Assembly: GCA_934446675.1 (NCBI GenBank) | Contig: CAKSEL010000003.1 | Location: forward strand, 151,318 to 215,317 | Reading direction: 5' to 3' | DNA from: an uncultured Eubacteriales bacterium | Lineage (GTDB): Bacteria > Bacillota > Clostridia > Oscillospirales > CAG-382 | Length of the DNA: 64,000 nt | In this document: positions 1 to 64,000 of the stretch, one piece after another | Layout: every line of letters starts with the position of its first letter | Position numbering within the stretch: position 1 is the stretch's first letter | Program-made: the position numbers and the translations under genes | The notes under the pieces: model-generated | What the model was told of the DNA's origin: nothing | The model's input: only the letters and a program-made list of their open reading frames with translations | Database searches by the model: none

Positions 1-1306
1 TGTCGTCGGTGTAGTAAACGGTGTTGTCGTAATGCTCGTTTGCGGCATATTCGGCAAGCGTCATAAACTTTCCTTCGGTAGTCTTGTAGAGTATTACGTC
101 CTTGACTTTGGAGAAAAACTTGTTGTCGCGTATTCCCGCATATTCGACGAACGGCTTTACGTCGTCCCAGAAACTTTCATACTTTTCGCGCTCGGTGTTG
201 AACAGCGAATTCAACTTGTCGCTGACCTTCTTTACAATGTGCGCGCTTATTTTTGCGACGTATCCGTTTGACTGAAGATAACTTCTCGAAACGTTGAGCG
301 GAAGTTCCGGACAGTCGAGAACGCCTTTCAAGAGGAACATATACTCGGGGATTACTTCCTTGATGTTGTCCGCAACGAATACCTGATTGTAGTACAGCTT
401 TACCTGACCCTCATAGCTGCCGTATTCGTTGGAAAGTTTCGGAAAATAGAGTATGCCCTTGAAGTTGAGCGGATAGTCGGCACTTATGTGTATCCAGAAA
501 AGCGGCTCTTTGTAGTCGTGGAATACCTTGCGGTAAAATTCCTTGTACTCCTCGTCCGTACACTCGGACGGCTTTTTGAGCCAGAGCGGAGTCGTGTCGT
601 TTACGGGCTTGGGTTCGGACTTTTCCTTGGGTTCTTCGCCCTCCTTGACCTCCTCTTTCTTTTCGGGAAGCACGGTGTAGTATATTTCAACCGGCATAAA
701 CGAGCAGAACTTTTCGATTATCTCGCGTATCTTGCTTTCCGACGCATATTCCTTTTCGTCGTCGTTTATATAGAGGATAATATCCGTTCCGCGCTGCATT
801 TTGTCGCAGGGACGCATTTCGTATGAGCCGTCCTCATTGCCTGTCCACCATACTGCGGCATCGTCTTTGCGGTAGGACTTTGATTTTATCTCAACCTTGT
901 CCGCAATCATGAACGCCGAATAAAATCCGAGACCGAAGTGACCGATTATGCCTTTTCCGGCGTCCTCGGACTCGCCCTCATACTTCTGAATAAAGTCGAG
1001 CGCGCCCGATAGAGCTATCTGATTGATGTACTTGTCTATCTCCTCTTGGTTCATGCCTATGCCGTTGTCGGAGAATGTGAGCGTGCCGAGTTCGGTGTCA
1101 AGCGTTACGTCAATTCTGTACGGCTTTCCGTCGGATTCAGCCTCGCCGAGGCTTACAAGTCTTTTATGCTTGGTAACGGCGTCGCAGCCGTTTGAAATAA
1201 GCTCGCGGGCAAATATATCCTTGTCGGAATACAGCCATTTCTTGATTACCGGAAACATGTTTTGGGTTTCGACGGATATGCCGCCTTTTTTAATGTTTTC
1301 TTCCAT
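1..1306 (-). CDS. htpG: Hsp90-family chaperone HtpG (C-terminal part lies outside the window)
   Basis: Absent from the ORF track because it runs off the window edge. Reverse-strand reading from the ATG at 1304-1306 (RBS AGGAAGT upstream) gives MEENIKKGGISVETQNMFPVIKKWLYSDKDIFARELISNGCDAVTKHKRL...GIIGHFGLGFYSAFMIADKVEI. This is the GHKL ATPase N-domain signature of HtpG. The frame stays open to position 1. Confidence 0.9.
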   Translation of the reverse strand, partial: MEENIKKGGISVETQNMFPVIKKWLYSDKDIFARELISNGCDAVTKHKRLVSLGEAESDGKPYRIDVTLDTELGTLTFSDNGIGMNQEEIDKYINQIALSGALDFIQKYEGESEDAGKGIIGHFGLGFYSAFMIADKVEIKSKSYRKDDAAVWWTGNEDGSYEMRPCDKMQRGTDIILYINDDEKEYASESKIREIIEKFCSFMPVEIYYTVLPEKKEEVKEGEEPKEKSEPKPVNDTTPLWLKKPSECTDEEYKEFYRKVFHDYKEPLFWIHISADYPLNFKGILYFPKLSNEYGSYEGQVKLYYNQVFVADNIKEVIPEYMFLLKGVLDCPELPLNVSRSYLQSNGYVAKISAHIVKKVSDKLNSLFNTEREKYESFWDDVKPFVEYAGIRDNKFFSKVKDVILYKTTEGKFMTLAEYAANEHYDNTVYYTDD

Positions 1307-1519
1307 ATATATTACTTCCTTTCGGTTATTTACTGCGTATTATAATTATAGTCACGGTTGCTTACACAAATTTTAAACAAATGTAAATATTATAGCATGA
1401 CGCAGGTATTTTATTGTACACTTTTGAACGAAACTGTATATAAACATAAAAACAGGCTGCCAAACTGCGGTCATGTTCAAAACCGTAATAAGACAGCCGG
1501 TATTTTTTTGCTTTAAAGA

Positions 1520-2425
1520 TTATTTTGCGTCTGCCGCAGTAACGTCGGCGGTTTCGGACTCGGTGCTGCTGTCGGTGTTTTCGCCGTCTGCTGCCGTTTC
1601 GTCTCCGGTTTCTGTTGCGGTAGCGTATGTTTCGTATTTCAGACCGTAGGACTGCGCGTCGCTTACCGCTGCGCTGACGTCTGCAAGGTGAAGTACGGCA
1701 TTGCTGCCTACAAGCGCCTTTTCGTCTATGGATTCAAGCGCCGCGGAGAAAGTCAGATTTGATGCCGGGCAGTCGAGAAATGCGTAGTATGCAACATGCT
1801 TTACGCTTTCGTCAAAGGTCGCGTCGGAGCTTCCGTTGTACTTTAAGAGTATACCGTCGCCCACAATAACGTTTGTGCCGCCCAGAGACGCATACCACGG
1901 GCACGCCGTGAAGTAGTCGGAGAATGCCATGTCGCCTACTGAATTTACGTTTTTGCCGAAAGTCACGTCCGCAAGCTTTTCGCAGTTGAAGAAAGCTCTT
2001 GTTCCGATCGACGTAAGAGTGTCGGGCATTGTTACTTTTTCGAGAGCCGAACAGTTCTGGAACGCACCCGTGCCGATGGTTTCAACGCCTTCGGGAATTA
2101 CAGCCGAGGTGATCTTTTCGTTGCCCATGAACGCGCCGCCGTCGATTGCCGTAACGGAATAAACCGCGCCGTCTTCGGGACTTGTTACCTCTGCCGGAAT
2201 TTCAATTTCGGCGCTCTCACCGGTGTATCCGGTTATTTTTGCCGATCCGCCGGAAATTTTGAATTCAAAGTCAATGGGTTCGACGTTGATTTCGGTTATA
2301 ACCTCGTCGGGTTTTGTGTTATTTGTGTCGTCGGTCTTTTTATCGTCCTGTTTCTTTGAGCAGGCGGACATCAGCAGGACAGCCGCAAGCGCAAGTGCGG
2401 ATACAGATGCGAGATACTTTTTCAT
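1520..2425 (-). CDS. Lipoprotein with BspA-type leucine-rich repeats
   Basis: Signal peptide with lipobox LLMSAC. Repeated GAFxxCxxLxxVxxP-like units (GAFQNCSALEKVTMPDTLTSIGTRAFFNCEKLADVTF). Acidic Thr/Glu/Asp-rich C-terminus. Confidence 0.75.
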   Translation of the reverse strand: MKKYLASVSALALAAVLLMSACSKKQDDKKTDDTNNTKPDEVITEINVEPIDFEFKISGGSAKITGYTGESAEIEIPAEVTSPEDGAVYSVTAIDGGAFMGNEKITSAVIPEGVETIGTGAFQNCSALEKVTMPDTLTSIGTRAFFNCEKLADVTFGKNVNSVGDMAFSDYFTACPWYASLGGTNVIVGDGILLKYNGSSDATFDESVKHVAYYAFLDCPASNLTFSAALESIDEKALVGSNAVLHLADVSAAVSDAQSYGLKYETYATATETGDETAADGENTDSSTESETADVTAADAK

Positions 2426-2566
2426 GACAGTGCTCCTTTATACATACGTATAATATTATAATGATACGAGTATAGCACAAGTGAGCAAAAATTTCAACAG
2501 TAAATTAAAATTTTTGGTAAAATTTACATTTAGGAAATTATGCGCCGCGCTTTTGTATCGTATTTG

Positions 2567-2986
2567 TTATTCTTCGGGCTGGAAAAACTCTATCTGCTCG
2601 CCGTCGGGACCCTCCACAAATGACAGGTCTACGGGAAGAACGGGGTCTGACGGAATATCGACGTGTTTCGGCGCGGTGTTGGGTTTTGCGCCGTACTCAA
2701 GCGCGCGTTCAAATGCGGCGCGGGTGTCTTTTACTTTGAGCGCAAGGTGGAAGAAAGAACCGGCGTCGTCGCAGGCGTGAAGATTTTTCGCACCGTCGGA
2801 GAAAACTTCAAAATATGTGCCGTTTCCCATGTCTATAAGCGCTATTTTCTTGCCCGCACCCGAAGTCCAGGTTCTGTAAAGCGAAAATCCCAGTCCTTTG
2901 GTATAAAATTCGAGCGATTTGTTGAAATCCGAAACCGAGAGCGCAACGTGGTGGAACGATACTTCGGGAAGAGCTTTGTTTGACAT
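2567..2986 (-). CDS. VOC (glyoxalase/bleomycin-resistance/dioxygenase) family protein
   Basis: 139 aa. The N-terminus FHHVALSVSDFNKSLEFYTKGLGF is the typical VOC beta-alpha-beta-beta-beta motif. Confidence 0.75.
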   Translation of the reverse strand: MSNKALPEVSFHHVALSVSDFNKSLEFYTKGLGFSLYRTWTSGAGKKIALIDMGNGTYFEVFSDGAKNLHACDDAGSFFHLALKVKDTRAAFERALEYGAKPNTAPKHVDIPSDPVLPVDLSFVEGPDGEQIEFFQPEE

Positions 2987-3182
2987 AATAATACCTCCGT
3001 AAATGCGGCAATACGCGGTAAATACAAGATGTATGCCGTAAGTTTATGCGCGGCACTATATATAAATATGAAGATATGCCGCAGAAATATAATAGCACAC
3101 AGGGCGCGTTTTGTCAATTTTAAGTTTAAATTGTCGGGGGTTTGGAAGTTTTATATACAAATGGCTTTTTTCACAAATATGC

Positions 3183-3211
3183 TTGACAAAGTGTGAACGC
3201 TGTGGTATTAT
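3183..3211 (+). promoter_or_regulatory. SigmaA-type promoter for the cohesin/dockerin locus
   Basis: TTGACA (3183-3188), 17-nt spacer, TATTAT (3206-3211), about 80 nt upstream of the 3291 start. Confidence 0.55.
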
Positions 3212-3290
3212 TTGTATATAAAAGTGAAGAACTGACAGTAATTTTTTAAACATATTTTTATCGGACGTGCGTTTACGGGAGGTGCAGATT

Positions 3291-4430
3291 ATGAAAAAGA
3301 TCATATATGTGCTGACCGCAGCCGTTCTGATATGCACGGCGCTCTGTTTTGCGGCATTTGCCGAAGATTCGGACAATGCTGATATGACCGTAAGGTTCGA
3401 CTGTTCGGAAACGGACCCGGACGGCGTGTTTACTATGAAAATATCGTTTGAAAACGTCCGTTTTATGACCTATCAGTTCGCGGTAAGATACGATACCGAA
3501 GCTGTCGAGGCGTATAATGCCGAAAATAAAACGGCTGCGAAAGAATTTTCAGATTTCGCAAAGAGAATAAAGCATACCGGACTTAATTCGATAGGCGAGC
3601 TGCTCGACGCGGAAAACGGATTTTTCGACTTTACCGGCTTTGTGCTTGCAAATGCGTCAACCGATGAAACGTCGGGCTTTACAATGGACGGCTCGCAGGC
3701 TGTGACGGATAAAGATTTTGTCCTTTATGAAATGACATTCAGAAAAAAGTCGGATAAAGATCCCGGCTTTGAAATTGCCTTTGCGGACGGAAACGGCGTG
3801 CATTACGATATGTTCCCCGAAGGCGCCGCGATTTTCGGCGGTCCCGATAAACCGTATGCCGCAAAAGCCGTTTTTACATATGATAATAAGGAAAAGACGA
3901 CAGAGTTTGATTCCGTAAAATATTCGTCGGGCGCGGCTCCTACAAAATCGCAGAGACTTAAAAACACGCTTTATATGCAAAGCGAAAACTATGCATGTGC
4001 CGCAGACGGAGCGCTCCGCGTGATTGACGTGTCGGATAAGACCTTTGCTCCAGAATTGAAGGACGGCGCGCTTTATGTTCCGTTAAGATTCGTGTGCGAA
4101 TACTTCGGATTAAAGACCGAATGGGACGCCGTCAGGCGCTGCGCCGTTGTAAGCGGCGAAAACGGAAAGTTTGAAATATATCCCGACCGTGGCAAAGTGA
4201 TGTCCGGAACTCAGCAGCTCGATTCGGCAAAGCCGTATATCGGTAAAGACAGAATTTTCGTGGACTTTGATACTGCGGCAAAAATCGCAGATGTAAATAC
4301 GTATGCGGAAAATGCCGGCGAGATAGTATTCGCAAAAGGCGAAGAATGGAAACCGGAACGTTACGCGGAAAAACAGGCGCTTAACAATATGAAATTCGTG
4401 ATATCGCCTCTTATAAAGATATTCGCGTAA
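3291..4430 (+). CDS. Secreted protein: N-terminal cohesin-like module plus C-terminal copper-amine-oxidase-N-like (stalk) domain
   Basis: The track ORF 3267-4430 is trimmed to the ATG at 3291 (RBS GGGAGG; MKKIIYVLTAAVLICTALCFAAFA signal peptide). FTMKISFENVRFMTYQFAVRYDTEAVEAYN resembles the cohesin core. GALYVPLRFVCEYFGLKTEWD resembles the Cu_amine_oxidN1 repeat. Confidence 0.6.
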   Translation: MKKIIYVLTAAVLICTALCFAAFAEDSDNADMTVRFDCSETDPDGVFTMKISFENVRFMTYQFAVRYDTEAVEAYNAENKTAAKEFSDFAKRIKHTGLNSIGELLDAENGFFDFTGFVLANASTDETSGFTMDGSQAVTDKDFVLYEMTFRKKSDKDPGFEIAFADGNGVHYDMFPEGAAIFGGPDKPYAAKAVFTYDNKEKTTEFDSVKYSSGAAPTKSQRLKNTLYMQSENYACAADGALRVIDVSDKTFAPELKDGALYVPLRFVCEYFGLKTEWDAVRRCAVVSGENGKFEIYPDRGKVMSGTQQLDSAKPYIGKDRIFVDFDTAAKIADVNTYAENAGEIVFAKGEEWKPERYAEKQALNNMKFVISPLIKIFA

Positions 4431-4493
4431 CAAATTGATTTTGTAAGCAAAAAACATAACATATTATTAACATATTATTAAGGAGAAAAAACT

Positions 4494-5273
4494 ATGAAAG
4501 CAAAATTTCTGAGAAAGGCACTGTGTGCGCTTGCTTTTGCGGCAGTTCTCTGCGGCGGAGCATTTGCGGCTGAGAACTACAATCAGGACGCATCGGGCGC
4601 GTACACCGTTGACTACACAGGAAAAGCAGGCGAGTATTACGCCATTCTCGTTCTGGACGGCATTTATGAAGACGGTAAAATGCCGGCGATAACCGAGGAT
4701 TCCATAATTTACATTTCGCAGGAAACTGCAGATGCTGAAGGCAAGGTTTCGTTTGCTGATTTCAAGACCAAGAATGACCATGACGGTACGGTCTATATCG
4801 GCGGCAGCGGCCTTGACAGCGCAGTTCTTCTCGGATATGTAAAAGCTCCCTCGACCGGTTCAAAGGTAAGCGGTTCGGTAACGTCGGACTCCGGTTCGCC
4901 CGTTGAATCAAACGTTACTCTTACAAGCACGACCGATTCTTCAAAGACCTTTACCGCAACTACGAAAGACGGCACATATGAAATCACCGTTCCCAACGAT
5001 ACATATAAGTTCGTTGTTACCAAAAAGGCTCACCTTTCTTATACTAAGAATGAGCTTGCGGTAAATGCAGATGTGGTTAAGGACGTTAAACTTGTTGGCG
5101 GTGATACGAACGCTGACAGTGTTATTGATTATAAAGACTTGGGCATGGTTGTAGCTGATTACAATAAAGTTGCGGATAGTCTTTTAAGTGATATTAACTC
5201 TGATGGCAAGGTAGACTATAAAGATTTAGGTGTAATTATTGCAAATTATAATAAATCTGCAATAGCGGAGTGA
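4494..5273 (+). CDS. Secreted dockerin-containing protein (N-terminal module of unknown function, CarboxypepD_reg-like middle, type I dockerin)
   Basis: Signal peptide present. The C-terminus has two Ca-binding dockerin repeats, DTNADSVIDYKDLGMVVADYNK and DINSDGKVDYKDLGVIIANYNK. The middle reads VSGSVTSDSG..VTLTSTTD..TKDGTYEITVPNDTYKFVVTKKAHL. Confidence 0.8.
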   Translation: MKAKFLRKALCALAFAAVLCGGAFAAENYNQDASGAYTVDYTGKAGEYYAILVLDGIYEDGKMPAITEDSIIYISQETADAEGKVSFADFKTKNDHDGTVYIGGSGLDSAVLLGYVKAPSTGSKVSGSVTSDSGSPVESNVTLTSTTDSSKTFTATTKDGTYEITVPNDTYKFVVTKKAHLSYTKNELAVNADVVKDVKLVGGDTNADSVIDYKDLGMVVADYNKVADSLLSDINSDGKVDYKDLGVIIANYNKSAIAE

Positions 5274-5294
5274 TTTTTGGAGGGGTTATTTGAG

Positions 5295-6632
5295 ATGAAA
5301 AGTATATTTAAGTATATTATAGCAACTGGTCTGTTTGTCTGCATTTTTGCAATTAGTGCATTTGCGGCAAAAAATGTGGCTGTTGATTATAGCATAAAAT
5401 CGGTAGACGGTTATACTAATGCTTACGATATTTATATAAATATAAAGTCAGAGGTTCCGGTAGGAACATTTAAAGCAGAAGTGTCTTACAATAACGAAGT
5501 ATTCGTTCCGGTAGATGCTAGCACTTATACAGCTGTTGACGTATCAAAAAAAGGTCATGCACCAAAACCCATTAAATTGATTGAAGATGAAGAATCAGCA
5601 CTTCTTTATACATTAGCAGAAAATACGTGGACCGCAAATCTTACAAAAACGACTTTGGCAACAACAATGTACTCTACTGATAGTTCTGATTTCCCTTATG
5701 CTGATTTTAACATTGCGAAGATTTCATTTGTACTTGCCGAAGGCAAAGCTTTCTCAGATATTAAATCCGGTGATTTCACAATAGATATGCTTGGTATTGT
5801 AAGCGGTTTAGCTGGAGATGATATATACGCATATAATGACCCGACCGTTTCGCAGCCTATTACTGTCACCAACAACGTAGTACCTTCCACCACTGCAAAG
5901 ATAACCGTACCTGCCGGCTCGTCCGTAGTATTCCAGGACTACACCCAGGCAGCATACGAGGCTGAAACCGAAGTTGACGTTGACATCACAACCGACGGCT
6001 TTGTAGTAGTAAATACCGGCTATACCGCACAGACAGTATATCAGGTGGCTGACGGCAGCATTGCTAAGGTAGGCAACTTTGAAGACGGTCTTCTCGGTTC
6101 CGCAAATACCGATATCAGAGCAGACAGCAAATATCAGGGTATCAGATTCCATTCGTTCCTTGCCGACACTGCAAGAACCGAAGCAGATGACAATAAGATA
6201 GTTGAATACGGCTACGTTGTTACTGCCGAAAGCAAGCAGAACACACTTCCCGAAAACTATGAACTTAATATGAAAATGGTTGACTCCGGCAAGGCAGTCA
6301 AGGGTGTTGCTTATATCGAGGGAACCGATCCTATAACCTTTAAGAAGAATGACAATAATACCGAGTTCACCGGTCTTATTATCGGTATCCCCATGACTAA
6401 GGACGGACTCAATACCGTTATTGCCGCAAGACCTTACTATAAGACTCAGGGCGGTAAGTATGTATACGGCAAGATGACCAGAAAGACCGTTGCGGAAACC
6501 GCAAAGGCTATCAAGGCGGAAGGCGGCGACACCTATACCAATAATAAGGAATATATTGATAATATTCTCTCAATCGTCGCCGAGGACTTCACCGAAATCA
6601 GCATAGACGTTTCCGAACTCTACGCAGAATAA
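5295..6632 (+). CDS. Secreted cohesin-like module protein
   Basis: The track ORF 5277-6632 is trimmed to the ATG at 5295 (RBS GGAGGGG 9 nt upstream; MKSIFKYIIATGLFVCIFAISAFA signal peptide). YDIYINIKSEVPVGTFKAEVSYNNEVFVPVD is cohesin-like. The C-terminal domain (QGIRFHSF..EYGYVVTAE..ARPYYK) is of unknown family. Confidence 0.55.
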   Translation: MKSIFKYIIATGLFVCIFAISAFAAKNVAVDYSIKSVDGYTNAYDIYINIKSEVPVGTFKAEVSYNNEVFVPVDASTYTAVDVSKKGHAPKPIKLIEDEESALLYTLAENTWTANLTKTTLATTMYSTDSSDFPYADFNIAKISFVLAEGKAFSDIKSGDFTIDMLGIVSGLAGDDIYAYNDPTVSQPITVTNNVVPSTTAKITVPAGSSVVFQDYTQAAYEAETEVDVDITTDGFVVVNTGYTAQTVYQVADGSIAKVGNFEDGLLGSANTDIRADSKYQGIRFHSFLADTARTEADDNKIVEYGYVVTAESKQNTLPENYELNMKMVDSGKAVKGVAYIEGTDPITFKKNDNNTEFTGLIIGIPMTKDGLNTVIAARPYYKTQGGKYVYGKMTRKTVAETAKAIKAEGGDTYTNNKEYIDNILSIVAEDFTEISIDVSELYAE

Positions 6633-6681
6633 TCCCCGGACGCGGAAAATGTCCGCAAATGCAATAAAATAAGATAAGCTT

Positions 6682-6722
6682 CGTGCCGGTGTGTGCAAAA
6701 TATGCTCCGGCACGTTGTTTTG
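6682..6722 (+). terminator. Intrinsic terminator after the cohesin/dockerin locus
   Basis: Stem CGTGCCGG (6682-6689) / CCGGCACG (6707-6714), followed by TTGTTTT. Confidence 0.6.
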
Positions 6723-6918
6723 GGTTTTGATACGCTGCGGAAATGCCGTAATACACGGCAAAAATGCTGCATTTTGCACGATTTTCATGAAATTTATAAA
6801 AGTTTCATAATATACTTGTAAATTTGTTGTATTTTTATATTTACAATTTCCGAATTAAGTGTTATTATATATCCATACCATTGTATAATGCTATAAATTT
6901 TCAGGAGGAAACATAAGA

Positions 6919-9900
6919 ATGTCCAGAAAAAAGATTTCAATGGACGGAAATACCGCCGCGGCGCACGTTGCATACGCCTTTACGGAGGTTTCCGCTATTT
7001 ACCCTATCACTCCTTCAAGCCCTATGGCAGAGGTGACTGATACCTGGTCCGCTACCGATAAGAATATCTTTGGTGAACCTGCAAGAAATATCTTCGGCGA
7101 ACGCGTCAAGATAATGGAAATGGAGTCCGAGGCAGGCGCTGCCGGTGCAGTACACGGCTCTCTCGCTTCCGGTGCTCTCACAACTACTTATACAGCTTCT
7201 CAGGGCTTGCTTCTCATGATCCCGAATATGTATAAGATCGCCGGTGAGCTTCTTCCTAACGTAATTCACGTTTCGGCTCGCTGCGTTGCATCTCATGCAC
7301 TTAACATTTTCGGCGACCATTCCGATATTTATGCTTGCCGTCAGACAGGCTACGCAATGCTCGCAGAGTCCAACCCTCAGGAAATCATGGATCTCGCAGC
7401 CGTTGCACACCTTTCCACAATCAAGGGCAGAGTTCCGTTCATCAACTTCTTCGACGGTTTCAGAACTTCTCATGAAATTCAGAAGATCGAAGCATGGGAC
7501 TATGCAGACCTTAAAGAAATGGTTGATATGGACGCGGTAAAGGCGTTCAGAGAACGTTCTCTCAATCCCGAAAAGCCCGCGCTCAGAGGCTCGGCTGAAA
7601 ACGGCGATATATTCTTCCAGCACAGAGAAGCCTGCAACAAGTATTATCAGGCACTCCCGGCAATCGTTGAAGAATACATGGATAAGGTCAACAAGAAGAT
7701 CGGTACCGATTATAAGCTCTTTAACTACTACGGCGCACCCGACGCTGACAGAGTTATAATCGCTATGGGCTCCGTATGCGACGTAGCTGAAGAAGTTATC
7801 GACTACATGAATGCAAACGGCGAAAAGGCAGGTCTTGTCAAGGTTCGTCTTTACAGACCTTTCGTATCCGAAAAGCTCATCGAAGCTATTCCGAAGACCG
7901 CAAAGAAGATTGCCGTTCTCGACAGAACAAAGGAACCCGGCTCTCAGGGCGAACCGCTTTATCTCGACGTTGTTACCGCGCTTGCAACACACGGCGTTAA
8001 TGTTAAGGTTGTCGGCGGAAGATACGGTCTCGGTTCAAAGGATACTCCTCCGGCAAGCATCTTTGCAGTATATGAAAACCTCAAGGCGGACGAGCCTAAG
8101 AACAGCTTTACTATCGGCATAGTAGATGATGTAACTCATCTTTCTCTCGAAGAAAAGCCCGCTCCCGATACCGCACCCGAAGGCACAATAAGCTGCAAGT
8201 TCTGGGGACTCGGCGGAGACGGTACCGTCGGTGCAAACAAGAACTCCATCAAGATCATAGGCGACCATACCGATAAGTTTATTCAGGCATACTTCCAGTA
8301 TGACTCCAAGAAGACCGGCGGCGTTACCATTTCTCACCTGAGATTCGGCGATAAGCCCATTAAGTCCTCTTACTATATCACAAAGGCTGACTTTGTAGCC
8401 TGTCATAACCCCTCTTATATCCTCAAGGGTTATAAGATAGTAAACGACGTAAAGCCCGGCGGTAAGTTCCTTCTTAACTGCCAGTGGAATGAAGAAGAGC
8501 TTGATAAGCACCTTCCCAACGCCGTAAAGAGCTACATAGCGAATAACAACATCGAGTTCTATACCGTAAATGCTATCGATAAGGCAGCAGAGATCGGTAT
8601 GGGCAAGAGAACAAATACAATTCTTCAGTCCGCATTCTTTGCACTTGCAAATATCATGCCTATCGATAAGGCTGTTGAGTACATGAAGTACATGGCAAAG
8701 AAGTCGTACCTCAAGAAGGGCGAAGCGGTAGTTGAAATGAACTACAAGGCAATCGACGCCGGCGTTGACGCTATCGTTAAGATAGACGTTCCTGAAAGCT
8801 GGAAGTCGCTTGATCCTGCAAGAGTTGAGCCTGAGATCACCGGAAAGAGACCGGAACTTGTTAAGTTCGTTAAGAACGTAGTTGTTCCCGTTGACGATAT
8901 GCTCGGCGATACTCTCCCTGTTTCCGCATTCTCCGATTACGTAGACGGTACATTCCCGCAGGGTGCTGCCGCATACGAAAAGAGAGGCGTTGCGGTTAAC
9001 GTTCCCGAGTGGATTCCCGAAAACTGCGTACAGTGTAATAACTGTGCATATGTATGTCCGCATGCAACGATCCGTCCGTTCGCTATGGACGAGAAGGAAG
9101 TTGCGGCAGCTCCCGAACAGACCAAGTTCACCGCTAAGATGATAGGCAAGGGCTGCGAAGGATATAAGTTTACCATGGCAATTTCGCCTCTTGACTGTAT
9201 GGGCTGTGGCGTCTGCGTAGACGTTTGCCCGACAAAGCCCGAAAAGAGAGCTTTGAAGATGGTTCCTCAGGAATCTCAGCTCCCGCAGCAGGAAGTATTC
9301 GATTATGCAGTTGCAAATGTAACCAAGAAAGATGTTCCGTTTGCAGATACCTCTGTAAAGGGCAGCCAGTTCAACCAGCCGCTGCTTGAATTCTCCGGTT
9401 CGTGCGCAGGTTGTGCGGAAACTTCTTACGCAAGACTTATCACTCAGCTCTTCGGCGAGAGAATGTACATTTCCAATGCAACCGGTTGTTCGTCTATTTG
9501 GGGCGGCAGCGCACCTGCAACTCCTTACACCGTAAACCGCGACAGCGGCAAGGGTCCGGCATGGGCTAACTCCCTGTTCGAGGATAACGCAGAGCACGGT
9601 CTCGGTATGTACCTCGGTCAGAAGACTATAAGAGAAAGACTTATGGGCAAGGTTGAAGAAATGATGGCTTCCGATAAGGCTTCCGACGCATTCAAGGCTG
9701 CTGCAAAGGCATATCTTGATACCAAGGACGACGGCAAGGCAAATCAGGCTGCAACCGACGCACTTATTCTCGAGCTCGGCAAGGCAGCAGCAGAAGGCTG
9801 TCCTACCGCTAAGGAAGTGCTTGCAGAAAAGCAGTACCTCTCCAAGAAGTCCGTATGGATCTTCGGCGGCGACGGCTGGGCATACGATATCGGCTTTGGC

Positions 9901-10500
9901 GGTCTTGACCACGTAATCGCGTCCGGCGAAGATGTAAATATCATGGTATTTGATACCGAAGTTTACTCCAATACCGGCGGACAGGCATCTAAGGCTTCCA
10001 ATATGGGACAGGTTGCACAGTTCGCAGCAGCAGGTAAGGCAATCGGCAAGAAGGATCTTGCTCAGATAGCTATGTCCTACGGCTATGTATATGTTGCACA
10101 GATCGCTATGGGCGCAGATATGAACCAGACGATCAAGGCTATGGCTGAGGCTGAAGCATATCACGGCCCGTCAATCATCATCGGCTACGCGCCTTGCGAA
10201 ATGCACGGTGTTAAGGGCGGTATGACTAACTGCCAGGCTGAAATGAAGAAGGCAGTTGCCGCAGGTTACTGGCAGATGTTCCGTTACAATCCTGCTCTTA
10301 AGGCAGAGGGCAAGAATCCATTTACTCTCGATTCTAAGGAGCCGACTGCTTCTTATATCGACTTCATTAAGAGCGAAACCCGTTACAGCAGACTTGCTCA
10401 GGCATTCCCCGAAAGAGCAGAAGAACTCTTTAATAAGGCTGCTGAACGTGCTAAGGAAAAGTACGACAGACTTATTAAGCTTAGCTCCCTCTATGAATAA
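6919..10500 (+). CDS. nifJ: Pyruvate:ferredoxin (flavodoxin) oxidoreductase
   Basis: 1193 aa. N-terminus [26 protein letters not shown]. Two 4Fe-4S ferredoxin motifs, [12 protein letters not shown] and [15 protein letters not shown] region [17 protein letters not shown]. Confidence 0.95.
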   Translation: [1193 protein letters not shown]

Positions 10501-10527
10501 TAAATTTTTGCTTGCAGCATAATTTTT

Positions 10528-10555
10528 CCGCACGGCGTTAAGCCGTGCGGTTTTT
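10528..10555 (+). terminator. Intrinsic terminator of nifJ
   Basis: CCGCACGGC GTTA AGCCGTGCGG followed by TTTTT. Confidence 0.8.
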
Positions 10556-10561
10556 ACTTAG

Positions 10562-10770
10562 GAAACGCGCTTTAGGGGTACGCGCTTTCTTTTTAAAAAG
10601 AAAGCTGCAAAGAAAACAGTAGCCCTTAATTTAGATTAAAACTGTGGGATACTCTCTGCCGCCAGCTTATACCGTTCGCAGTCGAACAGCAGGACTGCGA
10701 ACTCAGATATGAGCCGGTGCCGAAGCAAGCTATGGAAATTAAGAATAAAGGGTAATTTAATAAAATTAAG
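10562..10770 (+). repeat. X-type repeat, copy 1 (core about 10577-10738 plus conserved AT-rich tail)
   Basis: Near-identical to inverted copies at 12810-13340 and to the copy at 28072-28242. It contains the palindrome GCTTTCTTTTTAAAAAGAAAGC, the block CTGCCGCCAGCTTATACCG, the hairpin TTCGCAGTC..GACTGCGAA (10675-10701) and CTATGGAAA. No credible ORF. Confidence 0.85.
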
Positions 10771-10807
10771 TTCTGTGCGTTGAATTAAACTTTGCACAGA
10801 GTTTTTT
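10771..10807 (+). terminator. Shared repeat-family hairpin T, copy 1 (intrinsic-terminator-like)
   Basis: TTCTGTGC..GCACAGAG followed by T6. The same hairpin recurs at 12740-12778 (inverted) and 28272-28311. Confidence 0.7.
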
Positions 10808-10841
10808 ACTAAACAAAATTTGAAATAAAAAAATATATCTC

Positions 10842-10870
10842 TTGACAAAATAAGGATAATAACATATAAT
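10842..10870 (+). promoter_or_regulatory. SigmaA-type promoter of the MATE gene
   Basis: TTGACA (10842-10847), 17 nt, TATAAT (10865-10870). Confidence 0.65.
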
Positions 10871-10929
10871 ATCTGTTACACGCCTTTGGACGTGCTTTTT
10901 TGAAATTTTACAAGGAGAAAGGAAAGAAA

Positions 10930-12261
10930 ATGGAAATTAAACTCTCAGAACACTTCACTTATAAAAAACTTCTGCGTTTTTGCCTTTCGCCGATTGTCAT
11001 GATGGTGTTTACATCAATATACGGCGTTGTGGACGGATTTTTTGTTTCAAATTTCGCCGGAAAAACGTCGTTTGCGGCAATAAATCTCGTAATGCCTTTT
11101 ATAATGGTGCTCGGCGGCTTCGGATTTATGGTCGCTTCGGGTGCAAGCGCGCTTGTCGCTAAAACTCTCGGTGAAAAAGACGTAAAAAGAGCTAATGAAA
11201 TATTCTCCATGGCGATAAAGTTCACCGTAATTTTGGGTGTTATCACAAGCGTTGTCGGAATTGTTTTCATGCGCCCGATTTCCGTGCTGTTGGGTGCCGA
11301 AGAAAATATGATAACCGATTGCGTTGTCTATGGCAGAACGGTTCTTGCGTTCAATACCGCGTTTATGCTTCAGAACGGATTTCAGATATATCTGTCGGTT
11401 GCCGAAAAGCCGAAACTCGGACTTTATTATACGGTCGCCGCAGGACTTACAAATATGATTCTCGACGCGGTTTTTGTCGGACTCTTTAACTGGGGTGTTG
11501 CAGGTGCCGCCGTAGCGACAGGTATCAGCCAGTGCGTCGGCGGAATACTTCCTATATTTTATTTTATAAGGAAAAATGAAAGTCCGCTTAGAATAATAAA
11601 TGCAAAATGCGAAGCAAGACCGCTTATAAAAGCTTGCACAAACGGTTCGTCAGAGCTTATGTCAAGCGTTTCTTCGTCGATAGTCGGCGCAATTTATAAT
11701 TTTCAGCTTTTGAAATATGCCGGTCAGAACGGCGTTGCAACATACGGCGTCCTTATGTATATCCAGTTCATTTTTGTTGCGATTTTTATAGGATATACCA
11801 TAGGAATGTCGCCGATAGTTTCGTATAATTACGGCGCGCAGAACAAAGACGAGCTTAAAAGCCTGTTCAGAAAAAGCGTTATAATGATGTCGGCTGCCGG
11901 AATTATAATGATGATACTCGGCAAGGTGCTTGCATCTCCGCTGTCCGAGATTTTTGTAGGATATGATGATGAGCTTTGCGCGATGGCAACTCACGCATTC
12001 GGAATTTTTGCGTATGCATTTGTTCTCACGGGAATAAATATTTTTGCGTCGGCGTTATTTACGGCGCTCAACAACGGTGCAGTTTCGGCGATAATATCGT
12101 TTTTACGAACCCTTGTATTCCAGTCGGTGACGGTTATAATATTCCCGATAATTTTTGACATTGACGGCATTTGGTATGCTATTACTTTTGCGGAAGTATT
12201 TGCGTTTATTATTTCTGTTTCGTTTATTATCGCGAAGAGGAAGAAGTACGGCTACGCATGA
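10930..12261 (+). CDS. MATE family efflux transporter
   Basis: The track ORF 10900-12261 is trimmed to the ATG at 10930 (RBS AAGGAGAAAGG). About 12 predicted TM segments. N-terminus LLRFCLSPIVMMVFTSIYGVVDGFFVSNFAG is typical of MatE. Confidence 0.85.
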   Translation: MEIKLSEHFTYKKLLRFCLSPIVMMVFTSIYGVVDGFFVSNFAGKTSFAAINLVMPFIMVLGGFGFMVASGASALVAKTLGEKDVKRANEIFSMAIKFTVILGVITSVVGIVFMRPISVLLGAEENMITDCVVYGRTVLAFNTAFMLQNGFQIYLSVAEKPKLGLYYTVAAGLTNMILDAVFVGLFNWGVAGAAVATGISQCVGGILPIFYFIRKNESPLRIINAKCEARPLIKACTNGSSELMSSVSSSIVGAIYNFQLLKYAGQNGVATYGVLMYIQFIFVAIFIGYTIGMSPIVSYNYGAQNKDELKSLFRKSVIMMSAAGIIMMILGKVLASPLSEIFVGYDDELCAMATHAFGIFAYAFVLTGINIFASALFTALNNGAVSAIISFLRTLVFQSVTVIIFPIIFDIDGIWYAITFAEVFAFIISVSFIIAKRKKYGYA

Positions 12262-12739
12262 GGGAGCTGAACTTGAGGTTATTTGTTTTTGCCTGTTTTA
12301 GGTGGAAACGGGAAATATTCTTCAAAGTGCGACTTTGTATCTCCGCTTTTCGGAATCGAAAAGACGGGCGCTCTAAAGAGTGTAAACAAAAGATTTTCGC
12401 CGCTCAGACGCCGCAGCGAAAGCGTGGCTACGAGGAGGATTTCGCCTACCGCAACAAAGTACGCCTCCGAAATTTCAAAAAATCCTCGTTTTGCACTGTC
12501 CACAAAACTGTGTTGCGAAATCGCCGCACGACAGGCGCGCGGATGGGGTTGGTTTCTAAGTGAAATTTGTTTATCTCAGCTTTATCTCTTACGCCATGTC
12601 ACGTTGCGGTCTGCGTAAACTATGTTTCAAGTGCAAAAGTGCAATTTTTATGCGTTATTACGCAGTCAACAGGACTTACTTTTCCGACCAGCTCGCTATC
12701 GCGAGATGACTACGGCTGAATGTTACTTGTATATTTAGT
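12262..12739 (-). ncRNA. A-type large structured ORF-free element, copy 1 (candidate ncRNA; strand is a weak inference)
   Basis: Homologous to the inverted copy at 28312-28922, with conserved blocks separated by variable inserts. Helices are preserved with compensatory changes, and reading frames are not conserved between the copies. See findings. Confidence 0.4.
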
Positions 12740-12778
12740 AAAAAACTCTGTGCGAAATTTAATCTAACGCACAGAGTT
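12740..12778 (-). terminator. Shared repeat-family hairpin T, copy 2
   Basis: AACTCTGTGCG (12744-12754) / CGCACAGAGTT (12768-12778). The A6 run at 12740-12745 becomes T6 on the minus strand, downstream of the AraC gene and the X copies. Confidence 0.7.
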
Positions 12779-12780
12779 AT

Positions 12781-13343
12781 CTTTTTATTAAATTACCTTT
12801 TATTCTTGGTTTCCATAGCTTGCTTTGGCACTTGTTTAGATTTGAGTCAGCCTCCTGCCTTTTGGTGGCTGACGGTACAAGCTGGCGGCAGGGAGTACCC
12901 CACAACTTTTTCTAATTTAGGGGCTATTGTTTTCTTTGCAGCTTTCTTTTTAGAAAGAAAGCGCGTACTTTCAAAAGTTATCTTTTGTACTATGTTTCCA
13001 TAGCTTGCTTCGGCATCTGCTTAGATTTGAGTTCGCAGTCCTGCTGTTCGACTGCGAACGGTACAAGCTGGCGGCAGGGAGTACCCCACAACTTTTTCTA
13101 ATTTAGGGGCTATTGTTTTCTTTGCAGCTTTCTTTTTAGAAAGAAAGCGCGTACTTTCAAAAGTTATCTTTTGTACTATGTTTCCATAGCTTGCTTCGGC
13201 ATCTGCTTAGATTTGAGTTCGCAGTCCTGCTGTTCGACTGCGAACGGTACAAGCTGTCGGCAGAGAATATCCCACAGCTTTTTTCTAAATTAAGGGCTAT
13301 TGTTTTCTTTGCAGCTTTCTTTTTAAAAAGAAAGCGCGTATTC
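12781..13343 (-). repeat. Three tandem X-type repeats (12810-12968, 12995-13154, 13181-13340; period about 186 bp) plus conserved tail
   Basis: Direct reading shows that units 2 and 3 share their first half and units 1 and 2 share their second half. The spacer TTTCAAAAGTTATCTTTTGTACTATG is identical between units. Confidence 0.9.
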
Positions 13344-14171
13344 CTAACGCGTTTCTTCTGCGTTTTTGCCGAAATGTTTTTTGTAGGAATTGCAGAAGTA
13401 GGAGGGAGAGCAGAAACCGCAGAGCTCAGATATCTGGGCACAGGAAAGATCGGAGGAGGAGAGGAGGCTTTGAGCTTTGGAGAGTCTGTAATCAAGGAGA
13501 TATTCGTGAAAGCTTTTGCCGACCTGTTCTTTAAAAATTCTGCCGAGATATTTTTCATTGATAAAATAAGTGCGTGCAATGAGGGAGAGCGTAAGCGGCT
13601 TTGAATAATCCGACGCAATACAGTCCAATGCAATACGAACCGCCCAGTGCAGAGAGTTTCTCCGGAACGCCGGAGTTTTTGCATGGCTTTTTATAAAATT
13701 TTCGATAAGCTCGGCAATAATGCGGCACTGGCTGTCGGTGTACGGCATTGATAGATCTTTCATCACCGAGTACATGGCGTCAAAGTCGCTTTTTGCAATA
13801 TCGGCGGCTTTGCGCAGCTTTTCATGGCTCTCGTCCGGATTTTTCACAAGATTTCCTATGTAGATTATGCATAATAATTCATCGCCGGAAAAGACCGGAC
13901 GGCATATCTCGTAAAGACCGAATGCGCATAACCCTGCAAATTCGCGCCCCGAATGGCGTGCATATTCGTTGCACACCGTCTTGCACCTCATGCACATTTC
14001 AAAGCCTTTGCCAGTTGACTTCGCCATGTCGCAGAAAATTTTGCTGTGTACGCGGTATTCCTCCGGCAGACGCAGCGGTTCCTGCGAGATAATTCCCGAA
14101 ACATCGGCAACAGAAATGTGTAAATGCGTGTTTTGGCAAAATAACCCGATTAAATCCTTTAACTGCGTCAT
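13344..14171 (-). CDS. AraC-family transcriptional regulator with PocR-like N-terminal sensor domain
   Basis: C-terminal HTH_AraC (LTLSLIARTYFINEKYLGRIFKEQVGKSFHEYLLDYRLSKAQSLL..ISELCGFCSPSYFCNSYKKHFG). Cys-rich N-terminal domain (FCDMAKSTGKGFEMCMRCKTVCNEYA), as in PocR. Confidence 0.8.
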   Translation of the reverse strand: MTQLKDLIGLFCQNTHLHISVADVSGIISQEPLRLPEEYRVHSKIFCDMAKSTGKGFEMCMRCKTVCNEYARHSGREFAGLCAFGLYEICRPVFSGDELLCIIYIGNLVKNPDESHEKLRKAADIAKSDFDAMYSVMKDLSMPYTDSQCRIIAELIENFIKSHAKTPAFRRNSLHWAVRIALDCIASDYSKPLTLSLIARTYFINEKYLGRIFKEQVGKSFHEYLLDYRLSKAQSLLSSSDLSCAQISELCGFCSPSYFCNSYKKHFGKNAEETR

Positions 14172-14342
14172 GTATATAACTCCCGGTATGTAAATTGCGT
14201 TTCTTTCACGCTTACGCCGTTATTGTATCACAAAAGTGTAATTTTTGCAATAAAAAATGTAATTTATGCATTGCTTTAAGCAATTTTCAGAGGTAATATA
14301 TAACCGTAAGAATAATTTTTTGCAAAGGAAGGCTTTGTATAT

Positions 14343-15620
14343 ATGGAAAATTATGATGTTGCGGTAATAGGCGGCGGATTTGCGGGACTTGCGGCTGCGG
14401 TTTCGGCGTCAAGACAGGGCGCAAAAACGATACTCGTCGAAAAAAGCGGAGCGCTCGGCGGCGCAATGAATTTGGCGCTCGTTATGCCGTTTATGAAGAA
14501 CGGCACGGTTATCGACGGTAAGTTCACAAGGCTCAGCGAAGGAATCTTCGCAGAAATATGTACCGAAGCAAGTAAGCTCATGCAGGAGTGCGAAGGTATA
14601 GAAACAGATCCCGCACTGCTTTGGAATTATAATGAAGAATATATGAAAATAGTCTTTAACAGACTTGCAATCAAATACGGCGTTACACTGTTGTTTCACT
14701 CGTATCTTTCCGAGGTGAAAAAAGACGGTGATAAGATAACCTCCGCCGTGCTTTGCGGACGTTCGGGAAAGTTTGAGCTTTCGGCAAAGGTCTTTGTTGA
14801 CGCAACCGGCGACGCAACCCTTGCGTATCTTTCGGACTGCCCGTTCAGACTCGGACGCGACGACGGACTCTGCCAGCCCATGACGCTGTGTTTCCGTGTT
14901 GGCGGCGTTGACAGGGAGACTGTCAGAACTCTTCCGTCGAAGGTTAAGGATATAAACGCGCTGTACGATAAATTCAAGGCTGAGGGCAAAATTAAAAATC
15001 CGCGCGAAAACGTGCTTATGTTCAGAACCTTTGTTGACGGCTGTATACACTTCAATTCCACGCGCGTGGTAAAGCTGAACCCGACCGATCCGCTGGATCT
15101 GTCCAAAGCCGAAATACAGGCGCGCGAACAGGTGCTCGAACTGTTTTTGTTTATGAAGAATAATATTCCCGGCTTTGAAAAAGCAGAGCTTCTCATGACC
15201 GCAAACGAGATCGGCGTAAGAGAAAGCCGCATGATAATAGGAAAATACGTGCTTACCGGAGACGACCTTAAAAACTGCACAAAATTCGAGGATTCGATCG
15301 CGTTCGGAAACTATGATATAGATATTCATAATCCCGAAGGCAGCGGAACCAGCCATTACTATTTCGGTCCCGGCGAGTATTATTCCATACCTTACCGCAG
15401 CCTTGTGCCGCAGAAAGTCTCAAATCTGCTTGTTGCCGGAAGATGTATCTCGGCGGATCATGACGCACAGGCGTCAATACGCATAATGCCGATAGTCTGC
15501 ACAATAGGAGAGGCGGCAGGTACGGCGGCAGCACTTTGTGCGGGTACAGGTATAAAGCCGGAAAACCTTGATACCGTAAAGCTCCGCGAAATCTTAAAGC
15601 AAAACGGGGCACTGTGCTGA
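14343..15620 (+). CDS. FAD-dependent oxidoreductase (FAD_oxidored-type)
   Basis: Dinucleotide-binding motif YDVAVIGGGFAGLAAAVSASRQGAKTILVEK at the N-terminus. 425 aa. Confidence 0.8.
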   Translation: MENYDVAVIGGGFAGLAAAVSASRQGAKTILVEKSGALGGAMNLALVMPFMKNGTVIDGKFTRLSEGIFAEICTEASKLMQECEGIETDPALLWNYNEEYMKIVFNRLAIKYGVTLLFHSYLSEVKKDGDKITSAVLCGRSGKFELSAKVFVDATGDATLAYLSDCPFRLGRDDGLCQPMTLCFRVGGVDRETVRTLPSKVKDINALYDKFKAEGKIKNPRENVLMFRTFVDGCIHFNSTRVVKLNPTDPLDLSKAEIQAREQVLELFLFMKNNIPGFEKAELLMTANEIGVRESRMIIGKYVLTGDDLKNCTKFEDSIAFGNYDIDIHNPEGSGTSHYYFGPGEYYSIPYRSLVPQKVSNLLVAGRCISADHDAQASIRIMPIVCTIGEAAGTAAALCAGTGIKPENLDTVKLREILKQNGALC

Positions 15621-15764
15621 AAAAGGCATAAACCGCTTTTTGATAAACCGAAAAATTAGCATAAAAAATCAGCTTGGCGCGGAAAAATTTCAAATCCGTA
15701 CTAAGCTGTTTTTTCTATACAAAATTTTGAAAACGCCGCGAAAAATAAAGCCGCGTATACGCGC

Positions 15765-16034
15765 TTAATCTGCTGTTTGCGCACCGTCCGTTTCGGAATT
15801 GTCCGCAGTGCCGTTTGCGTCGGACGACATACCGATGTCCGTGCCGTCCGGGGAAAGCTGATTTTCGCCGTTTTCGGCGTATGTATCCGAAATATCCGTG
15901 CCGCCGGTGCCGAAATCAAATTCATGCTCTCCCGACATTGTTCTGAAACCGAAATGTATAAGCAAAACGGCAAGAATTCCGAAAACTATAAGCCCCGTAA
16001 CAAACGCCGTGAGAAATATTTTAAAGTTCTGCAT
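15765..16034 (-). CDS. Small membrane-anchored protein, acidic tail (hypothetical)
   Basis: 89 aa. One N-terminal TM helix (IFLTAFVTGLIVFGILAVLLI) followed by an Asp/Gly/Thr-rich tail. No family recognised. Confidence 0.45.
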   Translation of the reverse strand: MQNFKIFLTAFVTGLIVFGILAVLLIHFGFRTMSGEHEFDFGTGGTDISDTYAENGENQLSPDGTDIGMSSDANGTADNSETDGAQTAD

Positions 16035-16124
16035 ATGTCCAACCCCTTTGTATAGAGTTTAGCACAGTTAAACTGTTTTGGCAATAATTAAATCAATATT
16101 TTCAGAACTTAATTTTTAAAAAAA

Positions 16125-16153
16125 TTGACACGGAAAATATTTTGTGATATAAT
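16125..16153 (+). promoter_or_regulatory. SigmaA-type promoter of the Big_2 surface protein gene
   Basis: TTGACA (16125-16130), 17 nt, TATAAT (16148-16153). Confidence 0.6.
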
Positions 16154-16232
16154 TTATGCGTATAGTTGTATTTTTGCTTAAAATCCAGACAAAATCAGTG
16201 TATTTTGTATAATTCTGAAAGGAAAGTGTTCC

Positions 16233-19200
16233 ATGAAAAGGCTGTTTTCTGCTTTATCCGCGGTATTTGCATTGATTGCGCTTTCGGCTGCGGTCTGTGC
16301 TGCCGATGTTCTCCCGGATAACGGCGGAGTTTATAATATAGAATACCCCGGCGAGAGCTTCGGAGAGTATACGCTGCTTGTGATAAAGGGCGTTTACGGC
16401 GAAGATCAGCTTGAAACGCTGCTGTCGAAGTATGCGGATTCCGACGTAATGTACCGTGAATATGCCGTAGCAGACGAAAACGGACTCGTGAGATTTGATA
16501 ACATTATTCCGAGATCGTATGCAGATTCTACGGCGATAATAGGCGGCACGGGACTTGAAAAGCCGTGCATTGCGGCGATACTGCGTCCGGACGGCGCGCT
16601 TGATGCCGAAACGCTTAAATTTTCCGAGCTTGAAGACGTTTATACCGTAAGCGGAAGCCTCGGAGAGGATATTGAAATAAACCTCGAGGCGCTTACATAT
16701 GACTCTTTCGGATATCCTAGCCTTGAACAGCCGCAGACAGAATATTCCGTTTCGGGCGTCGGCGATAACAGCTCGGCGTATCTCTCGGCGGATAAAAAGA
16801 CGCTTGTCATAAACAGATACGCAAAAGATATGACGTTTGAAGTTTCCGCAAAGGCGGCGGAGCTTTCGGACAGCGTGCAAGTAAACGTAAAGAGAGCACA
16901 GAGAGTTCCTTGCGCAATAAAGGCGTATACCGACGAAGGGCTTACAAACGCTGTTTCGTCGATTACGGTACAAGGAGCCGACGGCGTGTTTTCCCCGGCA
17001 GAGCTGTATTTTGATTTTACCGATAACTTCGGCGATAAAATAGATAGCAGCGCCGTTGTCGAATGTGACGGAAAGGTTGTAACAGGAAATTTTGTGCCGG
17101 AAAAGGCAGGAACATATATACTCACGGCTTTTTCTGCGGATAACAGAAACGTTTTTGTAAATATAACGGTCGAGGCGCTGGAAAGACCGGATTATACCGG
17201 CGGCGCGCTTGAGCTTTATGAAAAAATAGCAGAGGCTAAAGAAGTTCTCGGCGGCAAAAATATAAGAATATTCGTAAGCGAAGAGAGCGGAAACGATATA
17301 TACCCCGGTACGCGCTGGACTACGGAAAGTGAGTTTAACAAGCTTTCCGCGCAGACGGATTCGGCTGAGGATACTCTGAAACGCTTTTCAAACGGTGAGA
17401 TTGCCGACAGTGTTGCAAAAGCTGCGGCGCGTAATCTGAATACAGCGCTGACCAAGTTCAATTCTTTGCTGAAGGACGGCAAGCGCATAGACGCGGATTC
17501 AATTACACTGAGCATTACCGAGGTTACTCTGGCATACGGAAAGAGCGCAACTCCGAAAGTAACCCTGTTGCCGTCAAAGAATACCGAAAAGATCACCTGG
17601 TCAAGCTCCGACGATTCGGTTGCATCGGTTTCGCAATCCGGCGTCATTAAAGCAACCGGTAAGGGCACTGCCGTTATAACGGCGCAGACAAGAAACGGTA
17701 TAAAGGCGTTCTGCACGGTTTATGCGGTGCGCCCCATAACAAAGCTCGTAACCTCCGAAACAAAGATAAGCCTCATAGTCGGCGCAAACGACTATCAGCT
17801 CTCGTACACGGCGTTCCCCGAAGATAATAACGATACCGTAAGATGGTACAGCTCAAACGAAAAGGTAGCAACGGTGTCTTATGAAGGTATGGTTCACGCG
17901 GTATCGGACGGAAGCGCAAAGATCTATGTCGAAAGTTCGGGCAAAAAGAAAGCGTATACGACCGTAAGCGTGGGACTCGGCGCGGATAAGGTTTCGTTTG
18001 TATCTGCACCGCAGACTGTTGCCGTCGGCAAGAATATAACGCTAAAGGCGTCAGCCTCAAGAATTGACGGCAGGCGTCCCATTGACAGCAAGGCTACGAT
18101 TACGCAGATAAGCGGCGAGGAATACGGTTATTACGCACCCAACGGCAAGCTGTACGGCTTAAAGCCCGGCAGGGTCGTAATGATGGCAGAGGCTGTAACG
18201 TCTCTCGATAAAGTAAGCACGGTAATTGAAATAGATATAGTTATCCCGGCGTCCGCAGTAAAGATGTCCGAGACAAAGATTTCCATGGTTGCCGGAGGAG
18301 ATGATTTTGAACTTTCCGCGGTAATTTTTCCCGAAAACAGCACCGAGAGCCTGACATGGCAAAGCTCAAATCCGAATGTTGCCGAAGTTTCCGAAGACGG
18401 CGTTGTAACCGCGCTTTCAAAGGGTACGGCAAAGATCACGGCAAGGACGGGCAGCGGAAAAACCGCAACCTGTACGGTTACTGTCGGACTCGGCGCGGAT
18501 ATGGTGGAATTTACAAGCAAAATAACCTCTGCCGCAGTCGGAAAAACGCTTGCGCTCAAGGCTGCCGCTTCGAGAGATGATAAGCAAAAGCCGGTAAGCA
18601 CGGCGGTAAGATATGAGATAATAAGCGGAAACGAATTTGCCGAAATAGACAAAAACGGAAAGCTCAAAGCTCTTGCGGTGGGAACAGTGACAGTGCGCGC
18701 ATATGCCGAGGCAAGCATAAACGGAGCATATGACGATATTGTTATAAATATTGTTGTGCCGGTAACGTCGCTTAAATTTGCTGTGTCAAAGCAGACCGCG
18801 GTTGTCGGGGACAGTCCGTTTAACCTTTATGAAATTCTCACGGTACAGCCGTTTGACAATACCGATATACTTACCTGGTCAAGCTCAAATGAAAATGTTG
18901 CGGACGTTGACGAATACGGAAATGTAACCGCGCTTTCAAAGGGCACGGCAAAAATTACCGTAATGAGCGGTTCGGGAAAGAGAGCGGTATGCACGTTTAC
19001 TGTCGGACTGGGTGCCGATTCGGTTAAAATAACAAAGCCGTCGTCGCTGTCGTTAGCAGCAGGAAAAACGCTTAAGCTTAAAGCGTCGGCTGTAAGGGAA
19101 GATTCGCAGAAACCGGTTTCGTCGGATGTAATCTGGGAAAGCTCCGATGAGTCGATAGCGACGATTGACGCGCGCGGCAAGGTTACGGCGTCGCACAATT

Positions 19201-20048
19201 ACGGCAGCGTCACGTTCACGGCGTTCGCAAAGTGCGGCACGGGTTCCGACAGCATAACGATAGATGTTGTCCCCGAACTTTACAGCCTTAAAGCGCAGAG
19301 CACCGTTGTAAGCATGGAAGAGGGACAGAGCGTTGAAATCCTGCCGATGTTGACTGTCACAGCGCGCGACGGTGAAATTATTGACGTACAAACCTATTGC
19401 GAGGTTACGTATAAGAGTACCTCTGCCGCAATAGTTTCGGTATCCTCCGACGGTATTGCCGAGGGTATCAAAAAGGGCAGAACTACGGTAAAAGTCACCG
19501 TAAAGTGCGCGTCGGTCACAAAGAGCATTACAATTACATTTAATATAACCGAACCGTCTGCTGACAGCTTCGGCGAAGAGAAAATCCCGGATAACGAAGA
19601 TAATTCGGACAACGAAATTCCCGATAATGCGGATAATTTGGACAACTCCGATAATGCAGAAATACCTGAGGATATAACAAAACCCGAAATCCCCGAAAAC
19701 GGCGAAAATTCCGGCAGTGACGGCGAAAATACGCTGCCCGAAACGTCCGATAATGACACCGCTGACGGTACGGACGGTGCCGAAAACGCACAAGATGCGG
19801 ACAGTAACGATAAAACCGGCAATGCGGATAATCCGGAGGGCACGGGAAATACGGAAACCGCGGACAATGAGAAAGATTACGAAAATTCCGGAGACGTGAA
19901 AGACCGGCAGGGCGAAAATGCCGGAAGTACGGAAAGTTCCGCAAACCCCGAAAACGCAGAAAGCTACGAAACTGTGGAAAACACGGATTTTACGGACAGT
20001 TCCGTTCTGCCGGAAAGCGCGGCTGAATTTGCACTGAGCACGTGTTAA
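16233..20048 (+). CDS. Large secreted protein with multiple bacterial Ig-like (Big_2) domains and acidic low-complexity C-terminus
   Basis: Signal peptide present. At least five repeats of the Big_2 signature (ITWSSSDDSVASVSQSGVIKATGKGTAVITA; RWYSSNEKVATVSYEGMVHAVSDGSAKIYV; TWQSSNPNVAEVSEDGVVTALSKGTAKITA; and others). The last ~160 aa are rich in D/N/E/G/T/S. Confidence 0.85.
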   Translation: MKRLFSALSAVFALIALSAAVCAADVLPDNGGVYNIEYPGESFGEYTLLVIKGVYGEDQLETLLSKYADSDVMYREYAVADENGLVRFDNIIPRSYADSTAIIGGTGLEKPCIAAILRPDGALDAETLKFSELEDVYTVSGSLGEDIEINLEALTYDSFGYPSLEQPQTEYSVSGVGDNSSAYLSADKKTLVINRYAKDMTFEVSAKAAELSDSVQVNVKRAQRVPCAIKAYTDEGLTNAVSSITVQGADGVFSPAELYFDFTDNFGDKIDSSAVVECDGKVVTGNFVPEKAGTYILTAFSADNRNVFVNITVEALERPDYTGGALELYEKIAEAKEVLGGKNIRIFVSEESGNDIYPGTRWTTESEFNKLSAQTDSAEDTLKRFSNGEIADSVAKAAARNLNTALTKFNSLLKDGKRIDADSITLSITEVTLAYGKSATPKVTLLPSKNTEKITWSSSDDSVASVSQSGVIKATGKGTAVITAQTRNGIKAFCTVYAVRPITKLVTSETKISLIVGANDYQLSYTAFPEDNNDTVRWYSSNEKVATVSYEGMVHAVSDGSAKIYVESSGKKKAYTTVSVGLGADKVSFVSAPQTVAVGKNITLKASASRIDGRRPIDSKATITQISGEEYGYYAPNGKLYGLKPGRVVMMAEAVTSLDKVSTVIEIDIVIPASAVKMSETKISMVAGGDDFELSAVIFPENSTESLTWQSSNPNVAEVSEDGVVTALSKGTAKITARTGSGKTATCTVTVGLGADMVEFTSKITSAAVGKTLALKAAASRDDKQKPVSTAVRYEIISGNEFAEIDKNGKLKALAVGTVTVRAYAEASINGAYDDIVINIVVPVTSLKFAVSKQTAVVGDSPFNLYEILTVQPFDNTDILTWSSSNENVADVDEYGNVTALSKGTAKITVMSGSGKRAVCTFTVGLGADSVKITKPSSLSLAAGKTLKLKASAVREDSQKPVSSDVIWESSDESIATIDARGKVTASHNYGSVTFTAFAKCGTGSDSITIDVVPELYSLKAQSTVVSMEEGQSVEILPMLTVTARDGEIIDVQTYCEVTYKSTSAAIVSVSSDGIAEGIKKGRTTVKVTVKCASVTKSITITFNITEPSADSFGEEKIPDNEDNSDNEIPDNADNLDNSDNAEIPEDITKPEIPENGENSGSDGENTLPETSDNDTADGTDGAENAQDADSNDKTGNADNPEGTGNTETADNEKDYENSGDVKDRQGENAGSTESSANPENAESYETVENTDFTDSSVLPESAAEFALSTC

Positions 20049-20116
20049 GCGTAAATTAAAACGTATACTCCAATTTAAGCATAAAACTTATACGATTATT
20101 ATTTAGGAGAGAGAAC

Positions 20117-21508
20117 ATGAACAACAGACATTCAAGGCTGTTTGCAGCCGCATTGATTGCGGTGAGCGCCGCAGTCTGCACCGGTGTGTGCGCATTTGCC
20201 GCAGAGGACGCATTTACGGCAGAGCAGGCACATGAAACGGAGCAAAAGGACGTTCCCGAAATAACCGAAACTGCAGATGAAGTGAGCGTAGAGCCGTCTG
20301 AAACCGCCGGACTTTTTGCCGATTCAAACGGACTTACTTATACTCTTAACGAAAGCGATAAAACAGCCTCTGTCGGCGGACTGAAACGCGACTATAATAC
20401 GTCGGGATATTCTTCCTCGGACGGTAATCTTTCGGTTCCGATGACTGTTACATTTGACGGCACGTCGTATAAGGTAACAGGGATAGAATCCTATGCCTTT
20501 GCTTACTGCAAGGATCTGAAAAGCATAACTTTGAGATATAATATTGCCGAGATCGGCAGCGGAGCATTTGCGGGCTGCGAAAATCTTACCAAAATATCTC
20601 TCTCGCCCACAACAAACCGTTATTTCAAAGTCTCCTCCGACGGAACATATCTCTGCAATAAGAGCGGAGATACGCTTATTGCATATGCCGACGGTACGGG
20701 CAGAGAAACTTTCGGTATTCCGTCGGGCATAAAGACTGTTGCCGCAGGAGCGTTTGAGGGAACAAAGAACCTTAAGACCTTAAATGTTTCGGGCACTGAA
20801 AAGATCGAGCCGTTTGCCTTTGCAGACAGCAGTATAAAGTCTCTTGTATGCAGCGCCGACGCCATAGAGGACGGAACTTTTGCGCAGGGCAAAATAGAAT
20901 GTGTTGCGATAATGTCGCAATCTCTTTCCAAGATCGGCAGAGCTGCGTTCTATAACTGCAAAAATCTTAAAACGCTTATAATTCCGGGCGTTGAGGTGCT
21001 GTCCGAGGACGCGCTTTACGGCTGTTCGGCTCTTGAACGCATAGTTTTTGCGACGGCGCCGGATGAGATAAAGGACGGCGCTTTTTACGGAATACCGTCG
21101 TCGTGTAAGCTTGTCTATAAGACGGGCAGTACCGTTTTTGACAGCTATAAATCAAAATTTGCGTCGGAAATCTATACTTCCGGCAGCTTTAAGTATCAGA
21201 ATTCCGTTTCGGACGCGGTTCTGACAGGAGAAGCCTTCCTGTGCCGCAAGGCGGATAATTCTTCGGACGTTTACTTTGCGGTATATAACGGTACAAATGC
21301 ATCTGAGACCGTAACGGCTTACGTTGCGTTCTATACGGACGATAACAGAATGTGCGGTGCGGCGGTCACGGAGCCGACAGAGCTTGCCGCGTATGAATCG
21401 CATACGTTTTCGGTAAGTGCGCCGTCGGAGTTTTCACGCTATACGGTGATACTTCTTGACGAAAATCTTTCTCCTCTCGGAATTGTGCTCGGAGATACGG
21501 CGGACTGA
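20117..21508 (+). CDS. Secreted BspA-type leucine-rich repeat protein
   Basis: Signal peptide present. Repeats such as IESYAFAYCKDLKSITL, IGSGAFAGCENLTKISL, VAAGAFEGTKNLKTLNV and IGRAAFYNCKNLKTLII. Confidence 0.8.
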   Translation: MNNRHSRLFAAALIAVSAAVCTGVCAFAAEDAFTAEQAHETEQKDVPEITETADEVSVEPSETAGLFADSNGLTYTLNESDKTASVGGLKRDYNTSGYSSSDGNLSVPMTVTFDGTSYKVTGIESYAFAYCKDLKSITLRYNIAEIGSGAFAGCENLTKISLSPTTNRYFKVSSDGTYLCNKSGDTLIAYADGTGRETFGIPSGIKTVAAGAFEGTKNLKTLNVSGTEKIEPFAFADSSIKSLVCSADAIEDGTFAQGKIECVAIMSQSLSKIGRAAFYNCKNLKTLIIPGVEVLSEDALYGCSALERIVFATAPDEIKDGAFYGIPSSCKLVYKTGSTVFDSYKSKFASEIYTSGSFKYQNSVSDAVLTGEAFLCRKADNSSDVYFAVYNGTNASETVTAYVAFYTDDNRMCGAAVTEPTELAAYESHTFSVSAPSEFSRYTVILLDENLSPLGIVLGDTAD

Positions 21509-21528
21509 AATATTTGTGTAAATACATG

Positions 21529-21557
21529 ACCGGTGCAGTAGAATACACCGGTTTTTG
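21529..21557 (+). terminator. Intrinsic terminator
   Basis: ACCGGTG (21529-21535) / CACCGGT (21546-21552) followed by TTTTT. Confidence 0.65.
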
Positions 21558-21648
21558 TGTTGCTTTTTCGGAATGTTTGTGATAGAATAAATCGACAAAA
21601 CCGTTTGTGGCGGAAAAGGTGTCAAATGAGAAAGGTCGTGGATCATAA

Positions 21649-23001
21649 ATGAAGGCAATACAGTTTGAAACAACGCAGAGCTTTTTTATGCGCAGCTATC
21701 CGCTGCAGCCCACGGGAGGCAGAATGTGCGGCGTTGACGTTATTAATACGGCAGAAACTCCGAATGACGGAAATTTCGGCGGCTTTGGCGTTGCGGTCAC
21801 GGGCAGCTCGTGCTATAACCTTAATTTAATGTCCCCTGAGGACAGAAACGCTTTTCTTAAAAGCATATATTCCGAAGACGGGCTCGGACTTTCGGTGTGC
21901 AGGCTCAGCATAGGTTCAAGCGATTATTCCGCAGAACTTTATACGTATGACGACGTGGAATCCGATACGGCTCTCGAACATTTTTCCGTTGAAAGAGACG
22001 ACGGATATATTGTGCCCGTAATAAATGAGATACTTTCTATAAGACCGGATATGTATGTCTTTGCGTCTCCCTGGTCGCCTCCCGGCTGGATGAAAACCGG
22101 CGGTTCGATATGCGGCGGATTTATGCGCGAAGAATTTATAAACTGCTACGCCGATTATATCATACGCTTTATAGAAGAATATGCAAAACGCGGAATAAAG
22201 ATAGACGCGCTTACCGCGCAGAACGAACCCGAAACCGATCAGTGCGGAAAAATGCCCACCTGTATCTGGCACCCGGATATTGAGGCAAAGTTTATAATCG
22301 CATTAAAGAAGAAACTCGTAAGCCGCGGCATTGACGTTAAAGTATGGATGCATGACCACAATTTCAGCGGCTGGCCGAAGGTGCTCTGGCAGCTCGGCAA
22401 ATATCCGGAGCTTGCAAAAAGCTGCGACGGCGTAGCGTTCCATTATTACGAAGGCGCGCCCGAGGACACCGATAACGTAATGCGCGAATACCCGTCTCTC
22501 GAATGGCATTTTACCGAAGGCGGACCGAGACTCTATGACAATTACGCAGCGGATTGGTGCAAGTGGTCAACGATACTTTCAAGGTCGCTGAAACACGGCT
22601 GTACTACGTTTACCGGCTGGAATCTTATGCTTGACGAAGTCGGCGGACCGAATATCGGACCTTTCTTCTGCGGAGGGCTTGCCACGCGCAACAGTGTGAG
22701 CGGAGAGCTTAGTTACAGCGGACAGTACCGTGCTTTTTGCCACTATTCAAAATATATAAAGCGCGGTGCGCGGATATATAACGCCGATACTTCAAGAAAG
22801 GCAAACAGCCTGTTCAGCTTTGCGGATTCCGCAAAATTTGCCGAAGTGTGCGCCGCGTCAAATCCTGACGGTACGTTTGTGCTGGTTGTGACCAATCCTA
22901 ACGGCGAAAAGCGCCAGTTACAGTATTACGGATTCGGAAAATGGTGGTACATCGAGGCGCTGCCCAACTCCGTTTCAACAATAGTTTTTGAAAACGACTG
23001 A
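21649..23001 (+). CDS. Glycoside hydrolase family 30 (glucosylceramidase-like)
   Basis: FGGFGVAVTGSSCYNL, SIGSSDYS, ASPWSPPGWMK, LTAQNEPE (acid/base Glu region), WMHDHN and FHYY are typical GH30 blocks. Confidence 0.8.
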   Translation: MKAIQFETTQSFFMRSYPLQPTGGRMCGVDVINTAETPNDGNFGGFGVAVTGSSCYNLNLMSPEDRNAFLKSIYSEDGLGLSVCRLSIGSSDYSAELYTYDDVESDTALEHFSVERDDGYIVPVINEILSIRPDMYVFASPWSPPGWMKTGGSICGGFMREEFINCYADYIIRFIEEYAKRGIKIDALTAQNEPETDQCGKMPTCIWHPDIEAKFIIALKKKLVSRGIDVKVWMHDHNFSGWPKVLWQLGKYPELAKSCDGVAFHYYEGAPEDTDNVMREYPSLEWHFTEGGPRLYDNYAADWCKWSTILSRSLKHGCTTFTGWNLMLDEVGGPNIGPFFCGGLATRNSVSGELSYSGQYRAFCHYSKYIKRGARIYNADTSRKANSLFSFADSAKFAEVCAASNPDGTFVLVVTNPNGEKRQLQYYGFGKWWYIEALPNSVSTIVFEND

Positions 23002-23044
23002 TTTTTGCTTTTATAAAAATTACGAAAGGAACGTGTTTTAAAAG

Positions 23045-24127
23045 TTGAGAAATTCCAACCATACTACCCTTGCCGCAGTGCTTATAGTGCTTGCGCTGTT
23101 TGCAAATTACAGCATATATTCAAAGATAATCACCGATACTCTGCCCAAAGCCGAATATACCGAACCGCAGAATACAGAGCTTACGGCGGCTCAGAAGGCG
23201 GAGCTTGAGAGAAAACAGCGCGAAGAAGATATACTTAATAATTATACGGGTCTTACCGCGACAGGGAACGATACAAAGTGCGGCGAGCTTATTCTCGTAA
23301 ACAAACAGCACCTGTTCGATTTTGACGCAAGGGCGACGCTTTTTGAAACCGAACTTCCAGAGAGCATATATCAGAAAAAGACCGATAATTACTATGTAAA
23401 AAATGTAAATATCTCTCTCAATCAAAGCGCGATTGAAGCACTCAATAAGCTTCTTGACGATTTTGCCGCCGAGACCGGACACAAGGATATAATCATAGTG
23501 GACGCATTTCGTTCCTATGAAACGCAGCAGGTGGTTCTTGACGCAAAGATCGCGCAGTACGGCGAGGAACAGGGCAGACTTATCGCAACCGAACCCGGCG
23601 CAAGCGAGCATCATTCGGGATACGCGATAGATCTCAGCCTTTATATAAACTCGCAGCAGCTCGACTACGACGGCACGGGAGATTATGAGTGGATAACCCA
23701 AAACTGCGCAAAATACGGCTTTGTAATACGCTATCCCGAAGGAAAAACAAATATTACGGAGATAGACTATGAGCCGTGGCACTTAAGATACGTCGGAATT
23801 CCGCACGCAAAGTATATGACCGAGAATAATCTCTGCCTTGAGGAATATATCGAAAAGCTTGCGCTTTACCCGATAGACAGCGAAAGACTTAAAATTACCG
23901 ATTACGACGGCAATAATTACGAGGTGTATTCCGTCGGCGTTCCGTCGGATGGTTCAGAGATAAAGGTGCCGAAAAATAAGCCGTATACGCTGTCCGGAGA
24001 TAATGCCGGACATATAATAGTCACGGTTTCGGAAAACGCGCAGACCGCACAGAACGGCGAATCTCCGTCACAGTCCGTGGATAGCGCGCAAAGCTCCGAT
24101 AACACGGAAAACGTGACAGTCGGCTGA
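23045..24127 (+). CDS. M15B (VanY-type) D-alanyl-D-alanine carboxypeptidase, membrane anchored
   Basis: N-terminal TM segment. SEHHSGYAIDL and EPWHLRYVG zinc-ligand motifs. The TTG start is taken from the track, so the start is uncertain. Confidence 0.8.
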   Translation: MRNSNHTTLAAVLIVLALFANYSIYSKIITDTLPKAEYTEPQNTELTAAQKAELERKQREEDILNNYTGLTATGNDTKCGELILVNKQHLFDFDARATLFETELPESIYQKKTDNYYVKNVNISLNQSAIEALNKLLDDFAAETGHKDIIIVDAFRSYETQQVVLDAKIAQYGEEQGRLIATEPGASEHHSGYAIDLSLYINSQQLDYDGTGDYEWITQNCAKYGFVIRYPEGKTNITEIDYEPWHLRYVGIPHAKYMTENNLCLEEYIEKLALYPIDSERLKITDYDGNNYEVYSVGVPSDGSEIKVPKNKPYTLSGDNAGHIIVTVSENAQTAQNGESPSQSVDSAQSSDNTENVTVG

Positions 24128-24163
24128 CGGATACGGAATATTTAATACGGCTTAAATTAAAAT

Positions 24164-25102
24164 ATGAAAGATATAAACAGTATAAACGCAAGAATTCTCG
24201 ACAGACTTTCGCTTTATCTCAATTTAATGCCGGACGCGGTGACAAAAGAGCAGCTTTTTGAGTTTGCGGGGCAAAACGCGTCGGAAGAACAGCTTGAATA
24301 TGCCTTCGGCTGTCTGCTTTCGTCGTACTGCGCGCTTGATACGGACGACGGCGCGGATATGCGCATTTTCCGCGATTGTTTTACAAAAATTCCGCGTCTG
24401 CTTGACGTTTCTGAGTATAAAAACGACAAATATTTCAAGCTCATCGAATTTCCCGAACATAAACGCGGCGCATGGGAGTTCAGAAAGCAGAAATTCAAGC
24501 CCTGCGAGGCTTTTCTGTATGACGAAACACGAGTCTGTCCCGACGGACTTCTCAAACCCTGTATAGGATTTTTCACGGAGGAGTTTGAGTACCCTGCCGT
24601 ACTCCAGAACGGCAGAGAATGGATAACCGTAACTCCGCACGAGATAAACACCACAAAGCCGGCGCTTGACGCCTGCTTCGGAAACGTGCTCACCTACGGC
24701 TTGGGATTCGGGTATTTCACTTTGCTTGCGTCTTTAAAGAAAAATGTAAACAGCGTTACGGTTGTCGAGCTTGACGCGGACGCGGTGAGCCTTTTTAAGG
24801 AGTATATTCTTCCGCAGTTTCCCGACAAGGACAAGGTGCGCATTGTAAATGAGGACGCGTTTGAGTTTGCGGCGGATAAAAACAAAAGCTCCGGCTTTGA
24901 TTTTGTGTTCGCGGATATATGGCACGATCCGTCCGACGGCGTGGGAATGTACGAAAAATTCAAAATTCTCGAAAACCGCGGTTCCGGTACGCGTTACTGC
25001 TATTGGATAGAAAAAACGCTGAAGTGGTATATTGCTCATAACACTCAAAATGATCTATCCTGCGCTCCCGGCGCAAATTTTGAGGTTTTTGGAACCCGAT
25101 AA
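24164..25102 (+). CDS. Spermine/spermidine-synthase-like class I methyltransferase-fold protein (function unknown)
   Basis: VLTYGLGFGYFTLLA (glycine-rich SAM-loop-like), VTVVELDADAV, FDFVFADIWHDPSDG. Confidence 0.55.
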   Translation: MKDINSINARILDRLSLYLNLMPDAVTKEQLFEFAGQNASEEQLEYAFGCLLSSYCALDTDDGADMRIFRDCFTKIPRLLDVSEYKNDKYFKLIEFPEHKRGAWEFRKQKFKPCEAFLYDETRVCPDGLLKPCIGFFTEEFEYPAVLQNGREWITVTPHEINTTKPALDACFGNVLTYGLGFGYFTLLASLKKNVNSVTVVELDADAVSLFKEYILPQFPDKDKVRIVNEDAFEFAADKNKSSGFDFVFADIWHDPSDGVGMYEKFKILENRGSGTRYCYWIEKTLKWYIAHNTQNDLSCAPGANFEVFGTR

Positions 25103-25199
25103 AACCTATCATTTATGTATGCTTTGTACAAAATCACATCGCTTAAAAGCCGATGTTTGTCCGCGTATGTACAAAATGCGAAAGTTTGCATAAATGCTA

Positions 25200-25228
25200 T
25201 TGACAAAAAGTGCATGGAGTGGTAAAAT
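25200..25228 (+). promoter_or_regulatory. SigmaA-type promoter of the metNIQ leader
   Basis: TTGACA (25200-25205), 17 nt, TAAAAT (25223-25228). Confidence 0.65.
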
Positions 25229-25283
25229 ACATAGCGTAATCAAGAAACGGCAGAACAAAAGCCGAAAACACGAGGTAACGGAC

Positions 25284-25388
25284 ATGACAGCAAGACGAAT
25301 GTGCGAAATGGATATGCATATGTACACAGCTATGTGTATGTACCTTGACGCGCAGAAAAATAAACGTCCCTTACCGAAAGAGGCATAA
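25284..25388 (+). CDS. Candidate Met/Cys-rich leader peptide (34 codons) of the metNIQ operon
   Basis: RBS GAGG 8 nt upstream of the ATG. The peptide is MTARRMCEMDMHMYTAMCMYLDAQKNKRPLPKEA, with 7 Met and 2 Cys in the first 19 codons. It lies between the promoter and an intrinsic terminator. Confidence 0.45.
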   Translation: MTARRMCEMDMHMYTAMCMYLDAQKNKRPLPKEA

Positions 25389-25415
25389 TCTTAGTTGCGG
25401 TAAACTGAAATTTTT

Positions 25416-25451
25416 GGGCAGGAGACGTATTCGCTTTCCTGTCCTTTTTTT
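25416..25451 (+). terminator. Leader (attenuator) terminator upstream of metN
   Basis: GGGCAGGA (25416-25423) / TCCTGTCC (25437-25444, one G-U pair) followed by T7. It ends 17 nt before the metN start. Confidence 0.7.
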
Positions 25452-25468
25452 ATGAGAGGAAGAGAGAC

Positions 25469-26464
25469 ATGATCGAGATAAAAAATCTTGACAAGGTGTT
25501 CAGTTCCGCGGGAGGACCGATAGAGGCGCTCAAAGACATTAATCTTACGATTAACGACGGAGAGATATTCGGTATAATCGGACTTTCGGGAGCCGGCAAG
25601 AGCACGCTTGTGCGATGTATCAACCTGCTTGAAAAACCTACAAGCGGCAGTGTGATACTCGACGGTAAGGATCTTGTGCAGATATCCAAAAAAGAGCTTC
25701 TCATGACGAGAAGAAACATAGGAATGATATTCCAGAGCTTCAATCTTCTTTCGCAGCGCAACGTGCTGAAAAACGTGCTTTATCCCATGGAGATAGCCGG
25801 GATAAAAAAAGCCGAGGCTGAAAAAAGAGCAAAAGAGCTTATCGAGATGGTAGGACTTACCGACAGAATCAAGTCTTATCCGGCACAGCTTTCGGGAGGT
25901 CAGAAGCAGAGAGTCGCAATAGCAAGAGCGCTTTCGACAAACCCGAAATATCTGCTGTGCGACGAGGCGACAAGCGCGCTTGACCCGAATACCGTGCGTT
26001 CGATACTTGCACTGTTGAAGGACATTAATAAGAAACTCGGCGTAACCATAATAGTTATAACGCACGAGATGAGAGTCGTCGAGCAGATATGCGACAGAGT
26101 TGCGGTAATAGACGGCGGACGCGTTGTTGAAACGGGCGAGGTCAAGCAGGTGTTCATATCGCCGAAGTCAAAAATGGCGCGCGAGCTTATCCTGCCGAAG
26201 AACGAGACTGTGGAGAGCATAAATTCCGAACGCGTAATAAGAATAGTGTTCGACGGACAGTCGGCGTTCGAGCCGGTAATCTCAAATATCATAACCGAAT
26301 GCAGATGCGCGGTAAATATTCTCGGCGCAGATACAAAAAATATAGACGGCAAGGCATACGGTCAGATGCTGCTTCAGCTTCCCGATGATGAGGCGTCGTC
26401 CGAGAGAGTTAAAAATTATCTCGGTTCGAGAAAAATACCGTTTGAGGAGGTAAGTTCAAAATGA
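25469..26464 (+). CDS. metN: Methionine ABC transporter ATP-binding protein
   Basis: Walker A GLSGAGKST, signature LSGGQKQRVAIARAL, Walker B LLCDEATSALD, and a C-terminal NIL-type domain. Confidence 0.9.
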   Translation: MIEIKNLDKVFSSAGGPIEALKDINLTINDGEIFGIIGLSGAGKSTLVRCINLLEKPTSGSVILDGKDLVQISKKELLMTRRNIGMIFQSFNLLSQRNVLKNVLYPMEIAGIKKAEAEKRAKELIEMVGLTDRIKSYPAQLSGGQKQRVAIARALSTNPKYLLCDEATSALDPNTVRSILALLKDINKKLGVTIIVITHEMRVVEQICDRVAVIDGGRVVETGEVKQVFISPKSKMARELILPKNETVESINSERVIRIVFDGQSAFEPVISNIITECRCAVNILGADTKNIDGKAYGQMLLQLPDDEASSERVKNYLGSRKIPFEEVSSK

Positions 26465-27150
26465 CAGAGTTTATACAGGGACTTTTCACAAGACTTTCTC
26501 CGGCAGACTATATGCAGGCAACCGCCACAACACTCAAAATTACGCTTATAAGCATGGTGCTTGCATACATAATCGGACTTCCTCTCGGCGTTCTGCTTTA
26601 CGGAACGGCAAAGGGCGCGATATTCCAGAACAAGTGGGTAAACACCGTTGTCGGAGTTGTAGTAAATATACTGCGTTCAATACCGTTTATCATACTTCTC
26701 GTAATGACGCAGCCGATAGCTAAAGTCGTAGTCGGCAGCAGAATAGGCGATAACGCGTTTATATTCTATCTTGTCATTGCGGCGGCTCCGTTTGTTGCGC
26801 GAATGGTGGAATCCTCGTTCAAAGAGGTTGACGCCGGCGTAATAGAGGCGGCGCAGTCAATGGGGTCAAATAATTTTCAGATCATCACAAAGGTCGTAAT
26901 ACCCGAATCAAAACCGTCGCTGCTTATAGGCGCGGCAATAGCAATAACTACGATACTCGGATATACGCCTATGACATACCTTATCGCGGGCGGAGGTCTC
27001 GGACAGCTTGCAATCCAGTACGGTCTGTACCGTTTCGAGACAAACGCAATGTACATTTCTTCCATCTTGCTTATTATTCTTGTCCAGATCATGCAGGAGC
27101 TTTTAAACTTCATTGCAAGAAAATGCGACAAGCGTATAAGAAATATATAA
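26461..27150 (+). CDS. metI: Methionine ABC transporter permease
   Basis: 229 aa, 5 TM segments. The start overlaps the metN stop (ATGA). EAAQSMGSNNFQIITKVVIPES is the EAA loop. Confidence 0.9.
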   Translation: MTEFIQGLFTRLSPADYMQATATTLKITLISMVLAYIIGLPLGVLLYGTAKGAIFQNKWVNTVVGVVVNILRSIPFIILLVMTQPIAKVVVGSRIGDNAFIFYLVIAAAPFVARMVESSFKEVDAGVIEAAQSMGSNNFQIITKVVIPESKPSLLIGAAIAITTILGYTPMTYLIAGGGLGQLAIQYGLYRFETNAMYISSILLIILVQIMQELLNFIARKCDKRIRNI

Positions 27151-27174
27151 TTTTTTCAAAAGGAGACTAAAACC

Positions 27175-28053
27175 ATGAAAAAGCTTCTCACAATCGCTCT
27201 CGCAGCACTTCTTTCGGTATCTGTATTTACCGGCTGCCAGAACAAGACCACAACAGACGACAAAAACAACGACAGCAATGTTCAGGACAATGTTAACGGT
27301 GCAGACAATTCCACCGATGACAAAAAGCTTGAGACCGTAACCGTTGCGGCAAGCAGCGCTCCTCATGCAGAGATCCTCGAACAGATTAAGGGTATACTTA
27401 AGGACGAGGGTTATGACCTCCAGATAAAGGTAATGGACGACTACGTAACTCCTAACACTGCTGTTGAAGGCGGAGACGTTGACGCTAACTACTTCCAGCA
27501 TCAGCCTTACCTCGATCAGTTCAATGACGAAAACGGCACTCATATAGTTTCCGTTGCAAAAGTTCACTATGAGCCTTTCGGAATCTATGCAGGCACTTCT
27601 TCAAGCCTTGACCTCGCAGACGGCGCAAAGGTTGCAGTTCCTAACGACGCTACCAACGAAGCACGCGCACTCCAGCTCCTCGCTGCAAACGGACTTATCA
27701 CCCTTAAGGACGGCGCAGGTCTTACCGCTACTACAAAGGATATAACCGAGAACCCCAAGAACCTCAATATCGTTGAAATGGAAGCAGCTCTTCTTCCCTC
27801 CGTTCTTTCCGAAGTTGACGTAGCTGTTATTAACGGTAACTACGCTATAAGCGCAGGTCTTAAGGTTTCCGAAGCTATCGCAACCGAAGATCCCGATTCC
27901 GAGGCTGCTCAGACCTTCGCTAATATCCTTGCCGTTAAGGAAGGTAATGAAAACGAAGATAAAATCGTTGCTCTTAAAAACGCTCTCCTCAGCGATACCG
28001 TTAAGAACTTCATCGCTGATAACTATGACGGCGCTGTTGTCGCTATATTCTAA
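27175..28053 (+). CDS. metQ: Methionine-binding lipoprotein (MetQ/NlpA family)
   Basis: Lipobox VFTGC. NlpA-family blocks YFQHQPYLDQFN, HYEPFGIY and AVPNDATNEARAL. Confidence 0.9.
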   Translation: MKKLLTIALAALLSVSVFTGCQNKTTTDDKNNDSNVQDNVNGADNSTDDKKLETVTVAASSAPHAEILEQIKGILKDEGYDLQIKVMDDYVTPNTAVEGGDVDANYFQHQPYLDQFNDENGTHIVSVAKVHYEPFGIYAGTSSSLDLADGAKVAVPNDATNEARALQLLAANGLITLKDGAGLTATTKDITENPKNLNIVEMEAALLPSVLSEVDVAVINGNYAISAGLKVSEAIATEDPDSEAAQTFANILAVKEGNENEDKIVALKNALLSDTVKNFIADNYDGAVVAIF

Positions 28054-28271
28054 GAGTACGAAAGAGTACGAGGGTACGCAGAAGAACGCGCTTTCTTTTT
28101 AAAAAGAAAGCTGCAAAGAAAACAATAGCCCCTAATTCAGAAAAAATTACGGGATGCTCACTGCCGCCAGCTTGTACCGTCAGCCACCAAAAGGCAGGCG
28201 GCTGACTCAAATCTAAGCCGGTGCGTGAGTAAACTATGGAAACCGCGTACTAAGTATAATTTTATAAAATT
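28054..28271 (+). repeat. X-type repeat, copy 5 (core about 28072-28242 plus tail)
   Basis: Same architecture as 10562-10770. The internal hairpin is the alternative version, TCAGCC..GGCTGA (28180-28205). It starts immediately after the metQ stop. Confidence 0.85.
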
Positions 28272-28311
28272 AAACTCTGTGCATTGTATAAAACTTTGCA
28301 CAGAGTTTTTT
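28272..28311 (+). terminator. Shared repeat-family hairpin T, copy 3
   Basis: AAACTCTGTGCA / TGCACAGAG followed by T6. Confidence 0.7.
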
Positions 28312-28922
28312 CTATACATAAAAGTAACATTCAGCCGTAGTCATCTCGCGTAAGCGAGCTGGTCGGAAAAGTAAGTCCTGTTGACTGTAAAATAACAATA
28401 AAAATTAACACTTGTGTACCTAAAACCAAGTTTACGCAGACCGCAACGTGACATGGTAAAAAGGTTAAATCGTGTTGCTCAATCAATTACTTAGAAACCA
28501 ACCCCATCCGCGCGCTTGTCGCGCGGCGATTTTGCCGTAAGTTATGTGGACGAACCGTAGTAGCAGGGCGGTTATGCTTGTAAGAATAATAAAGGTGAGA
28601 AAAGTTGTACTTAGGGCAAAATCCTCCACGTAGCCATGCTTTCGCGGCGGCGTTTGAGCCGCGAAAATCTTTTGTCACTTTTTCGATTCCGAAAAGTGAG
28701 TGAATAGGGTTGCACATGGAAGTGGATAACCTGTTTTCGCCCAAACAAAGCGAAAATCAGCTAAACGCAAGAGCAGTTCGCTTTCGCGGCGGCGATTGAG
28801 CCGCGAACGGCTTTTCGACCACTTTTAGCCGCCGAAAAGTGCAAATACAAAGTTGCACTTTGAAGAATGTAACCCGTTTCCGCCCAAATAATCCAAAATC
28901 CGCTGTTCTCTCAGCTCCGCGC
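28312..28922 (+). ncRNA. A-type large structured ORF-free element, copy 2 (with internal module duplication)
   Basis: Reverse complement of 12262-12739, plus an extra ~140-nt module. The landmarks TTCGCGGCGGCG(T/A)TTGAGCCGCGAA (28641-28665, 28783-28807) and GTTT(T/C)CGCCCAAA (28733-28745, 28876-28888) each occur twice. Confidence 0.4.
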
Positions 28923-28990
28923 CTGTATACCCGCGGTATTTTCTGTAAATACTAATTCCAAATCATGCATTGCCGAAAGGAAGTATTTAC

Positions 28991-31900
28991 ATGAGATCCA
29001 CGTCGGAAATCAAAACACTCGATGAAATTTTCGGGAATATAACTGCCGTAAAAATCTCATCGTGCAGAATTCTCGGAAGAAAACTCAAAGCCGCGTCGCG
29101 TGTATTAAAGAGCGAATTCGGTAAGGTAAAGCAGTTTTCAAAGCATGACGGTTCGCTGCCGTGCGCATATGAATGGCTTGCGGATAATTACTATGTGCTT
29201 GATAAAAACGTAAAAGAGCTTTCGGCGCAGATATCTCATTTTAAGAAAATTCCCGTGTCGGACTGCGGACTTCCCGTGTATTTTGAATTGCTTTCGGCAT
29301 ACTATGAAACTCTCGCGGACGGATTTTCCGATGAAAACTTTTCGGAGTTTGTGAAATTCGCCTGCCAAAATAAAAATGTTGCTCCCGATATGCGTGATAT
29401 GTATGCTTTTCCGGCGTTTGCAAAGTGCGCGGTTATATGCTTTGCTGCAAAAATGTGGCGTGAGTTCTCGGCTGATCCGGATAGTATAAATATGGCGCAT
29501 ATTATGGAAAACGCGGTGAAATCGCTGTCAAACCCGGAGATTTTCGATATGGAGGAGCTTTTTTCCTTTCACCCGGCACAAAAAATAATGTCCTGCGACC
29601 CGTCCGGAGCTTTTGATAAAATGAGCGAGGATACAAAGAAATATTATAGATTAAGACTTTGCGATCTGTCCCGAAAAAACGGACAAAGCGAACGTCAGAC
29701 AGCGTCGCGTATTCTCGATAAGGCAGCCGCGGCGGAAAATTTAAGAGAGCGTCACGTCGGCGCATATCTTGAGGATAATAAAAGCTTTGCCGTGCCGTAT
29801 TACGGCGCGCTTTTCTGCATTGTCGCGGCGGCACTGCTTGCGATGACGGCTTTTGTTTCGCCTGTTTGCCTGCTTCTTGCTTTGCCGGTGTGGGAAACCG
29901 TAAAATTTCTGCTTGACGTTGCTTTTTCGCGCTTTGTAAATCCCGAGCCTCTTTTCAGAATGGACATTTCGGAAATTCCGGACGGATTCGGCGCACTTAC
30001 CGTCATAACAACGCTGCTTTCGGGAAATAACGCGGATAAAAAAATATTTGAAAGACTTGAAAGCCTGTATTTTTCAAACGGCGGTAAAAACGCATATTTC
30101 GGACTTCTCGCCGACCTTCCCGACAGTAAAACGCAAAAGTCCGGAAATGATGAAAAGTTGCTTGATAACGCAAAAAAGCAGATCCAAAGACTTAATGAAA
30201 AATACGGCGGCGTTTTCTTTTTGTTTACAAGACAGCGCGCCTATTCAAAGTCCGAAAAGGCATATATTGCACCCGAACGCAAAAGGGGAGCCGTCTGCGC
30301 ACTTTCGGAATACCTCTGCGGCAAGGGCGATAAATTTGATGAGAACTCATTAAAGCCGTCAAAAGAGCTGTGTAAGAATATAAAATATGTCGTTACTCTC
30401 GACGCTGATACCGAAATGCCCGTCGGCGCACTTGAGCTGCTTTGCGGAGCAATGCTTCACCCGCTGAATAAGCCCGTGCTTAACAGTGACAAAACGGCAG
30501 TGGTAAAAGGACACGCAATAATCCAGCCTGCCGTAAGAACAACGGCGACCGACGCGTCGAAGAACCTTTTTACGTCGGTAATGTGCGGACCTGGAGGTCG
30601 TGAAAGCTACTCGAACTTTTCGGGCGAGCTTAATATGACGCTGTTTAAAAATTCGGGATTTTGCGGAAAGGGAATATTCGATAAAGAGGTGTTTTATGAG
30701 CTTACCCACGGCAAAAACGCCTTTAAAACAAACGCGGTGCTGAGCCATGACGCACCCGAAGGAGCAAGGCTGAACTGCGCTGCGGATACGGAAGCCGTGT
30801 TCACGGACGGATTCCCCAAAAACGAGCTTTCTTACTTCAAACGCGAGCACAGATGGATAAGAGGAGATTTTCAAAATCTCGGCTTTGCCGCAAAATACGT
30901 AAAAAACGCGTCGGGAGAGAAAGTTGAGAACGGGATTTCTGCGCTTTATAAGTACAGAATTTTCGATAATGTCAGACGTGAGCTTACTCCAGTCTTTGCG
31001 GTAATTGCCGTTGTATGCACGGTTTTCTGCGATGATTTCACAAGCGCGTTTCTCGGCGGAATAACGGCGCTGTATGTCTTTATGCCGTTTCTTGCCGACT
31101 TGATTTGTACGCTTGTTCATATAAAGAGCGGAGCAAAAGCCGCAGCAGCAAGGTTTTATTCTTTCGGCGTCGTGCCGTCGCTGTTTCAAAATTTGAGACG
31201 CTGCGCTCTTGATATGTCAATGCTTGCAAAATACGCTCTTGTCTGCCTTGACGCGTTTTTCAGAAGCTGTTACCGAATGTTTTTCTCGCATAAAAGGCTT
31301 CTCGAATGGACGACGGCGGCTCAGAGCGACGCGTCAAGCTCCGACGGAATAGGAGGATACGTCTTTAAAAATCTGTTTTCAAGCATAATAGGCGTTTTCG
31401 TGTTTGTATTTTCGGGCGACGGCTTTGCAAGGCTTTTCGGACTGTCGTGGTTTTTTCTTCCGGCTGTCGCGTATTTTTGCGCCGAGTGTAAAAATAACAC
31501 GCTTTCAGATAACGCGCCCGATAATGACGAGCTGAAAACCGTTAATGAGTACGCAAAAGATATATGGAGCTTTTTTGAAAACACGGTAACGGAGGAGGAA
31601 AATTATCTTCCGCCCGATAATATTCAGCTTTTTCCCGAAATGCGCACAGCTCACAGAACCTCGCCCACAAATATAGGACTGTATCTTGTATGCGCCGTGG
31701 TTGCGAGAAAATTCGGCTTTATAAATTCGCACGAGCTTTGCGCAAGACTTGAAAATTCGCTCTTTACTCTTGAAAAAATGCAGAAATTCAAGGGACATCT
31801 TTATAACTGGTACGATACAAAAACTCTCGGCGTTCTCGAACCCGTGTACGTTTCAAGCGTTGACAGCGGAAATTTTCTTGCGTGCCTTATAACGGCGTCA

Positions 31901-34900
31901 AACGGTGCGGCGGAATATAAAAACGAGTGCGCGGAGCTTGAAAGTATCTCCGAAAAACTGTATGCGCTGTATGAAAATACGGATCTTGAGGTAATTTACA
32001 ATAAAAAGCGCGGACTTTTCACTCTCGGACTGTCTTTTGAAAACGGACGGGCAAAGTCCGGAGATAACTGCTATGACCTGTATATGAGCGAGGCGAGAAC
32101 TCTCAGCTATATTGCCTGCGCAAAGCGCGGCGTGCCGCCTAAACACTGGAAAAGACTTTCGAGAATGCCCGTTAAGTTTTACGGACATACGGGACTTGTG
32201 TCGTGGTCTGGCACGGCGTTTGAATATTTTATGCCGGCGCTGTTTCTGCCGTATATGCCCTGTACTCTTGAATATGAAGCACTGCGGCTTGCATATGACG
32301 CGCAAAAGTCAAGAAGTGCCGAAACCGACTTCGGAAAGATATTCGGCATATCCGAAAGCGCATATTTTGCCTTTGATTCTCAGATGAACTATGCATACCG
32401 CGCCTTCGGCGTTCCGGTGCTGGGACTCGGACGCGGACTTGAAAAGGATCTTGTAATATCTCCGTACTCTTCGTTTCTTATGATGAGCGTGAATTTGAGC
32501 GGCAGCCTTAAAAACCTTGCCGTCATGAAAAAGTACGGCTTGTATGGCAGATACGGCTTTTATGAGGCGTGCGATTTTACACCCGGACGCGCCTCGGCAA
32601 AGGGCAGCATTGTTAAAAGCTATATGGCGCACCATATGGGAATGAGCTTTTGCGCATTGGCAAACGCGGCGTTTTGCGGCGAAGTACGCAGACTGTTTAC
32701 GGAGGATAAGGCTATGGAAAGCGCAAAAACCCTGCTTGACGAGAGAATACCCGTCGGAATTGAAGTAAAGAAGTATTCAGGTATATATGAAAAGACTGAT
32801 AAGCCGGACGCCGCGCCTATCTGCGTTCAGAGCCGTGTTTCAACCGGCGCAGATCCGGAAAATCCCGTGTTCGGCGCACTGTCCGACGGCAGAATTTCGG
32901 TTCTCGGCGCAGATAACGGATATGTGCGTATCTCGCTCGGCGGTAAAATGATAAACCTTGCCTCAAACGAAAAATACGGCATACAGAAAAGCGTTATGTG
33001 CTTTGCAAAGCTCGGAAATACGTTTTTAAGCTCTTGTCCCGGCATAAATGACAATAAAAATGAGAGCCGCAGTTTTGAGATAAGTCCGGAAAAGCTGTCA
33101 TATAACGTAAAGTCTGACGGAAAATATAATTTTACCTCGTCATTTACCGCCGAAAAAAACGTATCCGAAACCGTAAGAATTAAAATGACGCTTGAACGGG
33201 ATAAAAACGGAAATGACAGAGCAGAAAAGCCGAAGCGCGTAAAATTCGCACTGTATTTCGAGCCTGTTCTTGCAAGTATTCTGAACTACGAGTCGCACCC
33301 TGCATTTTCGGGGCTTTTCGTCGAAGCCGCGCTTGATGAAGAAACGGGAATACTGTGCTTTCGCAGACGTCCGAGAGAGGCTCACGAAAAGGAACTGTAT
33401 CTTGCCGCGGCGCCGTCAGACGGAGAAAAGTTTGATTTCGGCATAAATAAGATACGCATTTTCGGCTATCCCGTGACGGGTGAAAGCTTCAAGAAAATAT
33501 TTGATAAAAGACCCGATAACAGAGAGGGCGCGTGCATAGATCCTGCGTGCCTGATTGCCGCAGAGCGCGGTTTTGACGGACAAAACAACAAGGCGCAGTT
33601 TGAAATAATACTTTCCGTTTCCGACAGCCGCGAAAAGGCGATCTCGGGAATAACCGCCGCGAGAGAAAAAAGCTTTGAAAAGGCGTGTGCGGAGTTAAAA
33701 AAGACCTCCCTTGAACTGTATGCCGCGTCGGGTTATGCGCCGGACGGAGAAGTCGGAGAGTCCGAAGAAGAAAAAGAGCTTTGCGCGCTTGTTTATCCCG
33801 AAAAGAGCGAACCCGGCACCGAACTTGAGAAAAACGGCATGGACGCGCTGTGGAAATACGGAATATCGGGCGATTATCCGCTTATATGCGTATATGCAGA
33901 CAATCCGCTTGACGAGGATAAGGCGATAAGGTATGTAAAGGCGTTTGCTCTGCTTAAATATAAAGGCTTTTGCGCGGATCTTGCGCTTTTGTACCGCGAG
34001 CATGAAAAATACCGTGCAGACGGAGAAAATCTTGCCGACGATATAATTTCAAAAAGCGGCGTTTCGGGACTGATCGGCGCAAAAAACGGCGGAATATTCA
34101 AGGTTGACCTGTCTAAAAGCTCAGACGGCGGAGAAAAACTCATATTCCGCGCGGCGCTTGTGTATCCGCCTCTCGCAAAACCCGATGAGAGCGCGTTTTT
34201 TGCAGGAAATTATGATATTGTAACGGATATTCAGGGGAAGGAAAGCGCAACCGACGGGGAAATATTCTTTAATACTGCGGTCGGATATTTTGACAAAAAC
34301 TACGATTTTACCGTCGATAAGACAAGAAATATAACCCGTCCCATGTCGCACGTTCTGTCTGGACGGCACCTCTCGACGGTCGTCACCCACAATTCTCTCG
34401 GATATACTTTCTGTACAAACGCCGCCGAAAGGCGAATAACTCCCTTTTATAACGACGAATGTTCCTTTTCGACGGGAGAGCATATTTATATAAGCGACGG
34501 ACAAAAGCTCTATGACCTTGCCGCGGTTTCGCACAGCGTAAAGTACGGTACGGGATATGCAGAGTATACGGCGCGTATATGCGAAAAAGAGGTAAGACTT
34601 AAAGTATACGTTCCCGAAAAGCTGCCGATTAAAATTTATGAGGCTGACGTTCCGGACTCGCTTTCGGCAATGCTCTTGGTAAAGCCGGTAATGGCAAGAT
34701 TTGCCTTTTCAAACTCCGACTGTACGTTTAATATAGGCGCGGGCGCGGTAAGGTTCGGGAACAGCTTTTCGCAGAATTTCCCGTATACGGGATTTGCGTT
34801 CGGAGCAGGCTTTGACGAGTCGGGAAATGTGTCGGAGGGCGCGGTAAAAATATTCAGAAGCGGCAGATTTTCGGGCTGCGCCGCAGTCATGTTTGAAAAT

Positions 34901-36640
34901 AAGAATAACGGCGATGAAAGTACCGGAAACTCAAAATTTGTCTTTGCACTCGGCAGCGCAAAAAACGAGGACGTGATCTCGCACTGTACGTCCTGCGTGC
35001 GGAACGGACTTTATGAGCTTTACCGCAGCGCACTTGTGTTTTCAAATGGCGTTATGGCAAAGATCTCGCTTTCGGGGTACGATAAAAACGACGGCGCACG
35101 CGCAGTATCCGCAATGCTCTGCAAATGGCTGTCATATCAGAACGGAATATGCCGTATGTATTCGCGCAGCGGTTTTTATCAGTCGGGCGGAGCTTACGGC
35201 TACCGCGATCAGCTTCAGGACGCGGTCTGTCTTATGTATTCCGATAAAAATGCCGCGAGAACCCATATTTTAAGGTGCGCCGCACATCAGTTTGCAGAGG
35301 GAGACGTGCTGCACTGGTGGCATCCGGGAACGCAGAACGGCAATAAGAGCCACAGCGGCGTGAGGACGAGAATTTCGGACGATTATGTCTGGCTTGCGTA
35401 TGCGGTTTCGGAGTATGTGTCCTATACGGGAGATACCGGCGTGCTTGACGTGAAAGTGAGATATATAAAAGCGGACGGACTTTCTGACGGCGAACATGAA
35501 AAATATATAAGCCCCGAATATTCCGACGTAAAGGAAAGTCTTTACAGACATTGCCTGAAGTCGCTTTTCAGAGCGTACAGAATGAGAGGGCAGCACGGAC
35601 TCTGTCTTATCGGAACCGGAGACTGGAGCGACGGACTTAACCGCGTCGGAAAGGACGGAAAGGGCGAGAGCGTGTGGCTTACAATGTTCCTTGCAATGTG
35701 CATGGAAAAGTTTTCGCAGGTCTGCACGCGTTACGGCGATGATGTTACGAACCGCGCACTGTGCGAACGCGCAAAGGAGCTTTTTGATGTCTGCAAAGAG
35801 AGCGGATTTGATGACGAACACGGATATTTTATAAGAGCCTATGACGACGGCGGAGAAAAACTCGGATATTACGGCAATGACGAATGTAAGATAGATCTTC
35901 TTCCGCAGAGCTTTTCGGCAATAAGCGGGGGCTTTGACAAAGATACCGTTTCTTCAAGCCTGCTTTGCGCTTACAATATGCTGTGCGACACAAACGGAAA
36001 ACTGTTTAAGCTGCTCTCTCCGCCGTTTCACTATACAAAAAAGGATCCCGGATATATAAAAGGTTATGTTCCCGGAATACGCGAAAACGGAGGACAGTAT
36101 ACCCATGCCGCGGTCTGGGCAAGCATGGCGTTTCTGAAAGCGTCCGAAAACGGAGATACCGGTATTGCAAGCGAGAAAGAGCTGAGAAAGATAGGAATTG
36201 AAACGCTTATGTTTCTGCTCACTCCGCTGCGTATGGAGGATAAGGCGCTTTCGGAAAAATACGGCGCGGAGCCTTATGTTCTCGCGGGCGATATATACGC
36301 GAATAAGGATTATTACGGCAGAGCCGGCTGGAGCTGGTATACGGGCGCTGCAGGCTGGTTTTTCAGAGAACTTCTGACAAGGCTTTTCTGCATAAACTTA
36401 AAAGACGTGCTTGCCGAAAGTCCGAAGCTTGTGCTTTCGGACGGTGTGTTTACCCTGCCGTTTGAGTTTTCCGATGAGTTTTCGGTTAATCTTGCTGTAA
36501 ACAAAGACACAGACCTTACGGTAAATTATAAAAGGGGCGCAGAGAACGGAGTTTTTTCCGCAGACGAAAAATGCACCATGTGCGTAAGACTGAAACGCGG
36601 TGAGCAAAACGAAGTTACCGTAATATCAAAAGAACGGTAA
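28991..36640 (+). CDS. Cyclic beta-1,2-glucan synthase-like multidomain protein (GT84-type glycosyltransferase, TM segments, (alpha/alpha)6 glucan-processing region, GH94-type phosphorylase)
   Basis: The track ORF 28970-36640 is trimmed to the ATG at 28991 (RBS AAGGAAG). Motifs seen: VVTLDADTEMP (DxD), EHRWIRGDFQN, several hydrophobic segments, TSPTNIGLYL, GGAYGYRDQLQD and GDVLHWWHP. Confidence 0.8.
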   Translation: MRSTSEIKTLDEIFGNITAVKISSCRILGRKLKAASRVLKSEFGKVKQFSKHDGSLPCAYEWLADNYYVLDKNVKELSAQISHFKKIPVSDCGLPVYFELLSAYYETLADGFSDENFSEFVKFACQNKNVAPDMRDMYAFPAFAKCAVICFAAKMWREFSADPDSINMAHIMENAVKSLSNPEIFDMEELFSFHPAQKIMSCDPSGAFDKMSEDTKKYYRLRLCDLSRKNGQSERQTASRILDKAAAAENLRERHVGAYLEDNKSFAVPYYGALFCIVAAALLAMTAFVSPVCLLLALPVWETVKFLLDVAFSRFVNPEPLFRMDISEIPDGFGALTVITTLLSGNNADKKIFERLESLYFSNGGKNAYFGLLADLPDSKTQKSGNDEKLLDNAKKQIQRLNEKYGGVFFLFTRQRAYSKSEKAYIAPERKRGAVCALSEYLCGKGDKFDENSLKPSKELCKNIKYVVTLDADTEMPVGALELLCGAMLHPLNKPVLNSDKTAVVKGHAIIQPAVRTTATDASKNLFTSVMCGPGGRESYSNFSGELNMTLFKNSGFCGKGIFDKEVFYELTHGKNAFKTNAVLSHDAPEGARLNCAADTEAVFTDGFPKNELSYFKREHRWIRGDFQNLGFAAKYVKNASGEKVENGISALYKYRIFDNVRRELTPVFAVIAVVCTVFCDDFTSAFLGGITALYVFMPFLADLICTLVHIKSGAKAAAARFYSFGVVPSLFQNLRRCALDMSMLAKYALVCLDAFFRSCYRMFFSHKRLLEWTTAAQSDASSSDGIGGYVFKNLFSSIIGVFVFVFSGDGFARLFGLSWFFLPAVAYFCAECKNNTLSDNAPDNDELKTVNEYAKDIWSFFENTVTEEENYLPPDNIQLFPEMRTAHRTSPTNIGLYLVCAVVARKFGFINSHELCARLENSLFTLEKMQKFKGHLYNWYDTKTLGVLEPVYVSSVDSGNFLACLITASNGAAEYKNECAELESISEKLYALYENTDLEVIYNKKRGLFTLGLSFENGRAKSGDNCYDLYMSEARTLSYIACAKRGVPPKHWKRLSRMPVKFYGHTGLVSWSGTAFEYFMPALFLPYMPCTLEYEALRLAYDAQKSRSAETDFGKIFGISESAYFAFDSQMNYAYRAFGVPVLGLGRGLEKDLVISPYSSFLMMSVNLSGSLKNLAVMKKYGLYGRYGFYEACDFTPGRASAKGSIVKSYMAHHMGMSFCALANAAFCGEVRRLFTEDKAMESAKTLLDERIPVGIEVKKYSGIYEKTDKPDAAPICVQSRVSTGADPENPVFGALSDGRISVLGADNGYVRISLGGKMINLASNEKYGIQKSVMCFAKLGNTFLSSCPGINDNKNESRSFEISPEKLSYNVKSDGKYNFTSSFTAEKNVSETVRIKMTLERDKNGNDRAEKPKRVKFALYFEPVLASILNYESHPAFSGLFVEAALDEETGILCFRRRPREAHEKELYLAAAPSDGEKFDFGINKIRIFGYPVTGESFKKIFDKRPDNREGACIDPACLIAAERGFDGQNNKAQFEIILSVSDSREKAISGITAAREKSFEKACAELKKTSLELYAASGYAPDGEVGESEEEKELCALVYPEKSEPGTELEKNGMDALWKYGISGDYPLICVYADNPLDEDKAIRYVKAFALLKYKGFCADLALLYREHEKYRADGENLADDIISKSGVSGLIGAKNGGIFKVDLSKSSDGGEKLIFRAALVYPPLAKPDESAFFAGNYDIVTDIQGKESATDGEIFFNTAVGYFDKNYDFTVDKTRNITRPMSHVLSGRHLSTVVTHNSLGYTFCTNAAERRITPFYNDECSFSTGEHIYISDGQKLYDLAAVSHSVKYGTGYAEYTARICEKEVRLKVYVPEKLPIKIYEADVPDSLSAMLLVKPVMARFAFSNSDCTFNIGAGAVRFGNSFSQNFPYTGFAFGAGFDESGNVSEGAVKIFRSGRFSGCAAVMFENKNNGDESTGNSKFVFALGSAKNEDVISHCTSCVRNGLYELYRSALVFSNGVMAKISLSGYDKNDGARAVSAMLCKWLSYQNGICRMYSRSGFYQSGGAYGYRDQLQDAVCLMYSDKNAARTHILRCAAHQFAEGDVLHWWHPGTQNGNKSHSGVRTRISDDYVWLAYAVSEYVSYTGDTGVLDVKVRYIKADGLSDGEHEKYISPEYSDVKESLYRHCLKSLFRAYRMRGQHGLCLIGTGDWSDGLNRVGKDGKGESVWLTMFLAMCMEKFSQVCTRYGDDVTNRALCERAKELFDVCKESGFDDEHGYFIRAYDDGGEKLGYYGNDECKIDLLPQSFSAISGGFDKDTVSSSLLCAYNMLCDTNGKLFKLLSPPFHYTKKDPGYIKGYVPGIRENGGQYTHAAVWASMAFLKASENGDTGIASEKELRKIGIETLMFLLTPLRMEDKALSEKYGAEPYVLAGDIYANKDYYGRAGWSWYTGAAGWFFRELLTRLFCINLKDVLAESPKLVLSDGVFTLPFEFSDEFSVNLAVNKDTDLTVNYKRGAENGVFSADEKCTMCVRLKRGEQNEVTVISKER

Positions 36641-36758
36641 AGAGCGCTGCGCTGTTTGAATGATTTGTAAATTTGCGCGCGTTCTCTTTACTAATTGCGC
36701 ATTAAGATGTATAATAAATAAAGTATATTTATGTACTTTCATCACCGGAGGAAAACCA

Positions 36759-38045
36759 ATGCAAAGATACAGTATTGCGGACGGAGTTTATCTGAATGTC
36801 ATACCGTCCGTAAAGTTCAAGACCAACTTTTTAAGCGTAAACTTTCTGCTTTCGCTTACCGAAAAAAATGCAACCGGAACGTCAGCGCTTTTAAGAGTGC
36901 TGCTGCGCTCCTGTAAAAAATATCCGTCCACCGCGTCCCTTGCCTCAAGGCTCGAATATCTATACGATATGTCCGCGTCCATGAGAAACTACAAGAGAGG
37001 CGAAACGCTTATAACAAGCTATGAGTCGGAATTTCTCAAAGACGAGTATGTTCCCGAAGGCACGGAAAATATGCTGTCGGAGGCTGTCGGGACTTTCCGC
37101 GATATTGTGCTTGATCCGCGCGTAAAGGACGGAGCGTTTGACGAAAAAACTCTCTCGGAAGAAAAGACCGACCTTGTGAATACCATAAACGCGCTGATAA
37201 ATAATAAAAATTCCTATGCAAAGCAAAAGTGCACAGAGATAATGTGCGAAAATGAAAAATACGCGCTCAACGAACTCGGCACGGCAGAGGACGCAAAGAA
37301 CGTAACGGCGTCGGGACTTTTTGATTTTTACCACGAATTTATAAAGACCTCGCGCATAGAGATATATTTTGTCGGAGAATGTGACGAAAACGCGCTGTGC
37401 GAGCTTTTCAAGGAGCTTTTTTCGGGCGTCGAAAGACAGCCGTCGGAGCTTTGCGATACTTTTGTGTCGGACAAGGCTCATGAACCCGTCATTTATAAAA
37501 AAGAGATCATGAACGTAAGCCAGGGCAAGCTTGCAATGGGCTTCAGAACAGGAGCTACTCTCAAAGACGCAAACAGCGCGGATATGATAATGTTCAACGA
37601 GATATTCGGCTCGTCTCCCGTAAGCAAGCTGTTTATGAACGTGCGCGAAAAACTCAGTCTATGCTATTACTGCCGTTCGGTCACGGATTCTTTTAAGGGC
37701 GTTATGTTCGTAATGTCGGGAATTGAAAACTGTAACCGCGAAAAGGCTGTAAACGCCATACTTTCGGAGCTTCGCGACATCTGCGACGGAAAATTTGCGC
37801 AGAGCGATATAGACGCCGCCGTTCTTTCCGTCACAAATTCCTATAAGGAGCTTTCGGATAATCCGTCGGGACTTTCGTCGTGGTATCTTTCAAGACGTAT
37901 GTCGGGCGATCTCAGCGAACCGTCAGACGTGATAAACGCCGTGTCAAAAGTGACGGCAGCCGATATAGCAAATGCCGCAAAACGCGTAAAGCTCGACACG
38001 GTATACTTCCTTGAGGGCGGCGCAAAAGAGGAGGACGCGGAATAA
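36759..38045 (+). CDS. M16 (pitrilysin) family protein, non-catalytic partner (no HxxEH)
   Basis: The track ORF 36660-38045 is trimmed to the ATG at 36759 (RBS GGAGGAAAA). Insulinase-like length and pairing with the next gene. No HxxEH motif was seen. Confidence 0.7.
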   Translation: MQRYSIADGVYLNVIPSVKFKTNFLSVNFLLSLTEKNATGTSALLRVLLRSCKKYPSTASLASRLEYLYDMSASMRNYKRGETLITSYESEFLKDEYVPEGTENMLSEAVGTFRDIVLDPRVKDGAFDEKTLSEEKTDLVNTINALINNKNSYAKQKCTEIMCENEKYALNELGTAEDAKNVTASGLFDFYHEFIKTSRIEIYFVGECDENALCELFKELFSGVERQPSELCDTFVSDKAHEPVIYKKEIMNVSQGKLAMGFRTGATLKDANSADMIMFNEIFGSSPVSKLFMNVREKLSLCYYCRSVTDSFKGVMFVMSGIENCNREKAVNAILSELRDICDGKFAQSDIDAAVLSVTNSYKELSDNPSGLSSWYLSRRMSGDLSEPSDVINAVSKVTAADIANAAKRVKLDTVYFLEGGAKEEDAE

Positions 38046-39322
38046 TGAGTTTTACTGTTTTTGAAAATGAAAAATTAAAGGAAAAATATTATCTTATAAA
38101 CCATAAAAGCGGACTTCGCGTGTATGTTTATCCCAAAAAGATGAGCACGTCTTATGCCGCGTTTGCGACAAAGTTCGGTTCTGTTGACAACAAATTCTTA
38201 TGCGACGGAAAAGAAATAAATCTTCCCGACGGAATAGCGCATTTTCTCGAACACAAGATGTTTGAGAACGAGGACGGCTCGGACACCTTCGAGCTTTACG
38301 CAAAGACCGGCGCAAACGCAAACGCCTACACTACCTCCGACAGAACCGTGTATCTTTTCTCGGCTGCCGATAATGTCGCTCAGTCGCTTGAGATACTTCT
38401 CGGCTTTGTGACGCACCCCTATTTTACAGATGAGACCGTCGCAAAGGAACAGGGCATAATCGGTCAGGAAATAAGAATGTACGACGACAATCCCAACTGG
38501 CAGCTCTATTTCGGTATGCTTTCGGGGCTTTACGTCAACAATCCCGTGAGAATAGACACCGCAGGTACCGTCGAAACGATAGCGACGATAACTCCCGAAA
38601 AGCTTTTTGACGCGTACAACGCCTTTTATAACCTTTCAAACATGGCGCTGTGCGTATGCGGAGATATTGACTGCGAACAGGTCGAAGGGGTCTGCGACAG
38701 GGTGTTAGAATATGTAAAGGCGCCCGAAGTAAAGCGCATATATCCGTTGGAACCCGACGCCGTATACAAAGAGTTTGTGACCAAGAAAATGCAGGTTTCC
38801 ATGCCCATGTTCTTTGTCGGCATAAAGGATAACGAGTGCCCAATGTCGGGACGCGCGCTTATGAAAAAGCGTGCCGAATACTGCATACTGCTTGACCTTA
38901 TGTTCGATAAATCAACTGACTTTTACAATGAGCTTTATGAAAGCGGACTTGTGGATTCGTCGTTCTCCTACGAATATGAGGGACACGAAACCTTTGCGAT
39001 AAGCGAAATATCCGGCTGTTCGGAAAATCCCGATCAGGTGTATAAAAAGATAAGAGATCATATTGCGCTTTGCAAAAAGAACGGATTTTCAAAAGAGGAT
39101 TTTGAACGCATAAAGCGCGCAAATTACGCACATTCGATAGGCATTTTCAACAGCACTGAGGATATAGCAAACGAGCTTATATCGTGCGTGTTTGAGGATA
39201 CCGATATACTGGATTTTCCGCAGATCGTTGCGGACGTTACGTTTGAGGATATAAATAACCGTCTTAAAACGGCATTTGCCGATAATGCGTTTACACTTTC
39301 GACGGTGTATCCGCAGCACTGA
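38045..39322 (+). CDS. M16 family zinc peptidase (catalytic partner)
   Basis: Inverted zincin motif HFLEHKMFE. The start overlaps the preceding stop (TAATG). Confidence 0.8.
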   Translation: MSFTVFENEKLKEKYYLINHKSGLRVYVYPKKMSTSYAAFATKFGSVDNKFLCDGKEINLPDGIAHFLEHKMFENEDGSDTFELYAKTGANANAYTTSDRTVYLFSAADNVAQSLEILLGFVTHPYFTDETVAKEQGIIGQEIRMYDDNPNWQLYFGMLSGLYVNNPVRIDTAGTVETIATITPEKLFDAYNAFYNLSNMALCVCGDIDCEQVEGVCDRVLEYVKAPEVKRIYPLEPDAVYKEFVTKKMQVSMPMFFVGIKDNECPMSGRALMKKRAEYCILLDLMFDKSTDFYNELYESGLVDSSFSYEYEGHETFAISEISGCSENPDQVYKKIRDHIALCKKNGFSKEDFERIKRANYAHSIGIFNSTEDIANELISCVFEDTDILDFPQIVADVTFEDINNRLKTAFADNAFTLSTVYPQH

Positions 39323-39354
39323 GCGCCGGACTTTTTCGAGAGGAAGTGTGAAAA

Positions 39355-40212
39355 ATGGTAAACGCAATTTCTTTTCCGGGACTCGGAATATCCGCGTTTG
39401 AAATAAACCGCGTTGCTTTTCATGCAGGCCCTTTTACGGTTTACTGGTACGGCGTAATAATATGCGTGGGTATACTTCTCGGACTTTCCTATATGTATTT
39501 TCGCTTAAAGGGTTACGGAATGACGGGCGATGACCTTACGGATATTGCTCTTGTCACGGTTCCGTGCGCGATTGTCGGCGCGAGAGTGTACTATGTTCTG
39601 ACAAGTCTCGATGAATTTTCCTCGTTTTACGATATGATAGCCATATGGAACGGAGGAATAGCGATATACGGCGCGGTTATTGCCGGCGCGCTTGCGATTT
39701 ACTTTGTAAGCCGTGCCAAAAAGCTGCCCGTGCTTAAAGTTTTCGACAGTGCGGCGCCTGCGGTCATGCTCGGACAGATAATAGGACGCTGGGGAAATTT
39801 TGTAAATGCGGAAGCTTTCGGCGGCGCGGAAAAGTACGAGTTTTTCGGCAGAGTCTTTGACATTTCGCACTTTTCGCAGGTCAATATTTTCCGCATGGAG
39901 ATAAACGGAGCTACGGTTCACCCGACTTTTCTCTATGAATCGGTCTGGAACCTGCTCGGTTTTGTACTTATAAACGTATTTTATAAGAAAAAGAGCTTTG
40001 ATGGGGAAATACTGCTTTGGTATCTGACATGGTACGGTTTCGGAAGATGCTTTATAGAGGGTTTCAGAACCGACAGCCTGTTTGTCGGAGGTATAAGAAT
40101 TTCTCAGCTTGTAGGACTTTTGTGTTTTGTGTTCGGACTTGCATTGACGCTGTTTTTTGCGTTCAGGGCGGGAAAGAACAAAGCGCCTCTTGACGGAGGT
40201 GCCGAAAAGTGA
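39355..40212 (+). CDS. lgt: Prolipoprotein diacylglyceryl transferase
   Basis: Motifs YWYGVIICVGILLG, GRWGNFVNAEAFG and HPTFLYESVWN. Confidence 0.9.
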   Translation: MVNAISFPGLGISAFEINRVAFHAGPFTVYWYGVIICVGILLGLSYMYFRLKGYGMTGDDLTDIALVTVPCAIVGARVYYVLTSLDEFSSFYDMIAIWNGGIAIYGAVIAGALAIYFVSRAKKLPVLKVFDSAAPAVMLGQIIGRWGNFVNAEAFGGAEKYEFFGRVFDISHFSQVNIFRMEINGATVHPTFLYESVWNLLGFVLINVFYKKKSFDGEILLWYLTWYGFGRCFIEGFRTDSLFVGGIRISQLVGLLCFVFGLALTLFFAFRAGKNKAPLDGGAEK

Positions 40213-41054
40213 AGGTCGTATATAAAAAAAGACAGATCTTCTATCCCGTCTGCTTTGTGATTGCGGTAATAATGAGCGCGGTGTGCCTGAAGGTCTGGAA
40301 CGGCAGGGCGAATATAGTTTCAAAAGCCGTAAATTTCGCCGTAAGTCCTTTGCAGTCGGTTTCCGACAGTATCTGCGACGGCATTTCCGGAATTGGCGGA
40401 TATTTCAGAAATCAGAAAAAGCTGCTTGAAGAGAATGAGAGCCTGAAAAAAGAAAACGCGGAGCTTAAAAAGCTTGAGAGCAGAAATATGCTGCTCAAAA
40501 ATCAGAACGATAATCTGTACGGCTATCTCGGACTTAAACGCGAGAGAACCGATTTTGAACTTGTAAACGCGCAGATAATCGCACGTACAAGCTCGAACTA
40601 CACCTCGTCCTTTGTCATAGATAAAGGCACGTTTCACGGCGTGAAAGAGGATATGCCCATAATAGATTCCGACGGAAATCTTCTCGGCGTGACCGTAAGC
40701 GCCGACGCAACAAGCACAAAATGCCTGTCCGTGCTGTCGTATGATGTAAACGTCGGGGTATACGACGAGAGAACCGGAAATACCGGCGTAATGTCGGGCG
40801 ATTTCGACGCATTTTCTTCGGGAAAGTGTATGATAAAGGGACTTGTTTCGCAGACGGACATAAAAGAGGGCGACGGAATACTTACCTCGGGACTCGGCGA
40901 CGTCTATCCGAGGGGGCTTACCGTCGGAAAAGTCGAAAGTATAATACCGGATATGAACAGCTATACGCTGAGCGCTGTCGTAGTTCCCGAATCCACCCAG
41001 CTCGAAGCCGACGATATTATGGTCATAACCGGCTTTGAACGGGTCTATGAATGA
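40209..41054 (+). CDS. mreC: Rod shape-determining protein MreC
   Basis: GTG start with RBS GGAGGTG 7 nt upstream. N-terminal TM segment, a coiled coil (LLEENESLKKENAELKKLE), then the MreC beta-domain (GVKEDMPIIDSDGNLLGV..GDGILTSGLGDVYPRGLTVGKV). Confidence 0.85.
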   Translation: MKVVYKKRQIFYPVCFVIAVIMSAVCLKVWNGRANIVSKAVNFAVSPLQSVSDSICDGISGIGGYFRNQKKLLEENESLKKENAELKKLESRNMLLKNQNDNLYGYLGLKRERTDFELVNAQIIARTSSNYTSSFVIDKGTFHGVKEDMPIIDSDGNLLGVTVSADATSTKCLSVLSYDVNVGVYDERTGNTGVMSGDFDAFSSGKCMIKGLVSQTDIKEGDGILTSGLGDVYPRGLTVGKVESIIPDMNSYTLSAVVVPESTQLEADDIMVITGFERVYE

Positions 41055-43257
41055 CGTCGGGCATTATAAAAGACCGATTGCGGCGTCGGGACTTGTATTC
41101 ATAGTTTTAAACCTTGCGGTACTTAAAAATCCCGATAAGTTTGTTTACATATGTGTTTTTGCCGCGGTTTTTGCACTTTTGTGCATCGCTTTTCTTTGCA
41201 TACGTCGGGAAAACACTGCTTTTTGCGTTTTTCTCTGCGCGGCGGCTCTGCTCGGAACGGTCATACCGTATTTTTCGTATAGCGTCAAAGAAAATGGCGC
41301 GCTTGATTTTGTAAAAGAGTACGGCGGTGCCGAACATGAGTTTTACGGCAAGGTGCTGTCCTTCTCGGGAAACAACTCTTACAGCTCGTTTGACGTAACG
41401 CTGCTTTCTGCCGACGGAAAAGATATAAGCGGAAAATTTAAGGCGGATATTTATTGTTACAGCACGGACTTTGCGGATAAGGGCGATATTATTGTCTTTT
41501 CGGGAACGCCGAAAAGCGTGTACGGTATTGATAACGGCGTTTTTGACAGCACGTCGTATATGCGCTCAAAGAATATTTTTATACAGATACCGAACGTAAA
41601 AATAAAGAGCGCGGAGAAAAGCGCGGAGAAAGATGTTTTTCAAAAGATAAGAAATTATATAAATGAAATATATTACGGTTCGCTGACAAAGAAGTTCGGA
41701 TATGACGTACCCGAAACCGCGTCGGCGCTTATCACGGGCGAACGGTCGGGGCTTGATCCGGATATAAAGAAAGATTTTCGCAGAAGCGGACTTTCCCATG
41801 TGCTGTGCATTTCAGGTATGCACCTTGCGATAATACTCGGACTGTTCGCAGGTATTTTCAAAAGACTTACGGTACATAAAAATATCGGCATATTTCTGCT
41901 GTTCTGCATATGCGTTTTCTATATACTGCTGACCGGCGTTCAGATTTCGGTGCTCAGAGCCGGGATCATGGCGATGTGTTCGTATTCGGCAATGCTTGCA
42001 AACAAGAAGTCGGACGGAATAAACGCGCTTTTTCTTGCGGCGGCAATAATATGCGTCTGCGATCCGTATGCCGTGCTCGGCGTCGGCGCACAGCTTTCGT
42101 TTGTATCGACGTTCGGAATTATCGTATGCTCGGAGCTTTTCTCACATAAAAGCGGTTTTTCATATGCCGTTCTCTCGGCTCTTGCGGCAAATACCGCGGC
42201 AGCTGCGTTTTCCTTTCCGATTACGGCGCTGTCGTTCGGAGAGATGTCGGTGTGGTCGTTTGTTTCGTCGCTTGCGGTGTCTCCGCTGTGCGAATGTGCG
42301 CTTACTTCGCTTGTTTTGCTTGCGCTTTTAAATCCGCTTTCCACTTTACCAGTGTTTTCGGCGCTGCACGGCTTTGTCGGCGATATATGCATATTTTTTG
42401 TGCGTGCAATGCTTGATTCCGCACACTTTTTCACAGGCTTTAAATATTCGCTCATAGCTTTTCCGTTTTGCAAAGCTCTGCTTTATATTCCGATCCTGTG
42501 CCTTGCGCTGTGCGCGCTTGCCGCGGCGTTTTCAGATATGCGGACGGTAAAGAGAATTTTCGCGTTTGAGATAACTTTTTGCATTGTTATGTCAGCCGCG
42601 TCTTTTGCGTATAGTGTTATCTCGGACGGAAATACCGAGGTCTGGTACTACCGTAAGAATGCGTCGGACACGCAGATTTCGGTAAAGCTCGCAAGGAGCG
42701 CAGCCGTCATTTTCAATGCCGACAGCAATCTGTGTACCGACCCCGACGACGCGCATTTTGACGCGTACAGCGGAAATAACTATATTTTTGTAATTCCGTC
42801 GGAAAATACCGACGCAAAAATCCTCTCGCATAATATACAAAGCTTTTCCGAAAGATTCGGCGTAAAGGGTGTGTATATAGCAGAGTTTTCTGGCGCGGAC
42901 GAACTTTCGGACAGGCTGTCGGAGTGCGGCACAAATGTTTCGGGTATTTGCCGCGGACTGTTTTCCGGAAACGTAAAAGTGCAGTGCACGCAAAAAGCAG
43001 ACGGCGGATATATTATCGACGTGCTTGACGGAAACAAAAAATTCCGTGCAGTAATTTCCGAGGGCTATGACGCAAACGATTTTGCCGGAACGTATTATTC
43101 CTCGGCATATTTCTGCTCCGATTCTTCAAATGCTTTTGATGTGCAGAGCGACACGGTTCCCGACAGCGGCACGTTTTTCACAAGGCTCAAAAAGGGAGCG
43201 GAACCTAATACGGGCGTGCAGAACACCTACGGAAAGAAGAGCGTAAGATTGTATTAA
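41047..43257 (+). CDS. comEC: ComEC/Rec2 family DNA internalization channel protein
   Basis: Competence domain LITGERSGLDPDIKKDFRRSGLSHVLCISGMHLAIILG, and many TM segments. The start is uncertain (track TTG at 41035, ATG at 41047). Confidence 0.8.
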   Translation: MNDVGHYKRPIAASGLVFIVLNLAVLKNPDKFVYICVFAAVFALLCIAFLCIRRENTAFCVFLCAAALLGTVIPYFSYSVKENGALDFVKEYGGAEHEFYGKVLSFSGNNSYSSFDVTLLSADGKDISGKFKADIYCYSTDFADKGDIIVFSGTPKSVYGIDNGVFDSTSYMRSKNIFIQIPNVKIKSAEKSAEKDVFQKIRNYINEIYYGSLTKKFGYDVPETASALITGERSGLDPDIKKDFRRSGLSHVLCISGMHLAIILGLFAGIFKRLTVHKNIGIFLLFCICVFYILLTGVQISVLRAGIMAMCSYSAMLANKKSDGINALFLAAAIICVCDPYAVLGVGAQLSFVSTFGIIVCSELFSHKSGFSYAVLSALAANTAAAAFSFPITALSFGEMSVWSFVSSLAVSPLCECALTSLVLLALLNPLSTLPVFSALHGFVGDICIFFVRAMLDSAHFFTGFKYSLIAFPFCKALLYIPILCLALCALAAAFSDMRTVKRIFAFEITFCIVMSAASFAYSVISDGNTEVWYYRKNASDTQISVKLARSAAVIFNADSNLCTDPDDAHFDAYSGNNYIFVIPSENTDAKILSHNIQSFSERFGVKGVYIAEFSGADELSDRLSECGTNVSGICRGLFSGNVKVQCTQKADGGYIIDVLDGNKKFRAVISEGYDANDFAGTYYSSAYFCSDSSNAFDVQSDTVPDSGTFFTRLKKGAEPNTGVQNTYGKKSVRLY

Positions 43258-43278
43258 ACAAAAAAGGAGGCGGCAGTC

Positions 43279-44421
43279 ATGGCAAAAGCACCGTACAGAG
43301 AAAAACCGGCGGATATTCATGCCGGAAACGTCGCTTTGCTCAAAGACAGAATAAAGAATAAAAATCTCGCCGGGACATATGTGTTTTACGGCGATGAGGA
43401 ATATACAAAAAATCATTATTATTCTCTAATGGGCGGCGAGGCAGGCAACAGAATGCTGAATGTAAAGACGGTGTATGAGGGAGAGTTTGAGCTTTCGGAT
43501 TTTATGGAATCCTACGACACTGACGCCGCCGAAACCACGGATATGTTCAGCATGGAAGAAAATACGCAGGACAGCGAAGAGCAAAACGGAGGATTTCGCG
43601 TAATAAGGCTGGTAAAGCCCGATCTTTCGTCGCTTTCAAAGGCCGACGCAGACTTTCTTGCCGACGCTCTTTCGGACAGCGAAAATAAAAACGCCGTTGT
43701 TTTCTGGTTTTATTCGGGAGATGAGCCGGATCTGTCAAAAGGCGTGTATAAACGCATATGCGAAAACGCGCTGGTGGTGAATTTTAAGCGCGAGCCTGTC
43801 GGAAGCGCCGTTCTTATAACGTGGATACTGCGGCACTTTTCGAGAGCAAAGCTCAATGTCGAAAGAAGCGTTGCGGTATATCTGTGCAGCACCGTCGGAA
43901 ACGACATGACCATGCTGAAAAACGAAATAGACAAGTGTATAGACTGGCTTTACTACAATAAACGCGACACTCTTACCAACGCCGACATAGATTTTATATG
44001 CATAAAGAGCGCCGAGGCGCAGATATTCGACGTTTCAAATTTTGCTTTCCGCGGCAATTTCATAAAGGCAGCCGGCGCGCTCTCGGTGCTGCGTTCAAAG
44101 AATCATGATCCGTTTTCCGTCTTTGCAACGCTGTCAAATAAGGCGTCCGAGCTTGAAATGATAGAGCTTTGCGGCAAAAACGCGGTAAATCCTGCGGAAA
44201 TGTCAAAAAAAACCGGCATACATGAGTACGCCGTAAAGATGGATATGGAAATTTTAAGGCTGAGAGAATTTTCGGGCACAAACCTTTCAGACAGCTTTGC
44301 AAAAAGGTGCGTAAAGCTCTGTTCGGAATATGAGGATAAGCTAAAAACGTCGGGTGCGGACGGATATACCGTGCTTACCGAGCTTGCATGCAGAATTGCC
44401 TTTGCCGGGCGCGCGGATTAA
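43279..44421 (+). CDS. holA: DNA polymerase III delta subunit
   Basis: 380 aa. N-terminal YVFYGDEEYTKNHY is typical of HolA. The position directly after comEC matches many Firmicutes. Confidence 0.7.
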   Translation: MAKAPYREKPADIHAGNVALLKDRIKNKNLAGTYVFYGDEEYTKNHYYSLMGGEAGNRMLNVKTVYEGEFELSDFMESYDTDAAETTDMFSMEENTQDSEEQNGGFRVIRLVKPDLSSLSKADADFLADALSDSENKNAVVFWFYSGDEPDLSKGVYKRICENALVVNFKREPVGSAVLITWILRHFSRAKLNVERSVAVYLCSTVGNDMTMLKNEIDKCIDWLYYNKRDTLTNADIDFICIKSAEAQIFDVSNFAFRGNFIKAAGALSVLRSKNHDPFSVFATLSNKASELEMIELCGKNAVNPAEMSKKTGIHEYAVKMDMEILRLREFSGTNLSDSFAKRCVKLCSEYEDKLKTSGADGYTVLTELACRIAFAGRAD

Positions 44422-44436
44422 AAAACGGATTGTCAT

Positions 44437-45084
44437 TTATGACTTTTTCGCCGCGGCTATAAATATGCCCGTAACGCGCGCATCCGGATTGGCGCAAAAA
44501 AGCGCATCGGCACACGAAATAAAGGTGCTTGCGGACGTTATAACATCATCTAAAATGAGGATTTCCTTTGCGGAATCCTTTTTTGACGCCGTAATTTTGC
44601 CTTTCAGATTTTTTCTGCGCTCGTCAAAGTCGAGTTCTTTCTGTTCTTTTGTAAATCCACGCCTTGAAAGCAGTTTTGCGTAATCTATGTACGCAACCGA
44701 CTTTGCAAGCTGTTTTGAAACAAGCTTCATGTGGTCTGCGCCGTAAATTCTTGCGTTTTTCTTTCCTCTCGGCGCAAAGCACACCGTGTATGCGTTTTTT
44801 GGCAGAACCGGAATGAGATTTTCCGCAAGGTCACGTGCCGCAAACCTTACAAGCTCTTTTGTCGGACTTCTTTTCAGTGCAAACAAATATTTTTTCACCG
44901 TCGGATTGTCATACGGATAAAGGCTGTACGCGTTGTATGTGCGCATATCTCCCCGTACCGCGGCTGCCGACGGATTTTTTGCCTTTGCGAGAGATGCGCG
45001 GCATACCGGACACACGTCAAACCCGGTTTGCTTTCTTTTACAAACGGGGCATCTGTTTACAAAGAGAAACTCCGAGAGAACCAT
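44437..45084 (-). CDS. comFC: ComF family protein (phosphoribosyltransferase-like)
   Basis: N-terminal CPVC..CPVC zinc-finger-like motif. C-terminal PRTase motif ILILDDVITSASTF. Confidence 0.8.
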   Translation of the reverse strand: MVLSEFLFVNRCPVCKRKQTGFDVCPVCRASLAKAKNPSAAAVRGDMRTYNAYSLYPYDNPTVKKYLFALKRSPTKELVRFAARDLAENLIPVLPKNAYTVCFAPRGKKNARIYGADHMKLVSKQLAKSVAYIDYAKLLSRRGFTKEQKELDFDERRKNLKGKITASKKDSAKEILILDDVITSASTFISCADALFCANPDARVTGIFIAAAKKS

Positions 45085-45090
45085 AGCGTT

Positions 45091-45705
45091 TTAATAATAT
45101 CTTATGTCGGCAACGACCTTGCCGAGAACCGAAACCTCGTCTGCGTATATCGGCTGCATTTCGCTGTTTTCGGGCTGAAGCCTGTATCTGCCGTTTTCCT
45201 TGAAGAAACGCTTGACGGTTGCCTCGTCGTCTATCATTGCTACGACTATTTCGCCGTTGTCCGCGTATTCGCGCTTTTCGACTACAACTATGTCGCCGTT
45301 GAGTATACCTATGTCTTTCATGCTGTCGCCTTTTACGTGCAGTGCAAACAGAAGATCCGGCTGATATTTCTTTTCGGAGGAAAAGCCTATGTATCCGTCA
45401 AAGTTCTGAGCCGTAAGTATAGGCGTTCCTGCCGCAACCTGACCTATTACAGGCACGTTGTAGCTGTTGCCCTCCGACTTTTTGATCTCCTCGTTCTCGG
45501 CAAGTATCATGGTTCTGCTCTTGCCGTTTTCGCGGTTTATAAGTCCCTTTGACGCAAGGCGCTCGACGTACATATGCGCGGTTGACGTCGATTTTATGTT
45601 GAGATCCGCACATATTTCCCTTACCGACGGAGCATATCCCTGCGACGCGATCTTTTCTTTAAGGTAGTCGTAGACGCGCTGTTCCTTTGGTTTTAACTGT
45701 ATCAT
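45091..45705 (-). CDS. lexA: LexA repressor
   Basis: N-terminal winged HTH (QRVYDYLKEKIASQGYAPSVREICADL). Cleavage site VAAG. S24 peptidase motifs GDSM and the VVAMIDDEATVKRF region. Confidence 0.95.
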   Translation of the reverse strand: MIQLKPKEQRVYDYLKEKIASQGYAPSVREICADLNIKSTSTAHMYVERLASKGLINRENGKSRTMILAENEEIKKSEGNSYNVPVIGQVAAGTPILTAQNFDGYIGFSSEKKYQPDLLFALHVKGDSMKDIGILNGDIVVVEKREYADNGEIVVAMIDDEATVKRFFKENGRYRLQPENSEMQPIYADEVSVLGKVVADIRYY

Positions 45706-45746
45706 GTTTTTTACCTCGTGAGATTGGTATAATTGTCTGTTTTTAA

Positions 45747-45814
45747 GAACATATGTATGCTCTTATTTAATTGTATTATAGCAGACGTGTCGAAAAATGT
45801 CAAACAAAAGTTCT
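45747..45814 (-). promoter_or_regulatory. lexA promoter with two imperfect SOS (Cheo-type) boxes
   Basis: On the minus strand: TTGACA (45798-45803), 17 nt, TATAAT (45775-45780). GAACATATGTAT (45747-45758) lies downstream of the -10. AAACAAAAGTTC (45802-45813) overlaps the -35. Both deviate from GAAC-N4-GTTC by 1-2 positions. Confidence 0.5.
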
Positions 45815-45986
45815 AAATTTAACATATTGTTAATGTTACGTTTGCTATAAGTACACATAATTTTCGGAAAGGATAAAATAAAAAACTCAAAGTCCTGCGG
45901 CGGTTGGAAGGAAAATTTACCGCAGAACTCTGAGCCTTATGCTTATATAGAGATGTGTGTGAAATAAATTAAACGGTTAGTGTGAA

Positions 45987-46829
45987 TCAGCCTGCGAAGA
46001 ACTGAGACCAGTAGAGAGTCGAGCCGTTAGAGTGGCAGCCCACGCCGATCTTGGTAAAGGACGAATTGAGAATGTTTGCCCTGTGGCCCTCGGAATTCAT
46101 CCACGCGTTTACAACCTCGCTCGGGGACGACTGTCCCATGGCAATGTTCTCGCCTGCCGAAGAATAGGAATATCCTATTTCGTCAAGTGCGGTAAAGCAG
46201 CTTGAGCCATTGGGTCTTGTATGAGAGAAGCTCTGAGCCGTCTCTTTTGCTCTTACGGCGGCGGCGCGGTTAAGCTCCGAATCCATGGTAAGCGATGCAA
46301 GACCGTACTTGTTTCTCTCCTTGTTGACAAGATCAACTACCTGCTTTACGTATGCGTAGTTTTCAACGTTTCCCGAATCCGCGCCGTTATCGGTGCTGCC
46401 GTTTCCGGAGTTGTCCGGAGTTTCCGGAACATCGGGAGTTTCGGGTGTGCCGGGTGTTTCAGGTTCGTCGGGCGTATCGGGAGTGTCCGGAGTTTCCGGC
46501 TTGTCGGAGCTGTCAGGAGTGTCTGACGGAGTGCAGGAGCCTGAGAAAATATTGTCGGAAAGACCGTATTTTTCCTTGAGCCAGTTTTCAAGCACCGATA
46601 TGTTCTGTCCGGTTATTTCAACCTTTTTGCCGGAGAATATGTCCGAGATAAGGTCGCCGGAAATTTCCGTGCAGGTCAGATCCCCGCATTTTTCCGCGAG
46701 ATCTTCAAGAACCTCACAGTTTTGATTTTTCACACAGTCGGAGATGTCGTCGTTTGCGCACGCCGCATATGCACTTACAGGAAGCGCTGCCAGCAATGCC
46801 GCAAAAATGATAGCGATTTGCTTTTTCAT
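45987..46829 (-). CDS. Secreted CAP/SCP (YkwD-like) domain protein with Pro/Thr/Asp-rich linker
   Basis: The track ORF 45987-46910 is trimmed to the ATG at 46829 (RBS GGAAGGGGG; signal peptide MKKQIAIIFAALLAALPVSAYA). The CAP domain reads VNKERNKYGL..AAVRAKE..HTRPNG..GENIAMG..WMNSEGHRANIL. Confidence 0.8.
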   Translation of the reverse strand: MKKQIAIIFAALLAALPVSAYAACANDDISDCVKNQNCEVLEDLAEKCGDLTCTEISGDLISDIFSGKKVEITGQNISVLENWLKEKYGLSDNIFSGSCTPSDTPDSSDKPETPDTPDTPDEPETPGTPETPDVPETPDNSGNGSTDNGADSGNVENYAYVKQVVDLVNKERNKYGLASLTMDSELNRAAAVRAKETAQSFSHTRPNGSSCFTALDEIGYSYSSAGENIAMGQSSPSEVVNAWMNSEGHRANILNSSFTKIGVGCHSNGSTLYWSQFFAG

Positions 46830-47049
46830 AATTATTTCCCCCTTCCGGAAATAATTGTACCTCGCCAAACGCTCAATTTCAATGCAAAGGATCTTCCATA
46901 CTTTCCGCATATATGTATATGTGCCGTTATATGGAAAATAAACATAAAAAAACCGCCCCGAATTATGGAAATCCGGGACGTAAACGCATTTTTTTGCAGT
47001 TTTTCGTACTGTTTGCCGTAAATTTACATCGACGGCAAATTAAGGATTA

Positions 47050-47145
47050 TCAGCCGCAGAAGCAGCAGAGGATTATGATAGCTATAAGAATGATAAGCCA
47101 GATGTTGTTATCGTCTGAGAAAACATTGCTCAAGCAGCAGCTCAT
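47050..47145 (-). CDS. Unannotated 31-aa Cys-rich hydrophobic peptide (YjcZ-like small sporulation-type protein?)
   Basis: Below the track length cutoff. RBS AAGGAGGA lies 7 nt upstream of the ATG at 47145. The peptide is MSCCLSNVFSDDNNIWLIILIAIIILCCFCG. Confidence 0.4.
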   Translation of the reverse strand: MSCCLSNVFSDDNNIWLIILIAIIILCCFCG

Positions 47146-47314
47146 GTCAGCGTCCTCCTTCCTTCGTAACTGAAAGCCGTCGTTTCTTCGGCTCTCTGCT
47201 ACATACTATGAAAAACGCGGGCTTTGTGTGAATGTCCGGCGCCGCCTTTCTTTTCACAACTTTCGGGATAAATTCATAGAATAGCAGTAAAAAGCTACGA
47301 AAGGAATGTATCTT

Positions 47315-48433
47315 ATGAGCTTTAATCAGTATTTCGGACGCATAAACTCTCCGGACGATAAAGGGCTGCACTGTTTTGCGGCTTCAAATACATATCTCGG
47401 ATTCAAGAGCTATTTCGGCGGTATTTTTTCACCCGATGAGCATAACCGTATATATATTTTAAAGGGAGGGCCGGGTGTCGGAAAGAGCACGCTTATGAAA
47501 CAGGCGGGAAGCCATGCGGAAAAGCTCGGACTTACGCCGGTATATTATCATTGTTCGTCAGATCCGTATTCTCTCGACGGTATCGTAATAAAGCAGACCG
47601 GGTGCGTAATCCTTGACGGAACGGCGCCGCACACAGTCGATCCGAGCGCTGCCGGAGTAAAAGAAATAATAATCAACATGGGAGAATGCTGGGATACGGG
47701 CGCGCTGTATAACAGCGGCAAGGAAATACTTTCACTGATAAAGCAGAAATCCTCTTGCTACTCTGCCGCGTACAAGTTTCTTTCGGCGCAGAAACAGATA
47801 AAGGACTGCCTTTGCGATATTTCGCGTTCGTGCCTGCTTTACGGAAAAGTGTGCGCGGACGTTGACAGAAAGGCGGCAAAGCTGTTCAGAAAATGCCCTC
47901 GTCCTTCGGACGTAAGAGTGCGCATAACGGCGGCAAATTCCTGCGACGGAGATGTAAGGTTCAGAACCTTTGAAAAGCTGTCGGACAGAATATACTTTAT
48001 AAAGGATCTGAGATATACGGGAGAAGTGTATATGAGAATGATGTATAACGCCGCAATCAAAAACGGCATAGAAACGGTTGTGAGCTACGACCCGACGGAT
48101 CCGGGAGAGATAGACGCTCTGTATTTTCCCGGAATTTCCGTCTGCTTTACGCCGTATGACGACGATTACTGTATTGAGCTTGAAAAGCGCGGCATAGGAT
48201 ATTCGGTAGTCAATATGCGCCGCTTTACCGATACAAAAGCCTTTTCGCTTAACCGTTCTTATTACCGCTTCGGAGAAAAGTGCGCTTCTCAGATGCACGC
48301 ACAGGCTCTTTCCTGTCTTAACGACGCAGGGCTTATTCACCGCAAAATAGAAAAGCTCTACGCGCCGGCGACCGATTATACAAAAGTTTCGGCAATGACG
48401 GAGTCGCTTATGCAGAGAATATTCGATAAATAA
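47315..48433 (+). CDS. P-loop NTPase of unknown function
   Basis: The track ORF 47306-48433 is trimmed to the ATG at 47315 (RBS AAGGA 9 nt upstream). Walker A GGPGVGKST. No further family recognised. Confidence 0.6.
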   Translation: MSFNQYFGRINSPDDKGLHCFAASNTYLGFKSYFGGIFSPDEHNRIYILKGGPGVGKSTLMKQAGSHAEKLGLTPVYYHCSSDPYSLDGIVIKQTGCVILDGTAPHTVDPSAAGVKEIIINMGECWDTGALYNSGKEILSLIKQKSSCYSAAYKFLSAQKQIKDCLCDISRSCLLYGKVCADVDRKAAKLFRKCPRPSDVRVRITAANSCDGDVRFRTFEKLSDRIYFIKDLRYTGEVYMRMMYNAAIKNGIETVVSYDPTDPGEIDALYFPGISVCFTPYDDDYCIELEKRGIGYSVVNMRRFTDTKAFSLNRSYYRFGEKCASQMHAQALSCLNDAGLIHRKIEKLYAPATDYTKVSAMTESLMQRIFDK

Positions 48434-48471
48434 ATTTATATTTTTTGCCGCCGGACGCGTGTTTTTGACGT

Positions 48472-48882
48472 TTATCCGGCGGTATCTTCGTTTCGGTACA
48501 GCACGAGCAGTTTTTTGCGGCAGACAAACACGGCAAAACTCATGAGAACCCAGATAAAATAAAACTTCGGGCATATCTGTCCCATTATATTTAACGGAAG
48601 ATGAGAATAGTCCCATACTTCAAGCCCTAAAATAATGTTGAAAATGCAGCCGAAAACAAATTCCACCGCCGTTATTATAAGTCCTCCGTAAAGGCTGCGC
48701 AGATATATCGGGAGAGGCATATATTTTCTGTCCGCAAGCACAAGCCATACAAGGCATATTCCTCCTGCAAGCAGCATTGACCAGTGTGTTCTTCCGCGCA
48801 CAGCCGTTTCGCACAGCCCGTAGCCTGCCGAACCTATTGCAAATATGCCGGCAAAATGCGCGGCGTTTTTTACAAATCTCAT
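48472..48882 (-). CDS. Small polytopic membrane protein (resembles the so-called ABC-transporter type IV / DUF1113 family)
   Basis: 136 aa with about 4 TM helices. The family call is from memory of the WDYS-containing motif (VWDYSHLPLN). Confidence 0.5.
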   Translation of the reverse strand: MRFVKNAAHFAGIFAIGSAGYGLCETAVRGRTHWSMLLAGGICLVWLVLADRKYMPLPIYLRSLYGGLIITAVEFVFGCIFNIILGLEVWDYSHLPLNIMGQICPKFYFIWVLMSFAVFVCRKKLLVLYRNEDTAG

Positions 48883-48916
48883 TTTTTAAATTCCTTTTTA
48901 TGCGTTTATCCTTTTT

Positions 48917-49261
48917 TCAGTCTGCCGACGCGCTTATAGCCGAGCCTGTTATGTTGAAAACAAGCCTTGCACTGTCGGCACAGACTCTGACGACCGAAAA
49001 GAAAGCCTGTTTAAGGGCGTAAAGACCGCCTTTTCCGAAAATGTTTTCGTTGAAGTCAATCAGGCGTTCCGAGATGTTTAAGGCGTTTGCGTCTATGACA
49101 TATTCGTTGCCCATGACCGTAAAGCTGCCGTTTTCAAGATCAAACGCCGCGCCGTCCTGTGTCTTGTCGTAGTCGGATATGAGTATGACCGACGCAATCA
49201 CCGCAAGAGCAATTGCAAAGGCGCTGAAAAAGAGTGAAAAAGTGCCGAGTATTCTTTTCAT
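48917..49261 (-). CDS. Membrane-anchored hypothetical protein downstream of spoIIP
   Basis: 114 aa with one N-terminal TM helix. Same strand as spoIIP and 27 nt downstream of it. Confidence 0.5.
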   Translation of the reverse strand: MKRILGTFSLFFSAFAIALAVIASVILISDYDKTQDGAAFDLENGSFTVMGNEYVIDANALNISERLIDFNENIFGKGGLYALKQAFFSVVRVCADSARLVFNITGSAISASAD

Positions 49262-49288
49262 TTTTGATGTTCCTTTTTATAATAGGTT

Positions 49289-50722
49289 TTAATCCGCGTT
49301 TTTGAGAATTTCAGACGCAAATACCGTGCCGAAGGCTCTTACGGAACGCAGAGCCTCGTTGAGATTGTTTCCGCAGGTTCCGTCCTCAAGAAGAAGAAAG
49401 CCTGACGATAGCTGCTGGTTGAACGAAGGACTGCGCAGATTTGTCTGTCTGAAAAGTCCTGGATACATTTCCTCTGCCGCACTCTGAAGATTAAGCGCAA
49501 GACAGAGATTGTCCTGCCAGTCCGGGTGGTTTATGCCCGATTCGTTTGTGCCTACGACGAACATGAGCTGCGCGTACTTTTCGCCGCCTATGCTTATTGC
49601 GGGCTTGATTTTTGTGCTGCCGTCAATTATCGCGTCGCGGTGCAGGTCTATTACGAATTTTACCGACGGATATTTTTCGAGATATTCCTTTGCGCTTGAA
49701 AGAGAGGAGTTGTACGCTTTTATAAAAGACTTCTCGTCGTGGCGCACCGTGCAGTGAACCGCGTTTATTCCGAAGTCCGAAAGCACATCGCACAGTTCAT
49801 CTCCGACGCGGTTCATGTTAAGGCTGTCGTCGGAGCTGCGCGTCGGTTCCGTCGAAAGATAGCTGTCGGAGTCGCTCATGGAATAACATTCTGTTGCGTG
49901 GGTGTGAAGAATGAGAACGAGAGGTTCCCCGGAAAGCGAAAGATCTTCAAATGCTTTGGGCGTTTGCTTTAAAAGAGCGGCGGTGTCGGGCGTAAAATCC
50001 GTCTGGTTTGTAAGAGAAGTTATTTGCTTTGCCGACATATTCCGTTCGGCAATTGGGTAGTAAATTTCGCCGTCGGAGCCGGTCTTTCCGCTGTCGGACG
50101 AGTCTGCCGCCTGTACATCGGCTTTGCCGCCGTTCTGAAAAACAGCGCTGTCCTGTTCGTCCGTAATAAGACTGTCAGACGCTGCGGTAAAAGAGGAGTG
50201 TGCGCCGTCCGAGCCGTTTTCAGCCGCTTTTCCGGAGCCTTGCGAAAGAAATTTCGGCGTGTTTTCGGGGACGTATGTCTTTCCCGATATTTCAAAACTG
50301 CCGCCTGTTGTTTCATATCCGCCCTCACAGGGATAAACAATGCCGCAAAGCTTTATTACTGCGTCGCATATCTCTTTCGGAGCGTAAATACCTGCGAAAG
50401 CAAGATATATTATGCCCGAACAAAGGCAGAAACATACTGCGAAGGAAATAAAAAGTCCTGCGGCGCTGCGTTTTGGCTGCGCGCTTTTCTTTATCTCGCG
50501 CAGCTTTCTTCTGAGCCTGAATTTCGATACTCTGACCGGAATATACGGCGTTATGTTCTCTTTATCGTACTCCGAAAAAACCGGAATTTCCTTTGTTTTG
50601 TCAAAACTGCGCAGATCCTCGGGGGCGTTTATGCCGTTTGTTTTTTCGGCTGCGGCTGTGCCTGTCGAAAACGTAAATTTTGAACTCTGCGCGTTTTGTT
50701 GGTTTTTTCTGTTGTATATCAT
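49289..50722 (-). CDS. spoIIP: Stage II sporulation protein P
   Basis: The track ORF 49289-50815 is trimmed to the ATG at 50722 (RBS AGGTGGG). C-terminal SpoIIP amidase domain: LILHTHATECYS, VIDLHRDAI, MFVVGTNESGINHPDWQDNL. Confidence 0.85.
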   Translation of the reverse strand: MIYNRKNQQNAQSSKFTFSTGTAAAEKTNGINAPEDLRSFDKTKEIPVFSEYDKENITPYIPVRVSKFRLRRKLREIKKSAQPKRSAAGLFISFAVCFCLCSGIIYLAFAGIYAPKEICDAVIKLCGIVYPCEGGYETTGGSFEISGKTYVPENTPKFLSQGSGKAAENGSDGAHSSFTAASDSLITDEQDSAVFQNGGKADVQAADSSDSGKTGSDGEIYYPIAERNMSAKQITSLTNQTDFTPDTAALLKQTPKAFEDLSLSGEPLVLILHTHATECYSMSDSDSYLSTEPTRSSDDSLNMNRVGDELCDVLSDFGINAVHCTVRHDEKSFIKAYNSSLSSAKEYLEKYPSVKFVIDLHRDAIIDGSTKIKPAISIGGEKYAQLMFVVGTNESGINHPDWQDNLCLALNLQSAAEEMYPGLFRQTNLRSPSFNQQLSSGFLLLEDGTCGNNLNEALRSVRAFGTVFASEILKNAD

Positions 50723-50910
50723 GTCATGCCCACCTGCCTCATATAAGATTATGAGGAAAGGGGCGGATATAGAACGGCTGTGAGAATTGCAGTTTGTCTT
50801 TGTTCTTTTTTGCAAAAAAGTATGTCTGAGGAAAATCCGAATATGCTGTTGACAAAATACGGCGTTTGGAGTATTATTTAGAAAAAATTGACAAAAGCGA
50901 GGAAATTTAC

Positions 50911-52011
50911 GTGTTTGAAAAGCTTACCGAAACCATGGACGGTTTTATAGAAAACCTCGGCATACCGTTTTATGACTGCATTGTAATGAAAGACGGAAAA
51001 TGCGTGTACAGACACTCGAACGGCTGTACCGACACCGACAAAAAAACTCCCGTAACCGGAAAAGAGCTTTACGATATATATTCCTGCTCAAAGCTTATAA
51101 CCTGTACCGCGGCATTGCAGCTTTATGAAAGAGGAAAATTCGGTCTTGACGACTATCTTTATCTCTATATGCCGGAATTTGAAAACATGACGGTAAAAGA
51201 CGAAAACGGCAATGTTCGTCCGGCGCAGAATAAAATAACGGTACGCGAGCTTTTTACAATGACTGCCGGGTTCGGATATGATGTCGGTTCTCCTATGTTA
51301 AGACAGTGTTTAAAGGATACGGACGGAGAGTGCCCGACGCTTACGGTTATGGAATATCTTGCAAAGGAGCCGCTTTTGTTTGAACCGGGATACCGCTGGA
51401 ATTACAGCCTGTGCCACGACGTTCTTGCGGCGCTTGTTGAGAAAATCTCCGGAATGACGTTCGGCGAATATGTAAAAAAGAATATTTTTGACGTCTGCGA
51501 TATGGAAAACTCGTCGTTTTTGATTGATGAAAGCAATGCCGAAAGGCTTGTCTGCCATTACAGCTACAATAACCGGACGGGAAAAGTGGAGAAATGCCCG
51601 AAAAACGTGCATTTCAGAATAGGCACAAAATATGAGAGCGGCGGCGCGGGCTGCGTTTCGTGCGTTGACGATTACATTAAATTTCTCGAGGCGCTGCGCA
51701 CATATAAACTTCTCAAAAAAGAGACCGTTGATCTGCTCTCGACAAATCAGATGACAAAAGAGCAGATGGATATGCCGTCTTATTGGGTCGGGCTCAAACG
51801 CGGATACGGACTCGGTCAGCAGTGTCCTACAAAAACAAATAAAAGACCGGATTTCGGCTGGGGAGGCGCAGCCGGCTCGCATTACTTTGTAGATTGCCGC
51901 GACGGAATTACCGCGTTTTTCGCAACTCAGGTTTTAGGGTACGATAAACTGCAGAGCGCAAGAAGCGCCGTTACCGATATTGTGCTTGAGGCTTTCGGAG
52001 TTGAGTATTGA
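50911..52011 (+). CDS. Serine hydrolase (beta-lactamase/transpeptidase-like, class C-type fold)
   Basis: S-x-x-K motif in YDIYSCSKLIT. The start is uncertain: GTG at 50911 with RBS GAGGAA is preferred over the track TTG at 50866. Confidence 0.7.
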   Translation: MFEKLTETMDGFIENLGIPFYDCIVMKDGKCVYRHSNGCTDTDKKTPVTGKELYDIYSCSKLITCTAALQLYERGKFGLDDYLYLYMPEFENMTVKDENGNVRPAQNKITVRELFTMTAGFGYDVGSPMLRQCLKDTDGECPTLTVMEYLAKEPLLFEPGYRWNYSLCHDVLAALVEKISGMTFGEYVKKNIFDVCDMENSSFLIDESNAERLVCHYSYNNRTGKVEKCPKNVHFRIGTKYESGGAGCVSCVDDYIKFLEALRTYKLLKKETVDLLSTNQMTKEQMDMPSYWVGLKRGYGLGQQCPTKTNKRPDFGWGGAAGSHYFVDCRDGITAFFATQVLGYDKLQSARSAVTDIVLEAFGVEY

Positions 52012-52015
52012 TAAA

Positions 52016-52045
52016 TAAAAAGAAGCGGCGTAAAGCCGCTTTTTG
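52016..52045. terminator. Bidirectional intrinsic terminator between convergent genes
   Basis: AAAAAGAAGCGGC GTAA AGCCGCTTTTT: the stem is flanked by an A-run and a T-run. Confidence 0.75.
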
Positions 52046-52047
52046 CT

Positions 52048-52434
52048 TTAGCCTATGAACTCCTGACGTACGGGCGCCGGATCTTCAAGACCGAAACTTA
52101 CCGTTATGGCGTCGTTGACTTGTCCCATGACGTCCTCGTCGAGATGTCCCATTTTTTCCTTGAGCCGTTTTTTGTCAAGAGTCCGTATCTGTTCAAGAAG
52201 TATTACCGAATCTCTCGCAAGTCCGTACTTGTCTGCATACACTTCAATGTGGGTAGGAAGCTTGCTTTTGCCGATGCGGCTGGTTATGGCAGCCGCGATC
52301 ACCGTAGGGCTGTACTTGTTGCCTATGTCGTTCTGAACTATGAGAACGGGACGTATGCCGCCCTGTTCAGAGCCTATTACAGGACTTAGATCCGCGTAAT
52401 AAATGTCTCCTCTTCTGATGTTCACTTTGTTCAC
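52048..52434 (-). CDS. mazF: MazF/PemK-family endoribonuclease toxin
   Basis: Motifs [31 protein letters not shown] and [10 protein letters not shown]. The start is GTG at 52434 or, with better RBS spacing, GTG at 52425. Confidence 0.85.
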
Positions 52435-52708
52435 GCTCCGTGTTTTTATGTCGTTGGTTTGTTTTTACTTCCACGGCATTATTTTTTACCGGATTGCGGC
52501 GCGTTATTCCGCAGTGAAAATATATTTTTGCGATTTTTTTCAAAGCACCGGTTTGAGCCGCTCTTTTTTCGGACTGAAATGCGCGCCGTACTGTTATAAT
52601 ATTCCGTCAAAATGTATGCTGTGAGCAGGCGCGGACGTGGATTTGTTGCCCAAGTATGAATTTTTCGGTAATATTGACAAACACTAAAGTAATTTTTTGT
52701 GAATTCTA

Positions 52709-52737
52709 TTGACAAAGGTATTTGTGTGTGGTAACAT
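52709..52737 (+). promoter_or_regulatory. SigmaA-type promoter of the ilv T-box leader
   Basis: TTGACA (52709-52714), 17 nt, TAACAT (52732-52737). Confidence 0.6.
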
Positions 52738-52743
52738 ACGCTT

Positions 52744-53103
52744 AAACCAATAATCAATTTGCGATGAAGGGAATAAAGCAGCGCAGACAGTATGTCTGCA
52801 GAGAAACGGCGGTCGGTGAAAAGCCGTTGCATACGCGCTGCCTCGTCAACCCCGAGCTATCTGTCCGAAGGCTTTTGTCTTTTGTGCTTTCCGTAAGTGC
52901 AGGAAGGCGCGTTTATCAAAAAGAGCTGTGTAGATACAGACGGAGAGTCACCGTTATATGACAAACCCGGTTGTCGGATCGGGTGAGCGGCCGTTCGGTA
53001 ATACGTTCGGCAAAAAGAGTGGTACCGCAGAGAATTTTTCAGTCTTTGTCTCTATTGTTTTGAGAGATGAGGGCTGTTTTTTTATACCCTCTCGGTTGTT
53101 TTT
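52744..53103 (+). promoter_or_regulatory. T-box riboswitch leader of ilvBNCD
   Basis: AGAGA bulge and GGTGAAAA distal loop (about 52797-52821). Stem GCAGCGC/GCGCTGC. Specifier-loop candidates CUC/GUC at 52842-52847. T-box sequence AAAAAGAGTGGTACCGCAG (about 53012-53030). Terminator GAGAGATGAGGG..CCCTCTC plus a T-run (53062-53103). Confidence 0.85.
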
Positions 53104-53131
53104 GAAAATTTACGGAGGTGCAATACATATT

Positions 53132-54793
53132 ATGATGCTGACAGGCGCGGAAATAGTTACACGCGTTCTCATGGAACAGGGAGTAGACACGGTTTTCGGC
53201 TATCCCGGAGGAACTGCGCTCAACGTCTACGACGCACTGTATAAGTGCAGCGACAAAATCAAACATTATCTTACTGCGCACGAACAGGGTGCGGCTCACG
53301 CAGCCGACGGATACGCAAGACTTACCGGAAAGACCGGAGTTGTGTTCTCGACAAGCGGTCCCGGCGCTACAAACCTCGTAACCGGAATTGCAACGGCTTA
53401 TATGGACAGCGTTCCGATGGTTGCCATAACCTGCAATGTCCCGACGCCGCTTATAGGCTGCGATACCTTCCAGGAGGTCTACATTGCCGGAATTACGCTT
53501 TCCATTACAAAGCATAATTTCACGGTTCAGAGCGTGGACGAGCTTGCAAATACTTTAAGACGTGCCTTTGAGATTGCGCAGTCGGGAAGATGCGGCCCCG
53601 TGCTTGTCGATATACCCAAAGACATTACCGCGGCGACTGCGGAGTATACCCCGAAACCTGCGGCAAAGAAAATTATACCTCCCACGAGATACGCCGACTG
53701 GGACGCCATTGCGGACGTCATAAACGCGGCAAAACAGCCGTTTATCTATTTCGGAGGCGGCGTAAGACTGTCTGACGCGGGCGCGGAACTTCGCGAGCTT
53801 ATAAATAAAGCCGATATTCCCGCGGCATATACGCTTATGGCAGCCGGAGTCCTCGGTTACGGCGAGAAAAACAACCTCGGTCTTATAGGCATGCACGGCT
53901 GCTTTGCGGCAAACAGCGCGGCTCATTCTTCCGATGTGCTCTTGGCTATCGGAACGCGTTTCAGCGACAGAGTTGCACTCAATACCTCAAAATTTGCAAG
54001 CCATGCAAAGATCATACATATAGATATTGACGCAAGCGAGATAAACAAGAACGTTGCCGTCGATTACAGCATTATCGGCGACGTAAAGGATGTTTTAAAG
54101 ACTCTGCTTCCGAAAATAAAAAAGACTACCCATGACGAGTGGCAGACCACTATTTCCGAGTGGAAAGCAAGAGATTACGTCCCCGAGGACAGCAAGACCG
54201 TCCTTAAACCGCATTGGATAATGAATACCATATGCGACCTTGCCGGAGACGACGCCGTATATGTAACAGACGTCGGACAGCATCAGATGTGGGCGGCTCA
54301 GTATATACGCCACGTAAAGCCGAGAAGCTTTCTCACAAGCGGAGGCCTTGGAACAATGGGATACGGTTACGGCGCGGCACTCGGCGCGTGCGTTGCGTGC
54401 GATAAGCAGAGACCTGTCGTGCATATAACCGGCGACGGCTCGTTCCACATGAATATGAATGAAGCCTGTACCGCAGTTTCCTATGACATTCCGGTAATTA
54501 CGGTAATATTCAACAATAACGCTCTCGGTATGGTGCGTCAGTGGCAGGCGGCGTTCTACGAAAACAGATTTTCTCAGAGCGAACCCGGCAGAGTTACAAA
54601 CTACGCAAAGGTTGCCGAAGGTTTCGGACTTACGGGATTCAAATGCACAACGCCCGATGAGTTTGAAGAGGCTTTCAAAAAGGCGCTGAAACTCAAAAAG
54701 CCAGTGTGGATAGAATGCGTTATAGATAAGGACGAGAGAGTTCTTCCCATGATACCGTCGGGCGGCACGGTCAAGGACACCATTATAGGTTAA
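53132..54793 (+). CDS. ilvB: Acetolactate synthase large subunit
   Basis: The track ORF 52958-54793 is trimmed to the ATG at 53132 (RBS GGAGGTG), because the extension covers the T-box leader. N-terminus TGAEIVTRVLMEQGVDTVFGYPGG. TPP motif GLGTMGYGYGAALGA..GDGSFHMN. Confidence 0.95.
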   Translation: MMLTGAEIVTRVLMEQGVDTVFGYPGGTALNVYDALYKCSDKIKHYLTAHEQGAAHAADGYARLTGKTGVVFSTSGPGATNLVTGIATAYMDSVPMVAITCNVPTPLIGCDTFQEVYIAGITLSITKHNFTVQSVDELANTLRRAFEIAQSGRCGPVLVDIPKDITAATAEYTPKPAAKKIIPPTRYADWDAIADVINAAKQPFIYFGGGVRLSDAGAELRELINKADIPAAYTLMAAGVLGYGEKNNLGLIGMHGCFAANSAAHSSDVLLAIGTRFSDRVALNTSKFASHAKIIHIDIDASEINKNVAVDYSIIGDVKDVLKTLLPKIKKTTHDEWQTTISEWKARDYVPEDSKTVLKPHWIMNTICDLAGDDAVYVTDVGQHQMWAAQYIRHVKPRSFLTSGGLGTMGYGYGAALGACVACDKQRPVVHITGDGSFHMNMNEACTAVSYDIPVITVIFNNNALGMVRQWQAAFYENRFSQSEPGRVTNYAKVAEGFGLTGFKCTTPDEFEEAFKKALKLKKPVWIECVIDKDERVLPMIPSGGTVKDTIIG

Positions 54794-54826
54794 TGACTTT
54801 GCGCGGAAAGGATAGTAATTAAAGAC

Positions 54827-55336
54827 ATGGATAAACAATATCTTATATTGCTTGTTGAAAACAACGCCGGAGTTCTTGCAAGAGTTTCATCGCTTTTCTG
54901 CCAGAGAGGTTTCAATATAGACAGCCTTAACGTTTCGGCGACAAACGATCCGAAAATATCTCGTATTACCATAGTAACCCACGGCGACGACAGAAAGTTC
55001 AGACAGATAATCCGTCAGACGGATAAGCTCATAGAGTCAAAGATGATATTCTCTGTCGAACCGTCGTTCAGTCTGTTAAGAGAGCTTTTGCTGCTCAAGC
55101 TTGAAGTTGACGACGACAGCAGAATAAAGGACGCCGAGAGTCTCGCGATAAAGCACGGCGCAAAGATAATCGACCGTTCCGTTGGAACTATCGTACTTGA
55201 GTTTACCGGAACGCCGGAGGAAATAGACGATATGCTTGACGACGCAAAGCGTTTCAAAATTGCCGAAATGTGCCGTACAGGCGTTACTGCTCTCGAAAAA
55301 GGCAAAGTATCTTATTCAATAGACCAAAACAATTAA
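54827..55336 (+). CDS. ilvN: Acetolactate synthase small (regulatory) subunit
   Basis: ACT domain LILLVENNAGVLARVSSLFCQRGFNIDSL. 169 aa. Confidence 0.9.
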   Translation: MDKQYLILLVENNAGVLARVSSLFCQRGFNIDSLNVSATNDPKISRITIVTHGDDRKFRQIIRQTDKLIESKMIFSVEPSFSLLRELLLLKLEVDDDSRIKDAESLAIKHGAKIIDRSVGTIVLEFTGTPEEIDDMLDDAKRFKIAEMCRTGVTALEKGKVSYSIDQNN

Positions 55337-55356
55337 ATTATTATATAAAGGAGTAA

Positions 55357-56373
<1,017 letters not shown>

Positions 56374-56474
56374 AAACATCGTAAAACAGTTTATCAGCCG
56401 CCCGGAAGTAAATATATTTTTGGGCGGTTCTTTTTACACAATTATACCGCTTAATTTGAAAGGACATAAATATT

Positions 56475-58142
56475 ATGCGCAGCGATAACGTAAAAAAAGG
56501 CGCCGAAAGAGCGCCCAACAGAAGCTTATTCTATGCAATGGGCTATACCGAAGAAGAACTTGAACGTCCGCTTATCGGAGTAGTCAGCGCACACAGCGAG
56601 ATTGTTCCGGGACATATTCATCTCGATAAAATTGCCGAAGCTGTAAAGGCAGGCGTAAGAATGGCGGGCGGAACTCCCGTGCTTATACCGTCCATCGGCG
56701 TCTGCGACGGCATTGCAATGGGACACGTCGGCATGAAATACTCGCTTGCAAGCAGAGAGCTTATCGCGGACAGCGTTGAAACCATGACAATGGCTCATCA
56801 GCTCGACGGACTTGTGCTTGTGCCAAACTGCGACAAAATAGTGCCCGGCATGGTAATGGCTGCCGTAAGACTTGATATTCCGGCTGTCGTTTGCAGCGGC
56901 GGTCCCATGCTTCCCGGTACATATGACGGACAGGAGGTCAGCCTTTCAAAGCTGTTCGAGGCTGTCGGCGCATACAAGGCAGGCATCATAGATGAAAATA
57001 AGCTTCACGAATGTGAAACCGGAGCTTGTCCCGGCTGCGGAAGCTGCGCCGGAATGTATACCGCAAACAGCATGAACTGCCTGTGCGAGGCTATCGGTAT
57101 AGCTCTTCCCGGAAACGGAACCGTCGCAGCCGTAAGCAATAAGCGTATAATGCTTGCAAAGCACGCAGGTATGGCGATTATGGATATGGTAAACAAGGGC
57201 ATTACCGCGCGTCAGATAATTAATAAGAAGTCGCTGCTCAACGCGCTTGCCTGTGACATGGCGCTCGGCTGCAGCTCAAACAGCGTTCTTCATCTGCTTG
57301 CCATTGCAAATGAGGCAGGCGTCGACTTTGATCTTAAACTCTTTAACGAAACCAGCGAAAAGGTCCCGAATCTGTGCCATCTTGCACCTGCCGGTGCCAC
57401 ACATATAACAGATCTTGACGCGGCAGGCGGAATCCCTGCGGTTCAGGCAGAGCTTATAAAGGGCGGACTTATAGATCCGTCTGCTCTTACGGTTACGGGA
57501 AAGACGGTAGGCGAAAACGTAAAGGGCGCATATATAAAGAATACCGATAATATCCGTCCGCTTGACAATCCGTACAGCAAGACCGGAGGAATACAGATAC
57601 TCTGGGGAAATCTTGCGCCGGACGGCTGCGTTGTAAAGAGAAGCGCCGTTGCACCCGAAATGTTAAAGCATACCGGACGCGCACGCGTGTTCAACAGCGA
57701 GGACGAGGCAATAGACGCAATATATAACGGAAAGATAGTTGACGGCGACGTTGTCGTTATACGTTACGAAGGTCCTGTCGGAGGTCCCGGAATGAGAGAA
57801 ATGCTCAATCCCACAAGCGCGCTTGCAGGCATGAAACTTGACAAGACGGTAGCGCTCATCACCGACGGACGTTTTTCGGGAGCAAGCCGCGGCGCGTCAA
57901 TAGGTCATGTTTGTCCCGAAGCCGCAAACGGCGGTCCTATCGGTCTTGTAAAAGAGGGCGATATGATTGAGATTGACATTCCGAATGCGTCGATAAACGT
58001 TCTTGTTTCGGAAGATGAACTTGCAAAGAGAAAAGCGGAGTACGTAAAGCCCGAACCTAACATAAAGACAGGCTGGCTTGCGAGATATTCTAAGCTTGTA
58101 TCGGGTGCAGACCGCGGTGCGGTTATGAAAAATCAGTTCTGA
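56475..58142 (+). CDS. ilvD: Dihydroxy-acid dehydratase
   Basis: Motifs [34 protein letters not shown] and [13 protein letters not shown]. Confidence 0.95.
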
Positions 58143-58167
58143 GAATAAATAACGGGAGTTTTGCACC

Positions 58168-58536
58168 ATGGCTTATGTGTATATGCTGCTTTGCGAAGGT
58201 AATACGCTGTATACCGGCATTGCGGCTGATGTAAAAAAGCGTATTTCCGCGCATATAAACAGGTCGGGCGCAAAATATACCAAAAGCCACGCCGCACTTA
58301 GGCTTGAGGCGCTGTGGGAAACGCAGAATCTCGGCGGTGCGGCAAAGCTCGAGTACAGAATAAAGCGCCTTGATAAGCAAAAAAAGCTTGAGCTTGTAAA
58401 ATCGCCGCAATCGGTGAGCCAATTGTTTCCGGAGCTTAGCGAAACAGGCTTTGAGGCAAAAGAATCTTTTGAAATAACCGAAATTAACCGCGCATTGTTT
58501 TGCGGAGAAAGCGAGAGACATAATGGCAAAGCTTGA
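58168..58536 (+). CDS. GIY-YIG nuclease family protein (UPF0213/YhbQ-like)
   Basis: The N-terminus YVYMLLCEGNTLYTGIAADVKKRISAHIN..GAKYTK..LEYRIKRL matches the GIY-YIG core. Confidence 0.75.
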   Translation: MAYVYMLLCEGNTLYTGIAADVKKRISAHINRSGAKYTKSHAALRLEALWETQNLGGAAKLEYRIKRLDKQKKLELVKSPQSVSQLFPELSETGFEAKESFEITEINRALFCGESERHNGKA

Positions 58537-58846
58537 AACGACAATAAACGGCAGTTTCAGTGAGATACTGCGTAAAATAGAAAACGGAATCCTCGGCGGC
58601 AGCATTTCGGCAAGCCTTGAAGATTCCAGCGATTTTTATATTGACGGCGCAAGGTGCAGCGTCAGGGTATTTGAGCGGTACAGCTATCTCGGAAAGAACC
58701 GCGTCAGCATGAATGTAACGCTTTTCGGAAACGACGGAAAGGTGTATCTTTCCGCAATAACCTCCGGCGGCAGCCAAGCCGTGTTTTTCAAGATCAATAC
58801 CTTCGGCGAAGAGGCGTTTCTCGATAAGCTTCGGGAAATTCTGTGA
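58523..58846 (+). CDS. Hypothetical 107-aa protein, translationally coupled to the GIY-YIG gene
   Basis: The ATG at 58523 overlaps the upstream gene by 14 nt. No motif recognised. Confidence 0.5.
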   Translation: MAKLETTINGSFSEILRKIENGILGGSISASLEDSSDFYIDGARCSVRVFERYSYLGKNRVSMNVTLFGNDGKVYLSAITSGGSQAVFFKINTFGEEAFLDKLREIL

Positions 58847-58865
58847 CGGCGCGCCGCAAGAGCAT

Positions 58866-58894
58866 TTGACAAATATATAAACATAGTATATAAT
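58866..58894 (+). promoter_or_regulatory. Consensus sigmaA promoter driving the small hydrophobic ORF
   Basis: TTGACA (58866-58871), 17 nt, TATAAT (58889-58894). The first 16 nt are identical to the rplJ promoter at 59221-59236. Confidence 0.65.
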
Positions 58895-58985
58895 TAACCC
58901 TGCCGGTGTAAAAATCGGCAGGGCAAGTTCTCTTAACGGTGGATATCACCGGCGGTTGTGCCATTCCCGAAAGGGGGTGGTTGTT

Positions 58986-59057
58986 ATGAACAAATACATA
59001 GGATTTGTTTTCTTTGTACTTATCATAGCGATAGCTTTTTCAATAAAAGCAAACTAA
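58986..59057 (+). CDS. Candidate type I toxin: 23-aa hydrophobic peptide
   Basis: RBS AAGGGGGTGG (58971-58980). The peptide is MNKYIGFVFFVLIIAIAFSIKAN. The structured 5' UTR has hairpins at 58897-58922 and 58936-58952, and CCCGAAAGGG overlaps the SD. Confidence 0.45.
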   Translation: MNKYIGFVFFVLIIAIAFSIKAN

Positions 59058-59169
59058 CCGCCCCACTCGTCAAAATGTAGCGGTTAGTTTAAACTTAAAC
59101 ATTTTGGCATAACCGTTTGAGGTCTTGCCTTTGTACTTACATTATATGCCGCGCACACGGTTTTGTCAA
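59042..59169 (-). ncRNA. Candidate antisense (antitoxin) sRNA with its promoter
   Basis: Minus-strand TTGACA (59164-59169), 17 nt, TATAAT (59141-59146). The predicted ~90-nt transcript runs from about 59134 through the hairpin CTAACCGC..GCGGTTAG (59054-59087) to a T-rich tract, overlapping the 3' end of the small ORF. Confidence 0.45.
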
Positions 59170-59220
59170 CAGCTTTTTATAAAAACTTTTATGCCGGCAA
59201 AAAAATATTGATAAAACCAC

Positions 59221-59410
59221 TTGACAAATATATAAAACTGTGGTATCATACTCACGTTGACCTGAGAAAACAGGCAGTGCAATGCACTCTAACGGTTAAT
59301 ACCGCCTGTCGAGGAAGATGTAATTTAAAGAATATCGTAAAATATTCTCCCGTACATTGTCCTTTTTCTATGGTCGAAAAAAGGGCATTTTTTATTTGGG
59401 AGGTGAACAT
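59221..59410 (+). promoter_or_regulatory. rplJ promoter and ~160-nt structured leader (position of the ribosomal protein L10 leader)
   Basis: TTGACA (59221-59226), 17 nt, TATCAT (59244-59249), then a long 5' UTR before rplJ. The L10-leader consensus was not verified by eye. Confidence 0.5.
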
Positions 59411-59923
59411 ATGCCAAGCGCAAAGATTCTTGAACAGAAGCAGAAAATGGTCGCAGAACTCGCAGAAAAGATGAAGAACGCCAAGAGCGGCGTTATCGTT
59501 GACTACTGCGGAATCACTGTTGACAAGGACACAGCACTCAGAGCTGAGCTCCGCAAGGCAGGCGTTGATTACACCGTAATCAAGAACACCTACATCAAGA
59601 AGGCGGCAGATATCGCAGGTATAAGCGGTTTCGAGCCTTTCCTTGAAGGTATGACTGCTTTCGCACTCAGCAACGAAGATCCGCTCGCTCCTGCAAAGAT
59701 CCTCTGCAAATTCGCTGAGGATAACGAGACCTTCAAAGTAAAGGTCGGTATCATGGACGGCGCGATCATGGACGCTAAAGAGGTTGAAGCTCTTTCCAAG
59801 ATTCCTTCAAAGGAAGTTCTTATCGGAAAGGTACTCGGCAGCATTCAGGGTCCTCTGTACGGTCTTGCTTACGTACTTCAGGCAAAGATCGACAAGGAAG
59901 GCGGCGTTCCTGCCGCAGAATAA
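59411..59923 (+). CDS. rplJ: 50S ribosomal protein L10
   Basis: The track ORF 59357-59923 is trimmed to the ATG at 59411 (RBS GGGAGGTG). N-terminus MPSAKILEQKQKMVAELAEKMKNAKSGVIVDYCGITV. Confidence 0.95.
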   Translation: MPSAKILEQKQKMVAELAEKMKNAKSGVIVDYCGITVDKDTALRAELRKAGVDYTVIKNTYIKKAADIAGISGFEPFLEGMTAFALSNEDPLAPAKILCKFAEDNETFKVKVGIMDGAIMDAKEVEALSKIPSKEVLIGKVLGSIQGPLYGLAYVLQAKIDKEGGVPAAE

Positions 59924-60011
59924 GCTTTGCACGGGCGGCTTAGCGTGAATATACGCACTTTAAAAGTCCCGGCTGAAAAAATAATTTTTGAAAAAACGGA
60001 GGTAATTTAAA

Positions 60012-60386
60012 ATGGCATCAGAAAAGTCACTTCAGATTCTTGAAGAAATCAAGACACTTACCATACTTGAACTTGCAGACCTTGTAAAGGCACTCGAAGA
60101 GGAATTCGGCGTATCCGCAGCACCCGTAGCAGTAGCAGGCGGCGCAGCAGCTCCCGCAGCAGCAGCTGAGGAGCAGACCGAGTTCAACGTAATCCTCGCA
60201 GACGCAGGCGCTTCCAAGCTCGGCGTTATCAAGGTTGTTCGTGAAATCACCGGCCTCGGTCTTAAGGAAGCTAAGGATCTCGTTGAGTCCGCTCCTAAGG
60301 CTCTCAAGGAAGGCGTTTCCAAGGAAGAGGCTGACAAGCTCAAGGAACAGCTCGTTGCAGCCGGCGCAACTGTTGAAATCAAGTAA
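60012..60386 (+). CDS. rplL: 50S ribosomal protein L7/L12
   Basis: [26 protein letters not shown], an Ala/Pro hinge, and [24 protein letters not shown]. Confidence 0.97.
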
Positions 60387-60424
60387 TTTCAGCATAACGG
60401 CTAAAATAAAAAATGCTTTTTTGA

Positions 60425-60453
60425 CCGCGGTCGGATCTCCGGCTGCGGTTTTT
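60425..60453 (+). terminator. Intrinsic terminator of rplJL
   Basis: CCGCGGTCGG ATCT CCGGCTGCGG followed by TTTTT. Confidence 0.7.
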
Positions 60454-60547
60454 CTGTTTCTTGCGGCAATATCCGGGAAAATTTCAGCCGTAATTGCACT
60501 TTGTGTTAAAATTTGACGTTTTGAAATTTAAATCTTTTGCAGGTTTG

Positions 60548-60576
60548 TTGACATAAAATGCAACCCGTAGTATAAT
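60548..60576 (+). promoter_or_regulatory. Consensus sigmaA promoter of the COG0523 pair
   Basis: TTGACA (60548-60553), 17 nt, TATAAT (60571-60576). No convincing Zur-type palindrome was recognised nearby. Confidence 0.6.
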
Positions 60577-60619
60577 GCTATTCAGGGAAATTATTTTTAT
60601 TAAACGGAGATGTTTAAAC

Positions 60620-61819
60620 ATGACTACCATTGATATTTTTTCCGGATTTCTCGGTGCCGGAAAGACTACGCTTATCAAAAAGCTCATTAAAGAAGGATAT
60701 AAAAACCAAAAGCTCGTGCTTATAGAAAACGAGTTCGGCGAAATAGGCATTGACGGCGGATTTTTAAAGGATTCCGGCGTGCAGATAAACGAAATGAATT
60801 CAGGCTGTATCTGCTGCAGCCTTGTCGGCGACTTTACAAAGGCGCTCAAACAGGTTATCGACGAATATAAGCCGGACAGAATTCTTATTGAGCCGTCGGG
60901 TGTAGGCAAGCTCAGCGACGTTATAAGAGCGGTTCGCGACGCGGGCGCTTCGGGTGCCGTTCTCGGTTCGTTCACCACGGTTGCCGACGTTACAAAGTGC
61001 AAGATGTATATTAAGAACTTCGGCGAGTTCTATAACGATCAGGTTGAAAATGCCTGCACGATTATTCTCAGCCGTACCGATAACGTTCCGCAGTATAAGA
61101 TCGACGCCGCAGTTGCGCTTCTTCGCGAGCATAACAAGGACGCCGTTATAATCACAACTCCCTGGGACGAGCTTTCCGGCGAGCAGATAGTTTCAGCCAT
61201 GGAAAACAGAAGCACACTCGAAAAAGAGCTTGAACGCCTTGAACACGAGGAGCATGAACATCATCACCATGATGAAGATGAGGACGAACATGAGCACCAT
61301 CACCACCACGATCATGATGACGATGATGACGATGACGAGTGCTGCTGCGGACATCACCACCATGACGGCGATGATGAGCATGAACACGAGCATGAACATC
61401 ATCATGACCACGACCACGATCACGAGTGCTGCCACCATGACCACGACGAAGATGAGGATGAACACGAACATCATCATCACGACCATGACCATGACGGAGA
61501 ATGCTGCCACGGACACCATCATCATCACCACGCTGACGAGGTGTTTACGAGCTGGGGCGTTGAAACAACGCATAAATTCACGCCCGAACAGATACTTGAC
61601 TGCTTAAAGGCTCTTGAGAATGATGACGAATACGGCACGATACTCAGAGCAAAGGGTATTGTCGAAAACGCAAACGGCGGCTGGATACACTACGATTATG
61701 TTCCGGGCTGTCCCGACGTAAGAAGCGGAAGCGCCGATATTACCGGAAGAATCTGCGTTATCGGCTCTAAGATTGACGAAAATAAGCTTGCCGCACTTTT
61801 CGGAGTCGCAGCAAAGTAA
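60620..61819 (+). CDS. COG0523 (CobW/YciC/ZigA-type) metallochaperone GTPase with very long His/Asp/Glu/Cys-rich insert
   Basis: The track ORF 60575-61819 is trimmed to the ATG at 60620. Walker A GFLGAGKTT, CxCC motif GCICCS, insert at about 61241-61536, and a CobW_C-like end (ILRAKGIVEN..GWIHYDYV). Confidence 0.85.
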   Translation: MTTIDIFSGFLGAGKTTLIKKLIKEGYKNQKLVLIENEFGEIGIDGGFLKDSGVQINEMNSGCICCSLVGDFTKALKQVIDEYKPDRILIEPSGVGKLSDVIRAVRDAGASGAVLGSFTTVADVTKCKMYIKNFGEFYNDQVENACTIILSRTDNVPQYKIDAAVALLREHNKDAVIITTPWDELSGEQIVSAMENRSTLEKELERLEHEEHEHHHHDEDEDEHEHHHHHDHDDDDDDDECCCGHHHHDGDDEHEHEHEHHHDHDHDHECCHHDHDEDEDEHEHHHHDHDHDGECCHGHHHHHHADEVFTSWGVETTHKFTPEQILDCLKALENDDEYGTILRAKGIVENANGGWIHYDYVPGCPDVRSGSADITGRICVIGSKIDENKLAALFGVAAK

Positions 61820-61847
61820 AAAATCTTTGGAATACGGGTAAAGTATA

Positions 61848-62795
61848 ATGGAAATACCGGTTTATCTTTTCACCGGCTTTCTCGAAGCCGGAAAGACAAA
61901 ATTCATACAGGAAACTCTTGAAGATTCGGGCTTTAACAAGGGCGAAAAAATGCTGCTGCTTGTCTGCGAAGATGGCGAAGAAGAATACGATATGTCCTCG
62001 TTTTCGGGACAGAACGTGACGATTGCGGCGCTTGAGGACAAGTCGGAGCTTACCGCGGCAAATCTCGAAAAACTGAGACGTGACGCAAATGCCGAGAGAG
62101 TGCTCATAGAGTATAACGGAATGTGGATGCTTGACGAGCTTTATCAGAATCTTCCCGAAGGCTGGATAGTCTATCAGGAAATGATGTTCGCGGACGCAAA
62201 TACTTTTGAAAACTACAACGCGAACATGAGAAGCCTTGTCGGAGATAAGCTCAAGAGCTGCGAAATATGCATTTTCAACCGTGCAAAGAAGGATTTTGAT
62301 AAGCTTGCTTTGCATAAGATCGTGCGTTCTGTGTCGAGAAAAGCCGACATCGCATACGAATATGCTGACGGACAGGTGGAATACGACGATATCGAAGATC
62401 CGCTTCCGTTTGACAAGAACGCCGGCGTAATTGTGATAAAGGACGAGGATTTCGGTCTGTGGTACCGCGATTTTGCAGAGAACACGAACGATTATATAGG
62501 CAAGACCGTCAAAATTCACGCGCTTGTCACAAGAAACAAGCTTATAAACGCAAAGAGCGAGATCGTCGTCGGCAGACGCATTATGACGTGCTGCGAGGCG
62601 GATATTGCATATAAAGGTCTGCTTTGCAGAACCGATAAGGCTCTCGATTTTTCGCAGGGCGACTGGGTTGACCTGACGGCGAAGATTTCCATGGAAAAAC
62701 ACCGTGTCTACAAGAGCAAGGCAGGTCCCGTTCTTACGGCGTCGGAAATTTCAAAATCGTCAGAACCCGAAAATCCCGTTGCGACGTTCTATTGA
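61848..62795 (+). CDS. Degenerate CobW-like NTPase domain fused to a DUF1980-like CCxxD C-terminal domain
   Basis: Walker A-like GFLEAGKT but no CxCC motif. The C-terminus GKTVKIHALV..VVGRRIMTCCEADIAYKGLLC resembles the TIGR03943/DUF1980 family. That family call is from memory. Confidence 0.6.
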   Translation: MEIPVYLFTGFLEAGKTKFIQETLEDSGFNKGEKMLLLVCEDGEEEYDMSSFSGQNVTIAALEDKSELTAANLEKLRRDANAERVLIEYNGMWMLDELYQNLPEGWIVYQEMMFADANTFENYNANMRSLVGDKLKSCEICIFNRAKKDFDKLALHKIVRSVSRKADIAYEYADGQVEYDDIEDPLPFDKNAGVIVIKDEDFGLWYRDFAENTNDYIGKTVKIHALVTRNKLINAKSEIVVGRRIMTCCEADIAYKGLLCRTDKALDFSQGDWVDLTAKISMEKHRVYKSKAGPVLTASEISKSSEPENPVATFY

Positions 62796-62909
62796 TAAAA
62801 CCGTTAATTCAAGTTTGAATTTTGCCCGGTATGCGTGCTTTTTGCCATGCGTACCGGGTCGTTTTGCGCGTATATCTTTTGCGGTTGTTTGTAAACTTTT
62901 ATAAGTCTG

Positions 62910-62938
62910 TTGACTTATGAGCAAAAATGGTGCATAAT
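62910..62938 (+). promoter_or_regulatory. SigmaA-type promoter upstream of RNase J
   Basis: TTGACT (62910-62915), 17 nt, CATAAT (62933-62938). This implies a ~330-nt 5' UTR. Confidence 0.5.
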
Positions 62939-63271
62939 ATTATACGGATAGACTTGCACGGAAGTAACGCGGGTCTTATGTGCCGCAAAAAAGCGGACTC
63001 GTACACAAATCTGCCCACGGCACGGAGAAACGGTACTACGGTATAATGCCGGATCTTCGTAAAAAAGCAAAACCCTTTTACCGCTGTTCTCTTTTTTCAG
63101 CGGTGAATTGCTTTGCGCTCTCTGTTAGAAAAGGCAATAATGAAAAAGCTCCCGTTTTTGTGCGGTTTTCGGGCGTGTGTTTTTTTGCGTCAATTTACGC
63201 GGCGTGTCTTTTTCGGCACCGCGGTACATAAATAAATTTTAACATTCAATATTGAAAGGAAAGGTGTTTTT

Positions 63272-64000
63272 ATGCCGAGAACAAGATCAAAAGGCAATAA
63301 AAAACAGAACATGACAAAGGTTAAGGTCATACCTCTCGGAGGTCTCGGAGAAATAGGGAAAAACATGACCGTCGTCGAATACGAAAACGACATGATAGTT
63401 ATTGACGCAGGTCTCGGTTTTCCCGATGAAAGTATGCCGGGCGTTGACCTTGTAATACCGGATACGACATATATAGAAGAAAATATAGATAAGCTGCGCG
63501 GTTATCTTATAACGCACGGACACGAAGATCATATAGGCGCGTTTCCGTATGTTCTGAGAATGGCAAACGCTCCTGTTTACGGAACTCTGCTCTCGCTGGG
63601 AATTGTCGAATCAAAGCTTGAGGAACACGGACTTTTAGGTTCCGTGTCTTTAAATCAGGTAAACGCGGGCGATAAACTGAAACTCGGCGCGTTCACGGTT
63701 GAATTTATAAGAGTAAACCACTCGATTGCGGACTCCTGCGCCATTGCGGTGACGTGCGAAGCCGGAACGCTTGTATTTTCGGGAGATTTCAAGATAGATC
63801 TTACTCCGATACAGGGAGAGCCGATAAATCTTGCGCGTTTTGCGGAACTGGGAAAAGAGGGCGTGCTTGCGCTGTTTCTCGAATCCACCAACGCCGAAAG
63901 AAACGGATATACCATGTCCGAACGCACGGTAGGAAAGTCGCTTGACGATATTTTCATGCGCAACATGGACAAGCGCATTATTATAGCCACTTTCTCGTCA
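63272..64000 (+). CDS. rnj: Ribonuclease J (N-terminal part; continues beyond the window)
   Basis: Absent from the track because there is no stop in the window. Reads MPRTRSKGNKKQNMTKVKVIPLGGLGEIGKNMTVVEYENDMIVIDAGLGFP..YLITHGHEDHIGAFPYVL (metallo-beta-lactamase HxHxDH motif of RNase J). An alternative start is the ATG at 63311. Confidence 0.9.
   Translation, partial: MPRTRSKGNKKQNMTKVKVIPLGGLGEIGKNMTVVEYENDMIVIDAGLGFPDESMPGVDLVIPDTTYIEENIDKLRGYLITHGHEDHIGAFPYVLRMANAPVYGTLLSLGIVESKLEEHGLLGSVSLNQVNAGDKLKLGAFTVEFIRVNHSIADSCAIAVTCEAGTLVFSGDFKIDLTPIQGEPINLARFAELGKEGVLALFLESTNAERNGYTMSERTVGKSLDDIFMRNMDKRIIIATFSS

Follow-up and report, generated by a model that had tools for sequence, protein, structure and literature searches.

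Composite Repeats and Large Structured RNAs

The pneumococcal repeats BOX, RUP and SPRITE are species-restricted, dormant and structured; they contain spurious ORFs and are co-transcribed with their neighbours (Croucher et al. 2011, PMC3049150). Their composition is modular, a terminator-like member is enriched at 3' ends, relatives are nearly free of them, and few insertions are recent (PMC3049150). The BIME/REP elements of enterobacteria and the NIME of Neisseria are mosaics of palindromic units and linkers in extragenic spacers, biased to those at gene 3' ends, and have been tied to mRNA 3'-end stability, termination and recombination (PMC3184786). Among Firmicutes, the Bacillus cereus group carries the interspersed bcr repeats of 100-400 nt (Kristoffersen et al. 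2011, as summarised in PMC3184786). In that summary, bcr1 keeps an RNA or DNA structure through compensatory changes, has 5-bp target duplications and occupies different positions in different strains, and bcr4-6 are associated with rearrangements.

The repeats described here occupy spacers of a 64-kb stretch of DNA (the window) and of related contigs, and comprise a large element (E), a hairpin (H) and a second repeat unit (U). Together they probably form a species-restricted, composite (mosaic) interspersed repeat family of the BOX/SPRITE/BIME/NIME kind, inserted in a past burst and now dormant. The E family appears to match the description of BOX, RUP and SPRITE feature for feature. Like BOX, E has sub-modules whose order is fixed while the number of internal ones varies, extensive hairpins, an intergenic position (often between convergent genes), a range of one species with near absence from relatives, few recent insertions and spurious ORFs, and it would be transcribed within UTRs; like SPRITE, H resembles a Rho-independent terminator. 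However, E has no sequence similarity to BOX, is larger (350-570 nt) and has more distinct modules, and its host belongs to uncultured gut Clostridia, whereas that of BOX is a streptococcus. The ends also differ, being inverted repeats similar to those of ISSpn2 in BOX and direct repeats, with no partner IS known, in E. The mosaic of palindromic units and linkers, the bias to 3'-end spacers and the apparent ties to 3'-end stability, termination and recombination recall BIME and NIME (PMC3184786). REP units, however, measure 20-40 nt and occur in hundreds of copies, and the modules of E exceed them in length and heterogeneity. Inspection by eye revealed no GTAG/CGTC-type heads, and neither the window nor the fetched fragments of relatives showed a RAYT-like gene. 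E shares with bcr1 the compensatory changes and with bcr4-6 the association with rearrangements, but E positions, unlike those of bcr1, are conserved among strains (PMC3184786).

Other known classes invite comparison as well. In size range, non-coding nature, many capped hairpins and blocks between variable inserts, E resembles the large ornate RNAs (OLE, GOLLD, ROOL, raiA, HEARO). As a class, these are present in single or few copies, are conserved across genera and often have conserved gene neighbours. MITEs are recognised by terminal inverted repeats, target-site duplication, AT-richness and a partner IS with matching ends, and REP/REPIN-RAYT systems by 20-40-nt palindromes with conserved heads and a flanked RAYT gene.

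Two Copies in Inverted Orientation

The window is ordinary chromosome, with PFOR, a MATE pump, an AraC/PocR regulator, a methionine ABC transporter, a giant GH94 protein, ilv genes, rplJL and SpoIIP. An earlier note on this DNA had described two inverted copies at 12262-12739 and 28312-28922, and these positions proved correct to the base when both regions were read and aligned. The near-identical blocks it quoted are exact and stand in the same order in both copies of the pairwise alignment, with unrelated stretches between them, and the coordinates of all its helices (12438-12445/12515-12522, 12396-12420 and 12524-12542) agree exactly with the sequence. A repeat search of the window returns inverted matches between 12581-12744 and 28306-28469 (164 nt, 83%), 12515-12561 and 28489-28535 (47 nt, 94%), 12386-12446 and 28615-28675 (61 nt, 90%), and 12287-12363 and 28822-28898 (77 nt, 78%). 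Copy 2 is longer than copy 1 because a 5' module of ~140 nt (M) stands twice in tandem in it. The similarity also extends 3' past 12739, beyond the end given earlier, into H and then into the 186-nt unit U.

The nhmmer module map, the alignment to copy 2 and the leader/tail motif place E copy 1 at 12276-12739 on the plus strand, where a leader motif (~12276-12302) is followed by M (12303-12443), a mid stem region, module AB (12516-12601), module C (12663-12735) and a tail. Copy 2, delimited by the alignment of both copies and by the module map, lies on the minus strand at 28315-28905 and consists of a leader, M twice (28779-28883 and 28619-28740), AB (28449-28534) and C (28315-28387). H, to which no strand is assigned, is a 47-nt hairpin with a 13-nt loop at 12740-12786 beside copy 1, recognised there as a repeat family and by its folding energy (-19.2 kcal/mol on one strand and -17.7 kcal/mol on the other, with z of about -5 to -6). 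Beside copy 2 it stands at 28269-28310, where it rests on the module map and folding. Three tandem U units follow at the 12-kb locus (12790-12968, 12974-13154 and 13160-13340); repeat families and an orientation rule discussed below assign them to the minus strand, sense to the upstream AraC-type gene (13344-14171, minus). The repeat search places the U unit of the 28-kb locus at 28085-28263 on the plus strand, sense to the upstream NlpA-lipoprotein gene (27175-28053). A solitary U with H at 10578-10806 (U 10578-10758, H 10772-10806; repeat search and module map) likewise has the direction of its upstream gene, PFOR, on the plus strand. This site, between the PFOR terminator and the MATE promoter, is without E and retains only a ~25-nt remnant of the E tail.

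Modular Architecture of the Family

The module map was built with iterated nhmmer profiles of five modules. Two invariant blocks of E served as search words in word scans, and extra contigs were gathered with the spurious ORFs of the repeat as handles. From the word scans, loci L001 and L005 were dropped as paralogous coding regions, judged from sequence, and L004, L006, L015 and L020 as matches confined to the 19-20-nt search word. The related contigs, ~290 kb of related loci, contain 43 mapped copies of E; in 22 related loci and the window, the modules number 53 M, 42 AB, 43 C and 20 U, plus H hairpins. The order leader-M-AB-C-(H)-(U or E rc) is constant in all 43 copies, but the number of modules varies, with one or two M, one to three leaders (in tandem) and one to three U, and the length of E ranges from 354 to 571 nt. 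These modules combine into the layouts E-H-U, E-H-E(rc), E-U and U-H. Seven copies lie within one 20-kb stretch, locus L024. The exact 20-mer occurs on six contigs of sample ERZ835980 and in 18/43 C modules, from which at least about 15 E copies per genome can be inferred.

The 3' ends fall into several types. In type I (~15 copies) H directly follows C; in type II (~14 copies) a ~45-nt spacer resembling a truncated M start is followed by H in inverted orientation, with a clean TTTTTT; type III (6 copies) runs into U without H; and type IV (L025 and L019) carries a different canonical terminator in the same place. Convergent pairs (E→H←E) always join a type I with a type II end. The last ~20 nt of E resemble the ~20 nt before M, both following the imperfect motif GARTGTTRCTTWTnTTTGG, and the tail motif matches leaders in 20/36 cases against 3.8 in shuffles. 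Since leader and tail share this motif directly, E is bracketed by direct and not by inverted repeats. E has no terminal inverted repeats; only E-H-E(rc) pairs are inverted, as whole arms. With GC contents of 46.1% (E) and 44.1% (U) against 46.5% for the window, the repeats are not AT-rich relative to it.

Near-invariant blocks, e.g., CAGTCAACAGGAC or GCCGCGCGACAGGCGCGCGGAT, alternate with hypervariable inserts, and the copies otherwise differ by ~18% despite these blocks. Such a juxtaposition is typical of functional RNAs or protein-binding sites.

Coding Potential and Database Matches

ORFs of 85-130 codons overlap both copies, and gene callers have annotated such ORFs in metagenomes, so that E could be regarded as a decayed protein-coding gene or a source of small proteins. 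This is highly improbable. As the earlier note had observed, no reading frame is common to the two copies: the frames differ, indel lengths are not divisible by three, and some modules are duplicated or missing. The 111-codon ORF across copy 1 found only 21 matching "proteins" among 5.8 billion sequences, all of them without a Pfam domain and with patchy query cover (22-99%). These matches are located on the same repeats, further copies of which were present on 7/7 contigs fetched. Protein coding was therefore rejected.

The earlier note could match E to no RNA class, and Rfam 15 likewise yields no credible match: among its 4227 families, including OLE, GOLLD, ROOL, raiA and HEARO, none reaches the gathering score anywhere in the 64-kb window. 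Permissive searches (E-value ≤10 for both window copies, ≤1 for one type I/II pair) return chance matches on H only. This negative result is meaningful, since at other places in the window the same search detects a sub-threshold T-box and an L10 leader. Phage and plasmid collections contain nothing similar to E (blastn in distant mode), and one word scan of viral contigs gave no match. Homology to an IS or prophage fragment, which the earlier note had named as grounds for abandoning its RNA proposal, is thus absent in the literal sense; in spirit the idea holds, as E is an insertion relative to the sister species.

Distribution and Insertion History

Exact-word scans (596 Gb of genomes; JGI/ENA metagenomes) found E only in the MAG uncultured Clostridiales UMGS1387 and in a few human-gut metagenome samples. 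The shared genes of the repeat-bearing loci are 87-99% identical to those of the window or to each other's and, judged by this identity, all these loci can be assigned to one species-level clade. MAGs whose PFOR is 81-86% identical carry the labels Clostridia, Ruminococcaceae or Oscillospiraceae. Two sister species, whose PFOR is 93% and 88% identical, yielded no module of E, U or H when 63 kb of their sequence was searched with nhmmer. More distant relatives gave one faint M-like match, in L032/L033 (E-value 0.002), and the presence of E in them was rejected. L032/L033 carry a different set of small hairpin repeats.

The sister genome GCA_965335315.1 keeps the gene order fba-asnA-birA-pgk-tpi, which allows filled and empty sites to be compared. 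Its pgk and tpi genes stand 22 nt apart, compared with 794 nt (U+E) in L024 and L016, and its fba and asnA genes 124 nt apart, compared with 1254 nt (E-H-E) in L024. The convergent E pair between fba and asnA recurs in L016, and the longest spacer in the 21-kb sister locus is no more than 349 nt. The repeats are therefore insertions that postdate the species split. At the filled/empty junctions of both spacers, where the flanks are ~10-15% diverged, no clear target duplication is readable.

Within the clade, repeat positions are conserved between strains but content is not. The copy-1 spacer holds E-H-U-U-U in the window, E-H-E(rc)-halfU in L023 and E-H-U in L007, and copy 2 of the window has an entirely different 5' part from its orthologue in L003. 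No presence/absence polymorphism within the species was seen among the loci compared. Paralogous copies of E within one sample are at most 86-88% identical (median 82% in aligned columns), so there is no sign of recent spread and the family is dormant. E evolves faster than the flanking genes (80-87% vs 93-95% identity), and synteny stops at repeats in three comparisons (window/L007, L009/L013 and window/L030). An inversion of the MATE segment between inverted U copies was considered for L007 and rejected: the 443-aa gene left of E in this locus is unrelated to MATE, and the difference is a synteny break.

Insertion relative to the sister species and the position of repeats at synteny breakpoints would also be expected of non-autonomous derivatives of a mobile element (MITE, PATE or REPIN-like), whose hairpins would be DNA sites for a transposase encoded elsewhere, e.g., an IS200/IS605 Y1 enzyme or RAYT, with E possibly acting as a guide RNA (omega-RNA-like). 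The palindromes are near-perfect as DNA, with few wobbles and no strand signal, and are closely linked with a terminator-like hairpin, a known target type of some mobile elements. Such an origin is nevertheless rather unlikely. There is no transposase, integrase or reverse transcriptase in the 64-kb window, no transposase, TnpB or IscB in the window or among the called genes of loci L021-L034, no tnpB/iscB beside E at the loci whose genes were examined, and no mobilising enzyme was found in the window or the called genes of fetched loci. Further points against it are the missing terminal inverted repeats, the lack of a clear target duplication, the failure of HEARO or any other Rfam family to match the two window copies even at an E-value of ≤10, and the lack of copies above 88% identity, hence of recent activity. 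With 350-570 nt and eight or more distinct hairpins, E is also far larger than REP or PATE ends.

Conserved Hairpins and the Question of Strand

Both strands of whole E copies are more stably folded than shuffled sequences (z = -2.9 to -4.5). Compensatory changes of the kind that the earlier note described are real for several hairpins, in M, U, the mid stem and C; other cases are mismatches of copy 1 or drift of a 3' arm. In the M hairpin (CTTTTCG-loop-CGAAAAG), the outer three pairs take three standard pair types each, and 97.3% of M cells are paired vs 89.6% in shuffles (40-57% in slid controls). The covariation of M, 0.170 vs 0.047 in shuffles, was reached by 0/500 of these. The U stem GTTCGCAGT/ACTGCGAAC alternates with GTCAGCC/GGCTGAC and GTCCGCAGT/ACTGCGGAC, with 98.8% of cells paired and a covariation of 0.295 vs 0.131 in controls. 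The mid stem, GATTTCGC/GCGAAATC in one form and GATTTTGCC/GGCAAAATC in the other, was noticed in the earlier note and pairs consistently in 19/19 copies; each form is a haplotype linked to inserts of its own, so the change is counted as one event. C keeps two nested stems in three allelic forms (CAGC-CTCGC..GCGAG..GCTG, CCAG-CTTGCC..GGCAAG..TTGG and hybrids), which were described by hand, two alleles differing in register and so defeating RNAalifold on MAFFT alignments. By contrast, TTCGCCGC/GCAGCGAA and CCGCACG/CGCGCGG are mismatches of copy 1 and not compensatory changes, and many other copies lack the helix CTGCGTAA/TTACGCAG, of which the 5' arm is invariant while the 3' arm drifts. A long-range pairing of GGGGYUGG with CCGACC/CUGCCC, suggested by RNAalifold, was rejected, as its variants do not covary.

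From the type of two mismatches, the earlier note had weakly proposed an RNA read from the minus strand at 12.3 kb. Mismatch types, pair signals and folding energies do not bear this out, for they point in no consistent direction. G-U cells are rare in M (3/455 in the RNAalifold run, 4/480 in a stricter count) and absent from AB, a scarcity unlike typical structured RNAs. A blind count of single hairpin mismatches gave 9 G-T vs 6 A-C. The outer stem of C (CCGG/TTGG, CGGC/GCTG) and M columns 46/61 (U-G) favour the M-to-C strand, whereas M columns 119/133, with C-A in 6-7 copies (the case of the earlier note), and the A-C of H favour the opposite one; the antisense strand folds slightly better in 27/36 copies (median -121 vs -116 kcal/mol). 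Strand assignment on such grounds was abandoned. Given these conflicting signals, the constraint on the hairpins looks symmetric; its target may be either palindromic DNA or RNA transcribed from both strands, the second being plausible because E takes either orientation relative to local transcription. Near-perfect Watson-Crick palindromes fit either of these better than one dedicated RNA.

Genomic Context and the H Hairpin

U is sense to the gene ending beside it at 9/9 independent judgeable loci (two-sided binomial p about 0.004), and after U comes H with a clean U-tract. Six spacers between tandem genes, including pgk-tpi, always have the order gene→U(rc)→[H(rc)]→E(rc)→gene, with E antisense to local transcription; spacers between convergent genes read gene→E→H←U(rc)←gene or E→H←E. 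The gene facing the 5' end of E is co-directional in ~60% and divergent in ~40% of cases, and the gene neighbours of different copies are unrelated to one another. No conserved -35/-10 promoter was found at the leader across copies; a sigma-70 candidate in the leader (TTGCTT ... GATAAT) was rejected, as its "-10" position is not conserved.

H has a stem of 10-12 bp, a loop of 13-15 nt, an A-run upstream and a T-run downstream (-17 to -21 kcal/mol). On the strand of the U side, UUUUUU directly follows the stem, and the strand of the E side has a U-rich tail. H thus has the stable GC-containing stem followed by a U-tract that marks an intrinsic terminator; a simple terminator scanner (loop 3-8) missed it because the loop is longer than usual. 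By this model, H looks like a bidirectional intrinsic terminator common to E and the U array. The pgk-tpi composite is of the H-less type in both strains sampled. As pgk and tpi are normally co-transcribed, the missing H can be read as an indirect sign that H terminates. A terminator-like hairpin stands just downstream of nearly all E copies, and in L025 and L019 this hairpin is not homologous to H but stands at the same position, which suggests that "E plus terminator" is itself selected.

This arrangement bears on whether E is a large structured ncRNA, present in multiple copies, independently transcribed from the leader to H or another terminator, and acting in trans or as a scaffold. Besides the terminators, two of them non-homologous, such an RNA would account for the non-coding nature of E, the hairpins kept by compensatory changes, the near-invariant unpaired blocks between hypervariable inserts and the G-U pairs of C and of M columns 46/61. 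It is unlikely, however, for a gene of this sort should not lack a conserved promoter, lie antisense to local transcription in six tandem-gene spacers, be absent from orthologous sites of the sister species or evolve faster than its flanking genes; the rarity of G-U pairs, the opposite signals from M columns 119/133 and H, the loss of one proposed helix and the want of an Rfam match add to the case against it. An improbable variant is that E, perhaps with U, represents a new multicopy class of structured RNA of 0.4-0.6 kb at many loci, whose invariant unpaired blocks bind a lineage-specific protein or RNA partner. The binding blocks would be GGAUGGGGUUGGUUUCUAAG, CCAUGUCACGUUGCGGUCUGCGUAAAC, CAGUCAACAGGAC and GAUGACUACGGCUGAAUGUUAC, the partner could be, e.g., a mobile-element function guided or scaffolded by RNA, and the hairpins would be kept for their role in the RNA and not merely as palindromic DNA. 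The likeness to OLE, GOLLD and ROOL that the earlier note had pointed out does not hold up: E occurs in many diverged modular copies, in one clade, with empty spacers and no E in sister species, has no conserved gene context, few G-U pairs and no strand signal, and matches no Rfam family at the thresholds tried. E is thus probably not a new large functional RNA.

Origin and Biological Meaning

The interpretation of E, H and U as a composite interspersed repeat family draws on many dispersed extragenic copies, a regular pattern of sub-sequences with variable module number, extensive predicted secondary structure, and a narrow lineage-specific range with empty sites in close relatives. The composites would have entered intergenic spacers in one past burst after the split from the sister species, presumably driven by a trans-acting function. 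Slippage, unequal recombination and gene conversion among the copies, now dormant, would afterwards have remodelled them, and they would act as rearrangement breakpoints. H would stop transcription arriving from both sides, and U, and often E, would be transcribed only as parts of neighbouring 3' or 5' UTRs, where their hairpins may affect RNA stability. Counted against the repeat interpretation are the lack of a mobilising enzyme in the loci covered, ends that are direct and not inverted, the absence of a readable target duplication and of presence/absence polymorphism, the near-invariant blocks, and the replaced H at L025 and L019. Since no mobiliser, inverted ends or readable target duplication were found, and given these blocks and the replacement of H, E might also be used as an RNA or a protein-binding site.

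The comparison removes a false lead, since E is probably not a new RNA of the OLE/GOLLD class, and adds in its place a previously undescribed family of composite repeats from an uncultured human-gut Clostridia species. Where present, the family fills long spacers, splits even the pgk-tpi operon and sits at points of rearrangement. It would supply shared bidirectional terminators through H and hairpin-rich UTRs through U and E. Such repeat families break assemblies, mislead gene callers (E is already annotated as proteins in public data) and can mimic structured-RNA signals in covariation screens. They are also raw material for regulatory evolution. With its direct-repeat ends, invariant blocks beside hypervariable hairpins and strictly oriented U, this family may still have a genuine molecular function.

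Repeat copies and neighboring genes

The sister species, whose locus (L034) lacks the repeats, has a pgk-tpi spacer of 22 nt (L034 11300-11321). In the repeat-bearing species, the spacer holds a 794-nt composite of the 186-nt unit U and the non-coding modular hairpin repeat E, without the terminator-like hairpin H (L024 15194-15987), and a second strain carries the composite at L016 6899-7571. The motif AAGAAGG, likely the tpi ribosome-binding site, is retained in the spacer with U+E.

Two inverted U units were found by repeat search in the window (10568-10758 and 13161-13351), with 88% identity over 191 nt. The 2.4 kb between them comprises the MATE gene and E copy 1, and the pair is a possible substrate for inversion. 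The orientation of this segment in the related contig L023 is the same as in the window; L007, another repeat-bearing contig, has a wholly different gene set on the left flank.

E copy 2 abuts the 5' end of a gene (window 28970-36640) for a 2556-aa protein with GH94/glucoamylase domains, at a guess phosphorylase-like or a synthase of cyclic beta-1,2-glucan. Because the repeat adjoins the gene start, the promoter must sit inside it or immediately beside it; a search for a consensus promoter for the GH94 gene at the E copy 2 locus found none. Small genes also lie between repeat copies: a 169-aa ORF (L011 405-914) and the gene of a 55-aa protein (L025 1791-1958). The latter is flanked by two convergent E copies, one of which (L025 1410-1769) is closed not by H but by a terminator of its own.

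Other repeats and RNA leaders in the window

Several repeats fall within coding genes. The DNA repeats spaced by ~519 nt in the gene of a 1271-aa surface protein (window 16233-20048) are its Big_2 domains, of which there are six. The CAP-domain protein gene (window 45987-46910, minus strand) contains eight overlapping copies of a repeat with 9-nt periodicity (46412-46521), probably a low-complexity linker. The CobW-family GTPase gene (window 60575-61819) contains a His/Asp/Glu-rich run (61226-61497), also of 9-nt periodicity and built of CAT/CAC/GAT/GAA codons, which is a putative metal-binding His-rich insert like that of zinc-chaperone-type CobW proteins.

A default Rfam scan reports zero RNAs in the 64 kb because the T-box leader upstream of ilvB (window 52755-53056; 66 bits) and the L10 leader upstream of rplJ (window 59243-59400; 36 bits, the match being clipped by the searched range) score below their gathering scores of 93 and 44, respectively.

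Hairpin repeats in a distant relative

L032 comes from a more distant relative, 86% identical in PFOR. Its small hairpin repeats form a set of their own that differs from E, U and H, as in GTCATTTTGTCGG...CCGACAAAATGAC. It also carries two copies of a 113-nt repeat at a spacing of 132 nt, and a segment faintly like M, the 5' module of E (CACTTTTC...GAAAAGTGAC). Together these features occupy L032 7846-8090, 8331-8401, 14094-14149, 4920-4954/17833-17867 and 2719-2753/20166-20200. Strings of hairpin repeats may be a general habit in this lineage.

Follow-up and report, generated by a model that had tools for sequence, protein, structure and literature searches.

The window, by which we mean the whole 64,000-nucleotide stretch of DNA that was analysed, carries a methionine ABC importer operon (25469-28053) made up of metN (25469-26464), metI (26461-27150) and metQ (27175-28053). 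This operon and all the features described below are on the forward (+) strand. The best NCBIfam matches of the three products were to MetN (371.7 bits), MetI (181 bits) and MetQ (164 bits), scores that were under the strict equivalog cut-offs yet far over those of other families, and the assignment to metNIQ made in an initial sequence-only reading of the locus is thus borne out. The gene upstream encodes a methyltransferase-like protein that is unrelated, and no genes for modifying enzymes are adjacent to the leader ORF that lies ahead of metN.

The same reading had placed a consensus-like promoter, a short ORF with a Shine-Dalgarno sequence (SD) and a good intrinsic terminator in this leader, and the positions of all three were confirmed. 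The sigma-70-type promoter (25200-25228) consists of TTGACA at 25200-25205, a spacer of 17 nt and TAAAAT at 25223-25228; it matches the consensus at 11 of 12 positions and has an extended -10 TG at 25220-21. From the position of this promoter, the transcript would be expected to start at about 25235. A small 5' hairpin (CGGC...GCCG, 25248-25264) is present in the minimum-energy fold upstream of the SD, and the copy of this leader from the same species (L081) differs from it in the loop only. The SD, GAGG at 25272-25275, is located 8 nt 5' of the ATG (25284) of a leader ORF of 34 codons plus a TAA stop codon (25284-25388; MTARRMCEMDMHMYTAMCMYLDAQKNKRPLPKEA). Met codons occupy positions 6, 9, 11, 13, 17 and 19 of this ORF and Cys codons positions 7 and 18, so that codons 6-19 (25299-25340) form a run of six AUG and two UGY codons, the proposed zone of ribosome stalling. 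Another in-frame ATG is found at 25194, and the 64-aa version of the ORF that would begin there is unlikely because this ATG precedes the -35 box. Exact look-ups returned no encoding contig on record for the 34-aa peptide of the window, and the 64-aa version was absent from the protein collection. The terminator (25416-25451, -15.9 kcal/mol) has a 12-bp stem with one bulge (25416-25427 with 25432-25444), a UAUU loop and seven U (the seven T at 25445-25451), and ends 17 nt before the ATG of metN (25469). A simple terminator scan of the window did not report it, probably because of the bulge in its stem.

Methionine makes up 1.8% of the residues encoded by the long ORFs of the window, and at this background the probability of at least six Met codons among 14 is about 9e-8. 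When the bases of the ORF were shuffled, six in-frame internal ATGs were attained in 3 of 100,000 shuffles. These values bear out the earlier statement that Met usage in the run is far above normal, and the chance probabilities obtained for the window, from about 1e-7 to 3e-5, argue against a chance reading frame in a region whose only elements would be a promoter, a leader that is not translated and a partial terminator. All the ATGs between 25229 and 25451 share one frame, which is that of the leader ORF, and no comparable Met run was found in another short ORF within the 64 kb. The only other Met-rich stretches, at about 61250-61525, were considered as a second leader and rejected, since they arise when a His-rich gene is read out of frame or on its antisense strand.

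We then searched the window against the Rfam models. No match was obtained with the whole window at the gathering score, nor with 25050-25520 at E ≤ 10, and no known RNA family was found in 18 related leaders. The covariance models of the SAM and SAH riboswitches (SAM-I/S-box and the other Rfam classes) gave no match in the window, and neither did the T-box model RF00230, which gave about 100 bits in two related loci (L019 and L021) in the same search. The known riboswitches and the T-box are ruled out by these empty results at both thresholds, and the observation of the sequence-only reading that no S-box or T-box is recognisable here, together with the scan of riboswitch classes that it had called for, thus led to the same answer. 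An undescribed riboswitch binding SAM, SAH or methionine is a separate matter. Firmicutes metNIQ operons are usually under riboswitch control, and in such a riboswitch the AUG-rich hairpin and a long-range helix would be the aptamer and the ORF would be incidental; the empty search at E ≤ 10 speaks against this, as do the features that are conserved among the relatives, to which we turn now.

Comparison with related metN loci showed that about 50 of about 150 have the same design, namely a promoter, an SD, a Met/Cys-rich short ORF and then a terminator, according to a classification of T-boxes, S-boxes and leaders by regular expressions that is rough, having missed seven GTG-start leaders and probably some S-boxes and having included one locus (L014) that is probably a false positive. 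These loci belong to Oscillospiraceae, Agathobaculum and other Clostridia. Their leaders have 5-10 Met/Cys codons within 12 codons, while background loci have 0-3 by the same measure; a GGAG-type SD lies 6-10 nt upstream of the short ORF, which ends 11-87 nt 5' of a strong terminator, and in the leader sequences equally strong promoters occupy the same relative place. Among 28 leaders of the family, 26 have a GGAG-, GAGG- or AGGA-type SD within 20 nt upstream of the start codon, and in 27 the short ORF and metN are separated by a hairpin and a T-run. The runs contain 136 Met and 31 Cys codons, and the locus L025 has two Met/Cys leader units in tandem. The peptides range from 19 to 41 aa and vary freely in sequence outside the Met/Cys codons.

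The slot upstream of metN is occupied by a T-box in 24 related loci, 21 of which have a GAA(C)AUGG specifier-like motif, and by an S-box in a few others. About half of the related loci have no leader, or have a Met T-box or S-box in the slot; the closest reference genome (L001, MetN identity 70%) has no Met/Cys leader there. What is found in the slots without a Met/Cys leader is replacement of the whole leader. Loss of the ORF or of its Met codons, which the sequence-only reading had held would count against its proposal, was not seen in any leader that was recovered: every Met and Cys codon is retained in the same-species copy L081, and L146, whose MetN is 78% identical, has a Met/Cys leader of its own.

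That reading had also proposed to examine whether the Met run is conserved while the rest of the ORF drifts, and the answer was clear. Across five groups of close relatives, variation was seen at 0 of 32 Met codons and at 26 of 103 other codons (Fisher p=3.7e-4), the pairs L008/L083 and L010/L082 being left out of the test as misaligned by in-frame shifts. The sole change of a Cys codon in these groups was synonymous (TGC/TGT), and the ends of the peptides varied freely and mostly non-synonymously. Comparison of the window with L081 showed four codon changes, none of them at a Met or Cys codon. Judged from these sequence comparisons, the Met and Cys codons are under purifying selection. With Met codons selected in this way, and with a design that recurs in about 50 independent loci of widely differing sequence, a chance reading frame has practically no probability. 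An aptamer would also be difficult to reconcile with these data: the relatives have no fixed sequence core in common, and the features conserved among them are an SD, an ATG, an open frame, AUG and UGY codons that are in frame and variable in number and order, and a stop codon just before the terminator, with the ATGs all in one frame, a Cys codon changed synonymously and Met codons that are invariant beside drifting neighbours.

The whole leader folds better than its shuffled versions (z=-2.95). In the minimum-energy fold, segment 1 (A; GGTAACGGAC, 25274-83), which with the SD covers 25272-25283, is joined by a helix of 9 bp to positions 25366-75 of segment 2 (B; ACGTCCCTTACCGAAAGAGGCAT, 25364-25386), the 3' part of the ORF, and the SD is thereby hidden. 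Most of the codon run forms a hairpin (25310-22 with 25331-44), and in the family the real order of the codons was more stable than shuffled orders (mean z -1.0, Wilcoxon p=0.0014). Segment 2 can pair either with segment 1 or with segment 3 (C; GGGCAGGAGACGT, 25405-25428), a T-rich run followed by the 5' arm of the terminator, which forms an antiterminator with segment 2 or the terminator with its 3' arm. The end of segment 2 is 1 nt before the stop codon in the window, and the family median is also 1 nt. Ahead of segment 2 lies an unpaired A-rich spacer (GAAAAATAA, 25355-25363) that follows GCGCA and has the family consensus GCNCARAA, read in the peptide as 'AQK/AQN'. The distance from the last Met codon to segment 2 is 27 nt in the window (family median 13 nt), and we infer that, when a ribosome stalls in the run, the spacer holds segment 2 beyond the ribosome footprint.

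The cross-pairing test, in which cognate and non-cognate combinations of segments from 22 leaders were compared by permutation, showed that the pairings of segment 2 are specific to each leader. The A:B pairing, which joins the SD region to the 3' part of the ORF, reached -17.5 kcal/mol in cognate combinations and -13.8 kcal/mol in non-cognate ones (p about 5e-5), and the B:C pairing, which joins that 3' part to the 5' arm of the terminator, was likewise cognate-specific (permutation p about 5e-5), while the A:C control gave p=0.37. Among the 22 leaders the window ranked 2nd for B:C and only 9th for the A:B helix. When 11 leaders aligned with MAFFT were folded by RNAalifold, the central hairpin of the Met/Cys run was the only structure to emerge. 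In this alignment the helix of the SD region falls in shifted columns; to avoid circularity, no hand-fitted alignment was made.

The good fold of the leader, the covariation of the long-range helix among relatives and the greater stability of the run hairpin over its codon-shuffled versions would all be expected of an aptamer too. However, the partner of that helix is the SD itself, which fits control of translation, or control by it, and on the whole of the evidence we regard an undescribed metabolite-binding riboswitch as very unlikely.

A functional peptide rich in Met and Cys, serving in metal or redox chemistry, as a modified-peptide precursor or as an accessory of the transporter, with the terminator setting the ratio of peptide to transporter mRNA, was weighed on the same data. 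Public assemblies include gene-finder calls of these ORFs; one variant is present on at least 1000 contigs, where it is annotated only as 'hypothetical protein', and many members have the short 'AQK/AQN' motif after the run. Peptide precursors, too, can be encoded by a small gene that a leaky terminator separates from transporter genes downstream. However, the freedom of the peptides to vary in sequence and length (19 to 41 aa) outside the Met/Cys codons, the coincidence of the 'AQK' motif with the A-rich RNA spacer beside a pairing segment and the specific pairing of the 3' part of the ORF with the terminator arm speak against such a peptide. The genes downstream are those of an importer with its binding protein, modifying-enzyme genes are lacking next to the ORF, where the methyltransferase-like gene upstream is unrelated, and relatives hold a Met T-box or an S-box in the same slot. 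A peptide with a function of its own is therefore highly improbable in our judgement.

Comparable odds, slight in our estimation, apply to a nascent-chain sensor of the TnaC type, in which translation would be arrested by free methionine, SAM or homocysteine and not by a shortage of charged tRNA. The conserved R/A-Q-K/N residues after the run, and a run far longer than simple codon sensing requires, would suit such a sensor. The number and order of the Met and Cys codons nevertheless vary widely, the motif after the run is missing in several subgroups (e.g. L009, L015 and L003), and arrest at high methionine would induce an importer that is not needed, unless the logic were inverted; nor do the sequence data lend this model direct support.

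Folding of the window leader with a ribosome placed on Met codon 11, 17 or 19, the RNA being cut before the 3' arm of the terminator, showed 25364-75 paired with 25416-28 (10 pairs). The antiterminator gain in the window was -7.5 to -10 kcal/mol with a stalled ribosome and -2.1 with the ribosome at the stop codon. This antiterminator is modest and interrupted, with many G-U and A-U pairs. It includes the pairing of ACGTCCC with GGAGACGT, which the sequence-only reading had proposed and called weak; this pairing is present in the predicted fold with the ribosome on the Met codons, and its equivalent in the relatives is specific to each of them. The other alternative structure of that reading, a hairpin of CTTACCG with CGGTAAG, fared less well: a pairing of 6 bp is possible, but its 3' partner is CGGTAAA (25398-25404), and the hairpin is absent from the predicted folds. 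The 5' partner of the competing structure, namely the leader ORF's own SD region, had been missed.

With the complete terminator, the probability of the terminator in the window was 0.4-0.6 with the ribosome on the late Met codons and 0.9 from codon 24 onward, and in L081 it was 0-0.1 and 0.6-0.9, respectively. A clear positional switch in these equilibrium folds was seen only in the window, L081, L008 and L082; it was faint in L004, L009, L093, L083 and L025, and most relatives kept the terminator at any position of the ribosome. The folds of cut RNA and the cross-pairing test were used because the terminator is too stable in most relatives, and where the terminator is kept at equilibrium the switch would have to be kinetic. 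In several relatives, masking the footprint of the stalled ribosome alone left segment 2 bound to the SD region in silico, so that an extra assumption is needed, such as steric exclusion or a queued second ribosome.

Taken with the conservation of the run, the negative Rfam searches and the leader-specific pairings, these results support the proposal of the sequence-only reading that regulatory codons act here through ribosome-mediated attenuation. We consider it probable that the leader works like trpL or hisL, as a transcription attenuator that controls metNIQ and senses Met, perhaps also Cys. Several sequence features of such attenuators were found in the leader: an ORF with an SD 3' of the promoter, clustered codons for the amino acid supplied by the operon, an intrinsic terminator that separates the short ORF from the first structural gene, and, in silico, mutually exclusive pairings among which the position of the ribosome would select, although many relatives show no switch in equilibrium folds.

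In the attenuator that we propose, a ribosome would load on the SD of the 34-codon ORF while RNA polymerase is still in the leader. When Met-tRNA is plentiful, it would pass the six AUG and two UGY codons, reach the stop codon and cover segment 2 (25364-25386); the terminator (25416-25451) would then fold and transcription would end before metN. When Met-tRNA, and possibly Cys-tRNA, is scarce, the ribosome would stall in codons 6-19 and open the long hairpin that normally keeps segment 2 on the SD region, and the exposed segment 2 would pair with the 5' arm of the terminator, letting the polymerase continue into metNIQ. With no ribosome, the SD region would bind segment 2 and the terminator would form, so that the default state would be off. 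Translation of the ORF, stalling at AUG and UGY codons under starvation, and read-through driven by stalling are thus what the arrangement of these elements suggests, and the Cys codons may act as sensors beyond their part in building the hairpin. A shortage of methionine also limits the charging of initiator tRNA, which could counter induction, and attenuation that depends on ribosomes requires them to keep pace with the polymerase, a coupling reported to be loose in Bacillus subtilis. A more specific version of the attenuator, in which it senses shortages of both Met and Cys, with AUG and UGY both as signals, and is gated in time as well, is possible, and we put it forward tentatively. The gating would come from the antiterminator strand, which hides the leader's own SD, and only the pioneer ribosome, loaded with the polymerase still in the leader, would take part.

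The leader resembles trpL, hisL, thrL, leuL, pheL and ilvL of the Proteobacteria in having a short ORF in which codons for the regulated amino acid are clustered, and shares with these classical attenuators the competing pairings (1:2, 2:3 and 3:4), the intrinsic terminator, the selection by ribosome position and termination as the untranslated default. It has no sequence similarity to them, and differs in that its codons are for Met, an amino acid with a single codon that also serves initiation, mixed with Cys, that the host is a Firmicute of the class Clostridia and that the target is an importer and not a biosynthetic operon. The leader ORF's own SD region serves as segment 1, and the regulatory codons are in the loop or upper stem between segments 1 and 2, whereas those of the classical attenuators are inside segment 1. 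The Met T-box and the S-box (SAM-I) of Firmicutes metNIQ operons have the same slot and the same output, an intrinsic terminator before metN, and the Met T-box responds to the same class of signal, the charging of tRNA-Met; in these two the sensor is the RNA itself, which binds tRNA or SAM, while in the present leader the proposed sensor is the translating ribosome.

The only precedents found for Met leader peptides are predictions in Streptomyces and Campylobacter. In Streptomyces lividans TK24, a predicted 'metL' upstream of metNIQ was proposed as a methionine-dependent attenuator (PMC8079986); this short ORF, too, immediately precedes metN and mixes Cys and Met in one cluster (…GARCMCRRMCAF), but this prediction concerns an actinobacterial, leaderless transcript with 3 Met and 3 Cys codons only, for which the authors found no typical intrinsic terminator (PMC8079986). 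In Campylobacter jejuni, a predicted MetL upstream of metBA and CJsORF19 (MMYQMR) upstream of the binding protein of a methionine transporter are also Met-enriched short ORFs ahead of methionine genes, with short transcripts that end just past the stop codon, and the initiation of their translation was shown by ribosome profiling (PMC3847290; bioRxiv 10.1101/2022.11.09.515450). They differ from the present family in their epsilonproteobacterial host, in having 3 Met codons only and no Cys, and in that Met regulation is predicted. Comparison with the S. lividans and C. jejuni leaders showed that only a short Cys/Met motif is common (CMCRRMC versus MCMCM-type), the peptides being too short and of too low complexity for a test of homology. 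According to another report, leaderless polycysteine short ORFs of mycobacteria attenuate downstream cysteine genes (bioRxiv 10.1101/834739) and thus, like the present leaders, tune an operon to supply through upstream runs of codons for a sulfur amino acid; as described there, they are actinobacterial, leaderless and contain Cys only, whereas the present family is dominated by Met and has a canonical terminator. No description of a Met/Cys leader family in Clostridia was found in a literature search that covered a minority of subscription journals.

Control by S-boxes and T-boxes is the textbook account of methionine genes in Firmicutes. A ribosome-based sensor would be a third type of sensor for these genes in Oscillospiraceae, Agathobaculum and relatives, a large group of Clostridia from gut and rumen, and since T-box, S-box and the proposed ribosome-based sensor occur in one slot, the sensors appear to be swappable while the terminator output is kept. 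The annotation of these leaders has a gap, the short ORFs being unnamed or listed as 'hypothetical protein' across thousands of contigs in public assemblies and Rfam having no model for them. Met as a regulatory codon is a special case because initiation needs the same amino acid. Attenuation requires ribosomes close behind the polymerase, and the family is therefore a handle on transcription-translation coupling in Clostridia. If the dual-sensor version is true, these leaders would be the first class of Met-sensing leader-peptide attenuators in Firmicutes, widespread in Oscillospiraceae of the human gut, and would serve as a natural read-out of the tightness of transcription-translation coupling in Clostridia.

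The metN upstream region starts with a promoter on the forward strand (TTGACA at 25200-25205 and TAAAAT at 25223-25228, an 11/12 match with a 17-nt spacer and a TG ahead of the -10 element), followed by a GAGG Shine-Dalgarno (SD) sequence at 25272-25275 (+) and an ATG that begins 8 nt downstream. This ATG opens a leader ORF (25284-25388, +) whose product is MTARRMCEMDMHMYTAMCMYLDAQKNKRPLPKEA, with Met codons at positions 6, 9, 11, 13, 17, and 19 and Cys codons at positions 7 and 18. A terminator hairpin on the same strand (25416-25427 paired with 25432-25444, -15.9 kcal/mol) is followed by seven T; this T run stops 17 nt short of the metN ATG at 25469, and MetN, MetI, and MetQ were, by a wide margin, the top NCBIfam matches of the three downstream ORFs. 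The promoter, SD, ORF, and terminator listed by the sequence-only reading are all present where it had placed them, and its observation of a leader ORF and a terminator before metNIQ is confirmed. Directly 3' of metQ lies a single ORF of 2556 aa (28970-36640, +; TTG start in the ORF list), whose GH94 catalytic, supersandwich, and glucoamylase-like domains suggest a cyclic or linear beta-glucan synthase or phosphorylase type.

The Met codon run of the leader ORF is far beyond chance. Given that Met makes up 1.8% of the long-ORF residues of the window, the probability of at least six Met in 14 codons is ~9e-8, and when the bases of the leader ORF were shuffled 100,000 times, only 3 shuffles reached six in-frame internal ATGs. 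Every ATG that the leader has before the terminator lies in the frame of this ORF. Elsewhere in the 64 kb, Met-rich windows were found only at ~61250-61525; these were rejected as further leaders, because they are readings, out of frame or antisense, of the gene segment for the His/Asp-rich insert in a CobW-family GTPase. This CobW/G3E-family protein (60575-61819, +), probably a metal chaperone, bears a long His/Asp/Glu/Cys-rich insert (HEHHHHDEDEDEHEHHHH…CCCGHHHH), and its gene contains CAT/CAC repeats that, read in the remaining frames or from the complementary strand, give Met-rich pseudo-ORFs (61193-61607) at risk of being mistaken for Met leaders.

MetN was used to scan reference-genome and metagenome collections, which gave 160 loci. 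The nearest reference species was an Oscillospiraceae MAG with a MetN identity of only 70%, while a metagenome contig (L081) came from the same species as the window (99% identity). Short ORFs within the 450 nt preceding metN were examined in windows of 12 codons, and the score of a locus was the largest combined number of Met and Cys that a window contained. The scores of the 160 loci were bimodal, ~50 loci (including seven GTG-start leaders added by eye) scoring 5-10 and the remaining loci 0-3. The leader peptides of the family, 19 to 41 residues long, are exemplified by MKFAQTNNMMMAMMMYMPGCMCMSRRAQKYDSSCVRFQ, MAKVIRKMMMAEMCMCGMCMMMRAQKCGSPSFTAI, and MKKLFTTAMMMPMCMRCMCMFSRTQKSARFVS, and by MTVSRMYMCMMRDFARFSARRLR of Agathobaculum hominis. 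A strong promoter stands ahead of the family leaders, a GGAG-type SD is located 6-10 nt before the start codon in almost all of them, and a hairpin (-14 to -40 kcal/mol) with a T-run is found 11-87 nt past the stop codon in 27 of 28 representatives. A chance origin of the leader ORF is excluded by these comparative data. Several of the short ORFs have already been called by gene finders in public assemblies, one variant occurring in at least 1000 contigs with "hypothetical protein" as its sole name.

Some loci departed from the simple arrangement. L025 carries two tandem Met leaders, each with a terminator, between -336 and about -20 relative to metN (locus ~2165-2480); their peptides are, in order, MNFAIENNMMRMCGARAEMLGLVAVR and MNQLFTAVMMQMRTRGLFPTGGLP, a double attenuator before a single metN. 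Compared with its close relative L016, locus L091 has a ~150-nt insertion of G/C-rich palindromic units (…GGGGGAGCTCCCGCGAAGCGGG…CCCCCAAAGGGGGAAGC…) in the ~190 nt separating the leader terminator from metN, which resembles a small repeat element inserted 3' of the attenuator. L036 has ~30-nt tandem repeats (AAAGCTTRGCAAAGCACAGTAAGGAATAGT) downstream of its Met/Cys short ORF and terminator, in the ~240 nt that precede metN. Loci L071 and L002 have an SD, a short ORF, and a terminator in the same position without a Met run, the product being MKNYFESLVRANYRCGRMFPARTVCAGCFVVPFSSVQPH in L071 and …MRTNCQAITMRMQNPRAVLYGRFCCVSNH in L002; since Cys is retained and Met is gone, these could be attenuators that have decayed or been retargeted.

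The absence of an S-box or a T-box from the window leader was borne out by Rfam 15, which gave no match at the gathering score in the whole 64-kb window, nor even at E<=10 in 25050-25520. This negative result is informative because the identical search detected T-boxes of ~100 bits before metN in two related loci. No family was matched by any of the related Met/Cys leaders run against Rfam. The slot before metN is filled by a T-box in 24 other loci, 21 of which have a GAA(C)AUGG specifier-like motif, and by an S-box in a few. The closest reference genome (L001) has a promoter alone before metN, without a Met leader; ~2 kb upstream of this gene, the other strand carries a lysine riboswitch (102 bits; L001:465-633, -).

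Five groups of close relatives, one consisting of the window and L081, were aligned codon for codon. None of the 32 internal Met codons varied, compared with 26 of 103 other codons (Fisher p=3.7e-4), so the predicted conservation of the Met run in orthologous leaders, with drift elsewhere, was found. The sole variable Cys codon changed from TGC to TGT, and the N- and C-terminal parts of the peptides changed freely, mostly by non-synonymous substitutions. Judged from these alignments, the selection pattern is that of regulatory codons, unlike that of a folded or bioactive peptide. A short ORF acting through a functional peptide is also unlikely because the sequence varies outside the Met/Cys codons, partner genes are absent from the neighbourhood, relatives have a T-box or an S-box in the same slot, and pairing is predicted between the ORF and the terminator. 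That the leader is a new riboswitch is similarly unlikely, as the conserved parts are limited to the SD, the frame, the in-frame Met/Cys codons, and the stop, and the Met and Cys triplets evolve the way codons do. An arrest peptide sensing a ligand found no support in the data and is very improbable. Between the Met codons of the runs, Cys leads clearly (31 versus at most 9 for any other residue), and the actual codon order folds into a better hairpin than shuffled order (mean z -1.0, Wilcoxon p=0.0014). The Cys codons may therefore act as sensors, contribute to the hairpin, as the self-complementarity of AUGUGCAUG would allow, or do both.

The window leader folds more stably than its shuffles (z=-2.95). 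Its minimum-energy fold joins the SD region GGUAACGGAC (25274-83) to GUCCCUUACC (25366-75) in the 3' part of the ORF, in a helix that encloses another one (25300-05/25349-54) and a hairpin of the Met/Cys run (25310-22/25331-44). This pairing recurs in most relatives despite differing sequences (GGAGCCGAA with UUCGGCUC, GGAGCGAACCG with CGGUUCGCC, and AGAAAGUGUA with UACACUUUCU). A 12-bp long-range helix between 25232-25245 and 25389-25402 (UAGCGUAAUCAAGA with UCUUAGUUGCGGUA), predicted in the minimum-energy fold, closes the entire leader ORF and competes with a small hairpin inside the predicted antiterminator. Duplex energies were calculated for all 22 x 22 segment combinations of the non-redundant leaders, which needs no alignment fitting, with A the SD region, B the 3' part of the ORF, and C the terminator 5' arm with up to 25 nt upstream. 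Cognate pairs were more stable than non-cognate pairs for A with B (-17.5 versus -13.8 kcal/mol) and B with C (-18.5 versus -14.7 kcal/mol), with a permutation p of ~5e-5 in both cases, while the A with C control showed no such difference (-8.6 versus -8.5 kcal/mol, permutation p 0.37). The distance from the last regulatory codon to B has a median of 13 nt in the family and is 27 nt in the window, and that from B to the stop codon is 1 nt in both (median for the family); therefore, B would remain free with the ribosome stalled in the run and be covered by one that has reached the stop codon. Many members have an A-rich GCNCARAA stretch ("AQK/AQN" in the peptide; 25350-25363 in the window) between the run and B, which we read as an unpaired spacer; it might also matter for the nascent peptide or for pausing of the polymerase.

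These pairings would correspond to a 1:2, 2:3, 3:4 design, in which the SD region would serve as segment 1, the 3' part of the ORF as segment 2, and the two arms of the terminator as segments 3 and 4. Without a ribosome, 1:2 and 3:4 would form and metNIQ would be off; once a ribosome reached the stop codon, it would cover segment 2, 3:4 would form, and metNIQ would again be off. A ribosome stalled at AUG/UGY would open the long hairpin and leave segment 2 free outside its footprint, so that 2:3 could form and polymerase could read through into metNIQ. As segment 2 hides the SD, the ribosome would have to load before polymerase makes segment 2, and this early loading would couple the two to each other.

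When the leader was folded with its complete terminator and a ribosome footprint on the late Met codons, the terminator probability was 0.4-0.6 for the window and 0-0.1 for L081; with the ribosome at codon 24 or beyond, it rose to 0.9 and 0.6-0.9, respectively. In a second set of folds, the RNA was cut ahead of the terminator 3' arm, the state where the decision would fall. With the ribosome on Met codon 11, 17, or 19, 25364-25375 paired with 25416-25428 (10 pairs), enclosing a small hairpin at 25393-25408; the ACGUCCC/GGAGACGU pairing proposed earlier is part of this predicted antiterminator. The mean energy gain from engaging the 5' arm was -7.5 kcal/mol with a stalled ribosome, -10.1 kcal/mol with a second ribosome at the start site, and -2.1 kcal/mol with a ribosome at the stop codon. 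Equilibrium folds of most relatives never lost the terminator, owing to its stability, and in several the SD-B helix stayed unless the SD was masked too. Because both persist in the folds, we infer that the switch would have to be kinetic, with steric exclusion or a queued ribosome assumed.

The family design, the selection on Met codons, and the cognate-specific pairings all support ribosome-mediated attenuation, as the sequence-only reading had proposed, and we consider a Met-responsive control of metNIQ by this means quite likely. The mechanism class would be that of the classical leader-peptide attenuator. In Firmicutes, leader-peptide attenuators are known from the Lactococcus branched-chain genes and from antibiotic-resistance genes. 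One has also been predicted for Bacillus hisS paralogues. We found no description of a leader like that of metNIQ in Clostridia or other Firmicutes in the literature searched, which covered few subscription journals, so that an earlier one is possible. The Streptomyces lividans "metL" short ORF, predicted only, shares with the window leader a Cys/Met cluster (…GARCMCRRMCAF) upstream of metNIQ, and a typical terminator was not found there (PMC8079986). In Campylobacter jejuni, a predicted MetL with three Met codons lies upstream of metBA, and a Met-enriched short ORF, a candidate regulator with translation initiation detected by ribosome profiling, precedes a methionine-transporter binding protein (PMC3847290; bioRxiv 10.1101/2022.11.09.515450). 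The leaders compared here probably constitute, on comparative grounds, a conserved and unannotated family of Met/Cys-codon attenuators of gut and rumen Clostridia.

Follow-up and report, generated by a model that had tools for sequence, protein, structure and literature searches.

A candidate family of phage-derived, RNA-controlled toxin–antitoxin modules with one copy beside a ribosomal-protein promoter of uncultured Clostridia

The locus upstream of rplJ

The window analysed here, meaning the whole 64-kb stretch of DNA, carries the genes ilvD, GIY-YIG, DUF6054 and rplJ, and adjoining the promoter of the ribosomal-protein gene rplJ lies a self-contained cassette that encodes a 23-residue membrane peptide and a predicted convergent antisense RNA (Table 1). 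An earlier note on this DNA had described a perfect promoter (P1) ahead of the peptide ORF, a structured 5'UTR that partly covers the Shine-Dalgarno (SD) sequence, a gene for a small hydrophobic peptide with a polar end, a terminator hairpin overlapping the 3' end of the ORF, an equally perfect convergent promoter on the minus strand, and two identical 16-mers, the second of them within the rplJ promoter. All of these features are found where that note placed them, and beyond chance level. Both cassette promoters score 12/12, the SD lies inside a hairpin with compensatory changes, the peptide gene is real as judged by comparison of alleles and phages, the terminator hairpin would be common to both predicted transcripts, and the right 16-mer falls within the native rplJ promoter, P2, whose core at 59221-59249 scores 11/12 with an upstream TG. 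Perfect TTGACA-N17-TATAAT sites number six in the window against 0 in 100 shuffles, and two of the six make up the convergent pair.

Table 1. Positions of the features at the locus, in window coordinates.
Feature	Position	Strand	Basis or remark
Inserted cassette, 347 bp	58854..59200	.	missing from sister-species empty site; homologous along its length to phage morons
Left 16-mer, TTGACAAATATATAAA	58866..58881	+	-35 and half of P1 spacer; inside insertion
P1, peptide mRNA promoter, TTGACA-17-TATAAT	58866..58894	+	12/12; predicted TSS ~58901-58902
5'-terminal mRNA hairpin, GCCGGU / ...UCGGC	58902..58919	+	family consensus fold, 2 compensatory pairs
5'UTR element, GGGCAAG...CUCUUAACGG-hairpin-CGGUUGUGCC	58921..58962	+	paralogue of antisense RNA 5' hairpin; no L10-leader domain
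Anti-SD/SD hairpin, CCAUUCCC-GAAA-GGGGGUGG	58961..58980	+	8 bp, core CCCGAAAGGG; SD at 58973-58980
23-codon ORF, MNKYIGFVFFVLIIAIAFSIKAN	58986..59057	+	single hydrophobic helix, MxKYI N-terminus, K/R-rich C-terminus
Predicted antisense RNA, ~95 nt	59040..59134	-	promoter and terminator; overlaps last ~6 codons and mRNA 3' end
Bidirectional terminator hairpin, including stop codon	59051..59090	.	U-tract good on minus strand, weak on plus
Near-invariant antisense 5' hairpin, GGCAAGACC-UCAAAC-GGUUAUGCC	59106..59129	-	allele and phage comparison
Antisense promoter, TTGACA 59169-59164, TATAAT 59146-59141	59141..59169	-	12/12
Native rplJ promoter P2 and UP-like stretch	59201..59249	+	common to empty site except core promoter
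Right 16-mer	59221..59236	+	within P2
L10 leader of rplJ, context outside cassette	59243..59402	+	RF00557, 42 bits; own covariance model 67 bits

Borders of the insertion and its phage relatives

Comparison with a sister species that has the same ilvD–GIY-YIG–DUF6054–rplJ synteny indicates that the cassette is indeed an insertion, as the earlier note had held. Window 58854-59200 is missing there, and blastn places positions 1-3331 of the sister contig (L059) on window 55524-58853 and positions 3341-4096 on window 59201-59956, with 9 nt replacing the cassette. The point of insertion is not within the rplJ promoter, where it had been supposed to be, but immediately ahead of it. A cassette-free site thus exists among related genomes, as the note had anticipated, but this site carries TTGACAAACGCAAAAA, which matches the 16-mer at 12/16 positions, rather than a single exact copy. 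The chromosomal cassette itself is confined to one species and one locus.

Where else does the cassette occur? It is homologous over its whole length to a phage moron (to L076, 79.5% identity over 220 nt, E = 4e-45). In a few temperate phages from gut and rumen this unit separates the tape-measure gene from the tail gene that follows, the insertion point running from the tape-measure stop codon to the SD of the following gene. At this position the gap measures 370-397 nt in carriers versus 9-64 nt in about 35 related phages, and the neighbourhood, typed with PHROGs, contains tape measure, tail proteins, holin, amidase and serine integrase. What we see in the phages is therefore what defines a moron, an autonomous transcription unit amid conserved phage genes, present in some relatives and missing in others. 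A blastn search against GenBank phages and PLSDB plasmids gave 0 matches, and L153 and L154 were rejected as chance matches to the hairpin pattern in GC-rich coding DNA. The cassette is a member of a phage-borne family, a finding that is new with respect to the earlier note.

That note had taken the two 16-mers as the borders of the cassette and explained them by a mobile element whose entry into the rplJ promoter had doubled a 16-bp target. Two perfectly matching 16-mers at a spacing of 355 bp (part of a repeat that covers 24 nt at 88% identity) and a presence/absence polymorphism are what one would expect of such an event. The borders of the insertion, at 58854 and 59200, are nevertheless elsewhere: the left 16-mer is set 12 nt into the inserted DNA, and the right one is 21 nt beyond it, behind an UP-like stretch, A-rich and located ahead of the -35, which accompanies the right copy only and is also present in the empty site. 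Moreover, the empty site has TTGACAAACGCAAAAA and not the 16-mer, no duplication is evident where the same cassette is inserted in phages, and P1 is homologous to phage toxin promoters, 22/29 positions being identical to that of L069. We therefore regard target duplication as extremely improbable; the most likely source of the 16 nt that P1 and P2 have in common is short-tract conversion between two similar neighbouring promoters. Related schemes fare no better. A transposable element (IS or MITE) with target-site duplication was rejected because the direct repeats are off the borders and the empty site holds no exact single copy, and MITE-like terminal inverted repeats because the inverted arms are subterminal, being the two promoters with their first transcribed elements, without a target-site duplication. 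Tandem duplication of a 355-nt unit was discarded as well, since in-register similarity is absent over the other 257 nt (13 versus 12.4 ± 2.4). A shorter direct repeat, the 11-nt CTTTGTACTTA at 59012 and 59129, is unconserved among alleles.

The peptide and its two predicted transcripts

No gene is called at the ORF in any contig, and its length is below that accepted by gene callers. In six diverged chromosomal alleles the ORF is open, with 27/69 sites variable, no stop, no indel and hydrophobicity kept; the variable sites are distributed over the codon positions as 13/4/10, so that variation avoids codon position 2 and the peptide remains hydrophobic. The orthologues in phages read MRKYILRIFFLILILLIAFTIKVK, MKKYIIRILILVIVFLLTLTKKVR and MDNEFIISFMIILLLLVVSIKK. 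The peptides measure 22-24 aa, have a mean Kyte-Doolittle hydropathy of 2.5-3.0 over residues 5-20, with a short hydrophobic stretch of about 16-17 residues, and end in K-x-K/R in most alleles. Searches of the peptide against Pfam, NCBIfam and PHROGs gave no relevant match and no toxin family, and none of the alleles has a proline or a PXXXG motif.

Every chromosomal allele has the same P1 hexamers, with variation in the 3' half of the spacer, and the hexamers of the antisense promoter are perfect in 9/10 of the family sequences compared, across lineages, although the spacers are unrelated (29-41% identity); the antisense -10 is mutated in the L001/L057 allele only. In phages the toxin promoters have -35 boxes TTGCAA, TTGAAA and TTGAAT, weaker than those of the antisense promoters.

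Could the chromosomal copy be a neutral, decaying relic beside rplJ, the module being functional in phages only? It is known from a single species and locus, four contigs carry an allele with a +C frameshift, which in L001/L057 is accompanied by the mutated antisense -10 and a broken terminator pair, and L038-type alleles have a degenerate 3' arm. Against decay, the open-ORF alleles avoid changes at codon position 2 and contain no stops despite 15-39% nucleotide divergence, the chromosomal lineage has acquired compensatory changes of its own in the SD hairpin and likewise in the outermost pair of the terminator, and promoter variation is confined to the spacers, the hexamers being invariant. 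A mere relic is thus improbable in our view. The existence of frameshift alleles does imply that the peptide is dispensable, which would fit a non-toxic accessory peptide too.

The mRNA predicted to start at P1 would be about 195 nt long and folds with a z-score of -5.7. Its anti-SD/SD hairpin is paired in 100% of cells among the chromosomal alleles, with 5/8 pairs varying, and the helix is likewise 100% paired family-wide, even with a 22-nt insertion in the loop, one pair being compensatory. One may also ask whether P1 is a tandem rplJ promoter, its transcript mainly adding to or regulating rplJ-rplL expression by read-through, with the ORF and the antisense promoter incidental. The weak U-tract of the plus-strand terminator and the 16 nt common to P1 and P2 would suit such a role, as would the in-register similarity of the P1 UTR to the L10 leader, which is significant and extends past the 16-mer (0/2000 and 2/1000 shuffles). 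However, the UTR fails as an L10 leader. Rfam matches the L10 leader, which is marked by a three-way-junction L10(L12)4-binding domain, at 59243-59402 only, and our clade-specific covariance model gives 67 bits for the true leader versus 2 bits for 58934-58951, with no match in the phage modules. A relic or working copy of the leader is rejected on these negative results and on the full-length homology of the UTR to phage UTRs. CTCAAACGGTTA on the minus strand, tried as an L10-like motif, is at chance level in the window (6 matches versus 4.8 expected). Moreover, the phages that carry this cassette have no rplJ close to it, the ORF is under coding constraint, and the sister species and about 30 relatives use P2 alone. 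A tandem promoter is therefore very unlikely, and the in-register similarity stays an unexplained residue.

In the terminator hairpin, CTAACCGC/GCGGTTAG is part of a longer helix of 11 bp (59051-59061 with 59080-59090). The stems of this hairpin vary by lineage with matching changes on both arms, and the outermost pair shows a compensatory change within the chromosomal lineage. The weak plus-strand U-tract makes the position of the mRNA end uncertain. The antisense RNA, with a fold z-score of -4.6, is predicted to read into the shared terminator in every family member, and the minus strand downstream of its promoter has short ORFs only. The two transcripts would overlap by about 55 nt; in the prophage systems of Clostridioides difficile and Bacillus subtilis the overlaps are longer, 75-120 nt.

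Phage lineage A, the L068/L069 branch of lineage B and most chromosomal alleles have the same 5' hairpin in the antisense RNA; L048- and L001-type chromosomal alleles, L073/L075 and L074 differ from it by one or two changes. The loop of this hairpin is CTCAAACGGTTA. The arms of the antisense RNA and of the toxin 5'UTR form an inverted, not a direct, duplication, so that the antisense RNA would be paralogous to the 5'UTR of the toxin mRNA. We speculate, and consider it doubtful, that the antisense RNA also acts as a mimic, an inverted duplicate of the 5'UTR switch that competes with the 5'UTR for the SD-freeing strand or for a shared RNA-binding factor, and that the cassette, about 350 bp in size and lacking its own transposase, is a unit that travels among phage tail modules, recombinase islands and bacterial core promoters. 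If functional, such mimicry would be a new mode of action for an RNA antitoxin. Pairing in trans between the 5' parts of the antisense RNA and the mRNA was rejected, the best duplex outside the overlap reaching -21.2 kcal/mol against -20.3 ± 3.1 for shuffles.

A candidate type I module and its relation to known systems

On balance we lean towards reading the cassette as a candidate new family of RNA-controlled (type I) toxin–antitoxin modules, phage-derived, with toxicity and RNAs predicted from sequence. In the mechanism we propose, P1 would give rise to an mRNA with a protective 5' hairpin and an SD locked in the anti-SD hairpin, from which the 23-codon ORF would be translated into a one-helix membrane peptide with a lysine-rich end, the stop codon lying in a hairpin. 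The convergent promoter would yield the ~95-nt antisense RNA, ending at the same bidirectional terminator hairpin. The peptide, if made, would damage the membrane. Presumably the antisense RNA is abundant and less protected; it would pair with the mRNA over the last codons and the terminator common to both, and may pair also with the 5'UTR element that resembles it, keeping the SD closed and/or triggering cleavage. In a prophage the module might serve maintenance or abortive defence, while the chromosomal copy would be a stranded one, which in some strains a frameshift has already broken.

The main competitor is a non-toxic moron, an accessory membrane peptide from a prophage (for superinfection exclusion or host modulation, for instance), whose level the antisense RNA merely tunes. 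Such a peptide would be at home in an autonomous unit beside the tape-measure gene of temperate phages that most relatives lack, and morons for membrane exclusion proteins near tail genes are known, HK97 gp15 being an example. Moreover, the peptide has no match to a toxin family, and L038-type alleles keep ORF and SD although the terminator 3' arm and the antisense hairpin have diverged, a pattern that would be odd for a toxin. On the other hand, expression is doubly blocked, the SD being sequestered and the antisense promoter being, in phages, stronger than that of the toxin, which is typical of cell-harming products; 22-24 aa is far below the size of known exclusion proteins; and loss-of-function alleles have spread in the chromosome. 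We thus consider a non-toxic moron unlikely, though less so than the other alternatives, and retain the candidate type I module as our preferred reading.

Type I systems are elusive because their peptides are below gene-caller size and their RNAs are unconserved between families. The candidate family described here, from uncultured gut and rumen Clostridia and their temperate phages, came out of reading raw sequence, followed by comparison, and it offers clear testable parts, natural empty sites in phage and chromosome, and natural knock-out alleles. The case is also one of a phage moron captured beside a ribosomal-protein promoter, apparently swapping promoter sequence with it.

How does the cassette compare with established systems? 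Type I toxins are small (<60 aa) hydrophobic proteins with a potential transmembrane helix and charged C-terminal residues (PMC6563280), and the cassette peptide has this size, hydrophobicity and charged C-terminus. A type I system further has an antisense RNA gene whose transcript is able to base-pair with the toxin mRNA, and a peptide that is toxic when overexpressed and neutralised by the RNA (PMC6563280). In the par system (Fst / RNA II of the Enterococcus plasmid pAD1 and chromosomal homologues), two promoters converge on one bidirectional intrinsic terminator, so that both RNAs end in complementary stem-loops, the SD is sequestered within an intramolecular stem-loop, and the 5' end of the toxin mRNA is structurally protected (PMC7472228). 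The cassette is predicted to share all of this, and it also resembles par in its small one-helix peptide, charged at the C-terminus, and in its occurrence both on mobile elements and in core genomes (PMC7472228). Unlike par, it lacks the direct repeats DRa/DRb, which provide a second complementarity over the translation start, and has the inverted duplication instead, so that its antisense RNA resembles rather than complements the toxin 5'UTR. Unlike Fst, its peptide has 22-24 aa, no PXXXG motif and no Pfam or NCBIfam match.

The prophage type I systems of C. difficile (CD0977.1-RCd11, for example) and of B. subtilis (BsrG/SR4, TxpA/RatA) resemble the cassette in that the toxin, here a candidate, is hydrophobic and lysine-rich at one end, the antisense RNA, here predicted, is convergent and overlaps on the 3' side, and the module is at home in Firmicutes prophages (PMC6563280, PMC7699646). 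Their toxins, however, have 28-60 aa and no sequence similarity to the cassette peptide. An Rfam scan of the window gave no family at its gathering score, BsrG, ohsC and others being at chance level: the BsrG/SR4 model (RF01412) reached 14.6 bits against a cut-off of 55 and ohsC, in the ShoB/OhsC model (RF02495), 19.1 bits against 50, with E-values of 0.8-5.8 (5.8 for ohsC). Ibs/Sib and ShoB/OhsC of Escherichia coli resemble the cassette in having very short hydrophobic toxins (18-26 aa) inserted in intergenic regions, but Sib is fully overlapping, OhsC is divergent, and both systems are proteobacterial. Phage morons, finally, have in common with the cassette their own promoter and terminator, the place between the tape-measure stop codon and the next SD, and absence from most relatives, and they differ from it in that the cassette has two convergent promoters, a predicted antisense RNA and one copy in a bacterial core region. 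With a peptide outside the known toxin families, the overall architecture, as predicted, is par/Fst-like.

The insertion and the rplJ promoters

The stretch between the DUF6054 gene and rplJ (Table) is an insertion, as the earlier note had held. Starting from a DUF6054 protein with 90% identity to its counterpart in the window, we found three sister-species contigs (L059-L061) with the order ilvC-ilvD-GIY-YIG-DUF6054-rplJ and a spacer of just 226 nt before rplJ. One of them, L059, aligns with window positions 55524-58853 at 89.4% and 59201-59956 at 96.6% identity, and 9 nt replace everything between. The note had further proposed that two identical 16-mers bound the cassette as copies of a duplicated target. 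Target-site duplication is ruled out, since the alignment borders place the left 16-mer inside the insertion and the right one 21 nt beyond it, following a UP-like stretch (AAAAATATTGATAAAACC) that also occurs in the empty site, and since the empty site, predicted to hold a single 16-mer, carries the promoter TTGACAAACGCAAAAAGATGTGGTAATAT, which matches it at only 12/16 positions.

Features of the cassette and its surroundings (window coordinates)
Feature	Position	Strand	Details
GIY-YIG gene	58168-58536		small; overlaps DUF6054 gene by 14 nt
DUF6054 gene	58523-58846
Insertion	58854-59200		347 bp
P1, cassette promoter	58866-58894	+	TTGACA-17-TATAAT, 12/12 in consensus scan
16-mers	58866-58881, 59221-59236		identical
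Predicted mRNA	58902-59100	+	fold z = -5.7 vs shuffles
Overlapping third frame	58958-59080	+	stop-free in all six alleles
ORF	58986-59057	+	encodes MNKYIGFVFFVLIIAIAFSIKAN
Shared terminator hairpin	59051-59090
Predicted antisense RNA	59134-59040	-	about 95 nt; fold z = -4.6 vs shuffles
Antisense promoter	59169-59141	-	TTGACA-17-TATAAT, 12/12 in consensus scan
P2, rplJ promoter	59221-59249	+	11/12, TG upstream
L10 leader	59243-59402	+	Rfam, 42 bits
Third perfect promoter	60548-60576		TTGACA-17-TATAAT, immediately 5' of cobW-like gene
CobW/G3E-type GTPase gene	60575-61819		insert of repeats at 61253-61510

Otherwise the region reads as first described, by consensus scan and by repeat and ORF checks. 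The 64-kb window contains six perfect TTGACA-17-TATAAT sites and 100 shuffles gave none, so the convergent promoter pair is not a product of chance. The 16-mers are embedded in a 24-nt repeat (88% identity, 355-nt spacing). P1 is identical at 22/29 positions to the toxin promoter of a phage homologue, L069, which indicates that it arrived with the cassette. Between the carrier and empty-site lineages (in the latter, L059 3361-3389), 9/29 positions of P2 differ, and at four of them the carrier base makes P2 identical to P1; the sequences that flank P2, namely the UP-like stretch and the leader of 160 nt, hardly differ. We infer that the 16 nt shared by P1 and P2 are most simply explained by short-tract conversion, with P1 as donor and P2 as recipient.

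In-register similarity to the beginning of the L10 leader is seen 3' of the left 16-mer. An L10-binding domain in the cassette 5' UTR or the phage UTRs was sought and rejected, Rfam and a clade-specific model both being negative. The true L10 leader is all that Rfam finds, matches to ohsC and BsrG in the region being at chance level; the leader falls just below the gathering score of 44 and is thus missed at the default threshold. Its 5' domain comes in two versions in related species (L002-L033), a short three-way junction and much longer hairpins. Among other neighbours, the CobW/G3E-type GTPase has a long His/Asp/Glu/Cys-rich insert of imperfect tandem repeats and a called length that varies by strain (346, 393 or 399 aa), and the GIY-YIG protein evolves fast, with 72% amino acid identity to the sister species against 98.9% for ilvD and 98.8% for L10.

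The reading frame and its alleles

The window belongs to an uncultured gut lineage of the Clostridiales/Oscillospiraceae. Among 36 related loci from species-representative genomes, only L001 (UMGS1387), with 98% identity to the window in the L10 protein, carries the cassette; rplJ-rplL forms a stand-alone operon in these relatives, next to other genes on its upstream side. About 20 further contigs of the carrier locus came from look-ups of exact proteins and from a single pattern scan of metagenomes. Many assemblies break within the cassette, contigs ending at 58975 or starting at 59103-59121, which is consistent with a mixture, within one sample, of several diverged ORF/terminator alleles. 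Such ends are seen in the independent assemblies L040, L043, L044, L046 and L051-L056.

Peptides encoded by chromosomal alleles and phage homologues
Source	Peptide
Window	MNKYIGFVFFVLIIAIAFSIKAN
L048	MNKYIRFFIFVIFMAIAFSIKVK
L045	MNKYIRFLIFAFVIAIAFTMKVK
L042	MEKYIRVCIFAFVIAIAFTVKVK
L038, L041	MEKYIRVCIFAFFLILAFTLKVK
L039	like L042, shorter by one codon
Phage lineage A, L070-L072	MRKYILRIFFLILI(L/M)LIAFTIKVK
Phage lineage B, L068/L069	MKKYIIRILILVIVFLLTLTKKVR
Phage lineage B, L073/L075	MKNYIIRILILIFVFLITLAKKVR
Phage lineage C, L074	MDNEFIISFMIILLLLVVSIKK

A frame of 22-23 codons is kept in six distinct chromosomal alleles, among which we found no stops or indels in the ORF. Variable sites number 27/69 and fall 13/4/10 on codon positions 1/2/3, so that the middle, hydrophobicity-setting base is spared. 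Judged by this comparison of alleles, the ORF is genuinely coding, and the small hydrophobic-peptide gene first proposed is borne out. Relative to L048, the ORF and terminator loop diverge by 14-15%, faster than the flanking genes (2-6%) or another spacer (~7%). A +C frameshift allele with a 44-aa, non-hydrophobic product appears in four independent contigs (L001, L050, L057, L058); in L001 and L057 it is accompanied by a mutation of the antisense -10 to CATAAT and by a terminator mismatch, the combination that would be expected after toxin inactivation.

The third frame that the +C allele enters is probably open as a side effect of the many Ts at second codon positions. L058 (242-450) is a recombinant in which an L001-type frameshifted ORF joins an L048-type terminator 3' arm; an outer stem pair is broken and the SD run has one extra G. 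In the L038-type group (L038 3520-3610, L039, L041 and L042) the ORF is intact with a canonical GGAGG SD, and divergence affects the antisense hairpin and the 3' arm of the terminator, the point at which each of the four contigs ends.

Phage homologues and RNA structures

With degenerate patterns built on the SD/start region and on the antisense hairpin, homologues were detected in eight IMG/VR contigs, two further matches being chance hits. The family is rare: we found it in one bacterial species and these eight viral contigs. Homology between window and phage (79.5% identity over 220 nt, E = 4e-45) covers the unit in full: it begins upstream of the -35 and ends at 59199/59200, exactly where the chromosomal insertion has its right border. 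L070 is a temperate tailed phage, its module lying among a tape-measure C-terminus, tail proteins, holin, amidase and serine integrases. In about 40 related phages, found by searching with the downstream tail protein, the gap from the tape-measure stop to the next gene is 9-14 nt (or 64 nt) in about 35, and 370-397 nt in carriers only. On sequence grounds we take the cassette to be a phage moron. The L074 module (1263-4447) is not in a tail-gene cluster and adjoins genes for two large serine recombinases and a 669-aa secreted protein.

The proposal of a structured 5' UTR occluding the SD is upheld by the chromosomal alleles, in which every cell of the SD hairpin (100%) is paired, with 5/8 pairs variable and one changed on both sides. 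Family-wide, the anti-SD helix GCCAYY/GGUGGU is 100% paired notwithstanding a 22-nt loop insertion, and the mRNA 5' hairpin covaries. Depending on the chromosomal allele, C-G, A-U or G-C forms the outermost variable pair of the terminator. Every family member has a stop-codon hairpin whose stems differ (CUAACCGC, AUAACCGC, GUAACCG, GAUAGC, GAGAUAGCCC, AAUAACGC) and whose arms match; the plus-strand U-tract is weak.

The convergent antisense promoter already noticed in the window also holds across the family: its hexamers are 100% identical, perfect in nine of the ten sequences compared, while its 17-nt spacers are 29-41% identical. The phage toxin -35 boxes are weaker (TTGCAA, TTGAAA, TTGAAT), and the antisense 5' hairpin GGCAAGACC-UCAAAC-GGUUAUGCC is near-invariant. 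In phage modules the left arm (toxin promoter and 5' UTR) is similar to the reverse complement of the right arm (antisense promoter and first part of the antisense RNA), a score reached by 0/300 shuffles. By this similarity the antisense hairpin is paralogous to the 5' UTR element GGYAAGA...CGGUURUGCC, whose possible helix is 97.9% paired and shares three bases with the anti-SD strand.

Proposed mechanism and known systems

With the comparative evidence and the phage origin, a type I toxin-antitoxin-like cassette, as originally suggested, is the best supported reading, and the cassette is a candidate for a new, unclassified system of this kind. Its layout matches the par/Fst paradigm (PMC7472228) and the generic type I definition (PMC6563280), and on this match we infer that both RNAs exist and propose how they would act. 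The peptide would be harmful and its mRNA produced in a translationally closed form. The antisense RNA, made from a promoter equal to or stronger than the toxin promoter and with an A-rich, unprotected 5' tail, would pair over the terminator and last six codons, so that the mRNA would be kept closed or destroyed. Complementarity outside the cis overlap is not above chance.

In common with par/Fst and the type I definition, the cassette has convergent promoters, an SD-sequestering stem-loop, one terminator for both predicted RNAs that gives complementary stem-loops, an mRNA whose 5' end is protected and a short membrane peptide that is charged at one end. However, the cassette differs from par in that its peptide has neither the Fst motif nor a family match and in that it is without direct repeats, while its inverted duplication is a new feature.
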